Positions 1-64,000 are shown, counted from the first letter of the stretch. The stretch is DNA of 64,000 nucleotides from an uncultured Bacteroidales bacterium (GCA_964644135.1 CAZXWD010000001.1:16882-80881); one strand, 5' to 3'. Program-made: numbers and translations. The notes: a model not told the origin generated them from the letters alone.

Positions 1-8382: not shown

Positions 8383-8865
8383 ATGAGTAAAGAAAAAAAA
8401 CCGATCCCGTTTGTCGATACAAGCGGCAAGAATGTAAAGCTACGTATTCCTAACCTGATCCCCTGCAATGGCAGGATCATATTCCAGCCGGTAGAGAACA
8501 AACGTTTTGTTCAGATTGCCAAACAGAAGATAATCATTGCCGGAAGTCCGGATGTCGATCTCGAAGATCCTCGCACCCAGGAAAAGGCTGATCCGTTCAA
8601 AGACCATGTGCTTTTTGTCGTAGCGTTTTCTCCTGAAGTACCTGAACAGATGAAAATGCAAGATCCTCACGGTAATCCAATTACCTTAGAAATAGGTATG
8701 GAAGTGAAAAGGAGTTCCTATATGTTTCCAATCATGTTCAGCGAAATGGAAGGATCAAAAGTATACGAATACGGCATGCTGCACTGGCAGGATGTGCTTG
8801 GCGTAATACCGAGTGAAGGTGTTGTCAAGGATGGCAGGACAGGTAAGGAACTGAAGAAAAAATAA
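8383..8865 (+). CDS. possible GroES/gp31-like co-chaperonin
   Basis: LIPCNGRIIFQPVE resembles GroES IRPLHDRVIVKRKE. C-terminal HWQDVLGVI resembles SESDILAIV. A long insert sits at the mobile-loop position. Confidence 0.3.
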   Translation: MSKEKKPIPFVDTSGKNVKLRIPNLIPCNGRIIFQPVENKRFVQIAKQKIIIAGSPDVDLEDPRTQEKADPFKDHVLFVVAFSPEVPEQMKMQDPHGNPITLEIGMEVKRSSYMFPIMFSEMEGSKVYEYGMLHWQDVLGVIPSEGVVKDGRTGKELKKK

Positions 8866-8912
8866 GGATATCCCACCCGTTCAAATCACAGTTAATCTCA
8901 ACATTTCGCTTC

Positions 8913-8944
8913 AAAAAAAAAGGCTCCGATCATGGAGCCTTTTT
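8913..8944. terminator. bidirectional rho-independent terminator at the convergence of the + and - modules
   Basis: A9, stem aggctcc (8921-8927), loop gatcat, stem ggagcct (8934-8940), then a T run. It lies between convergent stop codons at 8865 and 8991. Confidence 0.75.
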
Positions 8945-8990
8945 CTTACGATGTGCAGTTGAGGTATGTGCAGGAACTAAAAAACGCGAC

Positions 8991-9266
8991 TTACATTACT
9001 GTAAGCGGAATTTGTTGTTGTTCTTCGCTAAGGTAGTTAATTTTCTGAACAATAGTCCTTAATTTTTCGTCAGTCAGTTCTGTTGTAGTGATATCAGTGT
9101 CTTGAGCTGCTTTCATCAGCGAGTGCAGTGCGGCAAATCGGCCTGCATATGCCTGTGCAGACATGTCTCCGGTTTTTAGCATTTTTACGAGCCTATAACC
9201 CTGCAGGCCAATTACGCACTGAGTATTAACCACCAAAAAATCAAGATTGTCCTGTTGCAAATTCAT
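8991..9266 (-). CDS. hypothetical protein (last gene of the fibre-modification operon)
   Basis: ATG start, 91 aa, 1-nt gap to the upstream gene. Confidence 0.5.
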   Translation of the reverse strand: MNLQQDNLDFLVVNTQCVIGLQGYRLVKMLKTGDMSAQAYAGRFAALHSLMKAAQDTDITTTELTDEKLRTIVQKINYLSEEQQQIPLTVM

Positions 9267-9267
9267 G

Positions 9268-10464
9268 TTATTGTTTTTCTATCCGATCATCCAGATATGC
9301 TACAATAGTATAGGATTCGTTCAGATCCTTTTCTGAAACAAATATACGCTGAAAGCCATTGTCAAGCAAACATTGCCTGACATCTTCCGGATGAAGTATG
9401 TGTTCGTGGTATTTGTTATGCCAGGGCAGCCACGCCTTTCTGTCTGGATGGGGCAAGTAAAGATAGATCATGCCATTTACTCTCAAAACATGCTTCCAAT
9501 ATGCTATTGCTTTCCACCATTTTGGTATATGTTCCAGACAGTGGCTCGAAAATACATAGTCCAGGTTTATAACCGGAAAGTTCATTGCATGATATTCCAT
9601 GCTAATAGCCGGATCAACAGGTACTGCCCCGGGCAGTGCCCACTCGGGTCTGTTGCAACCTACATCAACGCCCCTTCCGTGACACAAGGCTGCAGCAAAG
9701 GGAAAGGTAAACCGTGCAGAAAAACCAGTGTCAAGAAACTGGAACACTTCTTCTCCTATAAAATCCTTATAAAGAGAATTCAAAGGCCGTTCTTTCTTTC
9801 TGATAAGGCTTCCTATTCTCTTTATATTAGGGTCAAAATGTAATGGATTCCTGAGTTCCTCGGCAATAAAATTTAAAGCATTTTCTGTTGTGTTAGGATT
9901 GGTCAGGTAATCATAATCAATATTTATTGCATTTCTACTCCAATCACTCTTAAAGAAATGATCCCTTATCCTCTCATGTTCTTCCAACACTTCATAAAAG
10001 GACAGGTTAGGATTCTGGGCATGCCTGGCTCTTGATTTCCACACGTCAGCAATGTTCCTGGTCGCATAGAAAATAAGAGGCTTCCAGTCCGGTACGACAA
10101 GATTAATATGGTTAGCGAACTGCATGAAATAATTCTCTTTCAGTATCAGACAGTCTTTTTTACTGATCAATTCCAATATGTTCTTTATACCATCCATTAC
10201 GGAAGGATCTCTATCCAAAACAGATTGTTCAAGATTGTTAAAACTATCAGAAATAGGTTCTCTTTTAAATAGCTTTTGAAAAGCAGCAAAGATCTCTGGC
10301 GATTCGTTGTACCCGGCAGTCAGGTTTGGATCATTCTTTACATGGTCGTAAGTGATCATGTTGTCGTATGGATTTTTGCCATGAACCAGGCGATAAATCA
10401 CCTCTGACAGCAGCGATGTGCCAGACCGGGGATATCCTGTTATGATAACTTTAGGTAACATCAT
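9268..10464 (-). CDS. sulfotransferase / SAM-dependent methyltransferase fusion protein
   Basis: N-terminal PAPS 5'-phosphosulfate loop VIITGYPRSGTSLL (nt 10414-10431 encode PRSGTS) and a 3'-phosphate motif YATRNIADVWKS. C-terminal class I methyltransferase motifs GVDVGCN, YVFSSHCLEHI and LRVNGMIYLYLP. Confidence 0.65.
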   Translation of the reverse strand: MMLPKVIITGYPRSGTSLLSEVIYRLVHGKNPYDNMITYDHVKNDPNLTAGYNESPEIFAAFQKLFKREPISDSFNNLEQSVLDRDPSVMDGIKNILELISKKDCLILKENYFMQFANHINLVVPDWKPLIFYATRNIADVWKSRARHAQNPNLSFYEVLEEHERIRDHFFKSDWSRNAINIDYDYLTNPNTTENALNFIAEELRNPLHFDPNIKRIGSLIRKKERPLNSLYKDFIGEEVFQFLDTGFSARFTFPFAAALCHGRGVDVGCNRPEWALPGAVPVDPAISMEYHAMNFPVINLDYVFSSHCLEHIPKWWKAIAYWKHVLRVNGMIYLYLPHPDRKAWLPWHNKYHEHILHPEDVRQCLLDNGFQRIFVSEKDLNESYTIVAYLDDRIEKQ

Positions 10465-12401
10465 TTTTCCTCCTTTTTTTCTTTTGTTAACTCATCCAAA
10501 TAAAGATGCTTATTGTGCTTTTCAAACTTATGATATGAAGGTGTTTTCCGACTGTCCAAAACAGTGGCTCTTTTTTCCAGAGCAACACTTAATACGGCTC
10601 CTCCTGACATCATACAAATAAACTCTTTGCACAGGCTTATTATAGCTGCATATTCTCTCAGGTTTAGCGGTTTTATGTACCTGTAAGGTGAAATCGAAGT
10701 GTTAGGCAGCCTGTAAGCATAATTTGTGTCTTCAAAAGGGGCAATGATGAGCAGGTTCTGTATTCCATCAACATATTCTTGCACCAGCTCATTGCTTAAT
10801 CCAGAATTGTGTTTCCAGTTCGGATCAAAGACAACGCTTTTAGTCAGGTCTATGCCTTTTTTATCAAATACTTTTTTAGTAACGTTGATTTGTAAAGGAT
10901 CCAAATGGTACTTAGGCAGAAAGTCCCGGACTTTAGCATTGAGGTTCATGTCATGAAGTTCCAAAAACTTCTGGATCATGTCATAGCCAGTGCTTACACC
11001 TTGACCGTTCATAACATTGTGCATGTCTTGTATTCTGTCATAGAAGGTTCCTGTCATATCTGTAATATCCAATACATTGGGATCACTTTGATAGATATCT
11101 TCAGTTCCTTGTGTTTTGTACTTATTGTGTATGGAAACCAGAACAGCTTCATAACCGTGTTGATGGGCTATTTCCGGGAGCCGGCTCATAAACAAATGAT
11201 CCCCAAGCCCGTCAAAAGCAGGTGGCATTTGGAAAACAAATGCTTTCTGTTCTGTTTTATCGTTTCTGGCTCTTTGATAAAAAGCCATATTGATCCTGTT
11301 CTGACTGAATGTGCTCGGATCTTCTTTTTCGAATTTTTCAGCTTTTTTCTCAACAAGCCTTCCGTATTTGACAGATTCAAAGTAATCCTGATCTCCATAA
11401 TAGGCAATTACGCTTAGCTGAAAATTAGCCTTGTACTTATATATCGTGTAGTCTACCCAAAGCTTGTCCTGGCCCAGCTTATCCATTTTGCGTTCTTTGG
11501 GAACGTCTATTATAGAGCGCAGTAATGCTTTAGCAAGCGGATAACTTTTCTGTTCCATCAAAAGAACAGCTGCACGGTAAGGAGCTTCATCACGTTGTGA
11601 CCGTCTTTCCATAGCTTTGTAATAGAATTCCAATGCTTTTGTCTTATCATTCAGCATTTCGTACATCATGGCCGTTTTGACCAGGGCAAAATAGATCTGT
11701 TCCTCAAAATCATCACGTATTATCCCTTCGTGATAATATTTGATAGCCGTTTTGAAAGCACCCAGATCACTTGCCGATTCGCCCAGGTAAAAATATTCCC
11801 TGGCAGTTTTGTTTTCTGCTGCCTCGAGGAGCCTGTAATTACGAAGTATGTGGTCTGTCCCGGGATCCTTTGGGTAAAGAACCGCACTTACCTTTTTCAT
11901 TCTTCCTTTTGACCATATTTTTTCCTGTACCTGTATGAATTCATGTGCAGCTCCTTTCCACTTCATTTTCAAGTCTGCCCTTATCAGAAGATCACGATAA
12001 TACATGCTCTGGCCGCTAACGGTTCGTATCCCTATTACATCATTGTCTGGAATCCATTCGTTAATATCCTCTATTTCTAATGTCTCGTCGGTGTCAAGAA
12101 ATAAAATGTGAGTGGCGTTAGTATTTAAAGACTTGGCTCTTGCTGCTTCTAAGGCCATGTTTCTGGAAGTGGCGAAATTATTGAACTGGATGACATTAAA
12201 AGCATGAGGTAAATTGTGGTTGTCACAAAAGTCGCGGATTATACGTATTGTGTTGTCTTTGGATCCGGTATCACAAAAAGCAACCCCACAAATGATATCC
12301 TGTACGCTTTCCAGCATCCTTTGAATGGTTTTTTCATTATCTCTACAGATAAAGTTGAGCAATATGGTTTTATCGCTCAATTTGATTGGCTTTTTACTCA
12401 T
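10461..12401 (-). CDS. bifunctional glycosyltransferase: GT-A/GT2 domain, TPR region, GT-B (GT9-like) domain
   Basis: N-terminal LLNFICRDNEKT...AFCDTGSKDNT and a DxD motif FLDTDETLE. TPR-like YFYLGESASDLGAFKTAIKYY. C-terminal FDGLGDHLF and LREYAAIISLCKEFICMMSGGAVLSVAL resemble heptosyltransferase motifs. 4-nt overlap with the downstream gene. Confidence 0.65.
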   Translation of the reverse strand: MSKKPIKLSDKTILLNFICRDNEKTIQRMLESVQDIICGVAFCDTGSKDNTIRIIRDFCDNHNLPHAFNVIQFNNFATSRNMALEAARAKSLNTNATHILFLDTDETLEIEDINEWIPDNDVIGIRTVSGQSMYYRDLLIRADLKMKWKGAAHEFIQVQEKIWSKGRMKKVSAVLYPKDPGTDHILRNYRLLEAAENKTAREYFYLGESASDLGAFKTAIKYYHEGIIRDDFEEQIYFALVKTAMMYEMLNDKTKALEFYYKAMERRSQRDEAPYRAAVLLMEQKSYPLAKALLRSIIDVPKERKMDKLGQDKLWVDYTIYKYKANFQLSVIAYYGDQDYFESVKYGRLVEKKAEKFEKEDPSTFSQNRINMAFYQRARNDKTEQKAFVFQMPPAFDGLGDHLFMSRLPEIAHQHGYEAVLVSIHNKYKTQGTEDIYQSDPNVLDITDMTGTFYDRIQDMHNVMNGQGVSTGYDMIQKFLELHDMNLNAKVRDFLPKYHLDPLQINVTKKVFDKKGIDLTKSVVFDPNWKHNSGLSNELVQEYVDGIQNLLIIAPFEDTNYAYRLPNTSISPYRYIKPLNLREYAAIISLCKEFICMMSGGAVLSVALEKRATVLDSRKTPSYHKFEKHNKHLYLDELTKEKKEEK

Positions 12402-12441
12402 AATTAATAAAGTTTAGATTTCAGGTAAAGATAATTAATTC

Positions 12442-15886
<3,445 letters not shown>

Positions 15887-15903
15887 ATTGTAACTGTTTG
15901 AAA

Positions 15904-15911
15904 CAAATTTA
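15904..15911 (-). promoter_or_regulatory. candidate Bacteroidota-type -7 box TAAATTTG (TAnnTTTG)
   Basis: On the minus strand it reads TAAATTTG, 17 nt before the ATG at 15886. ATTG (15932-15935) lies 20 nt upstream, at the -33 position. Confidence 0.35.
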
Positions 15912-15936
15912 GAAGATTAGCCCTGTAAAGGCAATT

Positions 15937-18900
15937 TTATTTCCAGTCCGAAGACCCACCGGTACGCCTCTTTCTTTTGTAATCGCTCTTTTTAATGTCA
16001 AGATCCCACTGAAACCATGTCTTCATTTGAGAAGCACCGGAACCGGCAGGAAGGATTTTTATAAGCCTGTTAACCCACTTAGCATCCCCGGGCTCATTTC
16101 CCTTTACTGTTTTGCTCTGGTAAAACGCCTTCTTGTCGAGCCATTCTTTAATATCATCCGGTTCAGTTCCCATATCTTCAAGAGTATCCCAGGCCCAATC
16201 AGGAGTGTATTCGTACATAACCCATGGAATGAATGCCTCTGTGAAAGTCAAAACATCAGTTATATAGCCAAGTATAGGCATTGGATATCGTATCAGAAAC
16301 AACAAATTATCAGGAGTGGCAAAATACAACACGTCTCCAAGCAATCTCTGCCTTACTATATCTAAAAGGAAATCTCTGGATTTTTGCAGTGCTGTTTTTT
16401 CATCATCATCATCATCATCCATCATAGCTGCTATCATATATGCCATAGCACTGGCTACCTGAATCGTATGGTTAAGAAGTTTTCTAAAAGCTCTTTTGTC
16501 TCCAGGATCAAGATCGCTGTATTTGATATTCGAGCCTTCAGCCTGCCGATAAAGATACCTGGAGCTTTTCATGAGCTCCTCGACGGACATTTTGTTAAAT
16601 TTCGAATAGATCTCTTCCTGGCTGGTATCTGGCCCTGCAAATTTGTACTTCTTATGTATTTTTTCTTTTACAGATTTAGGCATCATGTTATACATAAGGA
16701 CATTAAAGCCTACGGCAGCAGCAGGATATATGCCTCTTCTGAAGTGTCCGTTCCTGTCGATGTATCCTTTAGCAAAATAATTCGCAATAAAAGCGGGCAT
16801 CCAGTTTCTGAATTCCATCAGAGCTGCCCCCCCAGGTTTGTACCCTAAAAGTATCTGGTTGGCCACACCATAGTCACCATGGATTTCACGTACATTGTCC
16901 TGATAGGTTCTTCTTCTGCTTAACTCAATAGCAGGTTTTCCAGGTTTTAACTCACCTTTCCAGTCGTACCGGCTCCATTCCTCCTGGCTAAATTGTCCTG
17001 CATAGGCCACACCATGATTGACAAACTCGACAGCAGAAACAAGTGCCAGCGCTGCACTGGTAAATCCTTGTTTAAGTTTTTTGGCACTGTCAAGACTGTG
17101 TTCATGAGTTACATCGAGTATGTTGTGGTACCTGAGCAGTTGTCTTGTCTTCCAGGGGTTAAAAATTACCCTGGCAAAGCCTCTTGCAAATTCAAGATCT
17201 GTAAGATTCACTTTGTTTTGCAGAATACCAATTCCCAGGTTAACCGCCTGTGCTTTCCAGTTCCAGGCAAGAGAACGCAATGCAAGGGCAGACATGAGAA
17301 AACGTATCGTGTTGCCAAGCCACAATGCCATTCCGGGCTCGGTATATCCGTAAATCTGTTTATCCCCGTACTGTGATATAAACTTCAATGTGTTTTGGAA
17401 AGGAGTTTCCAAAGGATTGTCAAGAGAAAATCTTTTTTGGAAAAATTCATGTAAAGGAATGACTTTCTCCATGTGCCATTTCCTGGTCTTACTGAAAAGG
17501 TGCTGTTCCATTACTTCCCTTCGGTTTTCACTTTCTAAAAGCACTTTACCTATCCTCTGGTTTCCGACAACACCTATATTTCGTACCCTGCCTTTACTTA
17601 CAGGATCCTGTTTTTTGTACAGCTTTTTAGCTGTGTTATAATAATCTCTCAGAACAGTAATATCTCCGTTATGAATATCGAACTGTTCTTTAAGCTCATA
17701 ATACCTGTATGTTTTCTCGCCGTCTGCAGTCTTAACCTGTATTTCTACTCCATCATATTTAGAAGGAGCAAGAAGTTTGCGAAGGCCTTTGTGCCAGGGT
17801 GTCAGTGTTAAAGCACGCAGACCATACTGTTTGATCGAGCTTCTCTTTCCGGCAAATACCTGTGGTGCTTTGATCAAAGGCTGTACTCTGGCAGCTTTAT
17901 TCGGATTATCCATGATCGCCCTGTGCTTGTCATCATACTTGGCATAAAAATCATAGATGTATCTTATGAATAACCGCTCTGTAGGATTCATCTCAGCTGT
18001 GGCATTCTTGCGGATGTATTTAGTGTCTCCCTGCTCTGTAGTTATTATGCCCCAACGGATTTTGAATCCATAGTCTGCCTTAGCGCCCCGGTACTTGAAT
18101 TTTCCAAAGAGAACATCTGAAGGTTGCCCAAAGAACAGGTTCATCATTTTCTTGATGTTTATATGTTCTTCGTCAACTTTAGATCTTTGATCACGAATGA
18201 CTGTTGCATAGTATTGCATCGTGGCATGTTGAATACTGATCAGCCTATCGTTTATGAAACCAAAGTTTTTAACGAAACCGCCAAGATCTCCGCCAAACTC
18301 GATCCCTTCTTCAAGTGCTCTCGCCTCATCAAGATCAAGGTTTTTTCCAAGCATAAACATGGCAATCGTTGCCAGCTTGTAGTCGTTGTTGCCTTTTTTG
18401 TTTTCCTGTCGAACCTGTTTTACAATCGTCCGGATAGACATATACTCATGGAAATAAGTCTGCAGGGGTCCGGCAAGCTTAGGTTCCATGTCTTTAATTC
18501 TCTCCCAGTAATAGATCAGCCTGTTGGATGACAGGTTCATCAGGTTATCCAATGAGCCTATCTCAGCTATGATCTCAGCATATGTTTCCCTGTCTTTCTT
18601 AAACTTCTCCTGTTGTGCCTCGGACATGTCCGGCTTGATCGTTTTTATCGAGTCCAGAGTGGTCAGTTTTCTCTTTGGAATGCCTAATTCATCTCTTGCA
18701 ACACTGTCCGACTCATCAGATCTGAGATGGAGCAAGGTATGAATATCTGCCTGTGCAATTTCCTCATCGGTTAATCCTTTTGCTCTGAGTTGTTGACGAA
18801 TGGAAGATGCAGGAGAAAGAATTGAAAAACCGGTTTCGTTACTGATTGTATCAAGCGTCTCACCTTCAGGAAGCTGTTCATTGATCCATACCAAGGCCTT

Positions 18901-21900
18901 GCGCTGTATTTCAAGGGCCCGGTTTGAAAGAGTCTTTAATGCTCTTTCATCCCTATGGAACGACTGGAGGGTTTCAAGGTGTCTTTTCTTATGTATCTCG
19001 ACCATTTTGGCCGTTCTTTTAGGAACTTCTTTTACAGGAACAACTTCTTCGAAGGTGACATTTGTTACTTTTCCATCTTCGTTCATCTCGAAGTTGATCG
19101 GTATAATGCCCATTTTATTGATCTTATGACCGTTCTTTTCCTGCATGTATCTGTAGAAGTTCACTTGCATGCCATGCTGAACTCTTTTGCTGTCCTCTGT
19201 ATCGGCAAAAGGCTTTTTCATTCTTGCACCGTCCTGGGCTTTAGCATACTTATCGGTCAGTTCTCCGTCTGCGTCATGGACTTTATCTACCGAGGTTTTG
19301 AAGTCGTAAATATCTCTGGAGCCGTCCGGGTGGATCCTCTGATAGTCTATGTGCCCTGCCAGGTAATCATCAACTGAGGCTACTTTTTCCTCAAAGATCT
19401 CTTCCAGGCCTTCAGGATTAATTTTCTCATCAATGTATTCATTGATCTTATCAGCTAAGGTTTCAATTACCTCTTCAGATATATAATCAGTTGCGTTGCT
19501 GGGTATAGCTTTGCCTTCACGTATTGCCTGGATAGTTTCATGAAGCATCGTTCCTACGTCTCTCTGATGATCCCACATGGCCATCACCTCTTGTATCCGT
19601 TCACGGATCTCTTTGCTCGACATTCTCGGCAAATTGTTTACTGTACGGATAGACTGTTCTTTGAAAACAACAGATTCAGCTGCCCTTCGTTTATTAAAGC
19701 CCTGTGCCTGCATAGATTTGATCAAAGCAGAGACAGACTTAATCGGTGTTTTGCCGTCCGGATGCGTGTAGGAATGACTGTCCTTGTCGAAATCCACTTC
19801 CTCCCCCTGGTTTTTCTGGAACTGTACCATTTTCATCTTGCTGTCTTCGGAAATGATACCGTCTTTGTTGTTCCAGATAGCTTTTGCCATGTCCATGGCA
19901 ATGTCTTCTTTGGTGTCCTGACGGAAATATCTTTTCACCTCCTGCCAGAACTCGGCAACTGCTTGCTTAATCTGTTTCCAGGTGGTGTCAGCGGCCATGA
20001 TTTCCGCGGCGTAATCAGTTCCCATTCTACCTATTGCAATGACGGCTTCCTCTTCAGTGCCGAACATCTCGATCAGTTTTTTCTTTGTCGGATGATCTTC
20101 AGGAAGCGCATGCCAGTAAATGTGAGCGTGTTCATGATAATAGGTTGACTGTACTGCATTATCAGGATCAATGTAGACAGCATTCCCGAAAGCAGCACCG
20201 ATCTTATTGGCATCAAAATACTCAAGGTGGCCAAAGGTTTTCTTGACATACCTGATAAATGCAGCCCTGTTATTGAAGACCACGACTGAAGGATAATGTT
20301 TACGAAACTGCCCTGCAATGAATGACTGAACATCCGGATCTTCCGAGGCAAGCATTTCTCCAATAGCATCACCTTTGTTCATATACTTAACCTCATCACT
20401 GTCCTGATGTTGAGCAGGATCTTCATAGAGACGTATCTTATAGATGAAGAGTCCTTTTTTCCGGGTTCCTTTCGCAAAGTTCTTGGTATGGTCAAACGAA
20501 GCGTTTTCTTTCAGGTCTTCAAGATCAGCAAATCCTTCTTGTTTTGCCCAATCATTAGGGTCTTTTAATTTATCGATACCGGAATAGTACCCGCCCGGGC
20601 CAACTTCAATTAAAGTACCATCAGGAAGTTTATACAATCCGGATTCAAGCTGTTGTGTCCTCGAGGTTGCTGTTTTTCTTCCCGATTTGATTTTTTCAAT
20701 ATTGTGTGGTTGCATTGCCAGAGGTTTAGCAAGCCTGGTTTCATCCGGACCGTGAGGATTGAACCGTTCCATAAACCTTTCTTTTCTTGCATCGGTCATC
20801 TTCGGGGTTTGACCGTGCTTGTCTTTGTAAAGCCAATCTGCAGGAGCATGTATTTCCGCATCGTATCCTATTTTTACGGCTGCTTTTACACCGGCCTCAT
20901 CGACACCGCTCTGACCGCCGCTTCTGACAAGTCTTGGCCTGTAGGTGAGTTTTGGGTTTTTCAGTACTTTTTCGAGGAACTCATGTACGATTTCATCAAC
21001 ATCAGACTGTTCTATGCCATTTTTAGCAAAGGTGTCCAGCCCATTACCTGCAATGTTTATTTCCTCCGGTTTGTATTTGTTTATAAGATCAATGGTTTCA
21101 TTAACAAGCCGCTTCATTTCTGAAGGGGTATGCAGTTCGTTCCAGGGAACTTTATGATATCTTTTTCCGTTATCAGTAACGAACTTCTTTGTAGCTATTT
21201 CGCCTCCACTTTCATAGTTTATGGCTATGGCTATGGTAAGATCCGCCTGAGCGTTTCGTTTTGTTCTGGAAGGATAACCTGTTTGTTTCGATTTTGTAAA
21301 AAGTATTCCATGACGGCGCTCACCCCGTTCTCTGGCCATTTGGACATTGTCATCGGCAAATTCTTTTATTACATCGGAAACCTTTTTATTGACCTTATCC
21401 GCACGGGATTTGAAGTAATCGATTGCCTTTTTTGCCAGTGGAGAATCTGCAAAGAGCTGTCGGAGCTGGCTCAGGTTTTTTGCATCTTTCATCTTAGCAG
21501 CAATTACTTTGGCAATCCTCTTGTAAAAATTAACACGGTACCTGGGATGTGTGAACGTAACCGGCCATTCACCGTTAATGTCAAATTCCGGGTGCGTTCT
21601 TAATATCGCATCATGTATATCCTGACGATCATAAGCACTTATCTGATCCAAATCTGCCTTTAGCCAGAAGTCGTACATTCTCTCGCCCAGCTCTACCATA
21701 TAGCTCGGAGATACCAGTTTTGTAAAGTTGCCGTTCCATGTGCTGAACGAGGGACCATATACATAAGCCAAATAAAGCACGAACTTGTCTTTCATCTCTT
21801 TGGGCAGCTTGTCAAAATCCCTGTGGATCAGCTGGAGTTTCTGCTGTGGAATATCGTTTCTTGCATACTGTTCAAGAATTTGCAACTTATGATTAATCGT

Positions 21901-24900
21901 ATTGCTGTACATTACCTTCTGGATCATTCCAAGAAAGGCATTACTCTCTCCTTCTTTTTCCACAAGTTCCCACAGTTCTTTCCTCAAGGTCTTAAATCCG
22001 AGGTCTTCAATATCGATTGCCTTTAGAAGCAACACATTGGTCATTGCCCTGTTAAGAGTCGCATTTTGATCATCATATAACCTGCGGCCAAGTATCGTCT
22101 CGTAAGCAAGTCGGATCTCGTTGAGTATGCTTCTTATGCCTTCGGTCATCAACAGGTTCCTACGAAGAACATATTTTCTTGCGATTTCCATTGAACGGGC
22201 AGCATTTCTGACATGTACCGACCATGTCATGTCCGGATTCCTGAGTGATGATGTGTCTATGGCATCAAGTCCGTTTAGCCTGACAAGCTCATAGGCGACT
22301 TCTGCTTTATTATATTCCTCAGGAGTGTTAGGAACCTCTCTTGATACATCAATGAAGTCCATGACCCTCTGGATATCTCTGGAGAGGTATTTCAATCGCC
22401 GGATCGTATCAAGAATTTCATGATCAATGTTTTTGTCCTTTCTAAGCTCTTCCCACATGACTTTGTCACTGAAAGATTCTCCGGCTTTCTTTTTCTTGCG
22501 CTCCATCTGGATATACCTTCTTCCGGTATATGATGTAAACAGAGCAGAAAGGTTGTCAATATGGTTACGTACAGCTTTATCTATTGCTTTAGGATCGGTA
22601 CTTCTGTCAAGCTCGGTATTGGTCATCAGTGAGGTCGTAAACATATTGGCCGTAATCTCATTAAGCCCCATATCTTCTATTTTAGGATCCTTTCCGTTGT
22701 CCAGTGCCATATTCAACAGGTTTCCGATATGGTTCTTTACAACTCCGAAGCGGTCCCTGACAAAGCCGTTCAGTACGATTTGTTTTTTCTGAAAATCTTT
22801 TCCTGTGCTTAAAAGGGGGATGGTTATATTTTCAAACCGGGCCTTGAATTTCAGTTTGTGCTTTTTAACGAAATCAAAAGTGGTCTGTAGCTTGGCCATG
22901 ATGCCGATGACTCTGCGGCCTACGTTGTTTTTCCTGTGGGCAGCAAGGTTGTCGCTGAGCAGGTTTTGTCTGCCTGATTCGCGGCCTTCTTTTTTGTTCT
23001 TTTCCCGGATGTTCTTAACGGTCTCATCGTAAGCCTTCAGGTTAATCGGTGCATTAAGCATATCGAACAGCTCCGGTCTGCGGTAGTCCTGATGTACCAG
23101 TCGCATGCTAAGGTTAACTTTTGCCTGCGGGCTTTCTGTTCCGGTAACTGTTTCTCCTTCCCTGTTTTTATGGAGTGTTTCAACAAACCTTTTGTCCCCG
23201 TCAAAATCACTTCCGGCAATAAGCTGGCTGTTCTGGTCAGTGATAATGATGTTGCCGGCTCCCGGAATATTTCCTTTCAGCCTGGCCACGTTATGCGAAT
23301 GGTAATCATCGGCAGGAACCCTGGTGACAATTACAAGTTCTCCGGGAACATAATACTTGCTTCCTCTTTTTTCTATCTCCCATTCCATTAACTTACCGGT
23401 ATCCGGATCAATCATATCCGGAAACTGCGTGGCATATTCAATCGCTTCTTTTTTAGTCTTGAACCCTTGTTCTATTCTTGCCCCGTCTATGTTAGCCAAG
23501 ATTTCCGGCATATGAACATTCTTTCCATTGGAAGATTTTCTCATTGGCCGAAGACCGATATCACCTACAGGAACCTCCTGCAGTGAAACCCTGTTAACCT
23601 GACGTTCCAGAACTTTCCTCTCAGCAATGGAGGCAAAGATCTTTTGCAGCATAGTAGCATAGTAAGGATTGGAAAGATCACCGCCTTTCCTAACATATTC
23701 CCACAGTTCAGGTAACTGATCTTTATTGATTTCGTTAAGCAACAGTCGGCGCTTCTTCTTATGGTCGAACTTATCGAACATCTCGATAAATTCATCCATA
23801 GCCTGCTGGTGGTTTTCATCCCACAGCTGACCGATACGATCTGCATTGGGCAGATTGATCATGTTACCTATAGACTGTTTTGCCTGCTTTAGCGTGTTCG
23901 GCCTTGTCGGGTGCCTGAGATCCTGCTGGATAAAGAAATTATCGTTAAACCTGTCAAACGACTCGATGTTCTCACTGACAAGGTTTTCTCCATCAAATAC
24001 TTTGTTGACCGGGCCTTCTGCCAGTTTTGTTCCTGATTTGAAACTGAGAGTGTCCAGCTTATTGCTCTTCATCAGTTGATAGATCTTTCCATAGATCGAG
24101 TCGGGAAACTGTTTTGCCAAATCATCAATAACAAGCACATTGGTTTTTGTCAGTGCCCTGGTTCCGCTTGGATCGACTAAAGAGTAAAGAGCCTTTGTAT
24201 GGTTAAGCTGATCGTAATGGTTCGTTCTGGTAAAGATCGACCCTATGGAGACGGCTAATTTGTCTGCAAAGGATCTTGTCATAAATTGAATGCCGTCAAA
24301 AATTTCTTCTCCGTTTATGACCGGATCATTTAAAATGGCATGTTTTTGTTTTTTGCCAACTCCGCCTTCGACGTGTGTGTTCGGGCTGTATCCTGGTGAA
24401 TTGGTACTCCCTGCACGTTTGACCATATCGACAAATCCATTGTCGTATTGTTCTGGCCTTCCAAAAGCGATCATGTCGCTTTCATATTTGTTAATGGCAA
24501 AATTGTAAAGGAAATTCTTGATTTCTGCTCTTCTTTTATCCGGATCGATCAAATCCTGGTCTTCTTTGGATATCCCTTCAATGATGAGACTATTTACCAT
24601 TTCGATTTCTGCTTCGATCTCTTCAGGTGTTGCCATGTTCTTTTGGTGCGGAGAGGCATCATAGATGGCTTTATATGTTTTGGCCCCGTTGGAATACTTT
24701 GGAACCTGTATTATATAAAACTGCTTTTTATCGCCGAACTGTCCCATGTATTGCTGATAGGTTTCAGCCTTGGCCACATTGTTACTATCGGAAGACCGGA
24801 AGAGCCTGAACAGAGTCATAATGATATCTGATTCGACCATGTCCCTGGATTCAATCGAATTACTTGTCTTGGCATCGAATATTCCAGTAACACGTGAGAG

Positions 24901-27900
24901 GCCTATCTCGTGCCTGCCGGTAATTGGGTTTGACGGAAGCTTCATGTGAAGCTGTATGATCCGGTTGTTCTTGTAAGGTTTGCCGTGACGCAACTCCTCT
25001 ATGCCTTGCATTGACCGGATCAGGTTCGAAGATTGTTCAAAACTGGCCTCGCGGTTTCCTTCGATGTTCGAAAAGTTAAGCGATATGTTACTTTCGTCCT
25101 TGAGTATGTTGACCAATTTGCCAATATTGGAACTTATCCTGACTTCTTTTCCGTCTATGATTTTCTTTCCAGGCTCCCGGGTAAAATAAGCAATGGCATT
25201 TTTGACATTCTGTTCTGTCGGCATATCAGAATGAAGGAATCCATTTTTAGAACGAATCGCAGTGAAGATGTTTGGCCTGTATATTTCTCTTGCCGTATAT
25301 TTTTTCTCTGTCTCAGGATTTTCCATGTATTGAAGCCAGAACTTGCTTTCAATACCTGTGATCAGTTCAAAAAACTCAGCATACAACTCGTTTTGTTCCT
25401 GGTACATTTCCTCATAGGCCTGTTCAGAACTTACTTCTTTTCTTTTCCTTTTTTCTGTGATCTCAACAGACCTGCTCATATAATCCTTATAGGCTGCTGC
25501 AAGGGCTTTATTAGGGTCTTTTATGCCTTTGTATGTGAAACTTCGCAGGGTTCTTTTCGTTGTTTCAATAAAATCATCAACACGCGCTCCGGAATTATAG
25601 GATTGAATAGAATATGTATTGTTTGCGTTCCTGTGCAGACCAACAACTTCCATAAGGTGCATGTTGCCATAAAATGCCTGCATGGATATGATCTGGTCAA
25701 AACTGATTATTGATTCATCTGCAAGTGCTTTGGCCAGATCTGGATATTTCTTTTCAAGCTTGGGAAGGAAAGCAGCCAATGTTTCAGGATTTTTCAAAGC
25801 GGCTTTAAATTCCTCGGACTTACTCATGTTCATGATCAGTCTCTCAGGCTCCTTCATGCCCTTACTTTCCAGGTGGTGTATGAAGTCTTTAAAAATAGCC
25901 CTGAGTGCCCGTACTTTCTGGTCGGCCGTGGTATAGAATTCACTGTCGTATTCGAACTCGAACCCGATCTTCTCACCTGTAACATCTGCTGTTCTGAGTA
26001 TGTCGTCGTGATATTCTTCGACAAGATCCCTGGCATCGTCTATGCCCATGCTTTCAAGAGCGTCTATGATAGCATTAAAGAGGTCTTTAGCTTTAAGATA
26101 TCCCAGCTCGACAAGTTCCTTAGCGAAATCAACAATCAATGTCCTGAGCTTCATGTTCTCTTCAGGGGTCCTGGCAAGGTCTTTTTTGCCGCCTGTACGT
26201 TTGGCCAGCTCATCTGCGATCTGGCTGCCGAGATCTTTCAGTCTCTCTTTCTTTTGCTTAATCTTTTCCTCGTCTGTAAGTTTATCTTCGACAATCTCGT
26301 CTGTTTTATTCTTTTTCAGTTGGCTCTTTTGCTTTCTTTTATCAGGAATATAAGGGTCTTTAATATTCAGAACAACAGAATAAACTCTTAAGGCTTTTGA
26401 TCCTTCGATACGTTCCATTAGAGATTCTGCTTCTTTGGCCAGAGCTTGATAATAAGACTGATCTGTTTGATAGTTTTCTCTAAGAGTTTTAAATTCTATT
26501 CCGAGAAGTTCTTTTATGTTTTCAAAGTCCGGCTCAGAATCTTCCTCGAAAAGTTCTTCAAGAAAAGGATCCTCTTTTTTCTTTTTCAGTCTGTTTTCCG
26601 CGTATTTTCTTACCTGATCAATGGCGTTTATCTCTTCTGTTCCCTCATCGATGACTCCTGCATTACCATACAGATCAGAATTTTTCCTATTTGATGCGAA
26701 AAAGAAACCCTTTTTTGCTGAAGACGCACCCGTTAATGCTCCTCTCTTGCTCTTATCGAATTTTTCTATCTTGTCTGTCGAGCCATGATATACTATTGAC
26801 TTGTCTTTACTTTCCGGAAAAACATCATCCAAGTATGCGGAATATTCTTGTTTTGTTCCGATCTTAACAAGTTCAGGATTCTCATTGAATAAATCGTCAA
26901 CACCTTCTTTGACTTTTGTTTTTTCGAAGCCTTTGTTTTTTGATCTCTCTCCCCATTTGCTAAACTTTTCAAGATCTTCAGCAGAACCTAATATGTGTAT
27001 CTGATCGGGTTCAAAGACTACATATACATCTGTATCGATCGGATCTTTTGTGTCTTTTATGATTACAGCATCATTTCCTAACTTAACAGCCCTATCTATT
27101 AGTGTTGATATCCTATTTTTTAATTTTCCTTTGGAGGGCTTTGCTTTCTTTTTGACGATTATTTCAAAGTCAAAGCTGTACGGGTTTTTTTGATCCGGGG
27201 CCCTGGTAACAACAAGTTTAACCTCGTAACCTTTCTTGAGCAGCTCTGTGATCTTATTGTCGGCTTTGCTCTGATAAGGAATGCCGCCTACATCCACACC
27301 ATTGATACTTGCTTGCAACAAATGCTTATAAGGCCTGCCGGTTGTTGTCTGACGCAAGCGTTTCTGATCAGGAGTCATCTTGTTTCTCGGGGTGTAATTC
27401 AGATCGAGGATATCTCCTTGCTGAACTTGCCTCGGGCTGGCTCCGGACTTACCGCCACGGCTCCTGCGATTGGAATGAAAGGTCGGCTCATTCTCTATTT
27501 CAACGAGCTCGTATCCTTTCTCATCAAGTTCCTTTACAAGTTTTTCTTTCTTGATTTTTTTCTTTGCTGATTCGTCAGTTACTTCCCCTTCTTTCTTTCC
27601 GCTCTTAAGTATTGTTTGCTTTTGCTTATGGAGCTCATCAAGTTTAGTCTTCAAGGTCTTGATCCTGCTCTTATACATATTGATCCAGTCACTGTCAGTG
27701 GTAAAACCGCTTTCCAGTGCTTCATCAAGCTGCTCCTGTAGTGTATTCAACTGGGCAGATGTCGAAGCGATCTCGTCATTCACCTCTTTAGTAAGATGTT
27801 CTATCTTCTTGTCGCGCCTTATCCTGTGTTTCTCAAGACGCTTCTTACGCATTTCTTTGGCCTGTGCTTCACGTTCTGCCTCTTCGGCGCCCTTCTTATC

Positions 27901-30900
27901 AGCTTCGGCCTTAGTTTGCTCGTCAGTGGTCTTAAAGAACTTCTCAGCAGCTTTTTCCTGGAAGGCTGTTCTGTACTGATCAGCAAGTTTTTGTATCGGG
28001 GTAACATCTGATTTCAGCGTACCGGATTCTTTCTTAATGGTAACGATGTTCTCAAGCGTTGTCAGTTTACTTGCAATATCCTGCTGGATCGTTGCTATCA
28101 TACCCCGGGAAAGATTGCGCTGTTTGGACTCACTCATTGCCTCGAGCTGGTCGTACAGTTTAGTCAAGTACTTTGCAACACGTTCTGCCTGTGCAACTGT
28201 TATCCGTGTGTTTTCTGGGTTGTCTCCCTGAAGATCCATTAACGTGTTCCATACCTTTTCAGGAACATCCCTGTATGGATTAAAAGTTATGCCGTAGTCC
28301 TGGGCGTTTTGTTCAATCTCAAAGTCAATATCATTCTGATCAGTAACAACGGTAGGTTCTATAATGCCGCCTTTTTTGGAGCTTCTGAAATCTGGCTTGC
28401 CTTCTTTTTCTACGAGGTTGATTTTCTTGCCGTCAAAGGTCTCACCAGGGGCAAGGCGTTTTAATGTCTTGTTTATCCTGGCCAGTTTGTTTAAGGCAGA
28501 GACAAATCGTTCATCATCCGGTGGAACATTTGCTTTTGCAAGCGTACCAAGTTCTCTTTGTGTGTTGTACTTATCCTGATGAAGTTGTGCATACTGTTCA
28601 ATGGCAAGAGGGGCTTCCTTGTGGTTTTCAATCCCTCTTTCTTTCAATATCCTTCTGTATTCTACCTCGCTTTTTTCCAGCTCGAAGAGATCCTTCTTCA
28701 ACTCATCGATATCCTCTTGCGGCTTGCCCTGTTGTGTTTTCTCCCTGATCTTTTGGAGCAGCTCTTCCTTGCCTTTTATAGCATCGTCCAATAAAATGGC
28801 TATATTCTCACTATTCATTTCTTTAGCGTCGTTTATAACCATCTTATGCTTCTGGTTGTTGATATACCGGATCATAGTCGGAGCGTTCTGCTCAAATGCC
28901 ATCCTTTCTTCCGGACTTAGTTTGCCCATGTTCTCCCGGTAGGTTTCTGCCATGATCTGGCCAAGCGTATTACCACCTCCCATACCGATACCCATCATAA
29001 AGGTCATGGCCGTAAAATGGAACAACTCGCTTTTATCCAGGAACAAATCGTCGAACTGCTTTTTAAAGTCGTCCCAATGTTCAGTATCCCGGTACATCTG
29101 CCAGGTGGTCTGTGCTGTCTCTTCTGAGGTTTCACCAAAGCCCCTTCCGATAAACCTGCCCCCGATATTGGTCAGCCTGTCTACATATTCTTTCATCCGT
29201 CCCTTAAAAGCCATATTGATGAACTTAGGGATCATTACCTTCTGGCCGAGCTTTGTAATAAAACCTTCCCCGAAAGCACCGAACATTCCGGAAAGAAAAT
29301 CTGCTTCATCTTGAATGACCCGGTTTCCGCTGTGCAATAGTCCCGCGGTTTGATATTCCAATCCTGAATAGGCTCCTCTTGCCAGTAATCTCTTTCCCGC
29401 CTCAGCAGCTCTTCTGACTTTGTTAGTTCCTTTGTATGTTCTTATAAGACCGGCTTTTCTTAAGTTTGCCAGCGGCTTGACAAATTTACTTGCCAAACCT
29501 ACCAGCAAGGCACCTTCGGCCATAGGTTCCAAAATAGCCAGTGTCGGCCCCATCATTTCGCCAAAATCTGCTGCAGAAAAATCTTTGTATTCGGTCCTGG
29601 TCTTTAAGGATTTTTTAACCGTGGGCTCTATCAGCTTATCGATCCCTATTTCCTGCATAGTAGTCATCGCTGTGTTGGAAAGTTGCTTTTGGGTAGACAA
29701 AGAAGAATAAGTCATTGGATACAGGCTTTGTGTTGCTTGCCTGTATGCCATATCACCTGTTTTCTTTATATTATCCCATGCACGGCTAAACCATCCGTCT
29801 TTTACAGATCTTTCTTCGTCTTCCAGGTATTCTACCGGTAACCGGTTCATCATTACCAGGGGAGCAATCGCCCGCATTTGATGGTGAAGACCTTCTTCTC
29901 CGTACAGTCTTTCGTAAGGCCCGTTGGCATGAGATCCGTATTTGTCTTTCATAGACTCTACCCAGGCGCCCAGATGAGTTTTGGCATTGTGGGTGAGGTT
30001 TACTTTGTCTTCATATTCTGTTGCCAGAACCTGTAAGACCATGTTCAGAGCATCCCTGGCTTTTGTGCCTTTGGGTACAACATCCATCAGGTTAAAGTCG
30101 GTTTCGTTTATAGCTCGTTCTGCACGAAGCTGCTCGTACTTTTTAGGATCCCCGTCTGCTTTGAAAAGATCCATAGACATGGCCTCGACAAACCTCAGCT
30201 CATCTTTCAAGTACTTCTTTTCTTTTTCATCGTCAGTGGCCTCCAGGGCTATTTGCAATTCTTTATGCCGCTCTTGCACTTTCTGCCTTCTCTGATCGAG
30301 CAGGCCATAGATTTTTGATCTGATATCTGAGATTTCGCCTTGTTTTCTAACAAGCTGTTCCTGATCGACTGTCGCTCCTTCTCCTTCAGGATTCTTGATC
30401 TTGTTGAGTTCAGCAAGTTTTTGACCTAATTGTTCTTTTAGATCAAATTCCATATTATCTTCTTCGCTCATGAATTCCCGGGCCAGCCAGTCGCTTCTTT
30501 GATTGAGCATTTCGCGGGAGGCCTCTACCGGCTTTGAAGTAAATTGCTGACCGGCTTTTTCTTCCATTTTCTTGGTGTAGTCGAAAAAGTTCAGTGGGCC
30601 GGTCTCAAGTTTTTCTATAAGTATTTTGCGTCTCTCTCTTAGTTTTTCATATTCAATAGAACGGTTCCTGTTTGGTTCAGATGATAATCCGGCAGGTCCC
30701 ATTAAATGTGCTTTAGAGTCTGTCTGTTGATCAAACTCGTAGATTTTCTTTTCAAGGTCTGCTATTTCAGTTCTAATGCCAGCACGTTCTTCATCAGCCT
30801 TTATTTCCGCTTCGCTACGCTGGTATGTCTGGTACTTTCCCCACTTTGTGTTGATCCTTTTACGAACCATGTCCATAAATGGCTTCATAGTAGGATCATC

Positions 30901-31635
30901 AGCGTACTTCTCGGTCAAGTTTACAAATTCAGTTGCCTTGTGGCTCTTTGCAAGTATGTTATTGTCGTTGTCGCGAATGTAAGTTGCCTGGTTGTATTCA
31001 ATAGCTTCCGGAACGATTTCTCCGCTTATGGTATCCATCATTCCATCTTTTGTCCTGACAAACCTGTTTGGATGATCATTGTACTTGTACTGGCTCGGAA
31101 AGTGATCCCCGGGCTCTAAAGGTTCTTCTCCGAATTCCTGGTAATATCCCCTGTAGTCGTATTGATGTTCCGGATGGTCTGGATTTGGATGCAGGCCCAT
31201 TTTTTTGGACATGTCGTGATACCACTTCAGGAACGAATCTTCATCGACATTGTCCTTTTTTAACGTACCGTAAGTTCCAAAATCGGCAGTGTCGCTTTTC
31301 TTTTCTAACCAGCTTTTGTATTCCTGAAAATCATCAGGAAGCTCTTTCGATGTGGTTTCTGGTTGTGGATCATTTTCGGTAGGGACGGGTTGTTTTGGCT
31401 GTCCTTTTTTTTTGCCAAGGATTTCCCGTTCGATTTTTTCATCGTCCCAGCCGGACTTTAATAAATCCTCATAGCTATGATACTTGTTATTGACATTGTA
31501 AAATCGCGGAAGCTCTGTAAGTTCATCTTCAGTCCAGCCTCCGTTGAGCATTTGCTGCTTGGTATAGATCTTATTGTCGACCGGATTTTTGTAGCGTACT
31601 TTTTCTGTATCCGGTGAGGTCATTGTCATTGTCAT
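15937..31635 (-). CDS. giant 5232-aa multidomain virion protein: RNAP-like DPBB core plus polyvalent effector domains
   Basis: Uninterrupted ORF from ATG to TAA in the standard code. Motifs located by codon counting and confirmed on the DNA: DFDGD, GGQSGVDEAG, HEHAH, PD-(D/E)XK set and D6 run. Sits directly downstream of the tail genes. Confidence 0.85.
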   Translation of the reverse strand: MTMTMTSPDTEKVRYKNPVDNKIYTKQQMLNGGWTEDELTELPRFYNVNNKYHSYEDLLKSGWDDEKIEREILGKKKGQPKQPVPTENDPQPETTSKELPDDFQEYKSWLEKKSDTADFGTYGTLKKDNVDEDSFLKWYHDMSKKMGLHPNPDHPEHQYDYRGYYQEFGEEPLEPGDHFPSQYKYNDHPNRFVRTKDGMMDTISGEIVPEAIEYNQATYIRDNDNNILAKSHKATEFVNLTEKYADDPTMKPFMDMVRKRINTKWGKYQTYQRSEAEIKADEERAGIRTEIADLEKKIYEFDQQTDSKAHLMGPAGLSSEPNRNRSIEYEKLRERRKILIEKLETGPLNFFDYTKKMEEKAGQQFTSKPVEASREMLNQRSDWLAREFMSEEDNMEFDLKEQLGQKLAELNKIKNPEGEGATVDQEQLVRKQGEISDIRSKIYGLLDQRRQKVQERHKELQIALEATDDEKEKKYLKDELRFVEAMSMDLFKADGDPKKYEQLRAERAINETDFNLMDVVPKGTKARDALNMVLQVLATEYEDKVNLTHNAKTHLGAWVESMKDKYGSHANGPYERLYGEEGLHHQMRAIAPLVMMNRLPVEYLEDEERSVKDGWFSRAWDNIKKTGDMAYRQATQSLYPMTYSSLSTQKQLSNTAMTTMQEIGIDKLIEPTVKKSLKTRTEYKDFSAADFGEMMGPTLAILEPMAEGALLVGLASKFVKPLANLRKAGLIRTYKGTNKVRRAAEAGKRLLARGAYSGLEYQTAGLLHSGNRVIQDEADFLSGMFGAFGEGFITKLGQKVMIPKFINMAFKGRMKEYVDRLTNIGGRFIGRGFGETSEETAQTTWQMYRDTEHWDDFKKQFDDLFLDKSELFHFTAMTFMMGIGMGGGNTLGQIMAETYRENMGKLSPEERMAFEQNAPTMIRYINNQKHKMVINDAKEMNSENIAILLDDAIKGKEELLQKIREKTQQGKPQEDIDELKKDLFELEKSEVEYRRILKERGIENHKEAPLAIEQYAQLHQDKYNTQRELGTLAKANVPPDDERFVSALNKLARINKTLKRLAPGETFDGKKINLVEKEGKPDFRSSKKGGIIEPTVVTDQNDIDFEIEQNAQDYGITFNPYRDVPEKVWNTLMDLQGDNPENTRITVAQAERVAKYLTKLYDQLEAMSESKQRNLSRGMIATIQQDIASKLTTLENIVTIKKESGTLKSDVTPIQKLADQYRTAFQEKAAEKFFKTTDEQTKAEADKKGAEEAEREAQAKEMRKKRLEKHRIRRDKKIEHLTKEVNDEIASTSAQLNTLQEQLDEALESGFTTDSDWINMYKSRIKTLKTKLDELHKQKQTILKSGKKEGEVTDESAKKKIKKEKLVKELDEKGYELVEIENEPTFHSNRRSRGGKSGASPRQVQQGDILDLNYTPRNKMTPDQKRLRQTTTGRPYKHLLQASINGVDVGGIPYQSKADNKITELLKKGYEVKLVVTRAPDQKNPYSFDFEIIVKKKAKPSKGKLKNRISTLIDRAVKLGNDAVIIKDTKDPIDTDVYVVFEPDQIHILGSAEDLEKFSKWGERSKNKGFEKTKVKEGVDDLFNENPELVKIGTKQEYSAYLDDVFPESKDKSIVYHGSTDKIEKFDKSKRGALTGASSAKKGFFFASNRKNSDLYGNAGVIDEGTEEINAIDQVRKYAENRLKKKKEDPFLEELFEEDSEPDFENIKELLGIEFKTLRENYQTDQSYYQALAKEAESLMERIEGSKALRVYSVVLNIKDPYIPDKRKQKSQLKKNKTDEIVEDKLTDEEKIKQKKERLKDLGSQIADELAKRTGGKKDLARTPEENMKLRTLIVDFAKELVELGYLKAKDLFNAIIDALESMGIDDARDLVEEYHDDILRTADVTGEKIGFEFEYDSEFYTTADQKVRALRAIFKDFIHHLESKGMKEPERLIMNMSKSEEFKAALKNPETLAAFLPKLEKKYPDLAKALADESIISFDQIISMQAFYGNMHLMEVVGLHRNANNTYSIQSYNSGARVDDFIETTKRTLRSFTYKGIKDPNKALAAAYKDYMSRSVEITEKRKRKEVSSEQAYEEMYQEQNELYAEFFELITGIESKFWLQYMENPETEKKYTAREIYRPNIFTAIRSKNGFLHSDMPTEQNVKNAIAYFTREPGKKIIDGKEVRISSNIGKLVNILKDESNISLNFSNIEGNREASFEQSSNLIRSMQGIEELRHGKPYKNNRIIQLHMKLPSNPITGRHEIGLSRVTGIFDAKTSNSIESRDMVESDIIMTLFRLFRSSDSNNVAKAETYQQYMGQFGDKKQFYIIQVPKYSNGAKTYKAIYDASPHQKNMATPEEIEAEIEMVNSLIIEGISKEDQDLIDPDKRRAEIKNFLYNFAINKYESDMIAFGRPEQYDNGFVDMVKRAGSTNSPGYSPNTHVEGGVGKKQKHAILNDPVINGEEIFDGIQFMTRSFADKLAVSIGSIFTRTNHYDQLNHTKALYSLVDPSGTRALTKTNVLVIDDLAKQFPDSIYGKIYQLMKSNKLDTLSFKSGTKLAEGPVNKVFDGENLVSENIESFDRFNDNFFIQQDLRHPTRPNTLKQAKQSIGNMINLPNADRIGQLWDENHQQAMDEFIEMFDKFDHKKKRRLLLNEINKDQLPELWEYVRKGGDLSNPYYATMLQKIFASIAERKVLERQVNRVSLQEVPVGDIGLRPMRKSSNGKNVHMPEILANIDGARIEQGFKTKKEAIEYATQFPDMIDPDTGKLMEWEIEKRGSKYYVPGELVIVTRVPADDYHSHNVARLKGNIPGAGNIIITDQNSQLIAGSDFDGDKRFVETLHKNREGETVTGTESPQAKVNLSMRLVHQDYRRPELFDMLNAPINLKAYDETVKNIREKNKKEGRESGRQNLLSDNLAAHRKNNVGRRVIGIMAKLQTTFDFVKKHKLKFKARFENITIPLLSTGKDFQKKQIVLNGFVRDRFGVVKNHIGNLLNMALDNGKDPKIEDMGLNEITANMFTTSLMTNTELDRSTDPKAIDKAVRNHIDNLSALFTSYTGRRYIQMERKKKKAGESFSDKVMWEELRKDKNIDHEILDTIRRLKYLSRDIQRVMDFIDVSREVPNTPEEYNKAEVAYELVRLNGLDAIDTSSLRNPDMTWSVHVRNAARSMEIARKYVLRRNLLMTEGIRSILNEIRLAYETILGRRLYDDQNATLNRAMTNVLLLKAIDIEDLGFKTLRKELWELVEKEGESNAFLGMIQKVMYSNTINHKLQILEQYARNDIPQQKLQLIHRDFDKLPKEMKDKFVLYLAYVYGPSFSTWNGNFTKLVSPSYMVELGERMYDFWLKADLDQISAYDRQDIHDAILRTHPEFDINGEWPVTFTHPRYRVNFYKRIAKVIAAKMKDAKNLSQLRQLFADSPLAKKAIDYFKSRADKVNKKVSDVIKEFADDNVQMARERGERRHGILFTKSKQTGYPSRTKRNAQADLTIAIAINYESGGEIATKKFVTDNGKRYHKVPWNELHTPSEMKRLVNETIDLINKYKPEEINIAGNGLDTFAKNGIEQSDVDEIVHEFLEKVLKNPKLTYRPRLVRSGGQSGVDEAGVKAAVKIGYDAEIHAPADWLYKDKHGQTPKMTDARKERFMERFNPHGPDETRLAKPLAMQPHNIEKIKSGRKTATSRTQQLESGLYKLPDGTLIEVGPGGYYSGIDKLKDPNDWAKQEGFADLEDLKENASFDHTKNFAKGTRKKGLFIYKIRLYEDPAQHQDSDEVKYMNKGDAIGEMLASEDPDVQSFIAGQFRKHYPSVVVFNNRAAFIRYVKKTFGHLEYFDANKIGAAFGNAVYIDPDNAVQSTYYHEHAHIYWHALPEDHPTKKKLIEMFGTEEEAVIAIGRMGTDYAAEIMAADTTWKQIKQAVAEFWQEVKRYFRQDTKEDIAMDMAKAIWNNKDGIISEDSKMKMVQFQKNQGEEVDFDKDSHSYTHPDGKTPIKSVSALIKSMQAQGFNKRRAAESVVFKEQSIRTVNNLPRMSSKEIRERIQEVMAMWDHQRDVGTMLHETIQAIREGKAIPSNATDYISEEVIETLADKINEYIDEKINPEGLEEIFEEKVASVDDYLAGHIDYQRIHPDGSRDIYDFKTSVDKVHDADGELTDKYAKAQDGARMKKPFADTEDSKRVQHGMQVNFYRYMQEKNGHKINKMGIIPINFEMNEDGKVTNVTFEEVVPVKEVPKRTAKMVEIHKKRHLETLQSFHRDERALKTLSNRALEIQRKALVWINEQLPEGETLDTISNETGFSILSPASSIRQQLRAKGLTDEEIAQADIHTLLHLRSDESDSVARDELGIPKRKLTTLDSIKTIKPDMSEAQQEKFKKDRETYAEIIAEIGSLDNLMNLSSNRLIYYWERIKDMEPKLAGPLQTYFHEYMSIRTIVKQVRQENKKGNNDYKLATIAMFMLGKNLDLDEARALEEGIEFGGDLGGFVKNFGFINDRLISIQHATMQYYATVIRDQRSKVDEEHINIKKMMNLFFGQPSDVLFGKFKYRGAKADYGFKIRWGIITTEQGDTKYIRKNATAEMNPTERLFIRYIYDFYAKYDDKHRAIMDNPNKAARVQPLIKAPQVFAGKRSSIKQYGLRALTLTPWHKGLRKLLAPSKYDGVEIQVKTADGEKTYRYYELKEQFDIHNGDITVLRDYYNTAKKLYKKQDPVSKGRVRNIGVVGNQRIGKVLLESENRREVMEQHLFSKTRKWHMEKVIPLHEFFQKRFSLDNPLETPFQNTLKFISQYGDKQIYGYTEPGMALWLGNTIRFLMSALALRSLAWNWKAQAVNLGIGILQNKVNLTDLEFARGFARVIFNPWKTRQLLRYHNILDVTHEHSLDSAKKLKQGFTSAALALVSAVEFVNHGVAYAGQFSQEEWSRYDWKGELKPGKPAIELSRRRTYQDNVREIHGDYGVANQILLGYKPGGAALMEFRNWMPAFIANYFAKGYIDRNGHFRRGIYPAAAVGFNVLMYNMMPKSVKEKIHKKYKFAGPDTSQEEIYSKFNKMSVEELMKSSRYLYRQAEGSNIKYSDLDPGDKRAFRKLLNHTIQVASAMAYMIAAMMDDDDDDEKTALQKSRDFLLDIVRQRLLGDVLYFATPDNLLFLIRYPMPILGYITDVLTFTEAFIPWVMYEYTPDWAWDTLEDMGTEPDDIKEWLDKKAFYQSKTVKGNEPGDAKWVNRLIKILPAGSGASQMKTWFQWDLDIKKSDYKRKRRTGGSSDWK
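19036..19803 (-). other. PD-(D/E)XK (Cas4/RecB-like) nuclease domain inside the giant protein (aa ~3945-4200)
   Basis: Motifs GTMLHETIQ, LAGHIDYQ, IYDFKTS (D4111 encoded at 19303-19305) and QVNFYRYM. Confidence 0.65.
20122..20136 (-). other. HExxH zincin metallopeptidase motif HEHAH (aa 3834-3838)
   Basis: The reverse complement reads tat tat cat gaa cac gct cac att tac tgg (YYHEHAHIYW). Confidence 0.55.
20890..20919 (-). other. SLOG / MoCo-carrier (YpsA-like) signature GGQSGVDEAG (aa 3573-3582)
   Basis: Matches the GGQTGVDRAA-type loop. The partner motif RTKRNAQADLTIAI lies upstream of it. Confidence 0.5.
23194..23208 (-). other. DFDGD metal-binding motif of an RNAP-type double-psi beta-barrel (aa 2810-2814)
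   Basis: The reverse complement reads att gcc gga agt gat ttt gac ggg gac aaa (IAGSDFDGDK). The flanking VIVTRVPADDYHSH parallels beta-prime VLLNRAPTLHRL. Confidence 0.75.
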
Positions 31636-31647
31636 AACTGAAAAGAT

Positions 31648-33135
31648 TTAATTTTTTTTCTTGGGGGCCGCATTGCCTGATCCGATTTCTGGCTGCTCTG
31701 TATTAGTCGGCTCTTCTTCTTCTTCGACGTAATTATAGTTCAACTCGTTATAATTACCCGCACTTTCCTTGTCCATTTTCATCGGTACCATTACATCGAA
31801 ACTGTATAGGTAGAACACGTTTCCATCCTTATCGGTTAATTCCTGCATTTCCAGGTTTAAGGATTGATTTCCGACCGGTGTAGAAGGAGCATGAGGCAAA
31901 GGATCTCCAGGGGGATTTACGGGGCTAATGCCTTTTCTTTTCAATATGTCTTCGTAATAGCTCTCGTGCGTGGTCAATCTTATTTTTGCAAGTTTTTTTC
32001 CGCCTACAGTGATAAATTCAACATCGTTCATTGATCCATTCTGCACAAATATTGACTGGTTTGACTGTGCGGTTATCCTCTGCAACTCTCCTTTGCCATC
32101 GATGAAATACATATCGCCCCCGGTATAATAGTCAACAGGTACCTGATCCCTGCTGCCTGATTTGTGAGGTATCACGGCTGTGGCATCCTGGATATAGCCT
32201 TCCTGTTTCGAATAAATTTGCTTGTAGAACGGCGTATCTTCAAATTTAACTTCCGTTTCTTGGGTGTTGTTTCTAATTTTCGCCTGTTGGATCCGCTGAT
32301 GTGCCTGTTGCGCCTCCATAATATTGGAATACGTTTTATATTCCTCTTCCAGCCATTTTATGGGGTCGTCACTGTAGAGTTTTTGTCTTGTCTTTTCATC
32401 AGGAACAGCCTCAAGAAATTCCTTGTCTAATGCCTTTTTTTCTTTTTGGTAATGTTGGGCAACAAAGCCTCTAAGATCTCCTATTAATTTTGCTGAATAA
32501 TATCCTCCTCCGGGAGTGCTAATATGAGCCCCCTGTGCTATTCGTTGACCTTGTGCGTCCATCTCACCAAGGAAGTTATGCAGGTTAAAAGGCTTTTGTC
32601 CTTGATATTCAAAAGCAGCATCAGCACCTCTGCCTCCGGATATGATTTCCTGGTATTCGGCCCTGTGCTTGTTGTATTCGGACCTGGAAATAGAGCCTTC
32701 TTGCCAGTCTTTTTCAAGGTCTGCCAAACTCGCGGCAGTTGTCTTATACAGGTTAATTGAAGGGTGAGAGCTGAATTCTAACTTGATCTGATCCAGACGA
32801 TTTAGCTTGTCAGGATCATTTATGAAATCCTGGTCATGAGTGAGATTACCGACTTCTGTGAGATATTTTTCTAAGTCTTTATCAAGTGCTTCTTGATATA
32901 CCGGAGTAAGGTTGTCGTGACGGGCCTGTATGGATAGCAACTGATCTGTTATACGATTTGCATATTGCCTGGCATCGTGTTGTTTACGATATTCCCATTG
33001 TTCCTGCCTGAATTCATCCTGCTTTTCTTGCTGCTCCATCATGTATTTCTGACGGGCAGCATCCATCATAGTGCGTCGGCCAGTGGAATAGTCATGAACA
33101 TAGTTTAGTCCGGTTCCGAAATTTGTGTACGCCAT
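31648..33135 (-). CDS. hypothetical virion (possibly ejected/cargo) protein
   Basis: ATG start, 495 aa. Lies between the tail genes and the giant gene. Gln/Glu-rich N-terminal half. Confidence 0.5.
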   Translation of the reverse strand: MAYTNFGTGLNYVHDYSTGRRTMMDAARQKYMMEQQEKQDEFRQEQWEYRKQHDARQYANRITDQLLSIQARHDNLTPVYQEALDKDLEKYLTEVGNLTHDQDFINDPDKLNRLDQIKLEFSSHPSINLYKTTAASLADLEKDWQEGSISRSEYNKHRAEYQEIISGGRGADAAFEYQGQKPFNLHNFLGEMDAQGQRIAQGAHISTPGGGYYSAKLIGDLRGFVAQHYQKEKKALDKEFLEAVPDEKTRQKLYSDDPIKWLEEEYKTYSNIMEAQQAHQRIQQAKIRNNTQETEVKFEDTPFYKQIYSKQEGYIQDATAVIPHKSGSRDQVPVDYYTGGDMYFIDGKGELQRITAQSNQSIFVQNGSMNDVEFITVGGKKLAKIRLTTHESYYEDILKRKGISPVNPPGDPLPHAPSTPVGNQSLNLEMQELTDKDGNVFYLYSFDVMVPMKMDKESAGNYNELNYNYVEEEEEPTNTEQPEIGSGNAAPKKKN

Positions 33136-33157
33136 TTTTTTTCAAGTGTTGTTAATC

Positions 33158-33754
33158 CTATTGACCATAAATACTTGCAGCAAGTTTTTTTGTGTCTGCC
33201 ATTCCTCCTGCTCCTATGATATTTGAAACACCTGCTCCCATAACGCTGCCGGCTATCTCTCGTTTACGATCCAGTGTTTGTTGTTTTATACTTGCAAGTC
33301 TTGTATTTTGCTGATCTACGGCAAGTCCGTAATTAGCCACACTCAATCCAGAATTAATAGCGTTGCGTTCTATCTCTCTCAGTATCCCTTCTATTTCTAC
33401 CTCGCTTTTCATCCTTTCCTTACCTGCTTGTGTTGAGCCTGCCATAGAAGCTGCAAAACGTGCTGAAGGGCTGCGAAAAACCTCACTGGCAATCTGATTT
33501 GTATCGATCCTTCTTTCTTCGATGTCTCTCTGGATAAGATTCTTTTTCGACTGGATATTTTTTTTCATGTCTTTGGCATTTTTTACCACATCTGCCATAA
33601 GGGTAGAAGAACGGTCTTTTGCGTTCCGCGTCTTCATGATCGGATCTTCTTCCTTGTTGAGTTTGATGAGCTGGGCCAATCCGTATCCGGTCTGTACAGC
33701 TCCTAATGATCCTCCTAAAATTGCTTCCCATGGTGTTTTTGGCATATCACTCAT
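33158..33754 (-). CDS. hypothetical protein
   Basis: The track start at 33784 is a TTG that overlaps the upstream gene. An ATG at 33754 (MSDMPKTPWE) sits 1 nt after the upstream stop. Gly-rich ends. Confidence 0.5.
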   Translation of the reverse strand: MSDMPKTPWEAILGGSLGAVQTGYGLAQLIKLNKEEDPIMKTRNAKDRSSTLMADVVKNAKDMKKNIQSKKNLIQRDIEERRIDTNQIASEVFRSPSARFAASMAGSTQAGKERMKSEVEIEGILREIERNAINSGLSVANYGLAVDQQNTRLASIKQQTLDRKREIAGSVMGAGVSNIIGAGGMADTKKLAASIYGQ

Positions 33755-33755
33755 A

Positions 33756-36700
33756 TTAGTAAAGTTTATTGTGGTTAGACACAAGCTGATACATCCTGAT
33801 ATTTTTGGACATATCTTTCAGTACAAATTTAACATACAAATACATTCCTTCCATGCGGCCCTGGTTTCCTTCCGGAACAGAAAAGCGCCACTCATCGACT
33901 ACGAACTGGTAATTTTCCGGCAATTCGCTCACATCGTCAACAGCTATGTTTTTATAACTGCTGCTCACAACATCATAAACACTCTTATATGTTACCTCGT
34001 CAAAGAAGTTGGTTCCGCCCCGCATAAGCATGCCCAGGAATGTCTTCATGTCTCTCAGGTTCGGATTTATTATAACTTCAATATAAGGTTCAATAGCAGC
34101 CCCGTATGCTGTTTCAGATTCAACATCGTGTTTATGCACCTGCTGAGAATTGTAGGCAATACCATAAAGTGTGTTTTCTTGCGGAATGTACAACGAGGGC
34201 CCCCACTGCGGTTTTGATACAAAAGAACGTAGTTTGATGTTGTAGGCAATCGTATTGTAAGATCCGGCCTTGATAAAAGTCATGTAGACCAGGTTTTTCT
34301 TTCTGTTGAATATTCCTACAATTCCACCTTTTCCGGAAGGATCGTTATGTCCTGAGTAATCACCAATATCCTCAAAAAAGGATTCGGCTCCTTTGACAAA
34401 TGATTCGTCACTAAGCTCCAGGGATCTGGTCATGTGCAAGAATTTATTCCTCGTTGCGTCGTACCACATCCAGTTACCATCGACATAAACAAGTGATGTT
34501 CGCTGCTCAAGACCAATATTTTCGTATACGTAGTCGTTCCTGTCGAACTTACCACCTACACCGAGTTGTACAAGTATTTTGTCCGGATCGTTGGTCAAAG
34601 CTCTTTCATCGACAGGAATAAACCCTATTGCTTTATCCTGCCAGAATATAAGCCTGGAACCAAAACCATGTAATGCATTGACAGAACCGTAACGACCCAG
34701 CACATCAACAAAATTATTGGCCATAAACTGCCTGTAAGCATCTACTTTAGCGCCGTCTATCTTTGTGTTGCTGTATCGGATCCTGTTTTTGAATTTTGTT
34801 GATTTGTTTATATCGATCGGGGCTCCGGGATATAATATTTCCGGATCTGAATTCCATGCATTGTTAACCGTGAAATCTTCAAAGTTTTCGATCCTACGAT
34901 CAGAATGGATATTATCATCATCGTTCCATAACTGTATGTGCGGGCTCTTCATTCCAAGGATACTATTACCGGATCGGGCTAAAGGATTGACTGATGTTTG
35001 CAAGGGCAGGGTTATTACATTTCCTTCCATTGTATCTTTAACCAGCTTATAAATCGAAAAAGGAATGATCCTGGCATGAGTGAACATCGTGATGTAAGTG
35101 TCTCCACCAAACAGTTGAATGTTTTTCGCAATATATTTGATGCTGTAATAAGAAGCAGTTTTAATCGCTTCTTTAAAATCCTCATCAACTTTTTGAAAAT
35201 GGCCGACATACATGTACTGAGAGTTGGCAAGAGCTGAAGAAGTTGTCCCTCCGTAAAGAACGGATTTATTTCTTTTGTGCCTTACAATCGGAACCTGTTT
35301 TAATGAGTTCGCATCCGGATCCCACCAGTCATTGTTATCAGAATGAGTCAATACAAGGCATTTTCCTCCTGCAGCACCGTTTGTGGCTAAAGCAGGAGAT
35401 GTATACTTAAATATGTTGTGGAACCGGAACAATTCTGCTGAACCGCTCATAGGATCAGTAGATAGTTCGTTCTCTTCTGTTGCGTTTTCAACCTGAAATA
35501 TTCCTGATATTTTTGACGGATCAATAGTTGTTTCTCTGGCAGTGGTAGGATAAAAAATATGTTTGTATTTCTGTACCGGATTTTCTGCTCCTGCTTCAAT
35601 AACCTCGTCGTTTTGATATATTGCCTTATAGGCTATCTCGAATTCATCTTCAGCTCTTAATTCTTCAGTTGTTCCCAGCAAATAATCAGGGGGCATCCAT
35701 TCGCTTATATCATAAACACCCCATTGGAACCTGTCAAACATTCCTTCATATAAATGTTCTTTAGGCTCGAGTATGTTGTGAACTTTAACCCACTCTCTTA
35801 TTGTTTCATCGTCTTCTTCATAACTTCTGCGAATGATATTAGCTATTGGCCCCTCGGCCAGAATGGTCTTATCTACAGGGCAACGTACAATATAAAATCC
35901 GGAAATGTCATGGATAATATCTGTCAGGTCTACATTAACCAAAATACTTGCAACCTGGGCATTGAAATAATCTTTATTCTCGTCAGCAGCACGAAATGTT
36001 TCGGTATATTTTTTCATGTAACCGGTAATATATGGCCCGACTAAATTACCGTCTTCATTTAAAGTCTCGAACTGCTCAGATTCGGCACTGCCACGTTCAG
36101 GGATAGTAATGTCATCGATCCACCGGACATAATTAAACGTTCCTCTCTTGCTTACAGGAAGGACTCCTATACGATATGTTTCACCACTGCGGTATCCGGC
36201 CATTCTTTTGCTATGAATGCCTTTGTATCCAAGCTGGTCTCTTATGTCCAGGTATTCGAAAATGTTTTTTTCCTGCTGGAAATCGTAATACTTGCAGATC
36301 CGGAACACCGGTATTACTGTACCGGTATCAGACCAGGTAGGCTTGTCTATCTTCCCCAAAAATACATTGCCTGAGGTATAGGTGTCTCCGTTATAACCGA
36401 CGGTTCCTTCCAGTACTTTGTAATACTGTCCGGGAAGGATATCACCGTTGCGTACCGTTCCGTCTTCTTTCAGGGAAGGCAGACCGGAATAAGTATCTGT
36501 ATCAAGATCATTCAGGTTCCTGTCATAAATACGTCCTCGAAAGGCAGGGACCTCATAAGTAATTGCTTTAAAGTCGTTCGGGTTGTTCAATCGTTGCCCG
36601 GCATCTAACTGATCCTCTTCTGTTACCCCGCCGATAGCCAATGTTTTTTTGATGTCGAAAAGGTCGTTGATTCGTTCTATAGCTACTGTTGCAGTTGTGT

Positions 36701-37739
36701 AGGCATTAATACTTACCTGTTCACCTGTGTATTGAGTGATCAAAACATTTAATGATGAGGAAGATATTTCTTCTTCCACTACTATCCTGCCTGTTTCAAA
36801 GGCCCCGTTCTCGATCATTTTAAAGGCCAGTATTTCAATCTTTTCGTACCGGGTGTCAATACCTGTAATTTGCAACTTAAGTCCTTTACCGGTATTGCGT
36901 GCAGGTGTAGCGCCATTAAAACGAGCATGCCATAACCTGCCCGGGGTGTCCAGATCAACTGATCCTTCATAAGTAAACATTGAGTAAGGGCCAAATAAAC
37001 CGCTCCAGGAAGTTTTGTATCCTTCTGTGTAATACCGGTAAGCAATAAAATACGGTGCAGCAGGAAGGTTTCCATCGACAAGTTCAGTAAAGTCGATCCG
37101 GGCTTCTGTTTTTAATGGATTAAAATCGAGCAGATCCGGATCCACATACTTTACCAGGACAGTGTCAGAAACATGATATCCACCTGGACTAAACCAGATA
37201 TAGGTGAAGATATCACCAGGATAGTAGGTGATTTCTCCTTGTGTATAATAGCCCCGTGTGACTAAATATTTTTCTCCTTCTACCAGCCCTAGATGATGTC
37301 CAGAACGGGGTTTTATATCGATGAGATTGATTGTCTTAGGCGTTGTGATCAAATCGTTCCAATACATACGAACGATTTCTCGGGATTCGTAATCAATGAA
37401 ACCCCTAACCTGGCTATTCAGTACAAAGAATTTCTCTTTTGTCGTTATGTAAACCGGTGTCAGAGAATTGTTTTCGAGCATACCAATGTAATGCTTCGTT
37501 CCATTGGAATACATGATATAAGTCTCACCGTCTCCTTCTACATATCCTACAGCCGTATAACCGTCTTCTATACTGAACTGAACCTCTGTTCCATCAAGCC
37601 TTGTCCATGAAAAGTTCCCTTCACCATGATCCAACAGCCTGCCATGGCCACAATCACGGTATGAGTTTTCCGGCTGGAAAGCCGGTTCATTGTCAAGGTG
37701 CATGCCCTTTTCAAAAGTCTGTATGTGTTCTTTAGCCAT
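33756..37739 (-). CDS. large tail structural protein (1327 aa)
   Basis: Called from size and position in the tail block just upstream of the cargo and giant genes. No enzymatic motif seen. Confidence 0.5.
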   Translation of the reverse strand: MAKEHIQTFEKGMHLDNEPAFQPENSYRDCGHGRLLDHGEGNFSWTRLDGTEVQFSIEDGYTAVGYVEGDGETYIMYSNGTKHYIGMLENNSLTPVYITTKEKFFVLNSQVRGFIDYESREIVRMYWNDLITTPKTINLIDIKPRSGHHLGLVEGEKYLVTRGYYTQGEITYYPGDIFTYIWFSPGGYHVSDTVLVKYVDPDLLDFNPLKTEARIDFTELVDGNLPAAPYFIAYRYYTEGYKTSWSGLFGPYSMFTYEGSVDLDTPGRLWHARFNGATPARNTGKGLKLQITGIDTRYEKIEILAFKMIENGAFETGRIVVEEEISSSSLNVLITQYTGEQVSINAYTTATVAIERINDLFDIKKTLAIGGVTEEDQLDAGQRLNNPNDFKAITYEVPAFRGRIYDRNLNDLDTDTYSGLPSLKEDGTVRNGDILPGQYYKVLEGTVGYNGDTYTSGNVFLGKIDKPTWSDTGTVIPVFRICKYYDFQQEKNIFEYLDIRDQLGYKGIHSKRMAGYRSGETYRIGVLPVSKRGTFNYVRWIDDITIPERGSAESEQFETLNEDGNLVGPYITGYMKKYTETFRAADENKDYFNAQVASILVNVDLTDIIHDISGFYIVRCPVDKTILAEGPIANIIRRSYEEDDETIREWVKVHNILEPKEHLYEGMFDRFQWGVYDISEWMPPDYLLGTTEELRAEDEFEIAYKAIYQNDEVIEAGAENPVQKYKHIFYPTTARETTIDPSKISGIFQVENATEENELSTDPMSGSAELFRFHNIFKYTSPALATNGAAGGKCLVLTHSDNNDWWDPDANSLKQVPIVRHKRNKSVLYGGTTSSALANSQYMYVGHFQKVDEDFKEAIKTASYYSIKYIAKNIQLFGGDTYITMFTHARIIPFSIYKLVKDTMEGNVITLPLQTSVNPLARSGNSILGMKSPHIQLWNDDDNIHSDRRIENFEDFTVNNAWNSDPEILYPGAPIDINKSTKFKNRIRYSNTKIDGAKVDAYRQFMANNFVDVLGRYGSVNALHGFGSRLIFWQDKAIGFIPVDERALTNDPDKILVQLGVGGKFDRNDYVYENIGLEQRTSLVYVDGNWMWYDATRNKFLHMTRSLELSDESFVKGAESFFEDIGDYSGHNDPSGKGGIVGIFNRKKNLVYMTFIKAGSYNTIAYNIKLRSFVSKPQWGPSLYIPQENTLYGIAYNSQQVHKHDVESETAYGAAIEPYIEVIINPNLRDMKTFLGMLMRGGTNFFDEVTYKSVYDVVSSSYKNIAVDDVSELPENYQFVVDEWRFSVPEGNQGRMEGMYLYVKFVLKDMSKNIRMYQLVSNHNKLY

Positions 37740-38457
37740 ATAAATTCAAAGATGCGTTTCCTGTAAATTCAAACCCGATAATATCGGATAATTCTCTCAT
37801 GTGCTGCTCAGTAGTTTCATCGTCAGACTTTATTTGCCTGACTGCCCTGCGGTATTCACTTTCAAGTTCCTTTATAAACCTCATGTTTGCCCCGGTAAGA
37901 CGGTCTTTACGAAACCTGTGCCACAACTCCTTTTTTGACATTTCCCAGATCAATCCCTTTGCAAGCGGATCGATATGGCTTTCTAAAACCATGATAAATC
38001 CATCCTTATCAACAGGATATTCCAAGAGATCTATTGTAATCTCCGTCTGATTAGGTTTCCTCTCAAAGATAATCGTGTTGTTTTGAATGTACCACGGATA
38101 ACAGGCAACGATATTGGTATAGTCTGAAGTGTCCTCCCACCGGTAGGTCAGGTTGTTACCGTCCGTTGAAACATTATACGTTGGAACCCCGCTAAAGACA
38201 TCCGGAACATGATCCATGTGATCACCCATTAGAATGGCATTGACATGTACTGCCGACTCAGGCAGCTTTACCTGGACATCATCTGTTACTTCCAACAGCT
38301 TAAACCTTCTTTGGTAATTGTAGAATCCTCCTATCTTTAGATCTTTCTGCTTTGCCCAACGTGCCAGGATAGGATACATTTTTTTTGTGTTCTCATCTGT
38401 ATCTTCAACAGCCTGTAAAAAAGCTTCTTTTATGCTTACCAGTTTTTTTATTGCCAT
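37732..38457 (-). CDS. hypothetical structural protein
   Basis: ATG start, 241 aa, 8-nt overlap with the downstream tail gene. Confidence 0.5.
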   Translation of the reverse strand: MAIKKLVSIKEAFLQAVEDTDENTKKMYPILARWAKQKDLKIGGFYNYQRRFKLLEVTDDVQVKLPESAVHVNAILMGDHMDHVPDVFSGVPTYNVSTDGNNLTYRWEDTSDYTNIVACYPWYIQNNTIIFERKPNQTEITIDLLEYPVDKDGFIMVLESHIDPLAKGLIWEMSKKELWHRFRKDRLTGANMRFIKELESEYRRAVRQIKSDDETTEQHMRELSDIIGFEFTGNASLNLYG

Positions 38458-38466
38458 AACTGCCTG

Positions 38467-39309
38467 TTATTGTATTCGTGAACTGACCACCTTAAATTGA
38501 TCCTGAGCGTCGTCGACCACATCTGCTATGCTTCTTCTTTCCAGCTCATATTCGTTCGTCAGGATAGCTAAAACGACGTTCTGGGCCATTTCTCTGCTTA
38601 TAGGGAAGTCGTCGTATTTGGTTATACTTTTTATCTGCTGAGAGAGCTTCACTTTTGCATTTGCGGAATAGGTATAAGAATATCCGTTTTGTACTGTAAA
38701 AGATGTCCCGGTGTTATATACTGTTCCGCTTGTAGATCCTATGAGGGTTTCAAGTACATGGCCGTCCATGACGGTATATTCTGTATCCACGACAAGAGCA
38801 GAAGACATAACATCCAAAGTGTTCCACACGTATCCGTTCATAGGATCTTCCAACACTCCACTAACGTCAAGTTCTTCCTGGTAAGGATACACATAAAGCT
38901 CGTTCCTGGAGGTAACAGCATAAAAAATAAATTGCTGTAGTCTTTCATCTTCCAGGGAAATCATTTCCATCAGGTGATCCCAGTCAATGGAATGCAGCAT
39001 TTTGTTCCGGGAAGCACTGCGAATTTTAATAAGGCCGTCTATTACTGCCGGTACTTCGATCTTGCCCAGCCTCACTGAAGAACTGTACACATTTGGGTTG
39101 TCTGAAGAAGATACCGGTGTAGGCTTGTACCTGCCCATTCGTTGATAAAACTCGGCAGGGACCTCGTTAAGTTGTACCAATTCCTGCCCAATAAGCACAG
39201 CACGGTAGTTGAGGATCTTGTGCAATAAGTATGCATCAGTGACCCGTGTATCGTCTGTAAGAGCAAGAAGAACTGTTTTTATATCGTAGATAATGTCCTC
39301 AACCTTCAT
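38467..39309 (-). CDS. hypothetical structural protein
   Basis: ATG start, 280 aa, overlaps the endolysin stop codon. Confidence 0.5.
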   Translation of the reverse strand: MKVEDIIYDIKTVLLALTDDTRVTDAYLLHKILNYRAVLIGQELVQLNEVPAEFYQRMGRYKPTPVSSSDNPNVYSSSVRLGKIEVPAVIDGLIKIRSASRNKMLHSIDWDHLMEMISLEDERLQQFIFYAVTSRNELYVYPYQEELDVSGVLEDPMNGYVWNTLDVMSSALVVDTEYTVMDGHVLETLIGSTSGTVYNTGTSFTVQNGYSYTYSANAKVKLSQQIKSITKYDDFPISREMAQNVVLAILTNEYELERRSIADVVDDAQDQFKVVSSRIQ

Positions 39310-39748
39310 TTGGATTAACAGATTTTAGTATAACATTCGAACTCGAAGTTAACTTAAATAAAATCCGTTGTCCATTTCCGAGGCTGTAATCACAGTGCAC
39401 GTAGTTCAATGATACATTATAAACCATATTCGTGTAAGATGAAAATTCCCATAACAGTTGTAGGAATTCAGGCATTTTCAGGTGTGATGTTGTCCAGTCG
39501 ACGGCGCCTTTACCAAAGAAGCAATGTTCGCTTTTGCCGTTTCTTCCCAGCCGTTTTTCTAATTCCGGAGGCCGGTATCCTGAATTATTGTTAGTGGTGA
39601 TATATCCATCGAAGTTCCTGGCTATTTCTACCATAGGCAGGATGTGGTGAATGAGGAGCTTGTCGATTATTGTAGGTGGTATTTCATCGACAATCGTGAA
39701 TTCTTTTAATCGGAACGGAAAGTAAGGATCCTTTTTCTTCATTCTCAT
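39299..39748 (-). CDS. peptidase M15-family endolysin (Zn D,D- or L-Ala-D-Glu peptidase)
   Basis: NNSGYRPPELEKRLGRNGKSEHCFFGKGAVDW fits the SGYR...S.H..G.A.D pattern, with C-terminal YVHCDY supplying the His-Asp-His metal ligands. Confidence 0.7.
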   Translation of the reverse strand: MRMKKKDPYFPFRLKEFTIVDEIPPTIIDKLLIHHILPMVEIARNFDGYITTNNNSGYRPPELEKRLGRNGKSEHCFFGKGAVDWTTSHLKMPEFLQLLWEFSSYTNMVYNVSLNYVHCDYSLGNGQRILFKLTSSSNVILKSVNPNEG

Positions 39749-40497
39749 TTCAAAACGGCTATTATAGCAAACAAACCTGCAGCTCCGACTGCGGCCCAGA
39801 ATTTTCTCTTTCCTTTCTTTATCTTTTTGTCTTTTTCATCAATCTTCGATGCAAGGTCTTTTGCAAGAGTTTCATAAGCAATTAGAGAGATACTGTCGTT
39901 TACTATGATATTGTGCTGGGTCTGAATTATAGAACGTAAATTACTATTAATTTCTGATATGTTAATGAATCGTTCAGATAAAGTTTCGTTCCGGTCTGTT
40001 AATAAGGATATCCGTTTTTGAAATTCTGCGTGCTCTTCAAACTTTATGTTCGCCGTGCGTATGCTTTCCATAGGAACGATCAATGAAGTGTCCCTGGGAA
40101 AAGACGCACCCCCCGGTTCGATTAAGAACTCGGGGGGTGCTTTATAGCCTGTCTGATCAAGAAAGAGGATACTTGCCTGCTGGTCATTCATAGCAAGTAT
40201 TTCTTTTGTTCTTTTTTTTAGCTGATTTTCGGATGATGCCAGTTCTGTTGATAACTTTTCGATCTTTTGGTTTAAAGCCGAATCGATTTCATGCAGGGAA
40301 TCATTCCGAACTTCATAATCAGCTATTACCGCAGACAGCGAATCCTTGCTTTTTTGATGTTTTTCTTTGAGCCTCTCGATGTCTGCATGGTAGTTCTCTT
40401 CCGGTATCCTGTCATCACAGCTTCGCACAATAATAACAGTGGCTACAACTGCTATGACCAGTGTCAGGATTGTTTGGATGAGACCGTACTTTTTCAT
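39745..40497 (-). CDS. unimolecular-spanin-like protein (N-terminal lipoprotein-type signal, coiled coil, C-terminal TM)
   Basis: MKKYGLIQTILTLVIAVVATVIIVRSCDD (Cys27 followed by acidic residues), a long heptad-like middle, and C-terminal FWAAVGAAGLFAIIAVL. ATGA overlap with the endolysin gene. Confidence 0.4.
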   Translation of the reverse strand: MKKYGLIQTILTLVIAVVATVIIVRSCDDRIPEENYHADIERLKEKHQKSKDSLSAVIADYEVRNDSLHEIDSALNQKIEKLSTELASSENQLKKRTKEILAMNDQQASILFLDQTGYKAPPEFLIEPGGASFPRDTSLIVPMESIRTANIKFEEHAEFQKRISLLTDRNETLSERFINISEINSNLRSIIQTQHNIIVNDSISLIAYETLAKDLASKIDEKDKKIKKGKRKFWAAVGAAGLFAIIAVLK

Positions 40498-40769
40498 TCC
40501 TTTTTAATTTTGGAACCCGGCATTGCTTCTGCAAATTTCTGAAAAACTTTCATAGATGCAGAATAAGCCAGCAATATAAGTATCACATTTAATGATACAA
40601 GGTAATCCGGATCCGTCCATTTATTTTTCAACTCAAGAAAAATAATGATTATCGCAACGATTAATGCTGCAATAGTTTTGATCCTTGTCGTTGAGGTTTT
40701 GATGATCATATCTCCCTGGGGAGAATAACCTTCAATTTCTTCTAAAAAGCCAACCTTAATTTTTTTCAT
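40494..40769 (-). CDS. holin-like small membrane protein (2 TM, charged C-terminus)
   Basis: TM segments IKTIAALIVAIIIIFLEL and LVSLNVILILLAYSASM. Tail ends PGSKIKKE. Overlaps both neighbours. Confidence 0.45.
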   Translation of the reverse strand: MKKIKVGFLEEIEGYSPQGDMIIKTSTTRIKTIAALIVAIIIIFLELKNKWTDPDYLVSLNVILILLAYSASMKVFQKFAEAMPGSKIKKE

Positions 40770-41259
40770 GATCTTTTTTTCTTATTGTTTTTACTCCTGC
40801 CAATATTGCGGCGAGAATTACCAGACACATAATAAAATAGCCTACCGTTTCCCATATGTCTATTGAAAATTCTTTAATCAGGAAAAAGGCAGGCACAAGC
40901 GGAATGAACTTGAACAGCAATATCCAAAGCCCGAATGTTCTGATCATCCAGCCGTTGATTCCTTTTTCATCTGTATAAAGAATGTCTTTACCCATGATCA
41001 AAGCATGGATTATATCCCAATAGGTCCAGGTAATAAATAAAAAGGAAAGTTGCAGCAAGATGTGTTGAAACCAATCCATGCTTTCCCAAAAATGGATCAG
41101 CAAGACTCCATGCAACATAATACGGATCCAAAAACCCGCTGCGTGGAACAATTTTGACCAGTACCGGTCATTGCTTCCCTGGTGCCTCCAGCTGATCATT
41201 GCCTGCTGCATGATTGCAAGCATGACAACAATAATGAATGTTAAAATAATTTGTCCCAT
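40756..41259 (-). CDS. polytopic membrane protein (~5 TM)
   Basis: 167 aa with five hydrophobic stretches, rich in Trp, His and Phe. Confidence 0.5.
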   Translation of the reverse strand: MGQIILTFIIVVMLAIMQQAMISWRHQGSNDRYWSKLFHAAGFWIRIMLHGVLLIHFWESMDWFQHILLQLSFLFITWTYWDIIHALIMGKDILYTDEKGINGWMIRTFGLWILLFKFIPLVPAFFLIKEFSIDIWETVGYFIMCLVILAAILAGVKTIRKKDHEKN

Positions 41260-41266
41260 AGCTTTT

Positions 41267-41575
41267 TTATATTCCTCCTTTTGACATGATATAAGCAGTA
41301 ACTACACCGGCAACAATGGCAAGAACAGCATTAATAATCCGATCCGACCATGTGTTAGTGTGTTTCCTGGTATTGAGCAAGGAATTAACCTGTAGGTTAA
41401 GTTTGTTGTATTTTTCCTCAAGCTCTTTGAACCGTTTAGCACTGTTCTCTTCATTTTTCTGGCATGAATCAACAGTAGAAGTAACCTGTCCTATCAAGTG
41501 ACGGGTGAACTCTTTAAGTAAAAATTGTCCATCGCTTTCATCAAAAAATCTTTGGTCCATCAGGAAATGCAGCAT
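41267..41575 (-). CDS. tail-anchored membrane protein with coiled coil
   Basis: ATG start. Single C-terminal TM segment IINAVLAIVAGVVTAYIM. Confidence 0.45.
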   Translation of the reverse strand: MLHFLMDQRFFDESDGQFLLKEFTRHLIGQVTSTVDSCQKNEENSAKRFKELEEKYNKLNLQVNSLLNTRKHTNTWSDRIINAVLAIVAGVVTAYIMSKGGI

Positions 41576-42014
41576 TTGACGGTATTGCCACTGCCAACAC
41601 TATAGCGTCTTCAATGCATTTGACAGTATGTGGGATACCTGGTTTAATAGTTAATGAGTTACCTTTTTTGAGGATGGTGGTTATGTTTTCGTCGTAAGTG
41701 ATTTCAATCTTTCCGGAGATAACAATAAATATTTCCGTTTCGGTATCTACATGTTTATGTGTTGATGCATTGGCTTCCATTTCAAGCAAACAAACATCAC
41801 ATTCAGGATTACGCATTAGTCCTTTACCAGTTGTCTTTGCATCGCCTGTCTGGTAAGTTTTAGTATTGCCACACGCATGAATTACCGGAACCTTTTCCGG
41901 AAGATCTTCAATCATGCTTGTCAGGTTTTTTAGTTCATCGGTCATAGGAGTGGTTATTAATAAAAACTGGTTATTTTTTATAGGTGTTTTACCACCATTC
42001 GATTGTTCCTGCAT
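41541..42014 (-). CDS. cupin-domain protein
   Basis: Cupin motif 1 THKHVDTETEIFIVISG and motif 2 GNSLTIKPGIPH. The track start at 42026 is TTG. The first ATG is at 42014, and the ATG at 41945 is an alternative. Confidence 0.55.
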   Translation of the reverse strand: MQEQSNGGKTPIKNNQFLLITTPMTDELKNLTSMIEDLPEKVPVIHACGNTKTYQTGDAKTTGKGLMRNPECDVCLLEMEANASTHKHVDTETEIFIVISGKIEITYDENITTILKKGNSLTIKPGIPHTVKCIEDAIVLAVAIPSNAAFPDGPKIF

Positions 42015-42564
42015 AGTACCAGGCAAATCTTCCGTTGCGGAAGGTCATTTTATAGCCTTTCCGTTTCCAGAAGTTTTTACATCGCCAGCCCTTATAGAGC
42101 CAATGATCTTCCGGTAGCCATTCGATCCGGGATTCTCCTTGCATACCTACATTGTCTTTTGTGTAGTAGTCGGTAATTTTTGTACGTTGACCCACAAAAA
42201 CGGTACAGTTATCGACAATCCATTCATTACCATGTTCTTGCCATATATCCTTAGCGAATTCTTTGGCCACATCTTGCATTTCATGGACCCACTTAGGATT
42301 GTTGGGATTGACATAATTGATGTAATAATAGGCCACAAAGTTCAATCCGCCTATTTCAATCTCATAGACGGACATAGGCGGATCTGTAACGATTTTCCAC
42401 TGGCGTTCCTTTTCGACGGTAGTGTGGTCAAAAGTCCACCCTTCCCATTTGTTTTCCGAATCTCTTGCGGCATATTCAGGCACGTCGTTATACCCATCAA
42501 GGTACTGTTGTGATACCATAAGAAGCGGTATCATTACAAAAAATAACATTAGAAACTTTTTCAT
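41989..42564 (-). CDS. secreted protein of unknown function
   Basis: Signal peptide MKKFLMLFFVMIPLLMVSQQ. The mature part is rich in Trp and Tyr. Confidence 0.55.
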   Translation of the reverse strand: MKKFLMLFFVMIPLLMVSQQYLDGYNDVPEYAARDSENKWEGWTFDHTTVEKERQWKIVTDPPMSVYEIEIGGLNFVAYYYINYVNPNNPKWVHEMQDVAKEFAKDIWQEHGNEWIVDNCTVFVGQRTKITDYYTKDNVGMQGESRIEWLPEDHWLYKGWRCKNFWKRKGYKMTFRNGRFAWYYAGTIEWW

Positions 42565-42591
42565 AGCTGTGCGTTTTTAATTAATAGATAA

Positions 42592-42978
42592 TTATTCAGG
42601 TTCAGGTTCAGTGATGACCTTCTGTTTTAGCTTTTCTATTTCCCACAAGGCCCACTGTTTTATATAGTTCCTGTTTGTGAATGTCTGGTCTTTCAACCAC
42701 TGGATTGTAACCTGTGCAGCTCCTACAGAATCAGCGTTGCTCCTGGCCACACGATATTGTTCCGTGCTTTTTTTATAGAGCTCTCCATTATAGACCAGGT
42801 ATTCGGTATAATTTATTTTTAAGATTATACCATTAGGATGTGGAGTCTGAACAGCTTCCCAGACTTGCATAGTCGTGTCTCCTTGGCTTATATTAATTAC
42901 CGTGTCTTCTTGGACTGTCCACTGAGAAAACGCAGCAGAGGCCATTAAAATCAATAAAATTGTCAGTAGTTTTTTCAT
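42592..42978 (-). CDS. secreted protein of unknown function
   Basis: Signal peptide MKKLLTILLILMASAAFSQ. Confidence 0.55.
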   Translation of the reverse strand: MKKLLTILLILMASAAFSQWTVQEDTVINISQGDTTMQVWEAVQTPHPNGIILKINYTEYLVYNGELYKKSTEQYRVARSNADSVGAAQVTIQWLKDQTFTNRNYIKQWALWEIEKLKQKVITEPEPE

Positions 42979-42979
42979 A

Positions 42980-45088
42980 TTAATATAGTTTGTGAATAGA
43001 TACAGTTGTTACAGGTATTGAAACGCTAACACTCGAAACATTAGCCTGATAAGCATAAAGAGTAATCTCATCGCCTGATGATAACTCAACAGTTAAATCA
43101 ATGAAAGCCAATTCCTTTCTGCCTGATTCTACTTCGATCATTGTTATACAAGCACCACCGTACCCCGAACCGTTTACTCTTGGTTGCAGTCTTAAAACAT
43201 CTATATCAGAACCAATATTTAGCGTTACTGTGAATGTTATTCTAAAAATTCCAGCAACTGAAACGGTTGCCGTACTATCATCGGTCATTGTTATATTCTT
43301 AGCTGTTATGTAATTTGCATAAGTTCCGTCTGTCAAAGGTATTTTAGTCCAAGTACTTTGCAGTAATGTGAATGATGATGCGTGATTATCTGACCAAGAC
43401 ATATAAGCAGCCTCACTATACTCCACCTGACCATCTGAGTTTTGCACCAAGTTCCTGTCAGGCGTTACGTCTTCGATTATGCCGTCGAAATCGACTCTGT
43501 TGGAAACAGTCAATGTATTATCTTTCAATAAGGTTCCTTCTATGTAAACGCCATTATCAACTGTTTCTTCATAAATGCTATCAATACTTAATGTCGATGC
43601 TGTTGCTTCAGCTCCGTAACCAAGATCCGAACTGAACTCATCTAACAAGTCTTGATAACCCCAATAAGACATTTTTTCACTTACCCCGTTGAGAACCAAA
43701 AAGCAAGTGTCTGCTGCTGAAGATACAGCTGGCGGTAAAGGATCAATGTAAATGTTGGCTTCTGTTCCGCTGTGTTTTGTAATTTTTAATCCGTCATTGG
43801 CCGTAAGTTCAAGCTGACCGGATTCGTCTGAGACCAATGATCCGGATGTGCTGTTTGTTAAATACAATCTCCCATAAGGCGCATAAACATAACCGTCTGA
43901 ATCTCCATGTAACCATGTATCGTTTAATAGCCCGTCGTCTTCATTCCAGGCAAGATACATTACAGGCCCGCCTGTTCCGGCATCGTCAGCTCCTGCCCTG
44001 TAACCGAGAAACAATCCGTAATCGCCTTCCCAGTTATATCCGGCACGTTGGCCCCAGGCAACATTACCTGCTCCTGTTTCATTATTGTAAAGAGCATACC
44101 ATCCGCCTGCTATATTGTTATAGGCCGTTGTGTTTCTTCCTCCGGCATGAAATCCCGCGAAAATATTGTTGCCTCCTGAGGTGTTACTGCCACCGGCTGA
44201 ATAGCCAAGAAAAATATTTTTATCACCGGTTGTGTTGTCTTCTCCTGCAGTTTGTCCAATCATTACATTGTACTGAGCAGATGTTGAGCTATATCCTGCC
44301 GAGTTTCCGATCATTATATTTCCGTCATCGGATAGATGAGCGCCGCTGTAACCACCTGCCCTGAAACCGGCTATGAAATTATTGTCACCTGAACAACCGT
44401 ATCCTGGAAAATTTCCCAGGTATATGTTATTTTGTCCTGATGTTTGATATCCTGCGGACCATCCCAGTGCTGTTTCTCCCACTCCTGTCGATCCACCAAG
44501 CGCAAGATATCCTACGCCTGCCATTTGTCCGTTGCCAGAATATGTAGAAGGTGAATATCCTGCTGATTGGCCTAAAAAAACACTCGTTCCGTATCCTACT
44601 TTATATTCTTGCCAGAGCAGTTTTACAGGGTTAGTTGTTTGATCTATTTCCCAAATACCACCGCCATAAGTTCCCAGGCTGTTATCATAGCTTTGGATAC
44701 ACATCGGGCCGTCAACTATCAAAGGGAAGTCATCCTGCTGTCCGGAAGACATGCCCAGGTCTCCACCTGCCTGGATAAAACCGGTTTCAAGCGTATCGGA
44801 TATATTAACATCGCCTTGCACATCAAGGTCTTTACCGGGCGTTGAAGTGTTGATCCCCACATCGCCTGAACTGTAATATATATCGGATCCGTTTTGTGAC
44901 CACAGGCTAGCACCTCCTGTTATGATCGCCCAATATACGGTGTCATTAGAAATCACTACTACCGTATCCGAATCGCGTTCGTTTAGATTGAGCAGCATGA
45001 CTGGGGCATCAAATGCTGTGATCATTGTCTGCCCCCGCATGCCGATAAATCCAAAAACCAGTATTATGAAGAAAAGTATTTTTTTCAT
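42980..45088 (-). CDS. fibre/adhesin-like protein with an N-terminal signal peptide
   Basis: MKKILFFIILVFGFIGMRGQ. Fibre motif GDVGINTSTPGKDLDVQGDVNIS. Many N-x-x-x-G-x-x-AG beta-helix-type repeats. C-terminal VAGIFRITFTV...SSGDEITLYAY resembles the C-terminus of fibre 1. Confidence 0.6.
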   Translation of the reverse strand: MKKILFFIILVFGFIGMRGQTMITAFDAPVMLLNLNERDSDTVVVISNDTVYWAIITGGASLWSQNGSDIYYSSGDVGINTSTPGKDLDVQGDVNISDTLETGFIQAGGDLGMSSGQQDDFPLIVDGPMCIQSYDNSLGTYGGGIWEIDQTTNPVKLLWQEYKVGYGTSVFLGQSAGYSPSTYSGNGQMAGVGYLALGGSTGVGETALGWSAGYQTSGQNNIYLGNFPGYGCSGDNNFIAGFRAGGYSGAHLSDDGNIMIGNSAGYSSTSAQYNVMIGQTAGEDNTTGDKNIFLGYSAGGSNTSGGNNIFAGFHAGGRNTTAYNNIAGGWYALYNNETGAGNVAWGQRAGYNWEGDYGLFLGYRAGADDAGTGGPVMYLAWNEDDGLLNDTWLHGDSDGYVYAPYGRLYLTNSTSGSLVSDESGQLELTANDGLKITKHSGTEANIYIDPLPPAVSSAADTCFLVLNGVSEKMSYWGYQDLLDEFSSDLGYGAEATASTLSIDSIYEETVDNGVYIEGTLLKDNTLTVSNRVDFDGIIEDVTPDRNLVQNSDGQVEYSEAAYMSWSDNHASSFTLLQSTWTKIPLTDGTYANYITAKNITMTDDSTATVSVAGIFRITFTVTLNIGSDIDVLRLQPRVNGSGYGGACITMIEVESGRKELAFIDLTVELSSGDEITLYAYQANVSSVSVSIPVTTVSIHKLY

Positions 45089-45089
45089 T

Positions 45090-46025
45090 TTAGATCAGTT
45101 CTACGCTTTCCACACTTGTTACTTCCGCCATGGAAAATATATTTCCGTTAGTGGTGAGATATGTTCCCGCCATCATAACGTAGTTAACATTGGTCACAGT
45201 TAGATCGATTGATTCTCCATTGTTGTAATTTAATCTGATATTTTGCCCTTCGAACACAGAAGTAAGGTCTCCATAAGCATCATCAAGTCTAACCCTGTAA
45301 TAGTCCCCAACGGTATCGTAAGCAGTTACATCAAATGATTCCGGAAGGCTGTAATCATCATTGTATACTGTCACCTTAACCCTAGTTGAAACTCCTGGCA
45401 ATCTTACATATAAAGATCCGACTCTTGACTCTGTATAAGTGCCATAAGTTATTTTTGACTTGTCTATAGTCAGGGTCAGATTTATAACATCATCTGCCTT
45501 GATACTTATAACAGAACCTACAAGCCATTCACTTGCAAAATATCCTGTAACAGATTCGGAAATATAAACATCCCATTCTTTAGTTTTTTCACTAAGGTTT
45601 GAAATTTCAATCGTAAGTGAAACTGTTGATACATCTTTTGCACATACCACATCATCAGCTTTAATGGAAAGATTAGTTGCTACATTGACTTCTTCATAAT
45701 ACCAGAACGATCCTGAAGAAATACAAGCATAGGTTTTTTCATAATTACTTGTAGCAACAAAAAGGCTGGTTCCTTCAGGATGACTGTTAAAATCCAGACC
45801 ATTTAGATAGGTTTCAATGTCCGTTTCCGTGGTAATCACAATGTCGCAATATCCGGAACTTTGTGAGGCTATTAATTGACGTATCTTGCCCCTGTCAGTT
45901 CGCATACTTAACACACCGTTATCGTTGAACAAATCAATTACTCTTCCGTGGTTGCCTAAAAGCCTTAGCCTGGTAGCGTTCAACCATCCGGCAGTGTTGC
46001 CAAACTTAAAATTTTTGTTTCTCAT
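45090..46025 (-). CDS. structural protein with repeated Ig-like segments
   Basis: Internal repeats SIKADDVVCAKDVSTVSLTIEISN and SIKADDVINLTLTIDKS. Confidence 0.45.
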   Translation of the reverse strand: MRNKNFKFGNTAGWLNATRLRLLGNHGRVIDLFNDNGVLSMRTDRGKIRQLIASQSSGYCDIVITTETDIETYLNGLDFNSHPEGTSLFVATSNYEKTYACISSGSFWYYEEVNVATNLSIKADDVVCAKDVSTVSLTIEISNLSEKTKEWDVYISESVTGYFASEWLVGSVISIKADDVINLTLTIDKSKITYGTYTESRVGSLYVRLPGVSTRVKVTVYNDDYSLPESFDVTAYDTVGDYYRVRLDDAYGDLTSVFEGQNIRLNYNNGESIDLTVTNVNYVMMAGTYLTTNGNIFSMAEVTSVESVELI

Positions 46026-46048
46026 AATCTGTTATGTTAAAACGGATG

Positions 46049-46073
46049 AAAAAAAAGGGAGCCAGAAGCTCCC
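46049..46073 (-). terminator. rho-independent terminator
   Basis: On the minus strand: gggagc, ttctg, gctccc, then T8. Confidence 0.65.
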
Positions 46074-46080
46074 ATATTTT

Positions 46081-47331
46081 TTATGAGGCAGGCCTGATCA
46101 CGATATAACTCACTATCGTATCGCCTCCAGGATCCCCATCGAATGTGAATGTTAGACTGTCAGATCCGGTAACAGCACTTACACCTACTACATTGTTTGT
46201 GCCATCGTCAATAATAGACCACATGACTTGATCGTTTAATACAGCTCCGGTAACATCGATCGTTACAGCTGCTCCGTTTGCAGCATCTGAATTGCTTTCA
46301 GTGCTGGAATCGCCATCTACGTGCGCAGTGTCATCGGCGACGTGTGTATTAAGTTTAGCTTTCAAGTCATTCAGATCTACGATTGTCTCGGCAAGAGTAG
46401 TTGGTGCAGTTGCATCTGCAAGAGAAGCATCACCGGCCTCTTGTGCTATGTGGTATGTCCAACTATCTGCAGCTTCAGCATCGGCATCATGACTGTCATA
46501 TGAAGTCAGTAAAGCCGTTGTTAGGGCTATCAGAGAGGTCAGATCAGTAGCATCGGCAGTTGAAACGGCCGTATCTGCAGCAATGTGTTCTTCGACATAA
46601 GCTGCATCGGCAGTTGATTCTGTCCCGCTATCACCTGCTGTATGAGCCGTATCATCAGCTACGTGAGTGTTTAGCTTAGCTTTCAGATCGTTCAGTCTTG
46701 TAATGCATTCGTGAATATCTGTGGGAGCAGTCGCATCAGCTAACGAAGCATCACCGGCTTCCTGGGCCTGGTGTACCGTGGGTGCGGCTCCTTCTGCATC
46801 AGCATCATGTGTATCATATGTACTCAACAACTCAGTTGTCAATGCTATTAAACTTGTAAGATCTGTTGCATCGGCAGCATCAACGTTTCCATCTGCAAGT
46901 TCTGCAGTATGTTCTTCTCCACTGCTTCCGGCATCGTCGACATGTGTGTTGAATGTTGTTTTTAATGCATTGGCAAGTGCAATAGCGGAATTCAGTCCAC
47001 CATCACCTGCATCAGCATAATGATCATTCAAGGTCGATTTCAAAGAATTCGCAAGAGTTATTGCAGAACTTAACCCGTCATCGTTTTCATTGTCAAGCAA
47101 GGTTCTTGCATCTTCTGCCTTGATCGGATATGCCCTGTTTTCAGCATCTGCCTGGTCAACAGCTTTTAATTTTGCAACGATTTTTGAGATGTGATCTTTT
47201 ACGCTTTTAGCTGCAGCACCAAGGTAAGAGGACTCTTCATTCAAAGATGTTATTTCCACATCTTTAGCCTCTTTGACTTTGTATTTTCCTTCAAAGTCAT
47301 AATGTTCGCCTGTTTTTTTATCTATAGCCAT
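46081..47331 (-). CDS. Ala/Asp/Thr-rich repeat protein (head-fibre or decoration candidate)
   Basis: Two 106-aa tandem repeats plus shorter copies. The [LFY][ND][DTS]H motif occurs six times. Beta-rich C-terminus. Confidence 0.5.
   Translation of the reverse strand: MAIDKKTGEHYDFEGKYKVKEAKDVEITSLNEESSYLGAAAKSVKDHISKIVAKLKAVDQADAENRAYPIKAEDARTLLDNENDDGLSSAITLANSLKSTLNDHYADAGDGGLNSAIALANALKTTFNTHVDDAGSSGEEHTAELADGNVDAADATDLTSLIALTTELLSTYDTHDADAEGAAPTVHQAQEAGDASLADATAPTDIHECITRLNDLKAKLNTHVADDTAHTAGDSGTESTADAAYVEEHIAADTAVSTADATDLTSLIALTTALLTSYDSHDADAEAADSWTYHIAQEAGDASLADATAPTTLAETIVDLNDLKAKLNTHVADDTAHVDGDSSTESNSDAANGAAVTIDVTGAVLNDQVMWSIIDDGTNNVVGVSAVTGSDSLTFTFDGDPGGDTIVSYIVIRPAS
46276..46875 (-). 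repeat. two tandem ~318-nt coding repeats
   Basis: aa 153-246 versus aa 259-352: ADATDLTSLIALTT...EAGDASLADATAPT...LNDLKAKLNTHVADDTAH. Confidence 0.85.
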
Positions 47332-47401
47332 TGTTTTGTGTTTTTGAGGTTAGAAAATGGAGAGGACCTAAGCCCCCCCCTTAATTACCCAAAATCCGAG
47401 G

Positions 47402-48586
47402 TTACACAATGGTAACACTCAGTGCTGATTCAATGGCAGATTCAAGCGCTGTGAGATATCCGCTGTTTGATTCATTGGCATACAGCACATAGTGAATGTC
47501 CTCGTTCTTACTGTACCCTGTTAGGGTAGAGCTGGACGGCTTGGCATCCTCTATGATGTGAAACTCTGTATACGTTTTGGTTGTGTCCACAGCCTCATTC
47601 AAGATCTGATCAGCTTCACCTGTAACGATAGTTTCACCGTCAGGAGCGAATACAGGGGTGTTCTGAGACATCCTTGATCCTATGCCGCGGCTGTAAACTC
47701 CGGTTCTTCCGTACAACACTCCGGTACTGTCAACAGCAAGTGTTGAGGTTCCGATCTCAACAGTGGCATCTGTACCTGTAAATCCGGCCGTAAGCATGAC
47801 TCCGGTCTTCCCGCGGGAAGCTCCACTGGGGCGTGCCGGGAAGTAATCCCCGTCGTCAACGATTACCATGCCCTGGCCTTTGTTGGCTGAGGCAGTTATG
47901 TCCACAGCTGCCGTACATACAAATCCGGAAGTTCCGCCCGTAAGTGTTTTCGAAGCGGAAAGCCAGCTCGAGGTGTCTGAAACATCGTAAAGCCAGATGT
48001 ATCCGGCTGCAGTCGTAGCATTGATCGTTCCGCTTGTTACAGAAACGGCCGCTATTTTTGCAGTTACTCCGGAGGTTTCCTGGGTCACCGTTTCGCCAAC
48101 CTGGGGAAGAGCTGTCTGACCTGCTGTAAATGCAACCTTATGCACCAGGTAAGCACCAACTTTGTTGTATGCTTTAGCATTGATCTTGTTTACCAGATCA
48201 TAGTACATGTTGTACCGGTCTGTTGCAGGCGTTCCGGTCAGTGTTGCCGGGGCCTTGTAATTGTAAATGTACTCGGTTTGCTTCTGCCCTTCCTTGACGG
48301 CGTTATTGAAAAGTATGATCTGATACCTGGTATCAGCCACGACTGTTTCATCTGCTCTTCCTACAAGGGCTATCTGGGCGACTTCCGCCTGGGAAGCTAC
48401 TTTATATGCCCTGGTCACGGATCCCTTTTCAAAAGGAGGCAAAATGTTTGCGATTGAACTGGCAGAGTTGTCCTCACAGATTATACACTGTCCAGGAAAC
48501 GGGCCATCTGCGGAAACGTCCTTGACATTACCGCCGCCAGATTTTAAAGTGTTAATGATGGCTTTTCTGATTACTGTTCTACTCAT
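47402..48586 (-). CDS. hypothetical major structural protein (394 aa)
   Basis: ATG start. Ala/Thr/Gly/Val-rich, beta-type composition. Lies in the head-tail block. Confidence 0.45.
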   Translation of the reverse strand: MSRTVIRKAIINTLKSGGGNVKDVSADGPFPGQCIICEDNSASSIANILPPFEKGSVTRAYKVASQAEVAQIALVGRADETVVADTRYQIILFNNAVKEGQKQTEYIYNYKAPATLTGTPATDRYNMYYDLVNKINAKAYNKVGAYLVHKVAFTAGQTALPQVGETVTQETSGVTAKIAAVSVTSGTINATTAAGYIWLYDVSDTSSWLSASKTLTGGTSGFVCTAAVDITASANKGQGMVIVDDGDYFPARPSGASRGKTGVMLTAGFTGTDATVEIGTSTLAVDSTGVLYGRTGVYSRGIGSRMSQNTPVFAPDGETIVTGEADQILNEAVDTTKTYTEFHIIEDAKPSSSTLTGYSKNEDIHYVLYANESNSGYLTALESAIESALSVTIV

Positions 48587-48648
48587 GGTTTCTCTTTTTT
48601 TTGAGTTATTATTAATTTAATTCCCGTGGAGCTCTACGGCTCTAAGGG

Positions 48649-49470
48649 TTACTTCTTGTCAATGTCCTCTTCAAGATTTACCGACTTGTTATAATCTGCC
48701 ACGTTACCGCTGAGGATTGCTGCTGCTTTACGGCAAAGCTCTTCATGAAGCGAATCCGGAAGATCTGTACCCGTATAGTTCTTGAATACAACTCCTGAAT
48801 TAAGGGTTGCAGAGTTTCCTTGGATCGTGTACTCCACCTCAGACTCAACGTTGACGTTTTCGGTATAGGATCCAAAGACTTCGGTTATTACCGCATCGGT
48901 ATAAGCAATGATTTTCTGGCCATTGGTAAACGAGGCCCCTACAGTACTTACTTCCGTTCCTATGGAAACGCGTTGAGGTTCTGCAATGTAATACATATCA
49001 CCGCTGATCAGGGTTCCGATATCTCCGAACACAACTTTGTGCCCTTCGGAAGATTCTATTCTATATATCCTCTCCGGGAAACTTATGGAAGGCCTTCTAA
49101 ACGGGTCAAGATTGATTACTGCATATTCATCATATGTCAACGGAATTGTTGATATGACAGTCCCGCTGACATTTGCTTCAAGGATCAGGCACATCATGTA
49201 ATCATCAGGAAACTTTGAAACCGGAATGATATCTCCGGAAGCATCCATGCCGGTCTTTTTTTTGACGAGTGTATAAAGCTCATCTCTTAACATCTGTGTC
49301 TGCTGCCACTTGGCATCTTTTTGATCATTCCTGGCTCTTTCGACCCTTCTTAAAATGATATCATAGATAGCCGAATTAATGGCTTTATCTACAGCACCTT
49401 TGCGCCACCTAGGGCTCATTTCTGAGTCCAGATAAAACTTGATCTTATAATGTAGCTGAACGATGTTCAT
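48649..49470 (-). CDS. hypothetical structural protein
   Basis: ATG start, 273 aa. Confidence 0.45.
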   Translation of the reverse strand: MNIVQLHYKIKFYLDSEMSPRWRKGAVDKAINSAIYDIILRRVERARNDQKDAKWQQTQMLRDELYTLVKKKTGMDASGDIIPVSKFPDDYMMCLILEANVSGTVISTIPLTYDEYAVINLDPFRRPSISFPERIYRIESSEGHKVVFGDIGTLISGDMYYIAEPQRVSIGTEVSTVGASFTNGQKIIAYTDAVITEVFGSYTENVNVESEVEYTIQGNSATLNSGVVFKNYTGTDLPDSLHEELCRKAAAILSGNVADYNKSVNLEEDIDKK

Positions 49471-49533
49471 GATTTACCTGTTAGTTCTAAATTGATGTGT
49501 TGAAATTATCAATACAGTTTGCTGTTGTCAAGT

Positions 49534-50688
49534 TTACTTTTTAGCCCTGGTAGTTTTTCTTGCCGGTGTTTTCTTGGCCGGGATGTTTTTTTTCACTGCC
49601 TTTTCGACTTGGTCGAAACTATCCGGTTCAAAATCATCATCGCCTTCCTTGGCTTTAGTTTCATCAAGCGTCTCGGTCTCTTTCTTGTCTTCGATCACCT
49701 CGGCGACAGGCGGCTTATCTACCCTTTCATTCATGAATTTTTCAAGTTCTGCCTGTTGCTTATCGACCTTTTCCTGGAGTTTTTTGTACTCCTCGTAAGT
49801 GATGTTTTCCGGCAACTCTTTTGCAGACTCATCTTCTGTCATTTCTGCAATCTCAAAAGTGAAGGTAGTGTCCGGCTCGATTTCTTTGATCCGCCTGGTC
49901 AGTGCAGTTAAGGCAACGTTATTATCTTTAAGATTGGCAACAACCTCTACATCTGTCATTCCCAGGTTCTGTCCATTAAAAACAAGCCCCATCTCATCTT
50001 CTTTGATAATCTTAAAAGCCATGGCCATACGGACAGCTTCCATGATAGGACGGTTCGGATCTTTAAACATGTTGATAAATTCCTGGGGTGAATGCATGGC
50101 TCTTTTGTAAAGTTGTCCTCGCAAAACTTTAGGTGTCATGCCTTCTACCACCTCGATACCCATGTATCTGGCCAGAGGTGTTACTTCTTCTTTAGAGAGG
50201 TTTTCAACCATCTGGAGAGCTCTGCCTACAAGACCTGCCCTTTCTGATTCACGATCTGCCTCAACATCCTGGTCGTAAACTTCAAACAGGGGATCATCTA
50301 TTGCAAAAGGAGATCCGTCAAGGGTGTGATGCATTCTGACAACAAGCCAGGCCTGGGCCTCATACATGTTGTTCAGATCAAAAGTATTCCGTTCAAGAAG
50401 CGTAATTTTCCTCCACTTGATATTGCCGTCTACGTGCATACCGATAGGAATTCCGTATAATATTCCGGTTACCGGGTCTTTGGTAAACGTGATCTGGCGT
50501 TGAAGTTCTTTGTGCTTGTCTATTCTGATAGCCTTGACTTCAATAACCATGGACATATTGTTCTCCAGCCGGTATCGCTGCAGGTTTTCTACAGCTTTGT
50601 TCATATCGATAATTTTGGTCTTGAATTCTCCATATTCGATGTAAGGCATGGAGCGCCTTTCTTTGAGAGATACAGTTAAATGTTTCAT
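49534..50688 (-). CDS. hypothetical head-associated protein with acidic region and Lys/Arg-rich C-terminal tail
   Basis: Directly downstream of the capsid gene. Ends KKNIPAKKTPARKTTRAKK. Confidence 0.45.
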   Translation of the reverse strand: MKHLTVSLKERRSMPYIEYGEFKTKIIDMNKAVENLQRYRLENNMSMVIEVKAIRIDKHKELQRQITFTKDPVTGILYGIPIGMHVDGNIKWRKITLLERNTFDLNNMYEAQAWLVVRMHHTLDGSPFAIDDPLFEVYDQDVEADRESERAGLVGRALQMVENLSKEEVTPLARYMGIEVVEGMTPKVLRGQLYKRAMHSPQEFINMFKDPNRPIMEAVRMAMAFKIIKEDEMGLVFNGQNLGMTDVEVVANLKDNNVALTALTRRIKEIEPDTTFTFEIAEMTEDESAKELPENITYEEYKKLQEKVDKQQAELEKFMNERVDKPPVAEVIEDKKETETLDETKAKEGDDDFEPDSFDQVEKAVKKNIPAKKTPARKTTRAKK

Positions 50689-50713
50689 TTTATAAAGAGA
50701 TTTTAGTTTTTAA

Positions 50714-50744
50714 GGAAAAAAGGAAGAGGCCGGAGCCTCTTCCT
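50714..50744 (-). terminator. strong rho-independent terminator after the capsid gene
   Basis: Perfect 10-bp stem aggaagaggc/gcctcttcct, 4-nt loop, and T6 on the minus strand. Confidence 0.8.
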
Positions 50745-50762
50745 AAAGTTATTATGGATGAA

Positions 50763-52277
50763 TTAAGCAGTGGCAGGCGGTTCAATGATCGCACAGGACT
50801 TGCTGTTGTAAACAACAAGCATTGTTTCTTTCAGCATCTGGAATTCCTTTCCGTCAACTGAAGTCTGTGCTCTGCCGTCGCCAGTCATACCGTTTTCATA
50901 GAAATAAACCATATTACGGTTTACTCCCAGGCGGCCACGAGTCCTGATTTCAACGTTCGGCCTGCCCGATTCGTTCTGACTCATGTCAATGAGATAGTAA
51001 GTGGAGCTTTGCGCCAGCTTACCATTTGAAAGCCTTCTGGGATATTTTTCTTCATCATCAAAGGCCGGGTTTTCAACAAAAACGATTGTGTTTCCATTGA
51101 CATTGATAACCTGGAAGTTGAAGCCTATTCTTGGTGAGGCTCCACCCGGGGTCTGATCCTGAGTGATGTTGTGGGTGATGTTGTAATAGTTCTTGCCATG
51201 AATGGCAGCCTGCTCGTGGGCGTTTCTCATACCGTCGTTACCGGTTACGGCATAGAAAAGTTGTCCGCCCATATTGACAGATTTCTTCTTTACCATTCCG
51301 ATTACATCAGAGAAGTCGTCCCATACAGCCTCGCCATTGGTTCCTGAGGCTTCAACATCGTTGGCTCCGCGGATCTGTTCGATCAGTGCGTCTCCGGAAA
51401 CAATAGGCATGCCAGTTTCCTTATCCGTCATGGACGGGGCAGGAAGAAGGTTGCCATAAGAATCCTTCATGGTTGATTTTCCGTGCCATTTGTTGAACTC
51501 ATCTTCAAGCAGGAACTGGGCCCGGGCCTGAGATTCGATCCAGAAGATCCATCCCTTTACCGGTTCACCCTTGCTATTTTTGGTCATGTACCACAGTACC
51601 CTTTCAGCATTGGCATCACCGGTAATGGCAGCGCCTTTCCTCTGAATGGTAAAGTGATTGATAAAGCTGTCCGGATAGAATGTCCTTCCGAAGCCCCTGA
51701 GAGACCTTTCACCGTGCATGGTATAACCACCCCAGCAGGTCTTCACACCCTGTTGCGGAGCTACCCATGTCGACCAGTCAAAAGAATCCCCTGGGAAACA
51801 CTGGAAGTTGTACAGCCAGTATCCGGGTGCTTTCGTTACACCCATTACCCTTGCCTGCTTGCCATTATAAAACATGGCTACCATGTCCGGCTGCAGCATG
51901 TTGTCATACATTTTCAGGGTAAACCAGCCTCCTTCAGTAGACGATCCTGCCGTAGCAGTTCCTACCTCTGAAGTGCCGGCGATCCGGGCCGCCTTCTGGA
52001 TCCTTCCCATGATATGATACTTCCAGGATTTGCTGTCGATCAGCTCACCTTTAGGCACCATCGGGACGCGGGTTTTATATGCTTCTGTGGTACGTGAAAC
52101 GGTAAATGCACCGTTTGTCGCACCGGCTGTGATGAAAGTCATCAAATGCCTTTTCTCGGCATATTCAATGACCTTGTCAAAGCCCTTTTCTGGATAGTTC
52201 TGATGTGCATTTGTCAGGTTCAACTGAGTTGTGCACTCGTCATTCCAGGTTCCTTCAGTTATTTGAATTTTTGCCAT
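50763..52277 (-). CDS. major capsid protein (candidate)
   Basis: 504 aa. Gene order is terminase, portal, scaffold-like, then this gene. Followed by the strongest terminator in the window. Confidence 0.6.
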   Translation of the reverse strand: MAKIQITEGTWNDECTTQLNLTNAHQNYPEKGFDKVIEYAEKRHLMTFITAGATNGAFTVSRTTEAYKTRVPMVPKGELIDSKSWKYHIMGRIQKAARIAGTSEVGTATAGSSTEGGWFTLKMYDNMLQPDMVAMFYNGKQARVMGVTKAPGYWLYNFQCFPGDSFDWSTWVAPQQGVKTCWGGYTMHGERSLRGFGRTFYPDSFINHFTIQRKGAAITGDANAERVLWYMTKNSKGEPVKGWIFWIESQARAQFLLEDEFNKWHGKSTMKDSYGNLLPAPSMTDKETGMPIVSGDALIEQIRGANDVEASGTNGEAVWDDFSDVIGMVKKKSVNMGGQLFYAVTGNDGMRNAHEQAAIHGKNYYNITHNITQDQTPGGASPRIGFNFQVINVNGNTIVFVENPAFDDEEKYPRRLSNGKLAQSSTYYLIDMSQNESGRPNVEIRTRGRLGVNRNMVYFYENGMTGDGRAQTSVDGKEFQMLKETMLVVYNSKSCAIIEPPATA

Positions 52278-52304
52278 TTTTATTTACGATTAATGGTTTG
52301 ACAT

Positions 52305-53582
52305 TTATTGATCAAGACCATCAACCGCATCATCGTCTATACCTGAAACGTCTCCCAAATCTGAGGGATAGTCCGTTTCATTCGGAGCGAATTGTCTGCT
52401 TTGAGCGCCTCCTGCGTTGGCACCTGGAGCGTTTCTGAACTTCTTACCGTTTTCCTTTTCTATGGCCGAGTTATAGCCTGACCTTGACGCCTCTTTGAGT
52501 CGCTTTTCTACATTGGTCATAATGCGCTGTCCGAAAAGATCAAATAACCTTGCCTTTACTTGTGTTTGGGCATTATCATTGTTTTTCGTTAACAGACCCG
52601 CTTTTATTTCCTCACGTAAAAATGCTTTCGTCTTGGCAGGTAATTTCTCACCCATGAATTCTTCCATATCGTCAACGACATTAAGCATAGCATCCTTTTC
52701 AGCTTCGGCTTCCTGGGCTACTCTGCTTTGAATTGCTGTGGTTTTTTCCTCAGCTTCATTCATGAACTGGTCAAAGACCTCGTCTCTTTTGCCCATGATC
52801 ATGCCGTTTATTTTCTTAACGGTTTCGTCGAATTCTCCTTCATCAATCAATTCCTCGATACGGGTAGAGATTTCCTGTTCTGTCTTTAAGTTTTCGGCAT
52901 TCTTCAGATAGTCACCTACCTTCTCCTCATCAGACTTTAACAGATAGTCTGTATAAGGCTTGGTTACATCGGCCAAATCTTTTCGTGTTCCGCCACCCTC
53001 AAAGAACTTGATTATTCCTTGTGTTTCCTCGTCGTACTTTGAGAGATCGAATTCAACTTTTTGACTGGCCTGTTCAAAATGCTTTTTCACTCCTTTTTTG
53101 AATTCATCAAAGGAGTTTCCTTCAAACTCTTCCAGCCCTACTTCTTCAGCTACTCCTGCCCAGTCTACTTTCTCGGTTTGCTTTTTTAGTGCTTTTGCCT
53201 TTTCAAGCTGTGTTTCGAGTTCTGTAGTGTCGAATACATCGTCAGGGCCATCAGCTCCAGTGGAACCTGTCGATCCTGTTTCACCTGTCGGTGCTGTTCC
53301 ACCTGTTTCACCTGTCGGTGCTGTTCCACCTGTTTCACCTGTCGGAGCCGTCGTTCCTGTCGGAGCCGTCGTTCCTGTCGGTGGATTGAACAGATCGTCA
53401 TCCGGGCCACTGTTGCCCGTCGGGCCATCATCAGATCCTGTTGAGCCTGTTGATCCGGGAGCTGCTGTTGTTCCTGTAGAGCCTTCTGGTTCGAAATTGT
53501 CATCACCTATCTGTCCAAAAGTATCGTCTTCAAAGGTGTCTTCGTAGCCGGTAGGTTCTTTTTCTGTTTTTGTTTTTGCCAT
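52305..53582 (-). CDS. scaffolding-like protein with N-terminal PTG/ETG repeats
   Basis: Lies between the portal and capsid genes. Acidic, helix-rich C-terminal 300 aa. N-terminal [35 protein letters not shown]. Confidence 0.45.
53275..53381 (-). repeat. coding tandem repeats (27-nt unit about 2.6 times, then 18-nt unit twice)
   Basis: cctgtttcacctgtcggtgctgttcca occurs at 53275 and 53302, with a partial copy at 53329. agccgtcgttcctgtcgg occurs at 53346 and 53364. Confidence 0.85.
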
Positions 53583-53593
53583 AATAGAGAGAA

Positions 53594-55783
53594 TTAAGAT
53601 TTATTTTGTTTATCGCTTTTACCTGCGATATTAAGAACTCCTTTTGTAATATCCTGCTGAAGCTTTCCTGCAAGTTTCATCCGCTCAATGTCTTTTTTCT
53701 CTTCCCCTTCTAACTGTATTTTTTCTTTTTCGTGCATCTGGCGGTCCTCACGGTCTTCCCTTGCTGCTTCAATATTTGCTTTTTCCCGTTGTGCTGCACC
53801 TTCTTCTTTCATCTGTGTCTGTTGATTGGCAATCATGCTTACTTCCTGCCATGCATTTTCGAGTATCGACAATCCTTCATTTACATTTTTTGCCAATTCA
53901 AAACCGATCACGTCTTTTGTTCTTAAAGTGCCTGCATTGATCTCCCTGTCAAAATAGGGCCTTATGTTCTGTCTTACTTCCTGTTCCTTCTTGCCATCGC
54001 TTATGAAGACCTTGTAATCAAAATTTTGAAGGTCATTAACAGCGTCCAGATAAGTCATCATCATAGATCCGACCAGGTTCTTCGCCGCGTTTCCGTTTAG
54101 CCATTCTTTGTTCGACTTTGTTTTCTCGATTAGCTTGGTAAGTACCCTGGCCATCCATACAGAATGATAAGCAAAAATGTCTTTGGTAATTGAACGGCTG
54201 GCCTCAATATTCTGCATTGCTCCGGTAGCTGTCTGAGAGGCTTTTGTCAATCCTTCCCTGGATTCGTTGATCCCTGTAATCCGGTCTATTGTCCTTTCAA
54301 TACTGTTTTTCAGCTCCAGTAACGTGTTAAAACTCATACTCAGTCCCAGATCAAGATCCTTGATCAATGAAAGCGCCTGGTCTATTCCGCTTACCTGTGC
54401 CTCATTGCCCTCTTCAGATGAGTTAACCCTGAGAATGCCATGTTCTGATAAATCATAAATGATTTTTTTGAGTTTTTCACCCTTTGGCTTGTAGGCCTCG
54501 TCGTAAACAAAGACCTTGCCTTTCATCTTTTTGATTTCCCGGACGATCTGGTACATGATGATATTGTAAACCTCCGTCAATTCGTAGGTAAGCTCGGCAA
54601 TGCTGATCCTCATTCCGTCTATTGTTTCTGAAAGACAGAATTCATAGTCGGTTTCAGCTTTGTATTTACCATTACTGCCCTCATAGATGATTTTTCGTTC
54701 CAGCGGCTCAGCCTTAATAAAAATGTCTTCGCCTACCCTGACAACTTCCCACACATCCCATGTGTATAGTTTTTCAAACTTAGTATCACCATTCTCAACT
54801 ATTCTAATGTCCCTGTTATTGCCAACTTCTTTCATCCATTCTTTTTCGCTGAGCTCTCTCTTGTAAGGAACGGCAGAATTGTTGCTTTTAGATGTTTTCC
54901 AGAATTCAGGTTTTGGCGCAACAAATTGAATAACATATACAGGTGGCGCGTCTACACCTCCGATATTTCTCCAGCCGACCCGTTCTTCACTATTGCCCTG
55001 TTCCTGTTCTTTTAGTTTGGATCTGTCGGGATCTGAAATAGAAGGCCATTTTGCGAGAATGTCTTTGACGTACATGTATTCCCTGTGTCCATAGAAAGGA
55101 CTTTTTTCAACAAAAGGATCATCTTCCGATTCTTGGTATATTGCATTTTTTGGAGAGATCAGTTTGATTATATCTGTACCGTCAACGTCAGTATCTATCT
55201 TAGCCCCACATTCACTGACTATGGAGAGGTCTGAAAAAGCTTTTTTTGTCCTGAGTTTGATGTACTGGCTTTCTATTTTATCCTCAAGAATGATCTGCAT
55301 GATCTTCTCAAACTTTTGTTTTGGAGCGAGTTTTTCAAAGACATCCGGATCTTCCGGATCAGGAATTTCCATGTTTCCTAAAACCTTGAATCCGGTTTCC
55401 TTTCTTACCGTTTCGATCTCTTCTTTAAGAAACATCATAGCCGCTTTGCGCTGTATCTTTTTTAGCTTTTCGGTTATGGCTTCACTATTGACTGTGCTTA
55501 CAATCGGATCGAGATTAATCGAAAGGTATTCCCCTATTAAAAGTTTGATTTTAGTTCTGCCCAGCTTGTAATCGACATAATCTACAGAGCTTTTGCCTCC
55601 GTATTGCTGCAGAATAAAATTTTTCGATTTGGATTTGACTTTCCCGTTGAACTGATCATACAGTGCGGAAAGAGCTCTTTCCCTTGTCTGTTGCGTGGTC
55701 AGGAAGAACTGAATGGCAGCATCGGCAAATTTTTTCGCCGAGTCCGCATCAACTATTGATAGCAGGTCAGGAAATTGAGGCAT
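53594..55783 (-). CDS. portal protein (candidate)
   Basis: 729 aa, immediately downstream of the large terminase. Charged coiled C-terminal tail. Confidence 0.6.
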
Positions 55784-55825
55784 ATCTTATGTTTGATACA
55801 AAGCAAAGAAAAAAACAAAGTATAG

Positions 55826-57871
55826 TCAAATATCCCACATGTCTTGGTTTACTCCTGCAAACTTCTTGTAAACGTCTTCCATCTCTTTTAATTCTTCAAA
55901 AGAAATGTCGGAAATATCTGTTATTTGTCCTCCAATATCTTGATAATATGGTAGATCTGAAACGGTTTTACGATCCTGATCGTTCTGCCGTGGTTTTTTA
56001 GACCGGTCAATGATTCGCATTAAAGCATATCCTATCGCATCGACATTGTCCCAGTCAGTTCCTATGTTTTCTTCATCATAAGCAATGAAGTTATTAATGA
56101 TCTCACCAAACCAGCACTGACTGATAAAGTCAACTACCCATGTCTGAAGGATACCCATCATTCTGGGTTTGCTGAACATATTCATTTTTACGCCAAAGTC
56201 ATGGTTCTGTTTCGTGTCCGGAGAATCAAATGATTTGGGTCTTGGACTGAGGTATCTTTTTCCTTCGTTCTTCTTGAAGTAGTCTATGATCAGATCATAT
56301 TCCGCACTCAACATAGCATCTTTAATCGTATTCCAGGCAATGGCGATCATTAAAGATATTTCATAGAAATGTTCTTTCCTGGGCGGACGCTTCATATAAT
56401 GGACTATCGGAACGATACCGTAATAGTCTGTGTCGAAATCAACATCTCTGAGATCACGAAGCACCACACAGGATCCCAATGAATCAGAAGTTGTCGTTTG
56501 GTCCTCGTTATAACTGTCAATGCCTAAAGTGTCCAGGTGCCGGTATTCGGGTTTGGGGAGCCCTCCGTCGAGCACCTCGATACGCCTCCATTCAGGATCT
56601 TTTTTCCTGGCAGGACGTATTGTGACTTTGCGGGGAATTTCGATATCACCCATTTCATCGCGCACCCATTCAAGAACATACTCCTTGTACCTGGGCGGTT
56701 CGGAATCAATACGCTGGTTCTGGCCATAGAGAAGATCATTATCAAAGTTGTTCGATCCGGAAGAGGTAAAGACTTCTTCAACGTTTAATGGATATTTTTG
56801 GTTCCATTCGATGAGCGCTTTTTTGTTTGGGTTCTTTGCCCTTATTACTCTTCCTTCGAGGATCTTTTCTTTTGAGGCCCTGACATCTTCTACACCGATA
56901 AGCTGTTCATCGGAAACATCCGGATATTGAGCTCTGATGTTTGGAAGCTTTTCGGCTTTGGTTCCGTCCGGATTTTTCGCCCCGCCGTAATAAGGGAAAA
57001 AGTACCGTTGGCCACCAATGAAAAACCTTCTGAGGCCATAACTTTCCGCGTGATACCAAAGTTCTTTAAATGCCTTACTGCCTGTTAAAACATTGCCACC
57101 GGTTCCGTAAAAGTAAAATGTTCCAAGTGTTTCCTCGCCAAGTTCCAATGCCGGCCTGATCGATTCGTATCCCTGTGCTGCTTTGGCAAATTGTCCTGTC
57201 TCTTCCATGATCACATCATGAAAAAATTCGCCCTCAAGTTTAGTTGCATGGTCACTCATAGTGGCGAATTGAGTAATGGAGCTGATCAGCGGCTCATAAG
57301 ATCCCTGGCTGTTTTCATACTCATAACCGATCTCTAATGTATCATCGTTCCTGCGTAGCCAGTTTAGTTTCAGTTCCGGCGGGACATTGTTAAACGAAGA
57401 GTATAGTTTTTGCCTGAAGCCTTTGACATATTTTTCAAGACCGGCAGCTACACCCATCCTGTAGTCCGGAATAAAACGATATCCCCAGCTGCCTAAAACA
57501 TTTCCAACGATTGACAGGCCTTTTCTTCTTGCTTTTGGAATAACAAGGCCTGGTTCCCGGTACTTCTTTACTTCGTAGATCTCTTTGAACAGTTCATAAT
57601 GAACATCGATAAAATCAGGATATACACTTCCGTGCAACCCTTTGATGATATTGAAATTCAAATGATAATAATAAAAAGGCGGAATCCATATTCCGCCAGT
57701 TGTGTACCCGTTTTCCAGGTAATAGAATTGTTCGAGCCACCATTCTTCCCACAGACTTGTTCCTACACATTTAGGATTGGAAACAGAATCGGCAAAGATT
57801 GGAATGTTTCCGGCTACAGGTTTTGGATTAAACCCCTTGTCCTTGATTATCGGAACGTAATTATCCGACAC
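55826..57871 (-). CDS. terL: terminase large subunit
   Basis: Walker A-like VIPKARRKGLS and Walker B FHDVIMEETGQF. C-terminal nuclease-type acidic motifs (LGIDSYNED). GTG start overlaps the upstream gene by 11 nt. Confidence 0.75.
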   Translation of the reverse strand: MSDNYVPIIKDKGFNPKPVAGNIPIFADSVSNPKCVGTSLWEEWWLEQFYYLENGYTTGGIWIPPFYYYHLNFNIIKGLHGSVYPDFIDVHYELFKEIYEVKKYREPGLVIPKARRKGLSIVGNVLGSWGYRFIPDYRMGVAAGLEKYVKGFRQKLYSSFNNVPPELKLNWLRRNDDTLEIGYEYENSQGSYEPLISSITQFATMSDHATKLEGEFFHDVIMEETGQFAKAAQGYESIRPALELGEETLGTFYFYGTGGNVLTGSKAFKELWYHAESYGLRRFFIGGQRYFFPYYGGAKNPDGTKAEKLPNIRAQYPDVSDEQLIGVEDVRASKEKILEGRVIRAKNPNKKALIEWNQKYPLNVEEVFTSSGSNNFDNDLLYGQNQRIDSEPPRYKEYVLEWVRDEMGDIEIPRKVTIRPARKKDPEWRRIEVLDGGLPKPEYRHLDTLGIDSYNEDQTTTSDSLGSCVVLRDLRDVDFDTDYYGIVPIVHYMKRPPRKEHFYEISLMIAIAWNTIKDAMLSAEYDLIIDYFKKNEGKRYLSPRPKSFDSPDTKQNHDFGVKMNMFSKPRMMGILQTWVVDFISQCWFGEIINNFIAYDEENIGTDWDNVDAIGYALMRIIDRSKKPRQNDQDRKTVSDLPYYQDIGGQITDISDISFEELKEMEDVYKKFAGVNQDMWDI

Positions 57872-58418
57872 TTCGCTGGTTTTGTTTTATGATCGATGCC
57901 ATTTTCTGCCTGTACATATCCCTGTTTGCCATGAATTTTTCTATAAGGCTTATTTTTTTTCCTCCTTTTAGTTTCAGCTCTTCTTCTTCCTTTTCAATCC
58001 TGTCTTCGATCTGGCCAAGCTTTGTTTCGATAAGTGTGCTCGAGGCCATGATGTTTTTAACTTCAGTCGAGTTGGTAGCACCGTAAAGCTGCGCATTAAG
58101 AAGGGTGAGCTTACTGAGCAGAAGATCTCTTAACTCATGCCAATAGCTGTAGGTAATGGATTTGTATTCGTCAACGGCAAGGGCAACCAGATCATCCTCT
58201 TCCGGATCGTGACCGTCATCATCCCAAAGTCTTCTGATTGCCATCTTTTTTCGTTCGTCAAAGGGCTTTCTGCGATAAGGCGAATCGATAGGATCATAGA
58301 CCAGGATTATGTAAAGGACGTTTTTCTTTTTTATCTTGGAAAGAACGGTACAGAGCTTTAAAGCTTCTTCCCGGATGATAAGATCGTTTTTCTCGTCAAA
58401 AAAGAAAGTACTGGCCAT
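57861..58418 (-). CDS. hypothetical protein (small-terminase candidate by position only)
   Basis: 185 aa, coiled-coil C-terminal half, translationally coupled to terL. Confidence 0.2.
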   Translation of the reverse strand: MASTFFFDEKNDLIIREEALKLCTVLSKIKKKNVLYIILVYDPIDSPYRRKPFDERKKMAIRRLWDDDGHDPEEDDLVALAVDEYKSITYSYWHELRDLLLSKLTLLNAQLYGATNSTEVKNIMASSTLIETKLGQIEDRIEKEEEELKLKGGKKISLIEKFMANRDMYRQKMASIIKQNQRSVG

Positions 58419-58443
58419 AAGAGATCTAATTTGTCGTAAAAAT

Positions 58444-58473
58444 AAAAAAAACGCTGACCATTAGCCAGCGTTT
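58444..58473 (-). terminator. rho-independent terminator
   Basis: On the minus strand: aaacgctg, 9-nt loop, cagcgttt, then T8. Confidence 0.65.
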
Positions 58474-58494
58474 GAAAATCTGTTAAATTAAACA

Positions 58495-58803
58495 TCAGGG
58501 TTTGTGCTTGCCTTCAACGCCCCGTGCCTTTCTGTCTTTGGTTCTTTTTTCGAACCACATCAGCGCCTCTTCCATCTTCGTTATGGCAATCGAGTTTTCC
58601 CTGCAGGGAAACATTTCGGCAAGTCCTTTGGTCCGGTCGATAAGGATCTTTAAAAGCTCCTCGTTGGTCGTTCCGTCCCTGACCGTTTTAAGTTTTTCAG
58701 GATTTTGCTCGTCTTTTTCTTTGTGGATGAACTGAACTGTCTGTCCGGTTCCTCCTTCAAAGTCTTCTGCAATGTAGGTGTGTCGTGGTACAATGATCTT
58801 CAT
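58495..58803 (-). CDS. conserved-looking phage protein of unknown function
   Basis: 102 aa. The segment TNEELLKILIDRTKGLAEMFPCRENSIAITKMEEALMWFEKRTKDRKARGVEG resembles a widespread phage family I cannot name with confidence. Confidence 0.5.
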   Translation of the reverse strand: MKIIVPRHTYIAEDFEGGTGQTVQFIHKEKDEQNPEKLKTVRDGTTNEELLKILIDRTKGLAEMFPCRENSIAITKMEEALMWFEKRTKDRKARGVEGKHKP

Positions 58804-58821
58804 GTTAAAAATTTTTAAGGT

Positions 58822-59793
58822 TTAGAAATCGTCAATATCGATATCGTAATTGTATTCGTACTTGGTATCTGTCCGGATAAGCGCCTTGCCTTCTTCCCTG
58901 GAAAGTTTGATGTAATTATCATATAGTTTGCGGAACTTAATGGAATTGAGCCTTCTGTAGTTTAACATATCGGCAATAAGCGATGGGATGAAAAATACCG
59001 GAAACACACTTATCTCAGCCGAGGTGATCAGGTTCGGTTTGAATTCGTGATCGTCATTGGTCTTGACAAAAACAATGTTTAAAGACCCTATCTTAACCTT
59101 ATAGGTTATCATTGCCATTAGGGCATATGCATTCAACTGGATCGTGTAATGATTGTAGTTGCAGTCTTCAATATGGTCTACAGGTGGCAGCATATAACGA
59201 TTGTAAACCTTTTCAATCTTCTCATCATTGATCTTGTTTGAACTGAATTGAATTCCCTGGGCAAGATTTGTCTTAAAATCATACATGTCCAGTATCAATC
59301 CGTTATCATCGTTATAGGCTTGCCTTCTGCCTTTGACAAGGTCTGTTGTTCCTGCAAGCAATTCTTTTTGATAATAAATGACCTGTTCCGGATAGATCAT
59401 GTCTTTTTCACCGTCCCAGAGCGTTTCCTTCTTGAACTTTTCAAGGGCCCTGTCGAGCACTTTCGATTTTGAGGTTCCTACAATAAAGAAATTTTCACAC
59501 AAGCCGTGAATGAACGTTCCATGGTCCAGGCCTTTGTTTTTCTTTCGTTTCCACTCTTCCCTGATCTCAATAGATTTATTCTTTACCTCGTGTGGAAACC
59601 GCTTTTTCGCTACAGGAGAAGATACTCCTTTTTCTTTTGCAATAGCTGCAGCAGCCATATTCAAGGATATGACCTTTTCCGGAAAAGGAGTTTTGAAAGG
59701 ACTTAAAAAGCTGGACACGCTTTCGTATTCGCGTCCAGCCCTGTCAAAATATCTATGTTCATTCGGTTCTAAAAGAACTTCTTCTTTAAACAT
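58822..59793 (-). CDS. PD-(D/E)XK exonuclease (Cas4/RecB-like recombination nuclease)
   Basis: Motifs GTFIHGLCENF, LAGTTDLVKG, MYDFKTN and TIQLNAYALM. Acidic tail ends DIDIDDF. Confidence 0.75.
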   Translation of the reverse strand: MFKEEVLLEPNEHRYFDRAGREYESVSSFLSPFKTPFPEKVISLNMAAAAIAKEKGVSSPVAKKRFPHEVKNKSIEIREEWKRKKNKGLDHGTFIHGLCENFFIVGTSKSKVLDRALEKFKKETLWDGEKDMIYPEQVIYYQKELLAGTTDLVKGRRQAYNDDNGLILDMYDFKTNLAQGIQFSSNKINDEKIEKVYNRYMLPPVDHIEDCNYNHYTIQLNAYALMAMITYKVKIGSLNIVFVKTNDDHEFKPNLITSAEISVFPVFFIPSLIADMLNYRRLNSIKFRKLYDNYIKLSREEGKALIRTDTKYEYNYDIDIDDF

Positions 59794-60623
59794 TATTCCT
59801 CCTCTTCTTCACCTAATGGAGAGGTTGGATCGAGGTCTTCCTCTGCCGGCACATTTTTATTTTCGCCCGGATCTGGCATTACAGCTGTTTCATCCTGGAC
59901 GCCTTCTTCTTCTTCTGAAGAGTTTACCGGTGTAGCTTTCTCGGGAATTTGTTCGGCCTGCTCCACGCCATCATAGTCTTCTCCGTGTTTCATGGCAATA
60001 TAGCCCTTGTCTTCCAATGCTCTTACCATTGCAGATTCAAGTGCTGAATCATCCATCTGTTCGATCTCTCTGCGCTTCTCCTGGTCTTCTTCGCCCCAAA
60101 TGCTGTATTGCTTGGCCGACATGAGCTTTAATCTTCTGTCAGTGATCCACTTCTCTACAGAGTCTAAACAGTTGTTACAGGCCCTGTGAAGCTTCTCAAA
60201 AGACGAATAGTTGTTCATGGTCAGCCTGGGTGTGGCCAGACCAATTTTTGAATCACAGCTTTCTATTGTTCCGGATATGACTATTCCGTCCTGAGAAATA
60301 CTTATGCCTGTGACTTTTGTAGCATCGTAAATCCTTACAAGATCCATATAGATTGAAGTTTCCTCCTCCGTCAGCTCTTGCTTGTCAATGATCATTCCGT
60401 TTTTGATGTACTTGTTGAAATCAGAACGCCAGTGCCGTGTAATGATCAGAAAATGCCTTCTGAGGTTCTGTACGAAGTTTATGATCTCTTCAGGTATCGG
60501 TGCCTTTATGTCTTCTTTGGCATCGTATATCAAAGATCCGTTTTCCTTTTCGCGTATACCGGTTCCTTCTACATGGATACCGTTGTAACCGCCGTCAATG
60601 AATTTGAATTTTTGTACTTTCAT
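59793..60623 (-). CDS. hypothetical protein, possible recombination partner of the exonuclease
   Basis: 1-nt overlap with the exonuclease gene. Long acidic C-terminal region ending GEEEEE. No motif recognised. Confidence 0.25.
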   Translation of the reverse strand: MKVQKFKFIDGGYNGIHVEGTGIREKENGSLIYDAKEDIKAPIPEEIINFVQNLRRHFLIITRHWRSDFNKYIKNGMIIDKQELTEEETSIYMDLVRIYDATKVTGISISQDGIVISGTIESCDSKIGLATPRLTMNNYSSFEKLHRACNNCLDSVEKWITDRRLKLMSAKQYSIWGEEDQEKRREIEQMDDSALESAMVRALEDKGYIAMKHGEDYDGVEQAEQIPEKATPVNSSEEEEGVQDETAVMPDPGENKNVPAEEDLDPTSPLGEEEEE

Positions 60624-60629
60624 AATAAT

Positions 60630-60908
60630 TTAACTATAAACAGGATTAATAATTCTTCCTCTTTCTTCTTCTCGCCACTCTTTTATGCATTTTTTCATCT
60701 GGGAATTGTCAGGAAAAATGAATACGGTGGCCATGACTTTTATACCGTCAAAATTCTTCAGTACGGTAAAGGATGGCTTGCCTCTGCTTACCCTTTCCTG
60801 GTACCGTCGATGTGCGGTGATAGGAGTGCTTTGTAAATCTATTGCTCTCATAAGTCTGCAACCATACCTGGCGATATCCATCTGCTCGTCTGTGGTGTAC
60901 TGTATCAT
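60630..60908 (-). CDS. hypothetical protein
   Basis: ATG start, 92 aa, first gene after a 200-nt intergenic region. Confidence 0.45.
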   Translation of the reverse strand: MIQYTTDEQMDIARYGCRLMRAIDLQSTPITAHRRYQERVSRGKPSFTVLKNFDGIKVMATVFIFPDNSQMKKCIKEWREEERGRIINPVYS

Positions 60909-60944
60909 CGTAATTCAGTTTGGTAAAATGTTACGTTTTAGCTT

Positions 60945-60952
60945 CAAATGTA
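60945..60952 (-). promoter_or_regulatory. candidate Bacteroidota-type -7 box TACATTTG
   Basis: On the minus strand it reads TACATTTG, 36 nt upstream of the ATG at 60908. It lies in the only long intergenic region of the block. Confidence 0.3.
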
Positions 60953-60996
60953 AAAAATCTATCGGAATCTGCACCTTACTTTTTCAAAAACTTTTC

Positions 60997-61027
60997 AAAA
61001 AAAGGCCGACCATAAAACGGGCCGGCC
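60997..61027 (-). terminator. rho-independent terminator after radC-like gene
   Basis: On the minus strand: ggccggcc, 8-nt loop, ggtcggcc (one G-U pair), then T7. Confidence 0.65.
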
Positions 61028-61107
61028 TTTCCCAGTAATTAACCAATAAACCAATCTATCTTGAAGCAAGATTAGGCTAAAGTAAGGATAATTTAATCCA
61101 ATGTCAT

Positions 61108-61794
61108 TTACATATAACCTTGATCTGCAAATGAGAAAAAGTTATCCTTGCCGCCAACAATGATATGATCCAGAACAGGCACATCCAGTATCTTTCCTGA
61201 TTCGATCATTTTTCTCGTTAACCTGATATCGGCTTCACTTGGCTGGGAGCTTCCTGAAGGATGATTATGAGCCAGTATAACGGCAGATCCGAACTCGTTA
61301 ATAGCGGTTTTGAATATTCTTTTCGGATCGGCTACGGTTCCTGATATTCCACCTTCTGAAACTTTAACCGGTCTTATCAGCTTATTCGATCTGCTGAGAA
61401 CAAGCACCCAGAACTCTTCATGTTTTAACCCTCTGAAGAAAGGATAAGTATGTTCGTAAACAATTCTTGAACTGGTAAACTTTTCATTTTGGTATTCGAC
61501 CGGGTCATTCAACCTCTGGCCCAGCTCCAGTGCTACCCGCAACCGGACAGCTGTTACAGGACCTATTCCTCTGATCCTGGAAAGTTGCTTTACTGACATG
61601 TTCTTTATTCTGGAAAGATCTTTACCGGCATCGGTATAAAGCTGCATAGCTGTCTGAACGCTGTTGTTTTCTTCCTTGCCCGTATTGATGATCAGGGATA
61701 TTAACTCAACAACGGTCATCTTTTGTAAGGCTCCATTTTGTGCTTTATAAATGGGCCGGTCTTCCAGTGCCCAGTTATTTATCTTCATCTTCAC
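61108..61794 (-). CDS. radC: RadC-like JAB/JAMM-domain protein
   Basis: HhH segment LSRIRGIGPVTAVRLRVALELG. JAMM motif ILAHNHPSGSSQPSEADIRLT (nt 61228-61269). GTG start at 61794, or ATG at 61788. Confidence 0.85.
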   Translation of the reverse strand: MKMKINNWALEDRPIYKAQNGALQKMTVVELISLIINTGKEENNSVQTAMQLYTDAGKDLSRIKNMSVKQLSRIRGIGPVTAVRLRVALELGQRLNDPVEYQNEKFTSSRIVYEHTYPFFRGLKHEEFWVLVLSRSNKLIRPVKVSEGGISGTVADPKRIFKTAINEFGSAVILAHNHPSGSSQPSEADIRLTRKMIESGKILDVPVLDHIIVGGKDNFFSFADQGYM

Positions 61795-62767
61795 CTCCTT
61801 CCTCGAATGTCAATTCGCTGTTAGTCCATACGCCACTGTCAAGACCTCCGCATATATCGTTGAGGCCATAGCCGTAAGAGCCGTCAACGCTAAACCGGTA
61901 AAACCCTTTTTGAATCTTCACCAGGCGGTCGGATTGTTGTTCAACCCCTGCAGATCCGTTCCATGAATCATGAAGCCAGATGTTGGTTCCTTTGGCAATG
62001 AACACATCTTCAGACATAAAAGACCTGTTAGTTGTAAAGCTATACAGATCTATCGTGCAGGTAAATACCAGGATGTTCGATCCGCTTGTTGTGTTATCGA
62101 TGTTCTCTGATAGTTTTTCAGCACTGATGACAGGATCTTTCCTCTCGGGCATGTCAGGATAGGTGGCATAAAGCTGGCCAAGATGCTCTTCGTTCATGTC
62201 TTTCCTGTCCTCGGGATCTCCGATATGAGCCTTGATAAACTCCCGGGGATTGATCTGAAGGAAATCCAGCAACTCTTCAATCCTCTCGTATGGATAGCCG
62301 CTGATTCCGAATTCCCATCCTGAACAATCAAAGGTGATCGGATTAAGGTCTTTATTTATCGGCACCAGGTTTATATGCGGTTTTGTAAAGCGGTAAAGAC
62401 TTTTAAAATCCAATCCTGTTAACATGAATTGACTTGCCCATCCAGTGAAATCATTTTTAAAAGTCTCTACAGTGTGATACCAATGGTTATAATACCACGC
62501 GGCAAGCCTTGAAACTTTGTCATCACTGAGCAGCTCACCGACATGTTCCCTTGTCAGATCCCACAGGTATTCATCGTTGGCCATCAACATTTCCGATTCG
62601 AATGAAAGTTGCTTATCCTCACTTTCCAGGATGTTCTGAATCTGGTCTTCTTCAAGATAAACATTGTTGTCAAATTCACCAATAACCTCCTTTTGATTAA
62701 TCTCACAAAAGACCGATCGTTTGATAGATCTTTCGATTACCTTTTTTGTTTCTGCAAATTTTCTCAT
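61775..62767 (-). CDS. hypothetical protein (330 aa)
   Basis: ATG start. Overlaps the radC start. Trp/Tyr-rich with an acidic C-terminus. Confidence 0.5.
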   Translation of the reverse strand: MRKFAETKKVIERSIKRSVFCEINQKEVIGEFDNNVYLEEDQIQNILESEDKQLSFESEMLMANDEYLWDLTREHVGELLSDDKVSRLAAWYYNHWYHTVETFKNDFTGWASQFMLTGLDFKSLYRFTKPHINLVPINKDLNPITFDCSGWEFGISGYPYERIEELLDFLQINPREFIKAHIGDPEDRKDMNEEHLGQLYATYPDMPERKDPVISAEKLSENIDNTTSGSNILVFTCTIDLYSFTTNRSFMSEDVFIAKGTNIWLHDSWNGSAGVEQQSDRLVKIQKGFYRFSVDGSYGYGLNDICGGLDSGVWTNSELTFEEGGEDEDK

Positions 62768-62802
62768 AATTACTGTAGTTGTTTAAAAGAAGGGTAATCG
62801 AA

Positions 62803-62833
62803 TAAAAAAAGCCGCCTTTTTTACGGGCGGCTT
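62803..62833 (-). terminator. rho-independent terminator
   Basis: On the minus strand: gccgccc, loop, ggcggc, then T7. Confidence 0.6.
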
Positions 62834-62884
62834 CTATCTGGTTTCTGCCAGAGCTCCATTTCCAGGAGCAGCTTTTAATTGTAA

Positions 62885-63286
62885 CTAAAGAGAATCAAGC
62901 TCTTTCCTCAAAGTATTGATCTTGTTGGTTATGATATTCTCCAGGTTGTTGTTAAACTCGTTTACGGCATCCCTGAGCTCAACAGCTTCTTCCATGTTAA
63001 AAGAAATTTCATGGCTTTTTTCCTTATCTCCGACTATTTTCAGCGAATACCACTGGTTATGATTAGGCCCGGAAAATTTTATGGAGTGTCTTACTCCCAT
63101 AAATTTATTAGCATTGACCAGGCTGGCCACTGTTGCGTCAAATTTTAGTTCAACCTGGTTTAGATTAAGGTCTCTTTCCATTTTTACCTCATCCCGTTCA
63201 TGCGGAAACTGGTGAAAGAGGATCTTTTCGAGGGTTTCAATTTTGCTGTTGATTTCAACTGCTTTTTTAAGTGTGTACGTGTCCAT
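62885..63286 (-). CDS. hypothetical protein
   Basis: ATG start, 133 aa. Confidence 0.45.
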   Translation of the reverse strand: MDTYTLKKAVEINSKIETLEKILFHQFPHERDEVKMERDLNLNQVELKFDATVASLVNANKFMGVRHSIKFSGPNHNQWYSLKIVGDKEKSHEISFNMEEAVELRDAVNEFNNNLENIITNKINTLRKELDSL

Positions 63287-63288
63287 GT

Positions 63289-63579
63289 TTAATCTTGTTT
63301 TTCGTGAAACTTTTTCCTGAATAGCTTGTAAAGCTGTTTGCCGTGTTTTGTCGCAGTGTTTACTGCAATAAGGAATGTGTTGCGGTGCATGCCTTGTTCT
63401 ATTGCTTTGTTGTCGTTAGTGGAAAGAGTCATGTATATTGCTGCCTCTTCTGCCTGGTCGTATGAGTCATAGTCGCCCAAAATCTTTTTCATGGCCATAG
63501 GATCATCGGCAGTATTCAAGCCTTCGTACCACACTACAACGTACGGCCTTTTGTAATTTTTGAATTCCCTGTATTCCAT
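63289..63579 (-). CDS. hypothetical protein
   Basis: ATG start, 96 aa. Confidence 0.45.
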   Translation of the reverse strand: MEYREFKNYKRPYVVVWYEGLNTADDPMAMKKILGDYDSYDQAEEAAIYMTLSTNDNKAIEQGMHRNTFLIAVNTATKHGKQLYKLFRKKFHEKQD

Positions 63580-63605
63580 AATGATTTATTTAAAAAAAAG
63601 GTAAG

Positions 63606-64000
63606 CTACTGCCTACCTTTTCTTTCATCCTCTTGGTTATCATCCGGAGTTTTCAATAGATAGTTGCGTGTCGATCTTTTTCGCCATCCCAACAGGGCCA
63701 GGTCATGAAGTTTCTGCCTTAGCCTCTCATAGACCGCGTCAGGATAATCATGAGTATCCCGATCATGGTATATACGTTCTGTCGTTGATATAATGCTTGA
63801 AAGGAGATGATCCCTGTTCCGTAGAGCCCATTCAAGGTGAATGATCTCTTCTTCTATAGAAGATTCCTCATCAACGTAAATCACGTAAGATTGTTCTGGT
63901 GCTCCCAGGCATTTTTTTATTCCATCTCGTTCTATCTCAAACCGAAAGCCGGCATTCAAACAGTGTATGACTAGCTCCTCGAAAAGATCGGCCTTTTCCT
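63606..64000 (-). CDS. hypothetical protein, 5'-truncated by the window edge
   Basis: The track start at 63959 is a TTG codon. The frame stays open upstream to nt 64000 (...EKADLFEELVIHCLNAGFRF), so the true start is probably outside the window. Confidence 0.45.
   Translation of the reverse strand, partial: EKADLFEELVIHCLNAGFRFEIERDGIKKCLGAPEQSYVIYVDEESSIEEEIIHLEWALRNRDHLLSSIISTTERIYHDRDTHDYPDAVYERLRQKLHDLALLGWRKRSTRNYLLKTPDDNQEDERKGRQ

Follow-up and report, generated by a model that had tools for sequence, protein, structure and literature searches.

A giant open reading frame that probably encodes a fused virion RNA polymerase ‘transcription block’ in a very divergent crAss-like phage

An important question raised by this locus is whether a single gene of 5232 codons joins a virion RNA polymerase (RNAP) to a chain of effector domains in a way not seen before, as a first-pass annotation had proposed, or whether it is a variant of a layout already familiar from crAss-like phages. 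The gene lies in a stretch of 64,000 nucleotides from an uncultured Bacteroidales bacterium (GCA_964644135.1, CAZXWD010000001.1:16882-80881), which is referred to as the window and from whose first letter all coordinates are counted. Very probably, as judged from its predicted modules, this ORF represents the ‘transcription block’ of a very divergent crAss-like phage in its fused, single-gene form, with an ART domain upstream of the polymerase core and a SLOG as well as a small domain inserted in a slot behind it.

15937..31635, minus strand: the whole ORF, probable fused virion-RNAP ‘transcription block’ polyprotein, 5232 aa

That this is one uninterrupted ORF is borne out by the ORF listing and by translation of the interval, with an ATG start and a single, terminal stop. 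Translation also places the motifs quoted in the first-pass annotation at the residues given there, i.e. DFDGD at 2810, GGQSGVDEAG at 3573, HEHAH at 3834 and a run of six aspartates (D6) at 5073. A chance ORF is ruled out: at the local base composition, 5232 codons without a stop have a probability of about 10^-148.

Direct similarity searches gave little. A word-indexed protein search returned nothing beyond the protein itself and one relative, neither megablast with the ORF nor tblastn with the DFDGD region found a match among 50,697 phage records, and phmmer with both protein halves as well as a two-sequence core profile found none among PDB sequences. Scanning IMG/VR with the core gave no match, whether the query was one sequence or an alignment, and pairwise phmmer against the phi14:2 proteins gave nothing significant. 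With no direct match to a deposited phage or PDB chain, homology is therefore visible via family profiles only, the family comprising 140 representative relatives recovered by exhaustive HMMER search. It is with these profiles that the centre of the protein can be identified.

21436..25968, minus strand: two-barrel virion RNAP core, aa ~1890-3400, predicted by family profile against phi14:2 gp66 and crAss001 gp50
23194..23208, minus strand: DFDGD, putative catalytic motif, aa 2810-2814, corresponding in the alignment to DFDID 1361 of gp66 and DFDVD 1483 of gp50

In Cellulophaga phage phi14:2, gp66 is a virion RNAP of 2180 aa with a crystal structure, and gp65 is an ‘RNAP-associated’, zincin-bearing protein (Drobysheva et al. 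2021); gp47, gp49 and gp50 of Bacteroides phage crAss001 were detected in virions, as cargo designated ‘RNA polymerase-associated proteins’ by Bayfield et al. (2023). Comparison with these proteins, as proposed in the first-pass annotation, does reveal homology once family profiles are used: the profile of the 140 relatives matches residues 855-1925 of gp66 with 113.6 bits and residues 935-2245 of gp50 with 115 bits, and both matches are colinear over ~1000 residues that span the catalytic loop. The homologous region of the core would cover both barrels, the connector, the bridge helix and the trigger loop. Present in 135 of the 140 representatives, the core keeps its DxDxD motif across the family. 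Taken together, these data support the assignment of the central region, including the predicted double-psi beta-barrel with DFDGD suspected by eye, to the crAss-type virion RNAPs, with polymerase activity as a prediction. That the gene encodes a very large structural or tail protein in which DFDGD occurs by chance would suit a position within a structural module and the failure of Pfam and PHROGs to recognise an RNAP in the protein. This idea has next to no chance of being right and is rejected on the strength of these colinear matches of more than 110 bits, which reach far beyond a motif that is itself conserved family-wide.

The surroundings of the ORF are those of a crAss-type virion module, in which it is located on the same strand as, and downstream of, muzzle and ring genes.

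31648..33135, minus strand: 495-aa protein directly upstream of the ORF, matched in synteny by a 493-aa gene of the relative P0002
33756..37739, minus strand: crassvirus muzzle protein, 1327 aa, upstream of the ORF in the same operon-like block (Pfam crAss_MUZ, E 4.3e-78)
38467..39309, minus strand: crAss tail ring protein 2 (Pfam CrAss_Ring_2, E 2e-7)

Terminase, portal and MCP were also identified for this crAss-type context, and synteny around the giant gene of P0002 is the same as here. The 495-aa protein may be a small cargo protein, as judged from its position only. As the terminase shares just 23% identity with that of the nearest classified crassvirus, formal membership in the Crassvirales is not established.

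A second question is whether the fusion is real. The source sequence is known from one 81.6-kb contig alone, and either misassembly or sequencing errors that erased real stops between three genes could in principle have created a single ORF. We consider such an artefact very improbable. Over about 80% of its length, the ORF runs colinear to a relative of 4939 aa that was independently assembled on 18 or more contigs, and the order of its modules is that found in dozens of other giants of the family, which together make misassembly appear unlikely. Moreover, 65 family representatives have at least 4000 aa, and base composition shows no break along the ORF.

Downstream of the core and of the slot described below, the chain continues with a zincin, a nuclease, a helical linker and a C-terminal module.

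19801..20328, minus strand: putative zincin-like metallopeptidase, aa ~3770-3945, with H3834-E-x-x-H3838 ... E3862, recognised by residue conservation
18991..19803, minus strand: putative Cas4/RecB-type PD-(D/E)XK nuclease, aa ~3945-4215, with G4028-T, H4032-E4033, D4097, D4111-x-K4113 and Q4157...Y4161, recognised by motifs, profile and fold
17536..18993, minus strand: helical linker region, aa ~4215-4700, with conservation across 16 representatives
16036..17538, minus strand: gp65/gp49-like C-terminal module, aa ~4700-5200, with a helix and an acidic run (...MIAAMMDDDDDDEK), recognised by family profile

In the family profile comparison, the C-terminal module (matched over aa ~4740-5170) aligns with residues 941-1412 of gp65 at 78.2 bits and with residues 875-1296 of crAss001 gp49 at 38 bits, and gp65 has a counterpart of the helix and acidic run (...LIAGAAKDEDDEE). 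What had been singled out as a hydrophobic C-terminal region with a D6 run thus does contain this run, but as part of a gp65/gp49 module rather than as a novel element. In the zincin, H3834, E3835, H3838 and E3862 are nearly invariant in the family alignment and the domain occurs in 55 representatives, in line with the metallopeptidase originally suspected from HEHAH. It matches no Pfam family, MPTase-type models included; hhalign gives a weak match to residues 196-358 of gp65, which contain HEIMH at 245 (E 0.007), and the position of the gp49 zincin is also matched weakly. A zincin is already known in gp65 orthologues (Drobysheva et al., bioRxiv 10.1101/2020.03.07.982082).

For the nuclease, Pfam PDDEXK_1 comes close to its cutoff (E 8e-4; 19.9 bits versus 22), and the family profile matches residues 1706-1888 of crAss001 gp47 with 70.5 bits and all motifs retained. 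Its motifs D4097, D4111-F-K4113 and Q4157...Y4161 are conserved in 43 representatives as well as in gp47, with the lysine and the glutamine being invariant in the family alignment. An AF2 model of the domain has a pLDDT of 85-95 and, in a Foldseek search of the PDB, resembles EXO5, MGME1, the Cas4 protein SSO0001 and RecE with a probability of ~1.0 and modest E-values (5e-4 to 3e-3); against BFVD, it matches crAss-like giants down to E 4e-15. The near-cutoff Pfam score, the conserved motifs and the fold all agree with the PD-(D/E)XK nuclease initially proposed. In crAss-like giants, this nuclease has already been annotated automatically.

How common is this arrangement? The C-terminal module is found in the same protein as the core in 59 of the 135 core-containing representatives, and in 52 of these 59 the core is preceded by more than 1000 aa; by this count, fusion is the usual state in the family. 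The block in question corresponds to gp67, gp66 and gp65 in phi14:2 and to gp47, gp50 and gp49 in crAss001. According to the profile matches, two of its three parts, i.e. the equivalents of gp66 and gp65, are fused here, and a ‘three-part fusion’ is shown for these two parts only, since the N-terminal 1900 aa are not tied to gp67 or gp47: hmmsearch, jackhmmer and hhalign found no significant similarity to either in the N-terminal third, with a profile that comprises just 5-9 sequences.

31411..31605, minus strand: N-terminal double repeat ending in GW, aa ~11-75, 44% identical to aa 3-59 of P0002
28966..29568, minus strand: Gly/Met-enriched stretch, aa ~690-890, recognised by composition within the poorly conserved aa 1-1890

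The tandem GW repeats reported previously do occur here, and the closest relative, P0002, has conserved them; only four family representatives share them. The stretch described as Gly/Met-rich and hydrophobic is mildly enriched in glycine and methionine (0.16 versus ~0.08), and none of its 19-residue windows reaches a Kyte–Doolittle value of 1.4. The same is true for the entire protein, and transmembrane segments are rejected on this basis. In the region said to resemble a Lys/Glu coiled coil, the fraction of lysine plus glutamate is 0.25-0.26 (aa 1251-1750).

It is on both sides of the core that the accessory modules are found, with an ART-PolyVal domain in front of it and two further domains in a variable slot behind it.

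26950..27228, minus strand: ART-PolyVal C-terminal half, aa ~1470-1562 (...DVYVVFEPDQIHILGS), located upstream of the N-terminal half, from homologue alignments
26326..26943, minus strand: ART-PolyVal N-terminal half with a helical insert, aa ~1565-1770 (NPELVKIGT...VYHGS...GFFFAS), from PF18760 and homologues
20761..21318, minus strand: cpYpsA-type SLOG, aa ~3440-3625 (GYPSRT...ADLTIAIA...GGQSGVDEAG), located in the variable slot that follows the core, from PF12694 and phrog_10774
20401..20733, minus strand: small domain, aa ~3635-3745 (SGRKTATSR...QEGF), recurrent in the family

For the ART, the score of 34.1 bits exceeds the Pfam cutoff of 31.2 for PF18760, and 52 homologues, nearly all of them already annotated as PF18760, match down to E 1e-32, so that the ART-like segment noted earlier holds. 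Similarly, the suspicion of a SLOG-like fold, raised by the GGQSGVDEAG loop, is confirmed by PF12694 (E 3.4e-9; 37 bits versus a cutoff of 26.2), by phrog_10774 and by conservation of the loop in relatives; the same module is present in the family members P0069, P0095, P0126 and P0133. The small domain had been called ‘ASCH-like’. Yet aa ~3635-3745 match nothing in Pfam, ASCH (PF04266) included, a homologue search lends ASCH no support, a seven-sequence profile of the domain finds no match in the PDB, and hhalign gives a probability of 3% against YqfB, which itself validates as ASCH with E 2e-21; the resemblance is limited to a GRKT.T.R motif. The AF2 model of this domain has a pLDDT of 44 and is unusable, and the part of another model that covers the SLOG and the small domain stays below 50.

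Does this combination of modules amount to an architecture not seen so far, i.e. a virion RNAP newly joined to a polyvalent-type effector chain as a novel injected package? One point of departure for this proposal was that cargo and RNAP are separate proteins in characterised crAss-like phages. The fusion as such, however, is not new. A fusion of the RNAP and its two partner cargo proteins in one huge polyprotein is stated for some crAss-like phages by Drobysheva et al. (bioRxiv 10.1101/2020.03.07.982082), with reference to Yutin 2018, RNAP genes of up to ~6000 aa are regarded as a hallmark trait of crAss-like phages (review PMC10136315), and, as shown above, 59 of 135 family members are fused. 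With one giant ORF that combines a DxDxD RNAP, its partners and a zincin, the protein shares the traits of these ‘huge polyprotein’ RNAP genes and, by its predicted domains, it belongs to this category; it differs in being extremely divergent, with no BLAST-level match to a deposited phage.

With phi14:2, the protein shares the homologous core including the catalytic loop, the gp65 C-terminal module with its helix and acidic patch, a zincin N-terminal to this module, a position downstream of a muzzle-type protein and a similar total length (5398 aa in phi14:2 versus 5232 aa). It differs in that phi14:2 has three abutting genes (gp67-gp66-gp65) rather than one ORF and DFDID rather than DFDGD, that similarity to gp67 is not detectable, and that a nuclease is located between zincin and C-terminus and ART and SLOG are added, none of which was detected in gp65-gp67 by profile searches that were not specific to these modules. 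In crAss001, gp50 corresponds to the core, gp49 to the C-terminal module and gp47 1706-1888 to the nuclease; in contrast to the single ORF here, there are three genes on two strands, the nuclease is in gp47, away from the zincin, and no ART was detected. While crAss001 is not among the SLOG matches, its close relatives PhiCrAssBcn1/2/3/20/25 do have this domain. Zincin, nuclease and C-terminus are orthologous parts of a known block, with the zincin familiar from gp65 orthologues, the nuclease shared with gp47 and the C-terminus being the gp65/gp49 module.

Compared by description, coliphage N4 vRNAP (~3500 aa) and the RNAP of Thermus phage P23-45 (5002 aa) resemble the protein as virion-packaged polymerases in very long chains that are ejected and serve early genes. 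In P23-45, the polymerase likewise belongs to the two-barrel type but is fused to the tape measure protein of a long-tailed phage; N4 vRNAP is described as related to single-subunit RNAPs and not to two-barrel enzymes. Polyvalent proteins reportedly occur in association with a MuF-type head-packaging domain or in a conjugative relaxase/T4SS context. No such MuF-type or other polyvalent-protein anchor was found by Pfam in either half of the protein, and its surroundings are those of a crAss tail/cargo block. ART-PolyVal is the sole hallmark polyvalent domain here, the zincin and the nuclease matching no polyvalent-specific Pfam model. There is a likeness to the polyvalent proteins of phages and conjugative elements, as characterized by Iyer, Burroughs, Anand, de Souza and Aravind (2017), in that these are large multidomain proteins, probably delivered by virions, which combine ART-PolyVal, metallopeptidase and nuclease, and the logic of enzymes arriving with the DNA in order to act early is likely to be shared. 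The backbone, however, is a crAss RNAP block and not a MuF- or relaxase-associated chain, and an RNAP lies outside the repertoire described in the passages of that work covered here. In favour of a new architecture, no description of ART-PolyVal or cpYpsA modules in crAss RNAP proteins was found in the literature searched, and the ART region gave no tblastn match in the 50,697 phage records. Set against this is the same SLOG type in the already deposited vRNAP genes of the cultured PhiCrAssBcn phages (1/2/3/20/25), where it resides near the N-terminus of the gp50 orthologue. Altogether, a new architecture seems improbable. What remains of the original proposal is that RNAP, ART, SLOG, zincin and nuclease are joined in one chain, which, by homology to the virion-proven proteins of phi14:2 and crAss001, may reasonably be seen as an injected package.

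If the protein is a fused transcription block, the accessory modules could still be inactive debris or structural spacers, with only RNAP, zincin and C-terminal module being of importance. The order of the ART is non-canonical, as the C-terminal halves of homologues map to aa 1470-1562 and their N-terminal halves to aa 1565-1770, and for copy 2 a C-terminal half cannot be recognised; given this order, the ART may be a dead remnant. Furthermore, only three of the 140 representatives have the ART and six have the SLOG, and the closest relative is without this ART and has a different SLOG. On the other hand, the ART retains YHGS and FFFAS, its local identity to free-standing ARTs goes up to 64%, and, when de-permuted, it aligns end to end with complete ARTs. 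In the SLOG, the glycine loop (GGQ[ST]G[VF]DEAG) and GYPxRT...ADxTIAIA are strongly kept even in very distant members. Between core and zincin, relatives have a SLOG, a NADAR, a P-loop domain or an SF1 helicase, one relative has ART and NADAR inserted inside its core, and the recurrence of NAD/ADPr-linked modules at several positions across the family argues for selection. We regard debris or spacers as unlikely, if with a real chance of being correct.

Tentatively, the region next to the core can be viewed as a hypervariable ‘payload slot’—mainly between core and zincin, but sometimes inside or before the core—into which phages would swap ART-PolyVal, NADAR, cpYpsA or other SLOGs, helicases and kinase-like domains, such that the polymerase would arrive tethered to counter-defence enzymes. 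This is a possibility we would rate at somewhat below even; in the literature searched, we found no description of a variable insertion slot after the core. By analogy to phi14:2 and crAss001, the fused protein would be synthesised late, loaded into the capsid as part of its cargo and expelled via the tail either before the DNA or along with it, whereupon its RNAP part would transcribe early genes with no need for the host polymerase. As for the zincin, it may process the polyprotein into functional units or have the cell envelope as its target, and the likeliest role of the accessory modules would be to modify host targets or to neutralise immune signals derived from NAD or ADP-ribose at the time of entry.

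Overall, giant fused RNAP polyproteins are already an accepted hallmark of crAss-like phages, and the originally proposed version of this finding would leave our understanding unchanged. The ORF and the 140 representatives rather constitute a large unannotated branch, which shows no BLAST-level similarity to deposited phages, is tied by profiles to gp66, gp50, gp65, gp49 and gp47, and widens the range of sequences known for two-barrel virion RNAPs. Repeated capture of SLOG, NADAR, ART and helicase domains beside the core suggests that enzymes with anti-defence or host-modifying roles are delivered by crassviruses within their RNAP cargo. As cultured PhiCrAssBcn phages have the same SLOG in their vRNAP, this payload idea could be tested in an existing phage–host system.

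The giant ORF, which the first-pass annotation had described as a single reading frame, runs from 15937 to 31635 on the minus strand and encodes 5232 aa from an ATG start according to the ORF listing, and the only stop in its translation is the terminal one. At the base composition of the window, 5232 stop-free codons in series have a chance of about 10^-148, and base composition is unbroken over the whole ORF. The places assigned to its motifs were likewise exact in the translation, i.e. DFDGD at aa 2810, GGQSGVDEAG at aa 3573, HEHAH at aa 3834 and the D6 run at aa 5073.

With the giant ORF as query, megablast and tblastn against the phage collection, a search of PDB sequences and a scan of IMG/VR all returned nothing. 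A word-indexed protein search found just its own protein and one relative of 4939 aa (P0002), which is colinear with it at aa 11-69, 352-1001, 1210-1501, 1890-3353 and 3717-5199. The P0002 locus has the order Ring_2, Ring_1, muzzle, a 240-aa gene, a 493-aa gene, the giant gene, a 199-aa gene etc., which recurs on 18 or more independent contigs and matches the setting of the giant ORF. Judged from this synteny and colinearity, a chimeric assembly is therefore very unlikely. An exhaustive HMMER search with a two-sequence profile of aa 2291-3390 yielded 140 cluster representatives, of which 82 have E <= 1e-30; the majority are giant proteins (3000-5900 aa) in which the match is located centrally.

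The phage virion module comprises every gene between about 9.2 and 64 kb, all on the minus strand; its landmarks and the flanking genes are as follows.

Genes surrounding the giant ORF
55826-57871, minus strand, terminase large subunit
53594-55783, minus strand, portal
50763-52277, minus strand, major head protein
38467-39309, minus strand, tail ring protein (Pfam CrAss_Ring_2, E 2e-7)
33756-37739, minus strand, crassvirus muzzle protein of 1327 aa (Pfam crAss_MUZ, E 4.3e-78)
12442-14010, 14014-15252 and 52305-53582, all minus strand, three collagen-like repeat proteins (tail fibre in PHROGs)
9268-12401, minus strand, GT2 glycosyltransferase with TPR repeats and methyltransferase/sulfotransferase-like protein, after the fibre genes
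1-8.9 kb, plus strand, replication genes (helicase, primase-helicase, Sak4)

After the muzzle gene come two encoding small products (208 and 495 aa), the giant ORF and a gene for a 214-aa protein. A search of 50,697 phage records with the terminase gave a single match, at 23% identity, to Azobacteroides phage ProJPt-Bp1 (Crassvirales, Suoliviridae); the window with its virion module genes is therefore predicted to encode a crAss-type virion of a very divergent lineage. GC content is 0.46-0.48 over 12-16 kb of the window vs about 0.42 elsewhere. A GT2 gene with TPR repeats and then a methyltransferase gene likewise lie downstream of the giant gene in the P0002 locus (L001), where a small protein (29794-30066) has a precomputed Acb2/Tad1-hairpin Pfam match (anti-CBASS/Thoeris sponge family); a 91-aa ORF at 8991-9266 (minus strand) of the window also follows the methyltransferase-like gene and is without a Pfam match.

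Profiles made from the 140 sequences were compared with reference crAss-like phages from GenBank. In phi14:2, the abutting genes for gp67 (1797 aa, virion), gp66 (2180 aa, the solved virion RNAP) and gp65 (1421 aa, ‘RNAP-associated’, virion) total 5398 aa. The profile of the core, i.e. the two-barrel region of the virion RNAP (vRNAP; aa 1890-3400), matches gp66 with 113.6 bits (residues 855-1287 and 1319-1925) and crAss001 gp50 with 115 bits (residues 935-2245); the C-terminal profile (aa ~4740-5170) matches gp65 with 78.2 bits (residues 941-1218 and 1272-1412) and crAss001 gp49 with 38 bits (residues 875-1296); and the nuclease profile (aa ~3945-4215) matches crAss001 gp47 with 70.5 bits (residues 1706-1888). 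The catalytic loop GsDFDGD aligns with GSDFDID in gp66 (residue 1361) and GSDFDVD in gp50 (residue 1483). Zincin residues H3834, E3835, H3838 and E3862 are almost invariant in the alignment, and hhalign places this zincin, weakly, onto those of gp65 (residues 196-358, with HEIMH at 245) and gp49. As gp65 ends in a hydrophobic helix followed by KDEDDEE, the counterpart of which in the giant ORF is ...MIAAMMDDDDDDEK, the D6 run is a trait of the family.

The nuclease retains the aGT, GxxD, IYD.KTS and QL..Y motifs of gp47, and its match to Pfam PDDEXK_1 (E 8e-4) falls slightly under the cutoff. In an AlphaFold model of aa 3420-4215, pLDDT is 85-95 across the nuclease, for which the best PDB matches are EXO5, MGME1, Cas4 SSO0001, RecE and AdnAB (each with a probability of ~1.0); the best BFVD matches are fragments of crAss-like phage giant proteins, several already titled ‘PD-(D/E)XK endonuclease-like domain-containing protein’. 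At the level of sequence, then, the core, nuclease, zincin and C-terminus have homologues among the phi14:2 and crAss001 virion proteins, the catalytic motifs of the giant ORF are intact, and it lies within the tail/cargo block.

Module profiles mapped onto all 140 representatives gave a canonical layout with, in order, an N-terminal region (1200-1700 aa), core, variable slot, zincin, nuclease, helical region and gp65-like C-terminus. The core was detected in 135 of the 140, the C-terminal module in 59, the zincin in 55, the nuclease in 43, SLOG in six and ART in three; 65 representatives have at least 4000 aa. Core and C-terminal module share a single chain in 59 representatives, and in 52 of these the core is preceded by over 1000 aa. 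At its extreme N-terminus (aa ~11-75; window 31411-31605, minus strand), the giant ORF has two repeats of ~30 residues, each with a terminal GW; they are conserved in P0002 with 44% identity, and just four representatives were found to have the N-terminal region in which they lie.

According to Drobysheva et al. (bioRxiv 10.1101/2020.03.07.982082), the products of the gp65, gp66 and gp67 genes are virion proteins, and the Zincin-like protease in gp65 and its orthologues may serve to activate the RNAP or to digest peptidoglycan. The same authors, citing Yutin 2018, state that some crAss-like phages have the RNAP and its two partner proteins joined in a single huge polyprotein, and a review (PMC10136315) gives RNAP genes of up to ~6000 aa as a hallmark. 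The block has been called ‘several large, multidomain proteins’ (Yutin et al. 2021, PMC7886860), and gp47, gp49 and gp50 were detected in crAss001 virions and modelled as capsid cargo extruded via the tail (Bayfield et al. 2023, PMC10172136). Because such published accounts of the crAss block cover them, the fusion, zincin, C-terminal module and, in effect, nuclease are already known features. The first-pass reading thus stands in its domain content and its idea of an injected package but not in its claim to novelty, the premise of which, a separation of RNAP from cargo, holds for the two cultured model phages only. The giant ORF is a highly divergent further member of a known protein type.

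Two of the accessory modules of the giant ORF are listed below.

ART and small slot domain
26326-27228, minus strand, ART-PolyVal in non-canonical order, with the C-terminal half (ending IHILGS) ahead of the N-terminal half (NPELVKIGT...YHGS)
20401-20733, minus strand, small domain with a recurrent pattern (aa ~3635-3745)

In a 241-aa tile, the ART-PolyVal match reaches 34.1 bits (cutoff 31.2), and 52 homologues of the region were found, with E-values down to 1e-32 and almost all pre-annotated as PF18760. Its halves are in reverse order, with the N-terminal halves of homologues at aa ~1565-1770 and their C-terminal halves upstream at aa ~1470-1562; once ‘de-permuted’, the sequence can be aligned over its full length with complete ARTs, e.g. 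P0144-146, and the junction resembles the end of one copy joined to the start of the next, which points either to a circular permutant or to what is left of a tandem pair. It is possible that this ART is inactive. Among classified crassviruses, ProJPt-Bp1 is the nearest by terminase, and within its head module lies a separate gene titled ‘VIP2 actin-ADP-ribosylating toxin family’ (L006 7304-8458), a further case of an ART in a virion block of crAss type.

The slot between core and zincin has a median length of ~100 aa, reaching 370 aa in the giant ORF and a maximum of 1307 aa in others. The cpYpsA SLOG of the giant ORF scores 37 bits against the SLOG model (cutoff 26.2), and tblastn found counterparts of 35-38% identity in the ‘putative RNA polymerase’ gene of the cultured Bacteroides phages PhiCrAssBcn1/2/3/20/25 and in the uncultured phage cr10_1; crAss001 was absent from these matches. 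In PhiCrAssBcn1 (OQ221536.1; L008 6057-6563), the SLOG (35% identity) lies at aa ~89-257 of the 2608-aa vRNAP, and the paper describing these isolates does not mention it. The small domain, previously read as ASCH-like, has the pattern G-x-[KR]-T-A-T-[ST]-R...EG[WF], which also occurs in P0004, P0038, P0046, P0049 and P0088, while the C-terminal part of the domain is present in P0102 too; it is thus a real, recurrent domain of the post-core slot in at least six family members. It had no Pfam match, no homologues in a single-sequence search and no PDB match with a seven-sequence profile; hhalign with E. coli YqfB (confirmed as ASCH, E 2e-21) gave a probability of 3%, and the AlphaFold model (pLDDT 44) is unusable. 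Pfam searches of expanded slots and insertions in relatives gave the following.

Slot and insertion contents of relatives
P0005, full cpYpsA (E 3e-32)
P0004, NADAR (E 4e-17) and SF1 helicase (E 7e-21)
P0095, cpYpsA and NADAR
P0014, ART-PolyVal and NADAR, inserted inside the RNAP core
P0002 and P0088, weak SLOG-type matches
P0038, P0046 and P0049, Walker-A motifs and a second HExxH

The slots of P0126 and P0133 include long Pro/Ala-rich linkers and differ in amino-acid composition, which suggests that the family reaches phages of high-GC, possibly non-Bacteroidota, hosts.

In a functional scenario, the giant protein would be made late, packed into the capsid cargo zone and ejected through portal, barrel and muzzle, whereupon the two-barrel core would transcribe early genes. 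The zincin might process the polyprotein itself, the ART would modify host proteins or nucleic acids, the SLOG would bind or degrade nucleotide-derived signals and the nuclease would act on DNA ends. Virion-packaged ART, NADAR and SLOG proteins have been described as counter-defence tools in a survey of viral NAD-ADPr systems from the Aravind laboratory (PMC9503650), in which crAss phages do not figure and the phage forms are termed ‘typically standalone’; our literature search found no paper in which crAss RNAP proteins are tied to ART, SLOG or NADAR modules. It is the variable payload slot of the vRNAP polyproteins that deserves to be pursued, and the PhiCrAssBcn phages could make this slot testable.

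What the first reader, a model, noticed from the sequence alone, without database searches (positions are those of the whole stretch)
39299..41575. Lysis cassette inside the structural operon, including a candidate unimolecular spanin
Five overlapping minus-strand genes are arranged in this order. A tail-anchored coiled-coil protein, a ~5-TM protein, a 2-TM holin-like protein, a 250-aa spanin-like protein, then an M15 endolysin. The 250-aa protein has an N-terminal lipoprotein-type signal (VIIVRSC followed by DD), a long coiled coil, and a C-terminal TM. An outer-membrane lipid anchor plus an inner-membrane C-terminal TM is the topology of the T1 gp11-type u-spanin. Acidic residues right after the lipidated Cys are the surface and outer-membrane sorting cue in Bacteroidota lipoproteins. 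Spanin equivalents for Bacteroidota phages are poorly defined. The cassette also sits unusually, between fibre genes and tail genes.
Basis: partly seen in the sequence, partly recalled or inferred. Interest (0 to 1): 0.55.

Follow-up and report, generated by a model that had tools for sequence, protein, structure and literature searches.

The report
crAss-like phage lysis cassette, odd spanin candidate
A divergent crAss-like phage carries a real but ordinarily placed lysis gene cluster, and its 250-residue "spanin-like" gene is probably not a T1-type lipoprotein spanin but the founder of a tiny new family of helical proteins with a membrane segment at each end that may break the outer membrane.

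Summary
The five minus-strand ORFs exist exactly as described, in a divergent crAss-like phage. They lie upstream of ring protein 2, a ring-protein-1 homologue and the muzzle protein.

g149 is an M15/LAS peptidase: the catalytic residues are invariant, relatives hit Pfam M15_3, and the fold matches viral M15A models. g91 looks like a 2-TM holin.

The position inside the structural operon is normal for Crassvirales. Cellulophaga phage phi14:2, crAss001 and cr1_1 are arranged the same way.

The T1 gp11-type u-spanin reading is not supported:
- The "lipobox" VRSC has Arg at -2 and fails standard patterns.
- The hydrophobic stretch is TM length (19 aa). The phage's three cleavable signal peptides have about 14 aa.
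- Cys27 is absent from both distant homologues.
- The body is helical, not beta.
- An acidic motif after Cys signals surface export in Bacteroidota, not periplasm-facing sorting.

Four family members were found in two searches of 1.8 and 5.8 billion protein-cluster representatives (about 15 billion sequences). They share an N-terminal TM, helix, conserved hinge, second helix, polybasic stretch and a Gly/Ala-rich C-terminal hydrophobic tail. In the one distant relative whose DNA could be read, the gene also sits beside an M15 endolysin and directly upstream of ring protein 2.

Best reading: a new Rz-like spanin analogue with two membrane-anchored ends. This is inferred, not shown.

The parts
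41267..41575 (-). g102: 102-aa protein with an N-terminal soluble, coiled-coil-like region and a single C-terminal TM (residues 80-98). It is a possible XhlA-like holin-associated protein.
   Evidence: ORF. Hydropathy. Weak match to PHROG 937 'hemolysin' at E 2e-4. No homologue in the relatives' cassettes.
40756..41259 (-). g167: 167-aa polytopic membrane protein (4 strong and 1 weaker TM) with a basic C-terminal tail. It is a candidate holin, antiholin or other membrane lysis factor.
   Evidence: No Pfam, PHROG or NCBIfam hit. A non-homologous 188-aa multi-TM gene occupies the analogous cassette position in L008.
40494..40769 (-). g91: 91-aa 2-TM protein with a charged C-terminal tail (class II holin-like).
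   Evidence: 91% identical over the part covered by L001. Small 2-TM genes sit at the same cassette position in L002 and L008.
39745..40497 (-). g250: 250-aa helical protein with a membrane segment at each end. This is the spanin candidate and the founder of a four-member family.
40426..40482 (-). g250 residues 6-24: N-terminal hydrophobic segment of TM length, read here as an uncleaved signal-anchor. Cys27 (40417-40419) follows in VRSC|DD.
   Evidence: Mean Kyte-Doolittle hydropathy 2.78 and approximate insertion free energy -2.1 kcal/mol. Lipobox patterns fail. Cys is not conserved in the family.
40162..40401 (-). g250 residues 33-112: long helix 1 with heptad periodicity.
   Evidence: AlphaFold2. 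Heptad score beats 299 of 300 shuffles.
40072..40161 (-). g250 residues 113-142: non-helical hinge. With the residues on either side (about 112-153) it is the most conserved stretch of the family: F-[LF]-[DE]-x-T-G ... P-E ... D-T-[SC]-[LM]-I-x-P ... A-N-[IV]-[KR]-F.
   Evidence: Alignments A1 and A6. AlphaFold2 pLDDT below 50 here.
39802..40071 (-). g250 residues 143-232: long helix 2, ending in a conserved polybasic stretch (KKIKKGKRK; 7-8 Lys/Arg in 12 residues in all four members).
39751..39801 (-). g250 residues 233-249: 17-residue Gly/Ala-rich hydrophobic C-terminal segment (FWAAVGAAGLFAIIAVL), followed by a single Lys. G-A-A is invariant in the family.
   Evidence: approximate insertion free energy -1.1 kcal/mol.
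39299..39748 (-). g149: cytoplasmic M15/LAS-type zinc peptidase endolysin with no signal or SAR sequence.
   Evidence: Invariant SGYR, SxH75, D84 and H118xD across 11 homologues. 4 of 11 hit Pfam Peptidase_M15_3, best 5e-7. The AlphaFold2 model (pLDDT 83) matches 12 BFVD 'Peptidase M15/M15A' models at E<=1e-3. PHROG 894 endolysin at 2e-4.
38467..39309 (-). Context: crAss tail ring protein 2, immediately downstream. It overlaps g149 by 11 nt.
   Evidence: Pfam CrAss_Ring_2 at 2.1e-7. 40% identical to the ring protein 2 that follows the g250 homologue in L002.

Best explanation
The segment 39299-41575 is the lysis module of a divergent crAss-like (Crassvirales) phage. It is transcribed as part of the late structural operon, just upstream of ring protein 2, a ring-protein-1 homologue and the muzzle protein.

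Proposed sequence of events:
1. g91, possibly with g167 and g102, permeabilises the inner membrane.
2. This releases the cytoplasmic M15/LAS peptidase g149 onto the peptidoglycan.
3. g250 performs the last step, disruption of the outer membrane.

g250 is not a T1 gp11-type lipoprotein u-spanin. It is the founder of a very small, previously undescribed family. Its N-terminal segment is an uncleaved, TM-length signal-anchor in the inner membrane, with the N-terminus in the cytoplasm. The periplasmic body is two long helices (about 12 and 13-16 nm) joined by a conserved hinge, like Rz CC1-linker-CC2. The C-terminus is a conserved polybasic stretch plus a Gly/Ala-rich 17-residue hydrophobic tail, where Rz would instead have its Rz1-binding end.

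Once the endolysin removes the peptidoglycan mesh, the protein is proposed to oligomerise and fold about the hinge. The basic, hydrophobic C-terminal module would then engage a second bilayer and pull or destabilise the outer membrane. In effect it would be an i-spanin that carries its own second membrane-active end.

Shown: the gene order, the architecture, family conservation, linkage to the endolysin in the one distant relative whose DNA could be read, and the absence of any o-spanin-like lipoprotein gene in the window.

Inferred: the topology, which membrane the C-terminal segment occupies, and the function itself.
For: - crAss identity and context: Pfam Crass_capsid, CrAss_Ring_2 and crAss_MUZ.
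- Endolysin identity.
- The family has four members with one shared architecture.
- P0002 lies between a Pfam M15_3 peptidase and ring protein 2, with a 2-TM holin-like gene just upstream. P0004 lies in a similar small-gene run of 141, 101 and 248 aa, followed by a 178-aa gene cut off at the end of its contig.
- R2 is 40% and the 241-aa ring protein 30% identical between the two phages, yet the holin-like genes are not homologous. g250 is therefore retained while its neighbours are replaced.
- AlphaFold2 gives a TM helix, helix, hinge, helix, with heptad periodicity in helix 1.
- Both end segments have negative approximate insertion free energies. The N-flank is basic in all members (+2 to +4). 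A polybasic stretch precedes the C-terminal segment in all four.
- There is no embedded, overlapping or separate ORF with a canonical lipobox in the cassette or among the real genes of the window.
- The slot next to the endolysin and upstream of R2 holds other N-terminally TM-anchored, non-lipoprotein proteins: phi14:2 g076 and g078, and the L008 196-aa protein. In phi14:2 these genes were not annotated as virion proteins, while the flanking genes carry MS/MS-based virion annotations.
- The window has no homologue of the common crAss 'LysB-like' gene, so g250 may fill that role.
Against: - There is no experimental evidence and no homology to any characterised spanin. PHROG 739 'Rz-like spanin' scores only E 0.021, which reflects TM plus coiled-coil composition.
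- Normal Sec biogenesis would most simply leave both hydrophobic ends in the inner membrane. A helical hairpin of about 12-13 nm may not reach the outer membrane.
- The polybasic stretch would sit in the periplasm, contrary to the positive-inside rule. The charge pattern therefore leaves the topology ambiguous.
- In L002 a separate 144-aa N-TM plus coiled-coil protein hits Rz-like PHROGs at 2.5e-4. The g250 family need not be the i-spanin equivalent there.
- The family has only four members, and heptad periodicity is not significant in the two distant ones.
- The AlphaFold2 model is of moderate confidence (pLDDT 69, pTM 0.38).
Confidence: 0.45

Rival explanations
1. One reading: g250 is a T1 gp11-type unimolecular spanin. 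Its N-terminal segment is an SPase II signal peptide. [quoted passage not shown] The C-terminal TMD stays in the inner membrane.
For: - A Cys directly follows the hydrophobic stretch, preceded by Ser at -1, and is conserved in the 93% relative.
- There is a C-terminal TM-competent segment.
- The gene sits next to the endolysin.
- Genuine lipobox plus C-terminal-TMD genes follow homologues of this same endolysin family in two other, non-crAss phage contigs: L004 (LLGC) and L005 (FVSC).
- A 2025 survey reports that Bacteroidetes phages use only unimolecular spanins.
- Unusual lipoboxes such as AWAC can be functional.
Against: - Arg at -2 violates the lipobox consensus and both regular-expression tests. 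No charged -2 lipobox was found in the stored parts of the spanin tables, which are truncated.
- The h-region is 19 residues and Cys is at position 27. This compares with Cys16 in the L004 and L005 proteins and about 14-residue h-regions in this phage's own signal peptides.
- Both distant homologues lack any Cys near the N-terminal TM.
- The body is helical, whereas T1-family u-spanins are beta-rich.
- Acidic residues after Cys resemble a surface-export signal, which is incompatible with bridging the periplasm.
Confidence: 0.12
2. g250 is an inner-membrane lysis regulator or holin partner (antiholin or timing factor, or a scaffold for holin rafts). Both TM segments are in the inner membrane, and it has no direct action on the outer membrane.
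For: - Default membrane-protein biogenesis places both hydrophobic ends in the inner membrane (inference).
- The gene lies between the holin-like gene and the endolysin.
- The small-residue G-A-A motif conserved in the C-terminal TM suggests helix-helix packing within a membrane.
- Annotated crAss genomes label N-TM coiled-coil neighbours of holins as 'lysis regulatory protein'.
- L002 has a separate Rz-like candidate.
Against: - The holin-like genes are not conserved between this phage and L002, while g250 is. This argues against a specific holin partner.
- A periplasmic or bridging body of about 200 residues with a conserved hinge is large for known antiholins.
- No other outer-membrane disruption candidate exists in the cassette.
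Confidence: 0.25
3. g250 is a membrane protein unrelated to lysis, for example a superinfection-exclusion, cell-division or envelope-remodelling factor. It merely shares the variable region upstream of ring protein 2.
For: - The region between the capsid/fibre genes and R2 is variable among relatives. Here it also holds a cupin and three secreted proteins.
- There are weak architecture-driven hits to ZapG-like and MreC.
Against: - g250 is directly adjacent to an M15 peptidase, with translational overlap, both here and in the one distant relative whose DNA could be read. The endolysin and g250 genes are in the opposite order there.
- The database hits are far below family cut-offs.
Confidence: 0.13

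Closest known systems
Two-component i-spanins (lambda Rz, P2 LysB)
   Same: N-terminal TMD with the N-terminus in the cytoplasm. The periplasmic domain consists of two helical or coiled-coil segments joined by a linker. The gene is encoded in the lysis cassette (Kongari 2018).
   Different: - No cognate o-spanin lipoprotein gene is present.
- g250 ends in a polybasic stretch plus a hydrophobic C-terminal segment that Rz and LysB lack.
- It has about 200 periplasmic residues, against about 130.
- There is no significant sequence similarity (PHROG 739 E 0.021).
Unimolecular spanin T1 gp11 and other u-spanin families
   Same: A single polypeptide with a membrane-targeting element at each end. It has a C-terminal TMD and lies adjacent to the endolysin.
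   Different: - The N-terminal element is not a canonical lipoprotein signal, and its Cys is not conserved.
- The body is helical rather than beta-rich.
- It is about twice as long as T1 gp11 (about 131 aa, from my own knowledge).
- There is no sequence similarity.
Crassvirales 'lysis regulatory protein' family (crAss001 Gp27; RefSeq note 'similar to LysB/FtsL'). This is probably the 'spanin' family of Borges et al. 2021, though that link is my inference.
   Same: A crAss late-operon gene next to a holin and a peptidoglycan hydrolase, with an N-terminal TM plus coiled coil.
   Different: - It is not homologous to g250 (hhalign probability 3.5%; HMM scores of 7 bits or less).
- Gp27-type proteins end in a beta-rich domain without a C-terminal TM.
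- The window has no Gp27-like gene.
Class I viral fusion proteins and SNAREs (analogy only)
   Same: A membrane anchor, two long helical segments around a hinge, and a Gly/Ala-rich hydrophobic peptide. The polybasic juxtamembrane stretch next to a C-terminal TMD resembles SNAREs. This comparison rests on my own knowledge, and spanins have been compared with viral fusion proteins.
   Different: There is no homology, and the order of elements is reversed relative to class I fusion proteins. Foldseek hits are generic coiled coils, none at E<=1e-3.
Peptidase M15 / LAS-family phage endolysins (Pfam PF08291 Peptidase_M15_3, 'M15A C-terminal')
   Same: g149 keeps the SxH...D...HxD zinc-ligand pattern and the fold.
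   Different: g149 itself is below the Pfam cut-off (E 0.013). It has a two-residue longer H-to-D spacing. Foldseek found no significant PDB match.

Membership tests
Unimolecular spanin (T1 gp11 type) | N-terminal OM-lipoprotein signal with a lipobox ([LVI][ASTVI][GAS]C) and a lipidated Cys | tested here: not met
   VRSC has Arg at -2 and fails the PROSITE-type and G+LPP patterns (consensus quoted). The h-region is 19 aa with Cys at position 27. Cys is absent in homologues P0002 and P0004. SignalP and LipoP were not available.
Unimolecular spanin (T1 gp11 type) | C-terminal transmembrane domain | tested here: met
   Residues 233-249, approximate insertion free energy -1.1 kcal/mol, conserved in all four members. 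However, only 0-1 residue follows it and the basic residues lie on its N-terminal side.
Unimolecular spanin (T1 gp11 type) | Periplasmic domain dominated by beta strands (T1 family) | tested here: not met
   AlphaFold2 predicts helices 33-112 and 143-249 and no strands.
Unimolecular spanin (T1 gp11 type) | Encoded in the lysis cassette beside the holin and endolysin | tested here: met
Unimolecular spanin (T1 gp11 type) | Complements an Rz/Rz1 (outer-membrane disruption) defect | not testable with these tools
   Needs an experiment.
i-spanin (Rz/LysB type) | N-terminal TMD, N-in, with the remainder periplasmic | tested here: inconclusive
   The hydrophobic stretch 6-24 is TM length and the N-flank is basic in all members. 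But the polybasic stretch before the C-terminal segment gives a conflicting charge signal, and no dedicated topology predictor was available.
i-spanin (Rz/LysB type) | Two helical, coiled-coil periplasmic segments joined by a linker | tested here: met
   AlphaFold2. Heptad periodicity is significant in helix 1 of g250 only.
i-spanin (Rz/LysB type) | Cognate o-spanin lipoprotein gene embedded in, overlapping or adjacent to it | tested here: not met
   No lipobox ORF lies in any frame of the cassette. None of the real genes of the window has one. The only canonical-lipobox small ORF (37568-37690, inside the muzzle gene) evolves as a non-coding frame.
i-spanin (Rz/LysB type) | Sequence membership in a known i-spanin family | tested here: not met
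   PHROG 739 E 0.021 only. No Pfam or NCBIfam family matches.
Crassvirales Gp27 / 'LysB-like lysis regulatory protein' | Detectable homology to crAss001 Gp27 and its relatives | tested here: not met
   hhalign probability 1.8-3.5%. HMM bit scores of 7 or less.
Peptidase M15 / LAS endolysin (g149) | Zinc-ligand motif H-x(n)-D ... H, with a preceding SxH and a final HxD | tested here: met
   S73, H75, D84, H118 and D120 are invariant in 11 homologues.
Peptidase M15 / LAS endolysin (g149) | Profile or fold membership | tested here: met
   4 of 11 family members hit PF08291 (best 5.1e-7). g149 itself scores E 0.013. 12 BFVD M15/M15A models match at E<=1e-3. The PDB profile gives only weak LAS (hedgehog) hits at E 0.16, and Foldseek against the PDB gives none.
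Class II holin (g91) | Small protein with two TMDs and a charged C-terminal tail, next to the endolysin | tested here: met
   This is architecture only. There is no homology to any holin family, and function cannot be tested here.

The most novel reading that the evidence does not exclude
g250 and its three relatives would be a lipid-anchor-free unimolecular spanin. A single chain is anchored in the inner membrane by an N-terminal TMD. Its polybasic, Gly/Ala-rich C-terminal peptide inserts into the outer membrane. After peptidoglycan removal the chain folds back about the conserved hinge, like a class I viral fusion protein built in reverse order. This would be a third architectural solution to outer-membrane disruption, alongside Rz/Rz1 and T1 gp11, and the first defined for crAss-like phages.
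Probability: 0.15. Interest if true: 0.7.

Novelty: new variant of a known kind. Interest (0 to 1): 0.4.

Why it matters
How crAss-like phages breach the Bacteroidota outer membrane is not established. These phages are among the most abundant viruses of the human gut. Their annotated 'spanin' or 'lysis regulatory' genes are N-terminally anchored coiled-coil proteins with no known lipoprotein partner.

A family that carries a second, conserved membrane-active module on the same chain would give a concrete hypothesis. It can be tested by Rz/Rz1 complementation, a C27S mutant, C-terminal truncation and membrane fractionation. It would also broaden the definition that annotation pipelines use for spanins, which currently require a lipobox.

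The practical lesson for scans is that a Cys after a hydrophobic N-terminus is not enough to call a lipoprotein. The cassette and its position are otherwise ordinary for Crassvirales.

Tried and rejected
**Searches that found nothing**
- blastn of 37000-43000 against GenBank phages, and tblastn of g250, ring protein 2 and P0002: no match.
- Word-indexed search for g250: only the 93% relative. A profile search with A1 added nothing new.
- IMG/VR and JGI metagenome scans with the muzzle protein, the g250 family, its central motif and ring protein 2: one extra crAss locus (L008) and no new family member.
- Stored spanin tables of Kongari et al.: no lipobox with Arg or Lys at -2. These files are truncated, so this is weak evidence.

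**Hits discarded**
- P0003 from the exhaustive search is a repeat artefact.
- Foldseek of the g250 model against BFVD gave only generic coiled coils such as SMC and Rad50, none significant.
- Pfam and NCBIfam hits of g250 (MAD, ZapG-like, TrlF, MreC) are far below cut-offs and reflect composition.

**Tests with a negative or weak result**
- Foldseek of the g149 model against the PDB gave no significant hit. Sequence search of g149 against the PDB gave none. The profile gave only weak hedgehog/LAS hits.
- I suspected that g250 is a diverged crAss001 Gp27/LysB-like protein because of shared 'LQY-AS' and 'DT..I.P' strings. Profile-profile and HMM tests rejected this.
- A 40-aa ORF with a perfect lipobox (VAMAGC) lies inside the muzzle gene. 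I considered it as an o-spanin and rejected it. All 9 nucleotide differences from L001 are synonymous in the muzzle frame and change 8 residues in the alternative frame.
- No homology was detected between the holin-like, multi-TM or coiled-coil genes of this cassette and those of L002, L008, cr1_1 or phi14:2.

Full report
**1. The observation**

- g102, 41267-41575
- g167, 40756-41259
- g91, 40494-40769
- g250, 39745-40497
- g149, 39299-39748

Junctions are tight. Overlaps are 14 nt (g167/g91), 4 nt (g91/g250) and 4 nt (g250/g149), plus 11 nt into the next gene. There is one 7-nt gap, between g102 and g167.

Hydropathy analysis gives:
- a single C-terminal TM in g102
- four strong hydrophobic segments in g167, with a weaker fifth read by eye from the sequence
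- two in g91
- in g250, an N-terminal segment (6-24, mean Kyte-Doolittle hydropathy 2.78) followed by VRSC27DD, and a C-terminal segment (233-249)

These are real genes. An independent Logan contig (L001) carries g91 (partial), g250, g149 and the next three genes at 90-95% amino-acid identity in the same order.

**2. Genomic setting**

The window is a divergent crAss-like phage:
- Pfam Crass_capsid at 50763-52277
- CrAss_Ring_2 at 38467-39309
- crAss_MUZ at 33756-37739
- a 5232-aa ORF at 15937-31635

The 241-aa gene at 37732-38457 is 30% identical to the Pfam CrAss_Ring_1 protein of L002, so I call it a ring-protein-1 homologue.

There is no nucleotide match in GenBank phages, and only about 25% protein identity to known Crassvirales muzzle proteins.

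The position of the cassette is not unusual.
- A Crassvirales review states that late structural and lysis genes form one transcription unit.
- Borges et al. place a crAss 'spanin' two genes upstream of the tail-tube gene.
- In cultured Cellulophaga phage phi14:2 the order is g078 (N-TM plus coiled coil), g077 endolysin, g076 (N-TM protein), g075, R2-like g074, IHF, R1, muzzle. The flanking genes carry MS/MS-based virion annotations, while g079 to g075 do not.
- In crAss001, Gp27 ('lysis regulatory protein'), Gp28 (holin), Gp29 and Gp30 (L,D-carboxypeptidase) lie between the fibre-like Gp26 and the major capsid protein.

**3. The endolysin and holin-like genes**

g149 alone scores below the Pfam cut-off for Peptidase_M15_3 (E 0.013) and hits PHROG 894 'endolysin' at 2e-4. 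The wider evidence is stronger.
- It has ten homologues at 36-95% identity. S56-G-Y-R59, S73-x-H75, D84 and H118-C-D120 are invariant.
- Four of the eleven sequences hit PF08291, best 5.1e-7.
- The family profile aligns weakly (E 0.16) to the LAS-fold hedgehog N-domain, with the metal ligands in register.
- An AlphaFold2 model (pLDDT 83) matches twelve BFVD 'Peptidase M15/M15A' models at E<=1e-3. Foldseek found no significant PDB match.

g149 has no signal or SAR segment, so it needs a holin. g91 (2 TM, charged tail) is the best holin candidate. g167 (polytopic) and g102 (tail-anchored, weak XhlA-like PHROG 937 hit at 2e-4) are plausible accessory membrane proteins. None has a detectable homologue in the relatives' cassettes.

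**4. The 250-aa protein: is it a lipoprotein?**

Five lines of evidence argue against it.

(a) The lipobox. VRSC has Arg at -2. It fails a PROSITE-PS51257-type pattern and the G+LPP pattern. It also departs from the consensus [LVI][ASTVI][GAS]C quoted by Kongari et al., whose listed deviations (AWAC, LNGC, FVGC) contain no charged residue. No lipobox with a charged -2 residue occurs in their stored tables, which are truncated.

(b) Length of the hydrophobic stretch. It is 19 residues, with Cys at position 27.
- Only three other genes in the window have signal-like N-termini, out of 50 non-nested ORFs of at least 50 aa. Their h-regions are about 14 residues, followed by Gln at +1.
- The Bacteroidetes 'Q-rule' for SPase I substrates is described. 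My reading is that these three signal peptides follow it, which also fits a Bacteroidota host.
- Genuine lipobox plus C-terminal-TMD proteins follow homologues of g149 in two non-crAss phage contigs. These are L004 6468-6896 (LLGC) and L005 1387-1911 (FVSC). Both have Cys at position 16.

(c) Conservation. The exhaustive phmmer search of 1.84 billion cluster representatives found two true distant homologues, P0002 (E 8e-8) and P0004 (E 1.6e-5). They align end to end with g250, but a Trp aligns with Cys27 and no Cys lies near the N-terminal TM.

(d) The acidic residues. In Bacteroidota they form the lipoprotein export signal that sends OM lipoproteins to the cell surface. Periplasm-facing OM lipoproteins lack the motif (Lauber 2016). 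Surface export does not fit a protein that must also hold an inner-membrane anchor.

(e) Secondary structure. T1-family u-spanins are beta-rich. g250 is predicted as helix 33-112, a low-confidence hinge 113-142 and helix 143-249.

**5. What the family conserves**

Only four members were found: g250, P0001, P0002 and P0004. The exhaustive phmmer search read all 1.84 billion 50%-identity cluster representatives of about 15 billion proteins. The word-indexed sequence and profile searches of 5.8 billion 90%-identity clusters added nothing. Scans of IMG/VR, JGI metagenomes and GenBank phages added none either.

The four members share:
- a basic N-terminus and a TM-length hydrophobic segment
- a helix of about 80 residues
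- a hinge that is the most conserved stretch of the family: F-[LF]-[DE]-x-T-G ... P-E ... D-T-[SC]-[LM]-I-x-P ... A-N-[IV]-[KR]-F
- a second long helix
- an invariant polybasic stretch (KK-x-KK-x-KR; 7-8 Lys/Arg in 12 residues)
- a 17-residue Gly/Ala-rich hydrophobic tail with invariant G-A-A, followed by 0-1 residue

In L002 the gene order is a 144-aa N-TM coiled-coil protein, a 108-aa 2-TM protein, a Pfam M15_3 peptidase, P0002, then R2. The P0004 contig shows a similar run of small genes, followed by a gene cut off at the contig end.

R2 is 40% and the 241-aa ring protein 30% identical between the two phages. The holin-like genes are unrelated and the endolysin/g250 order is swapped. The g250 family is therefore retained next to an M15 endolysin while its neighbours turn over. 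That is the strongest argument for a lysis role.

**6. Mechanism**

The architecture is closest to an Rz-type i-spanin (N-TMD, CC1, linker, CC2), with an extra membrane-active C-terminal module and no o-spanin partner.
- No lipobox ORF lies in any frame of the cassette.
- None is found among the real genes of the window.
- The one small lipobox ORF, inside the muzzle gene, evolves as a non-coding frame.

I therefore propose a spanin analogue with two membrane-anchored ends. It would act after the holin and endolysin by hinge-mediated collapse or oligomerisation.

The two helices together measure about 25 nm (my estimate at 0.15 nm per residue). That is enough to cross a periplasm if extended. 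A hairpin would measure about 12-13 nm.

The topology is not settled. The N-flank charges say N-in, with a periplasmic body. The polybasic stretch would then be periplasmic, against the positive-inside rule. Ordinary Sec biogenesis would leave both ends in the inner membrane (inference). Rival readings therefore keep substantial weight:
- an inner-membrane regulator or holin partner, 0.25
- a T1-type lipoprotein u-spanin, 0.12
- a protein unrelated to lysis, 0.13

**7. Relation to known systems**

- The common crAss 'lysis regulatory protein' family includes crAss001 Gp27 and the cr1_1 199-aa protein, and RefSeq notes it as 'similar to LysB/FtsL'. It is widespread (61 phage records). It has an N-TM and a coiled coil but a beta-rich C-terminus.
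- It is not homologous to g250. The window has no copy of it, so g250 may be its functional replacement.
- Other crAss relatives place different N-TM proteins in the slot next to the endolysin: phi14:2 g076 and the L008 196-aa protein.
- A 2025 survey reports that Bacteroidetes phages use only unimolecular spanins. The L004 and L005 examples show what those look like, and g250 does not look like them.

**8. Verdict**

The cassette is real and its position is ordinary for Crassvirales. The M15 endolysin is a new member of a known family. The 'candidate u-spanin' is not a T1 gp11-type lipoprotein spanin. It is an uncharacterised, very rare family with a conserved architecture anchored at both ends. 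It is best read as a new variant of the spanin theme, without functional proof. Interest is moderate (0.4).

Noticed in passing
window 42980-45088, 42592-42978, 41989-42564 (all minus strand): Three consecutive late-operon genes encode proteins with Sec signal peptides of about 14 hydrophobic residues, followed by Gln at +1 (MRG|Q, AFS|Q, MVS|Q). They are a 702-aa Gly-rich fibre-like protein, a 128-aa protein and a 191-aa protein. The pattern matches the Bacteroidetes 'Q-rule' for SPase I substrates. Secreted proteins, including a fibre-like one, are unexpected inside a virion-gene block. They also point to a Bacteroidota host.
   Followed up: partly
window 41541-42026 (-): [quoted passage not shown] It has a TTG start that overlaps the preceding gene by 38 nt. 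Its function in a phage late operon is unclear.
   Followed up: no
L004 6468-6896 and L005 1387-1911: Canonical u-spanin-topology genes (lipobox LLGC or FVSC with Cys16, plus a C-terminal TMD) lie downstream of homologues of the g149 endolysin in two non-crAss phage contigs. The L004 gene is immediately downstream. The L005 gene is separated from the endolysin by two small ORFs. They are good reference examples of what a phage u-spanin paired with this endolysin family looks like.
   Followed up: partly
L002 8838-9272: In the crAss relative that carries P0002, a 144-aa N-TM plus coiled-coil protein upstream of the holin-like gene hits 'Rz-like spanin' PHROGs (739 at 2.5e-4; 7686 at 3.5e-3). 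That phage may therefore have both an i-spanin-like gene and a g250-family gene.
   Followed up: no
window 37568-37690 (-), inside the start of the muzzle gene: A 40-aa alternative-frame ORF has a perfect lipoprotein signal (VAMAGC). It is open in L001 too. However, all 9 nucleotide differences are synonymous in the muzzle frame and change 8 residues in the alternative frame, so it is probably a chance ORF.
   Followed up: yes
L014, L015, L016 (cr53_1, cr114_1, cr125_1), 'lysis regulatory protein-like' genes: The LysB-like genes of these Suoliviridae contain several in-frame stop codons under genetic code 11. This fits the reported preferential stop-codon recoding of crAss lysis genes. No in-frame stops occur in the cassette studied here.
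   Followed up: no
window 9268-15252 (-): Downstream of the giant 5232-aa ORF lie two collagen-repeat proteins (12442-14010 and 14014-15252). Next come a GT2 glycosyltransferase with TPR repeats (10461-12401) and a protein with weak, mostly sub-threshold sulfotransferase and methyltransferase hits (9268-10464). Together they suggest a glycan- or fibre-modification block.
   Followed up: no
window 15937-31635 (-): A single 5232-aa ORF occupies the position where crAss001 has its giant virion RNA-polymerase-like and cargo genes (Gp47 to Gp50). It appears here as one uninterrupted reading frame.
   Followed up: no
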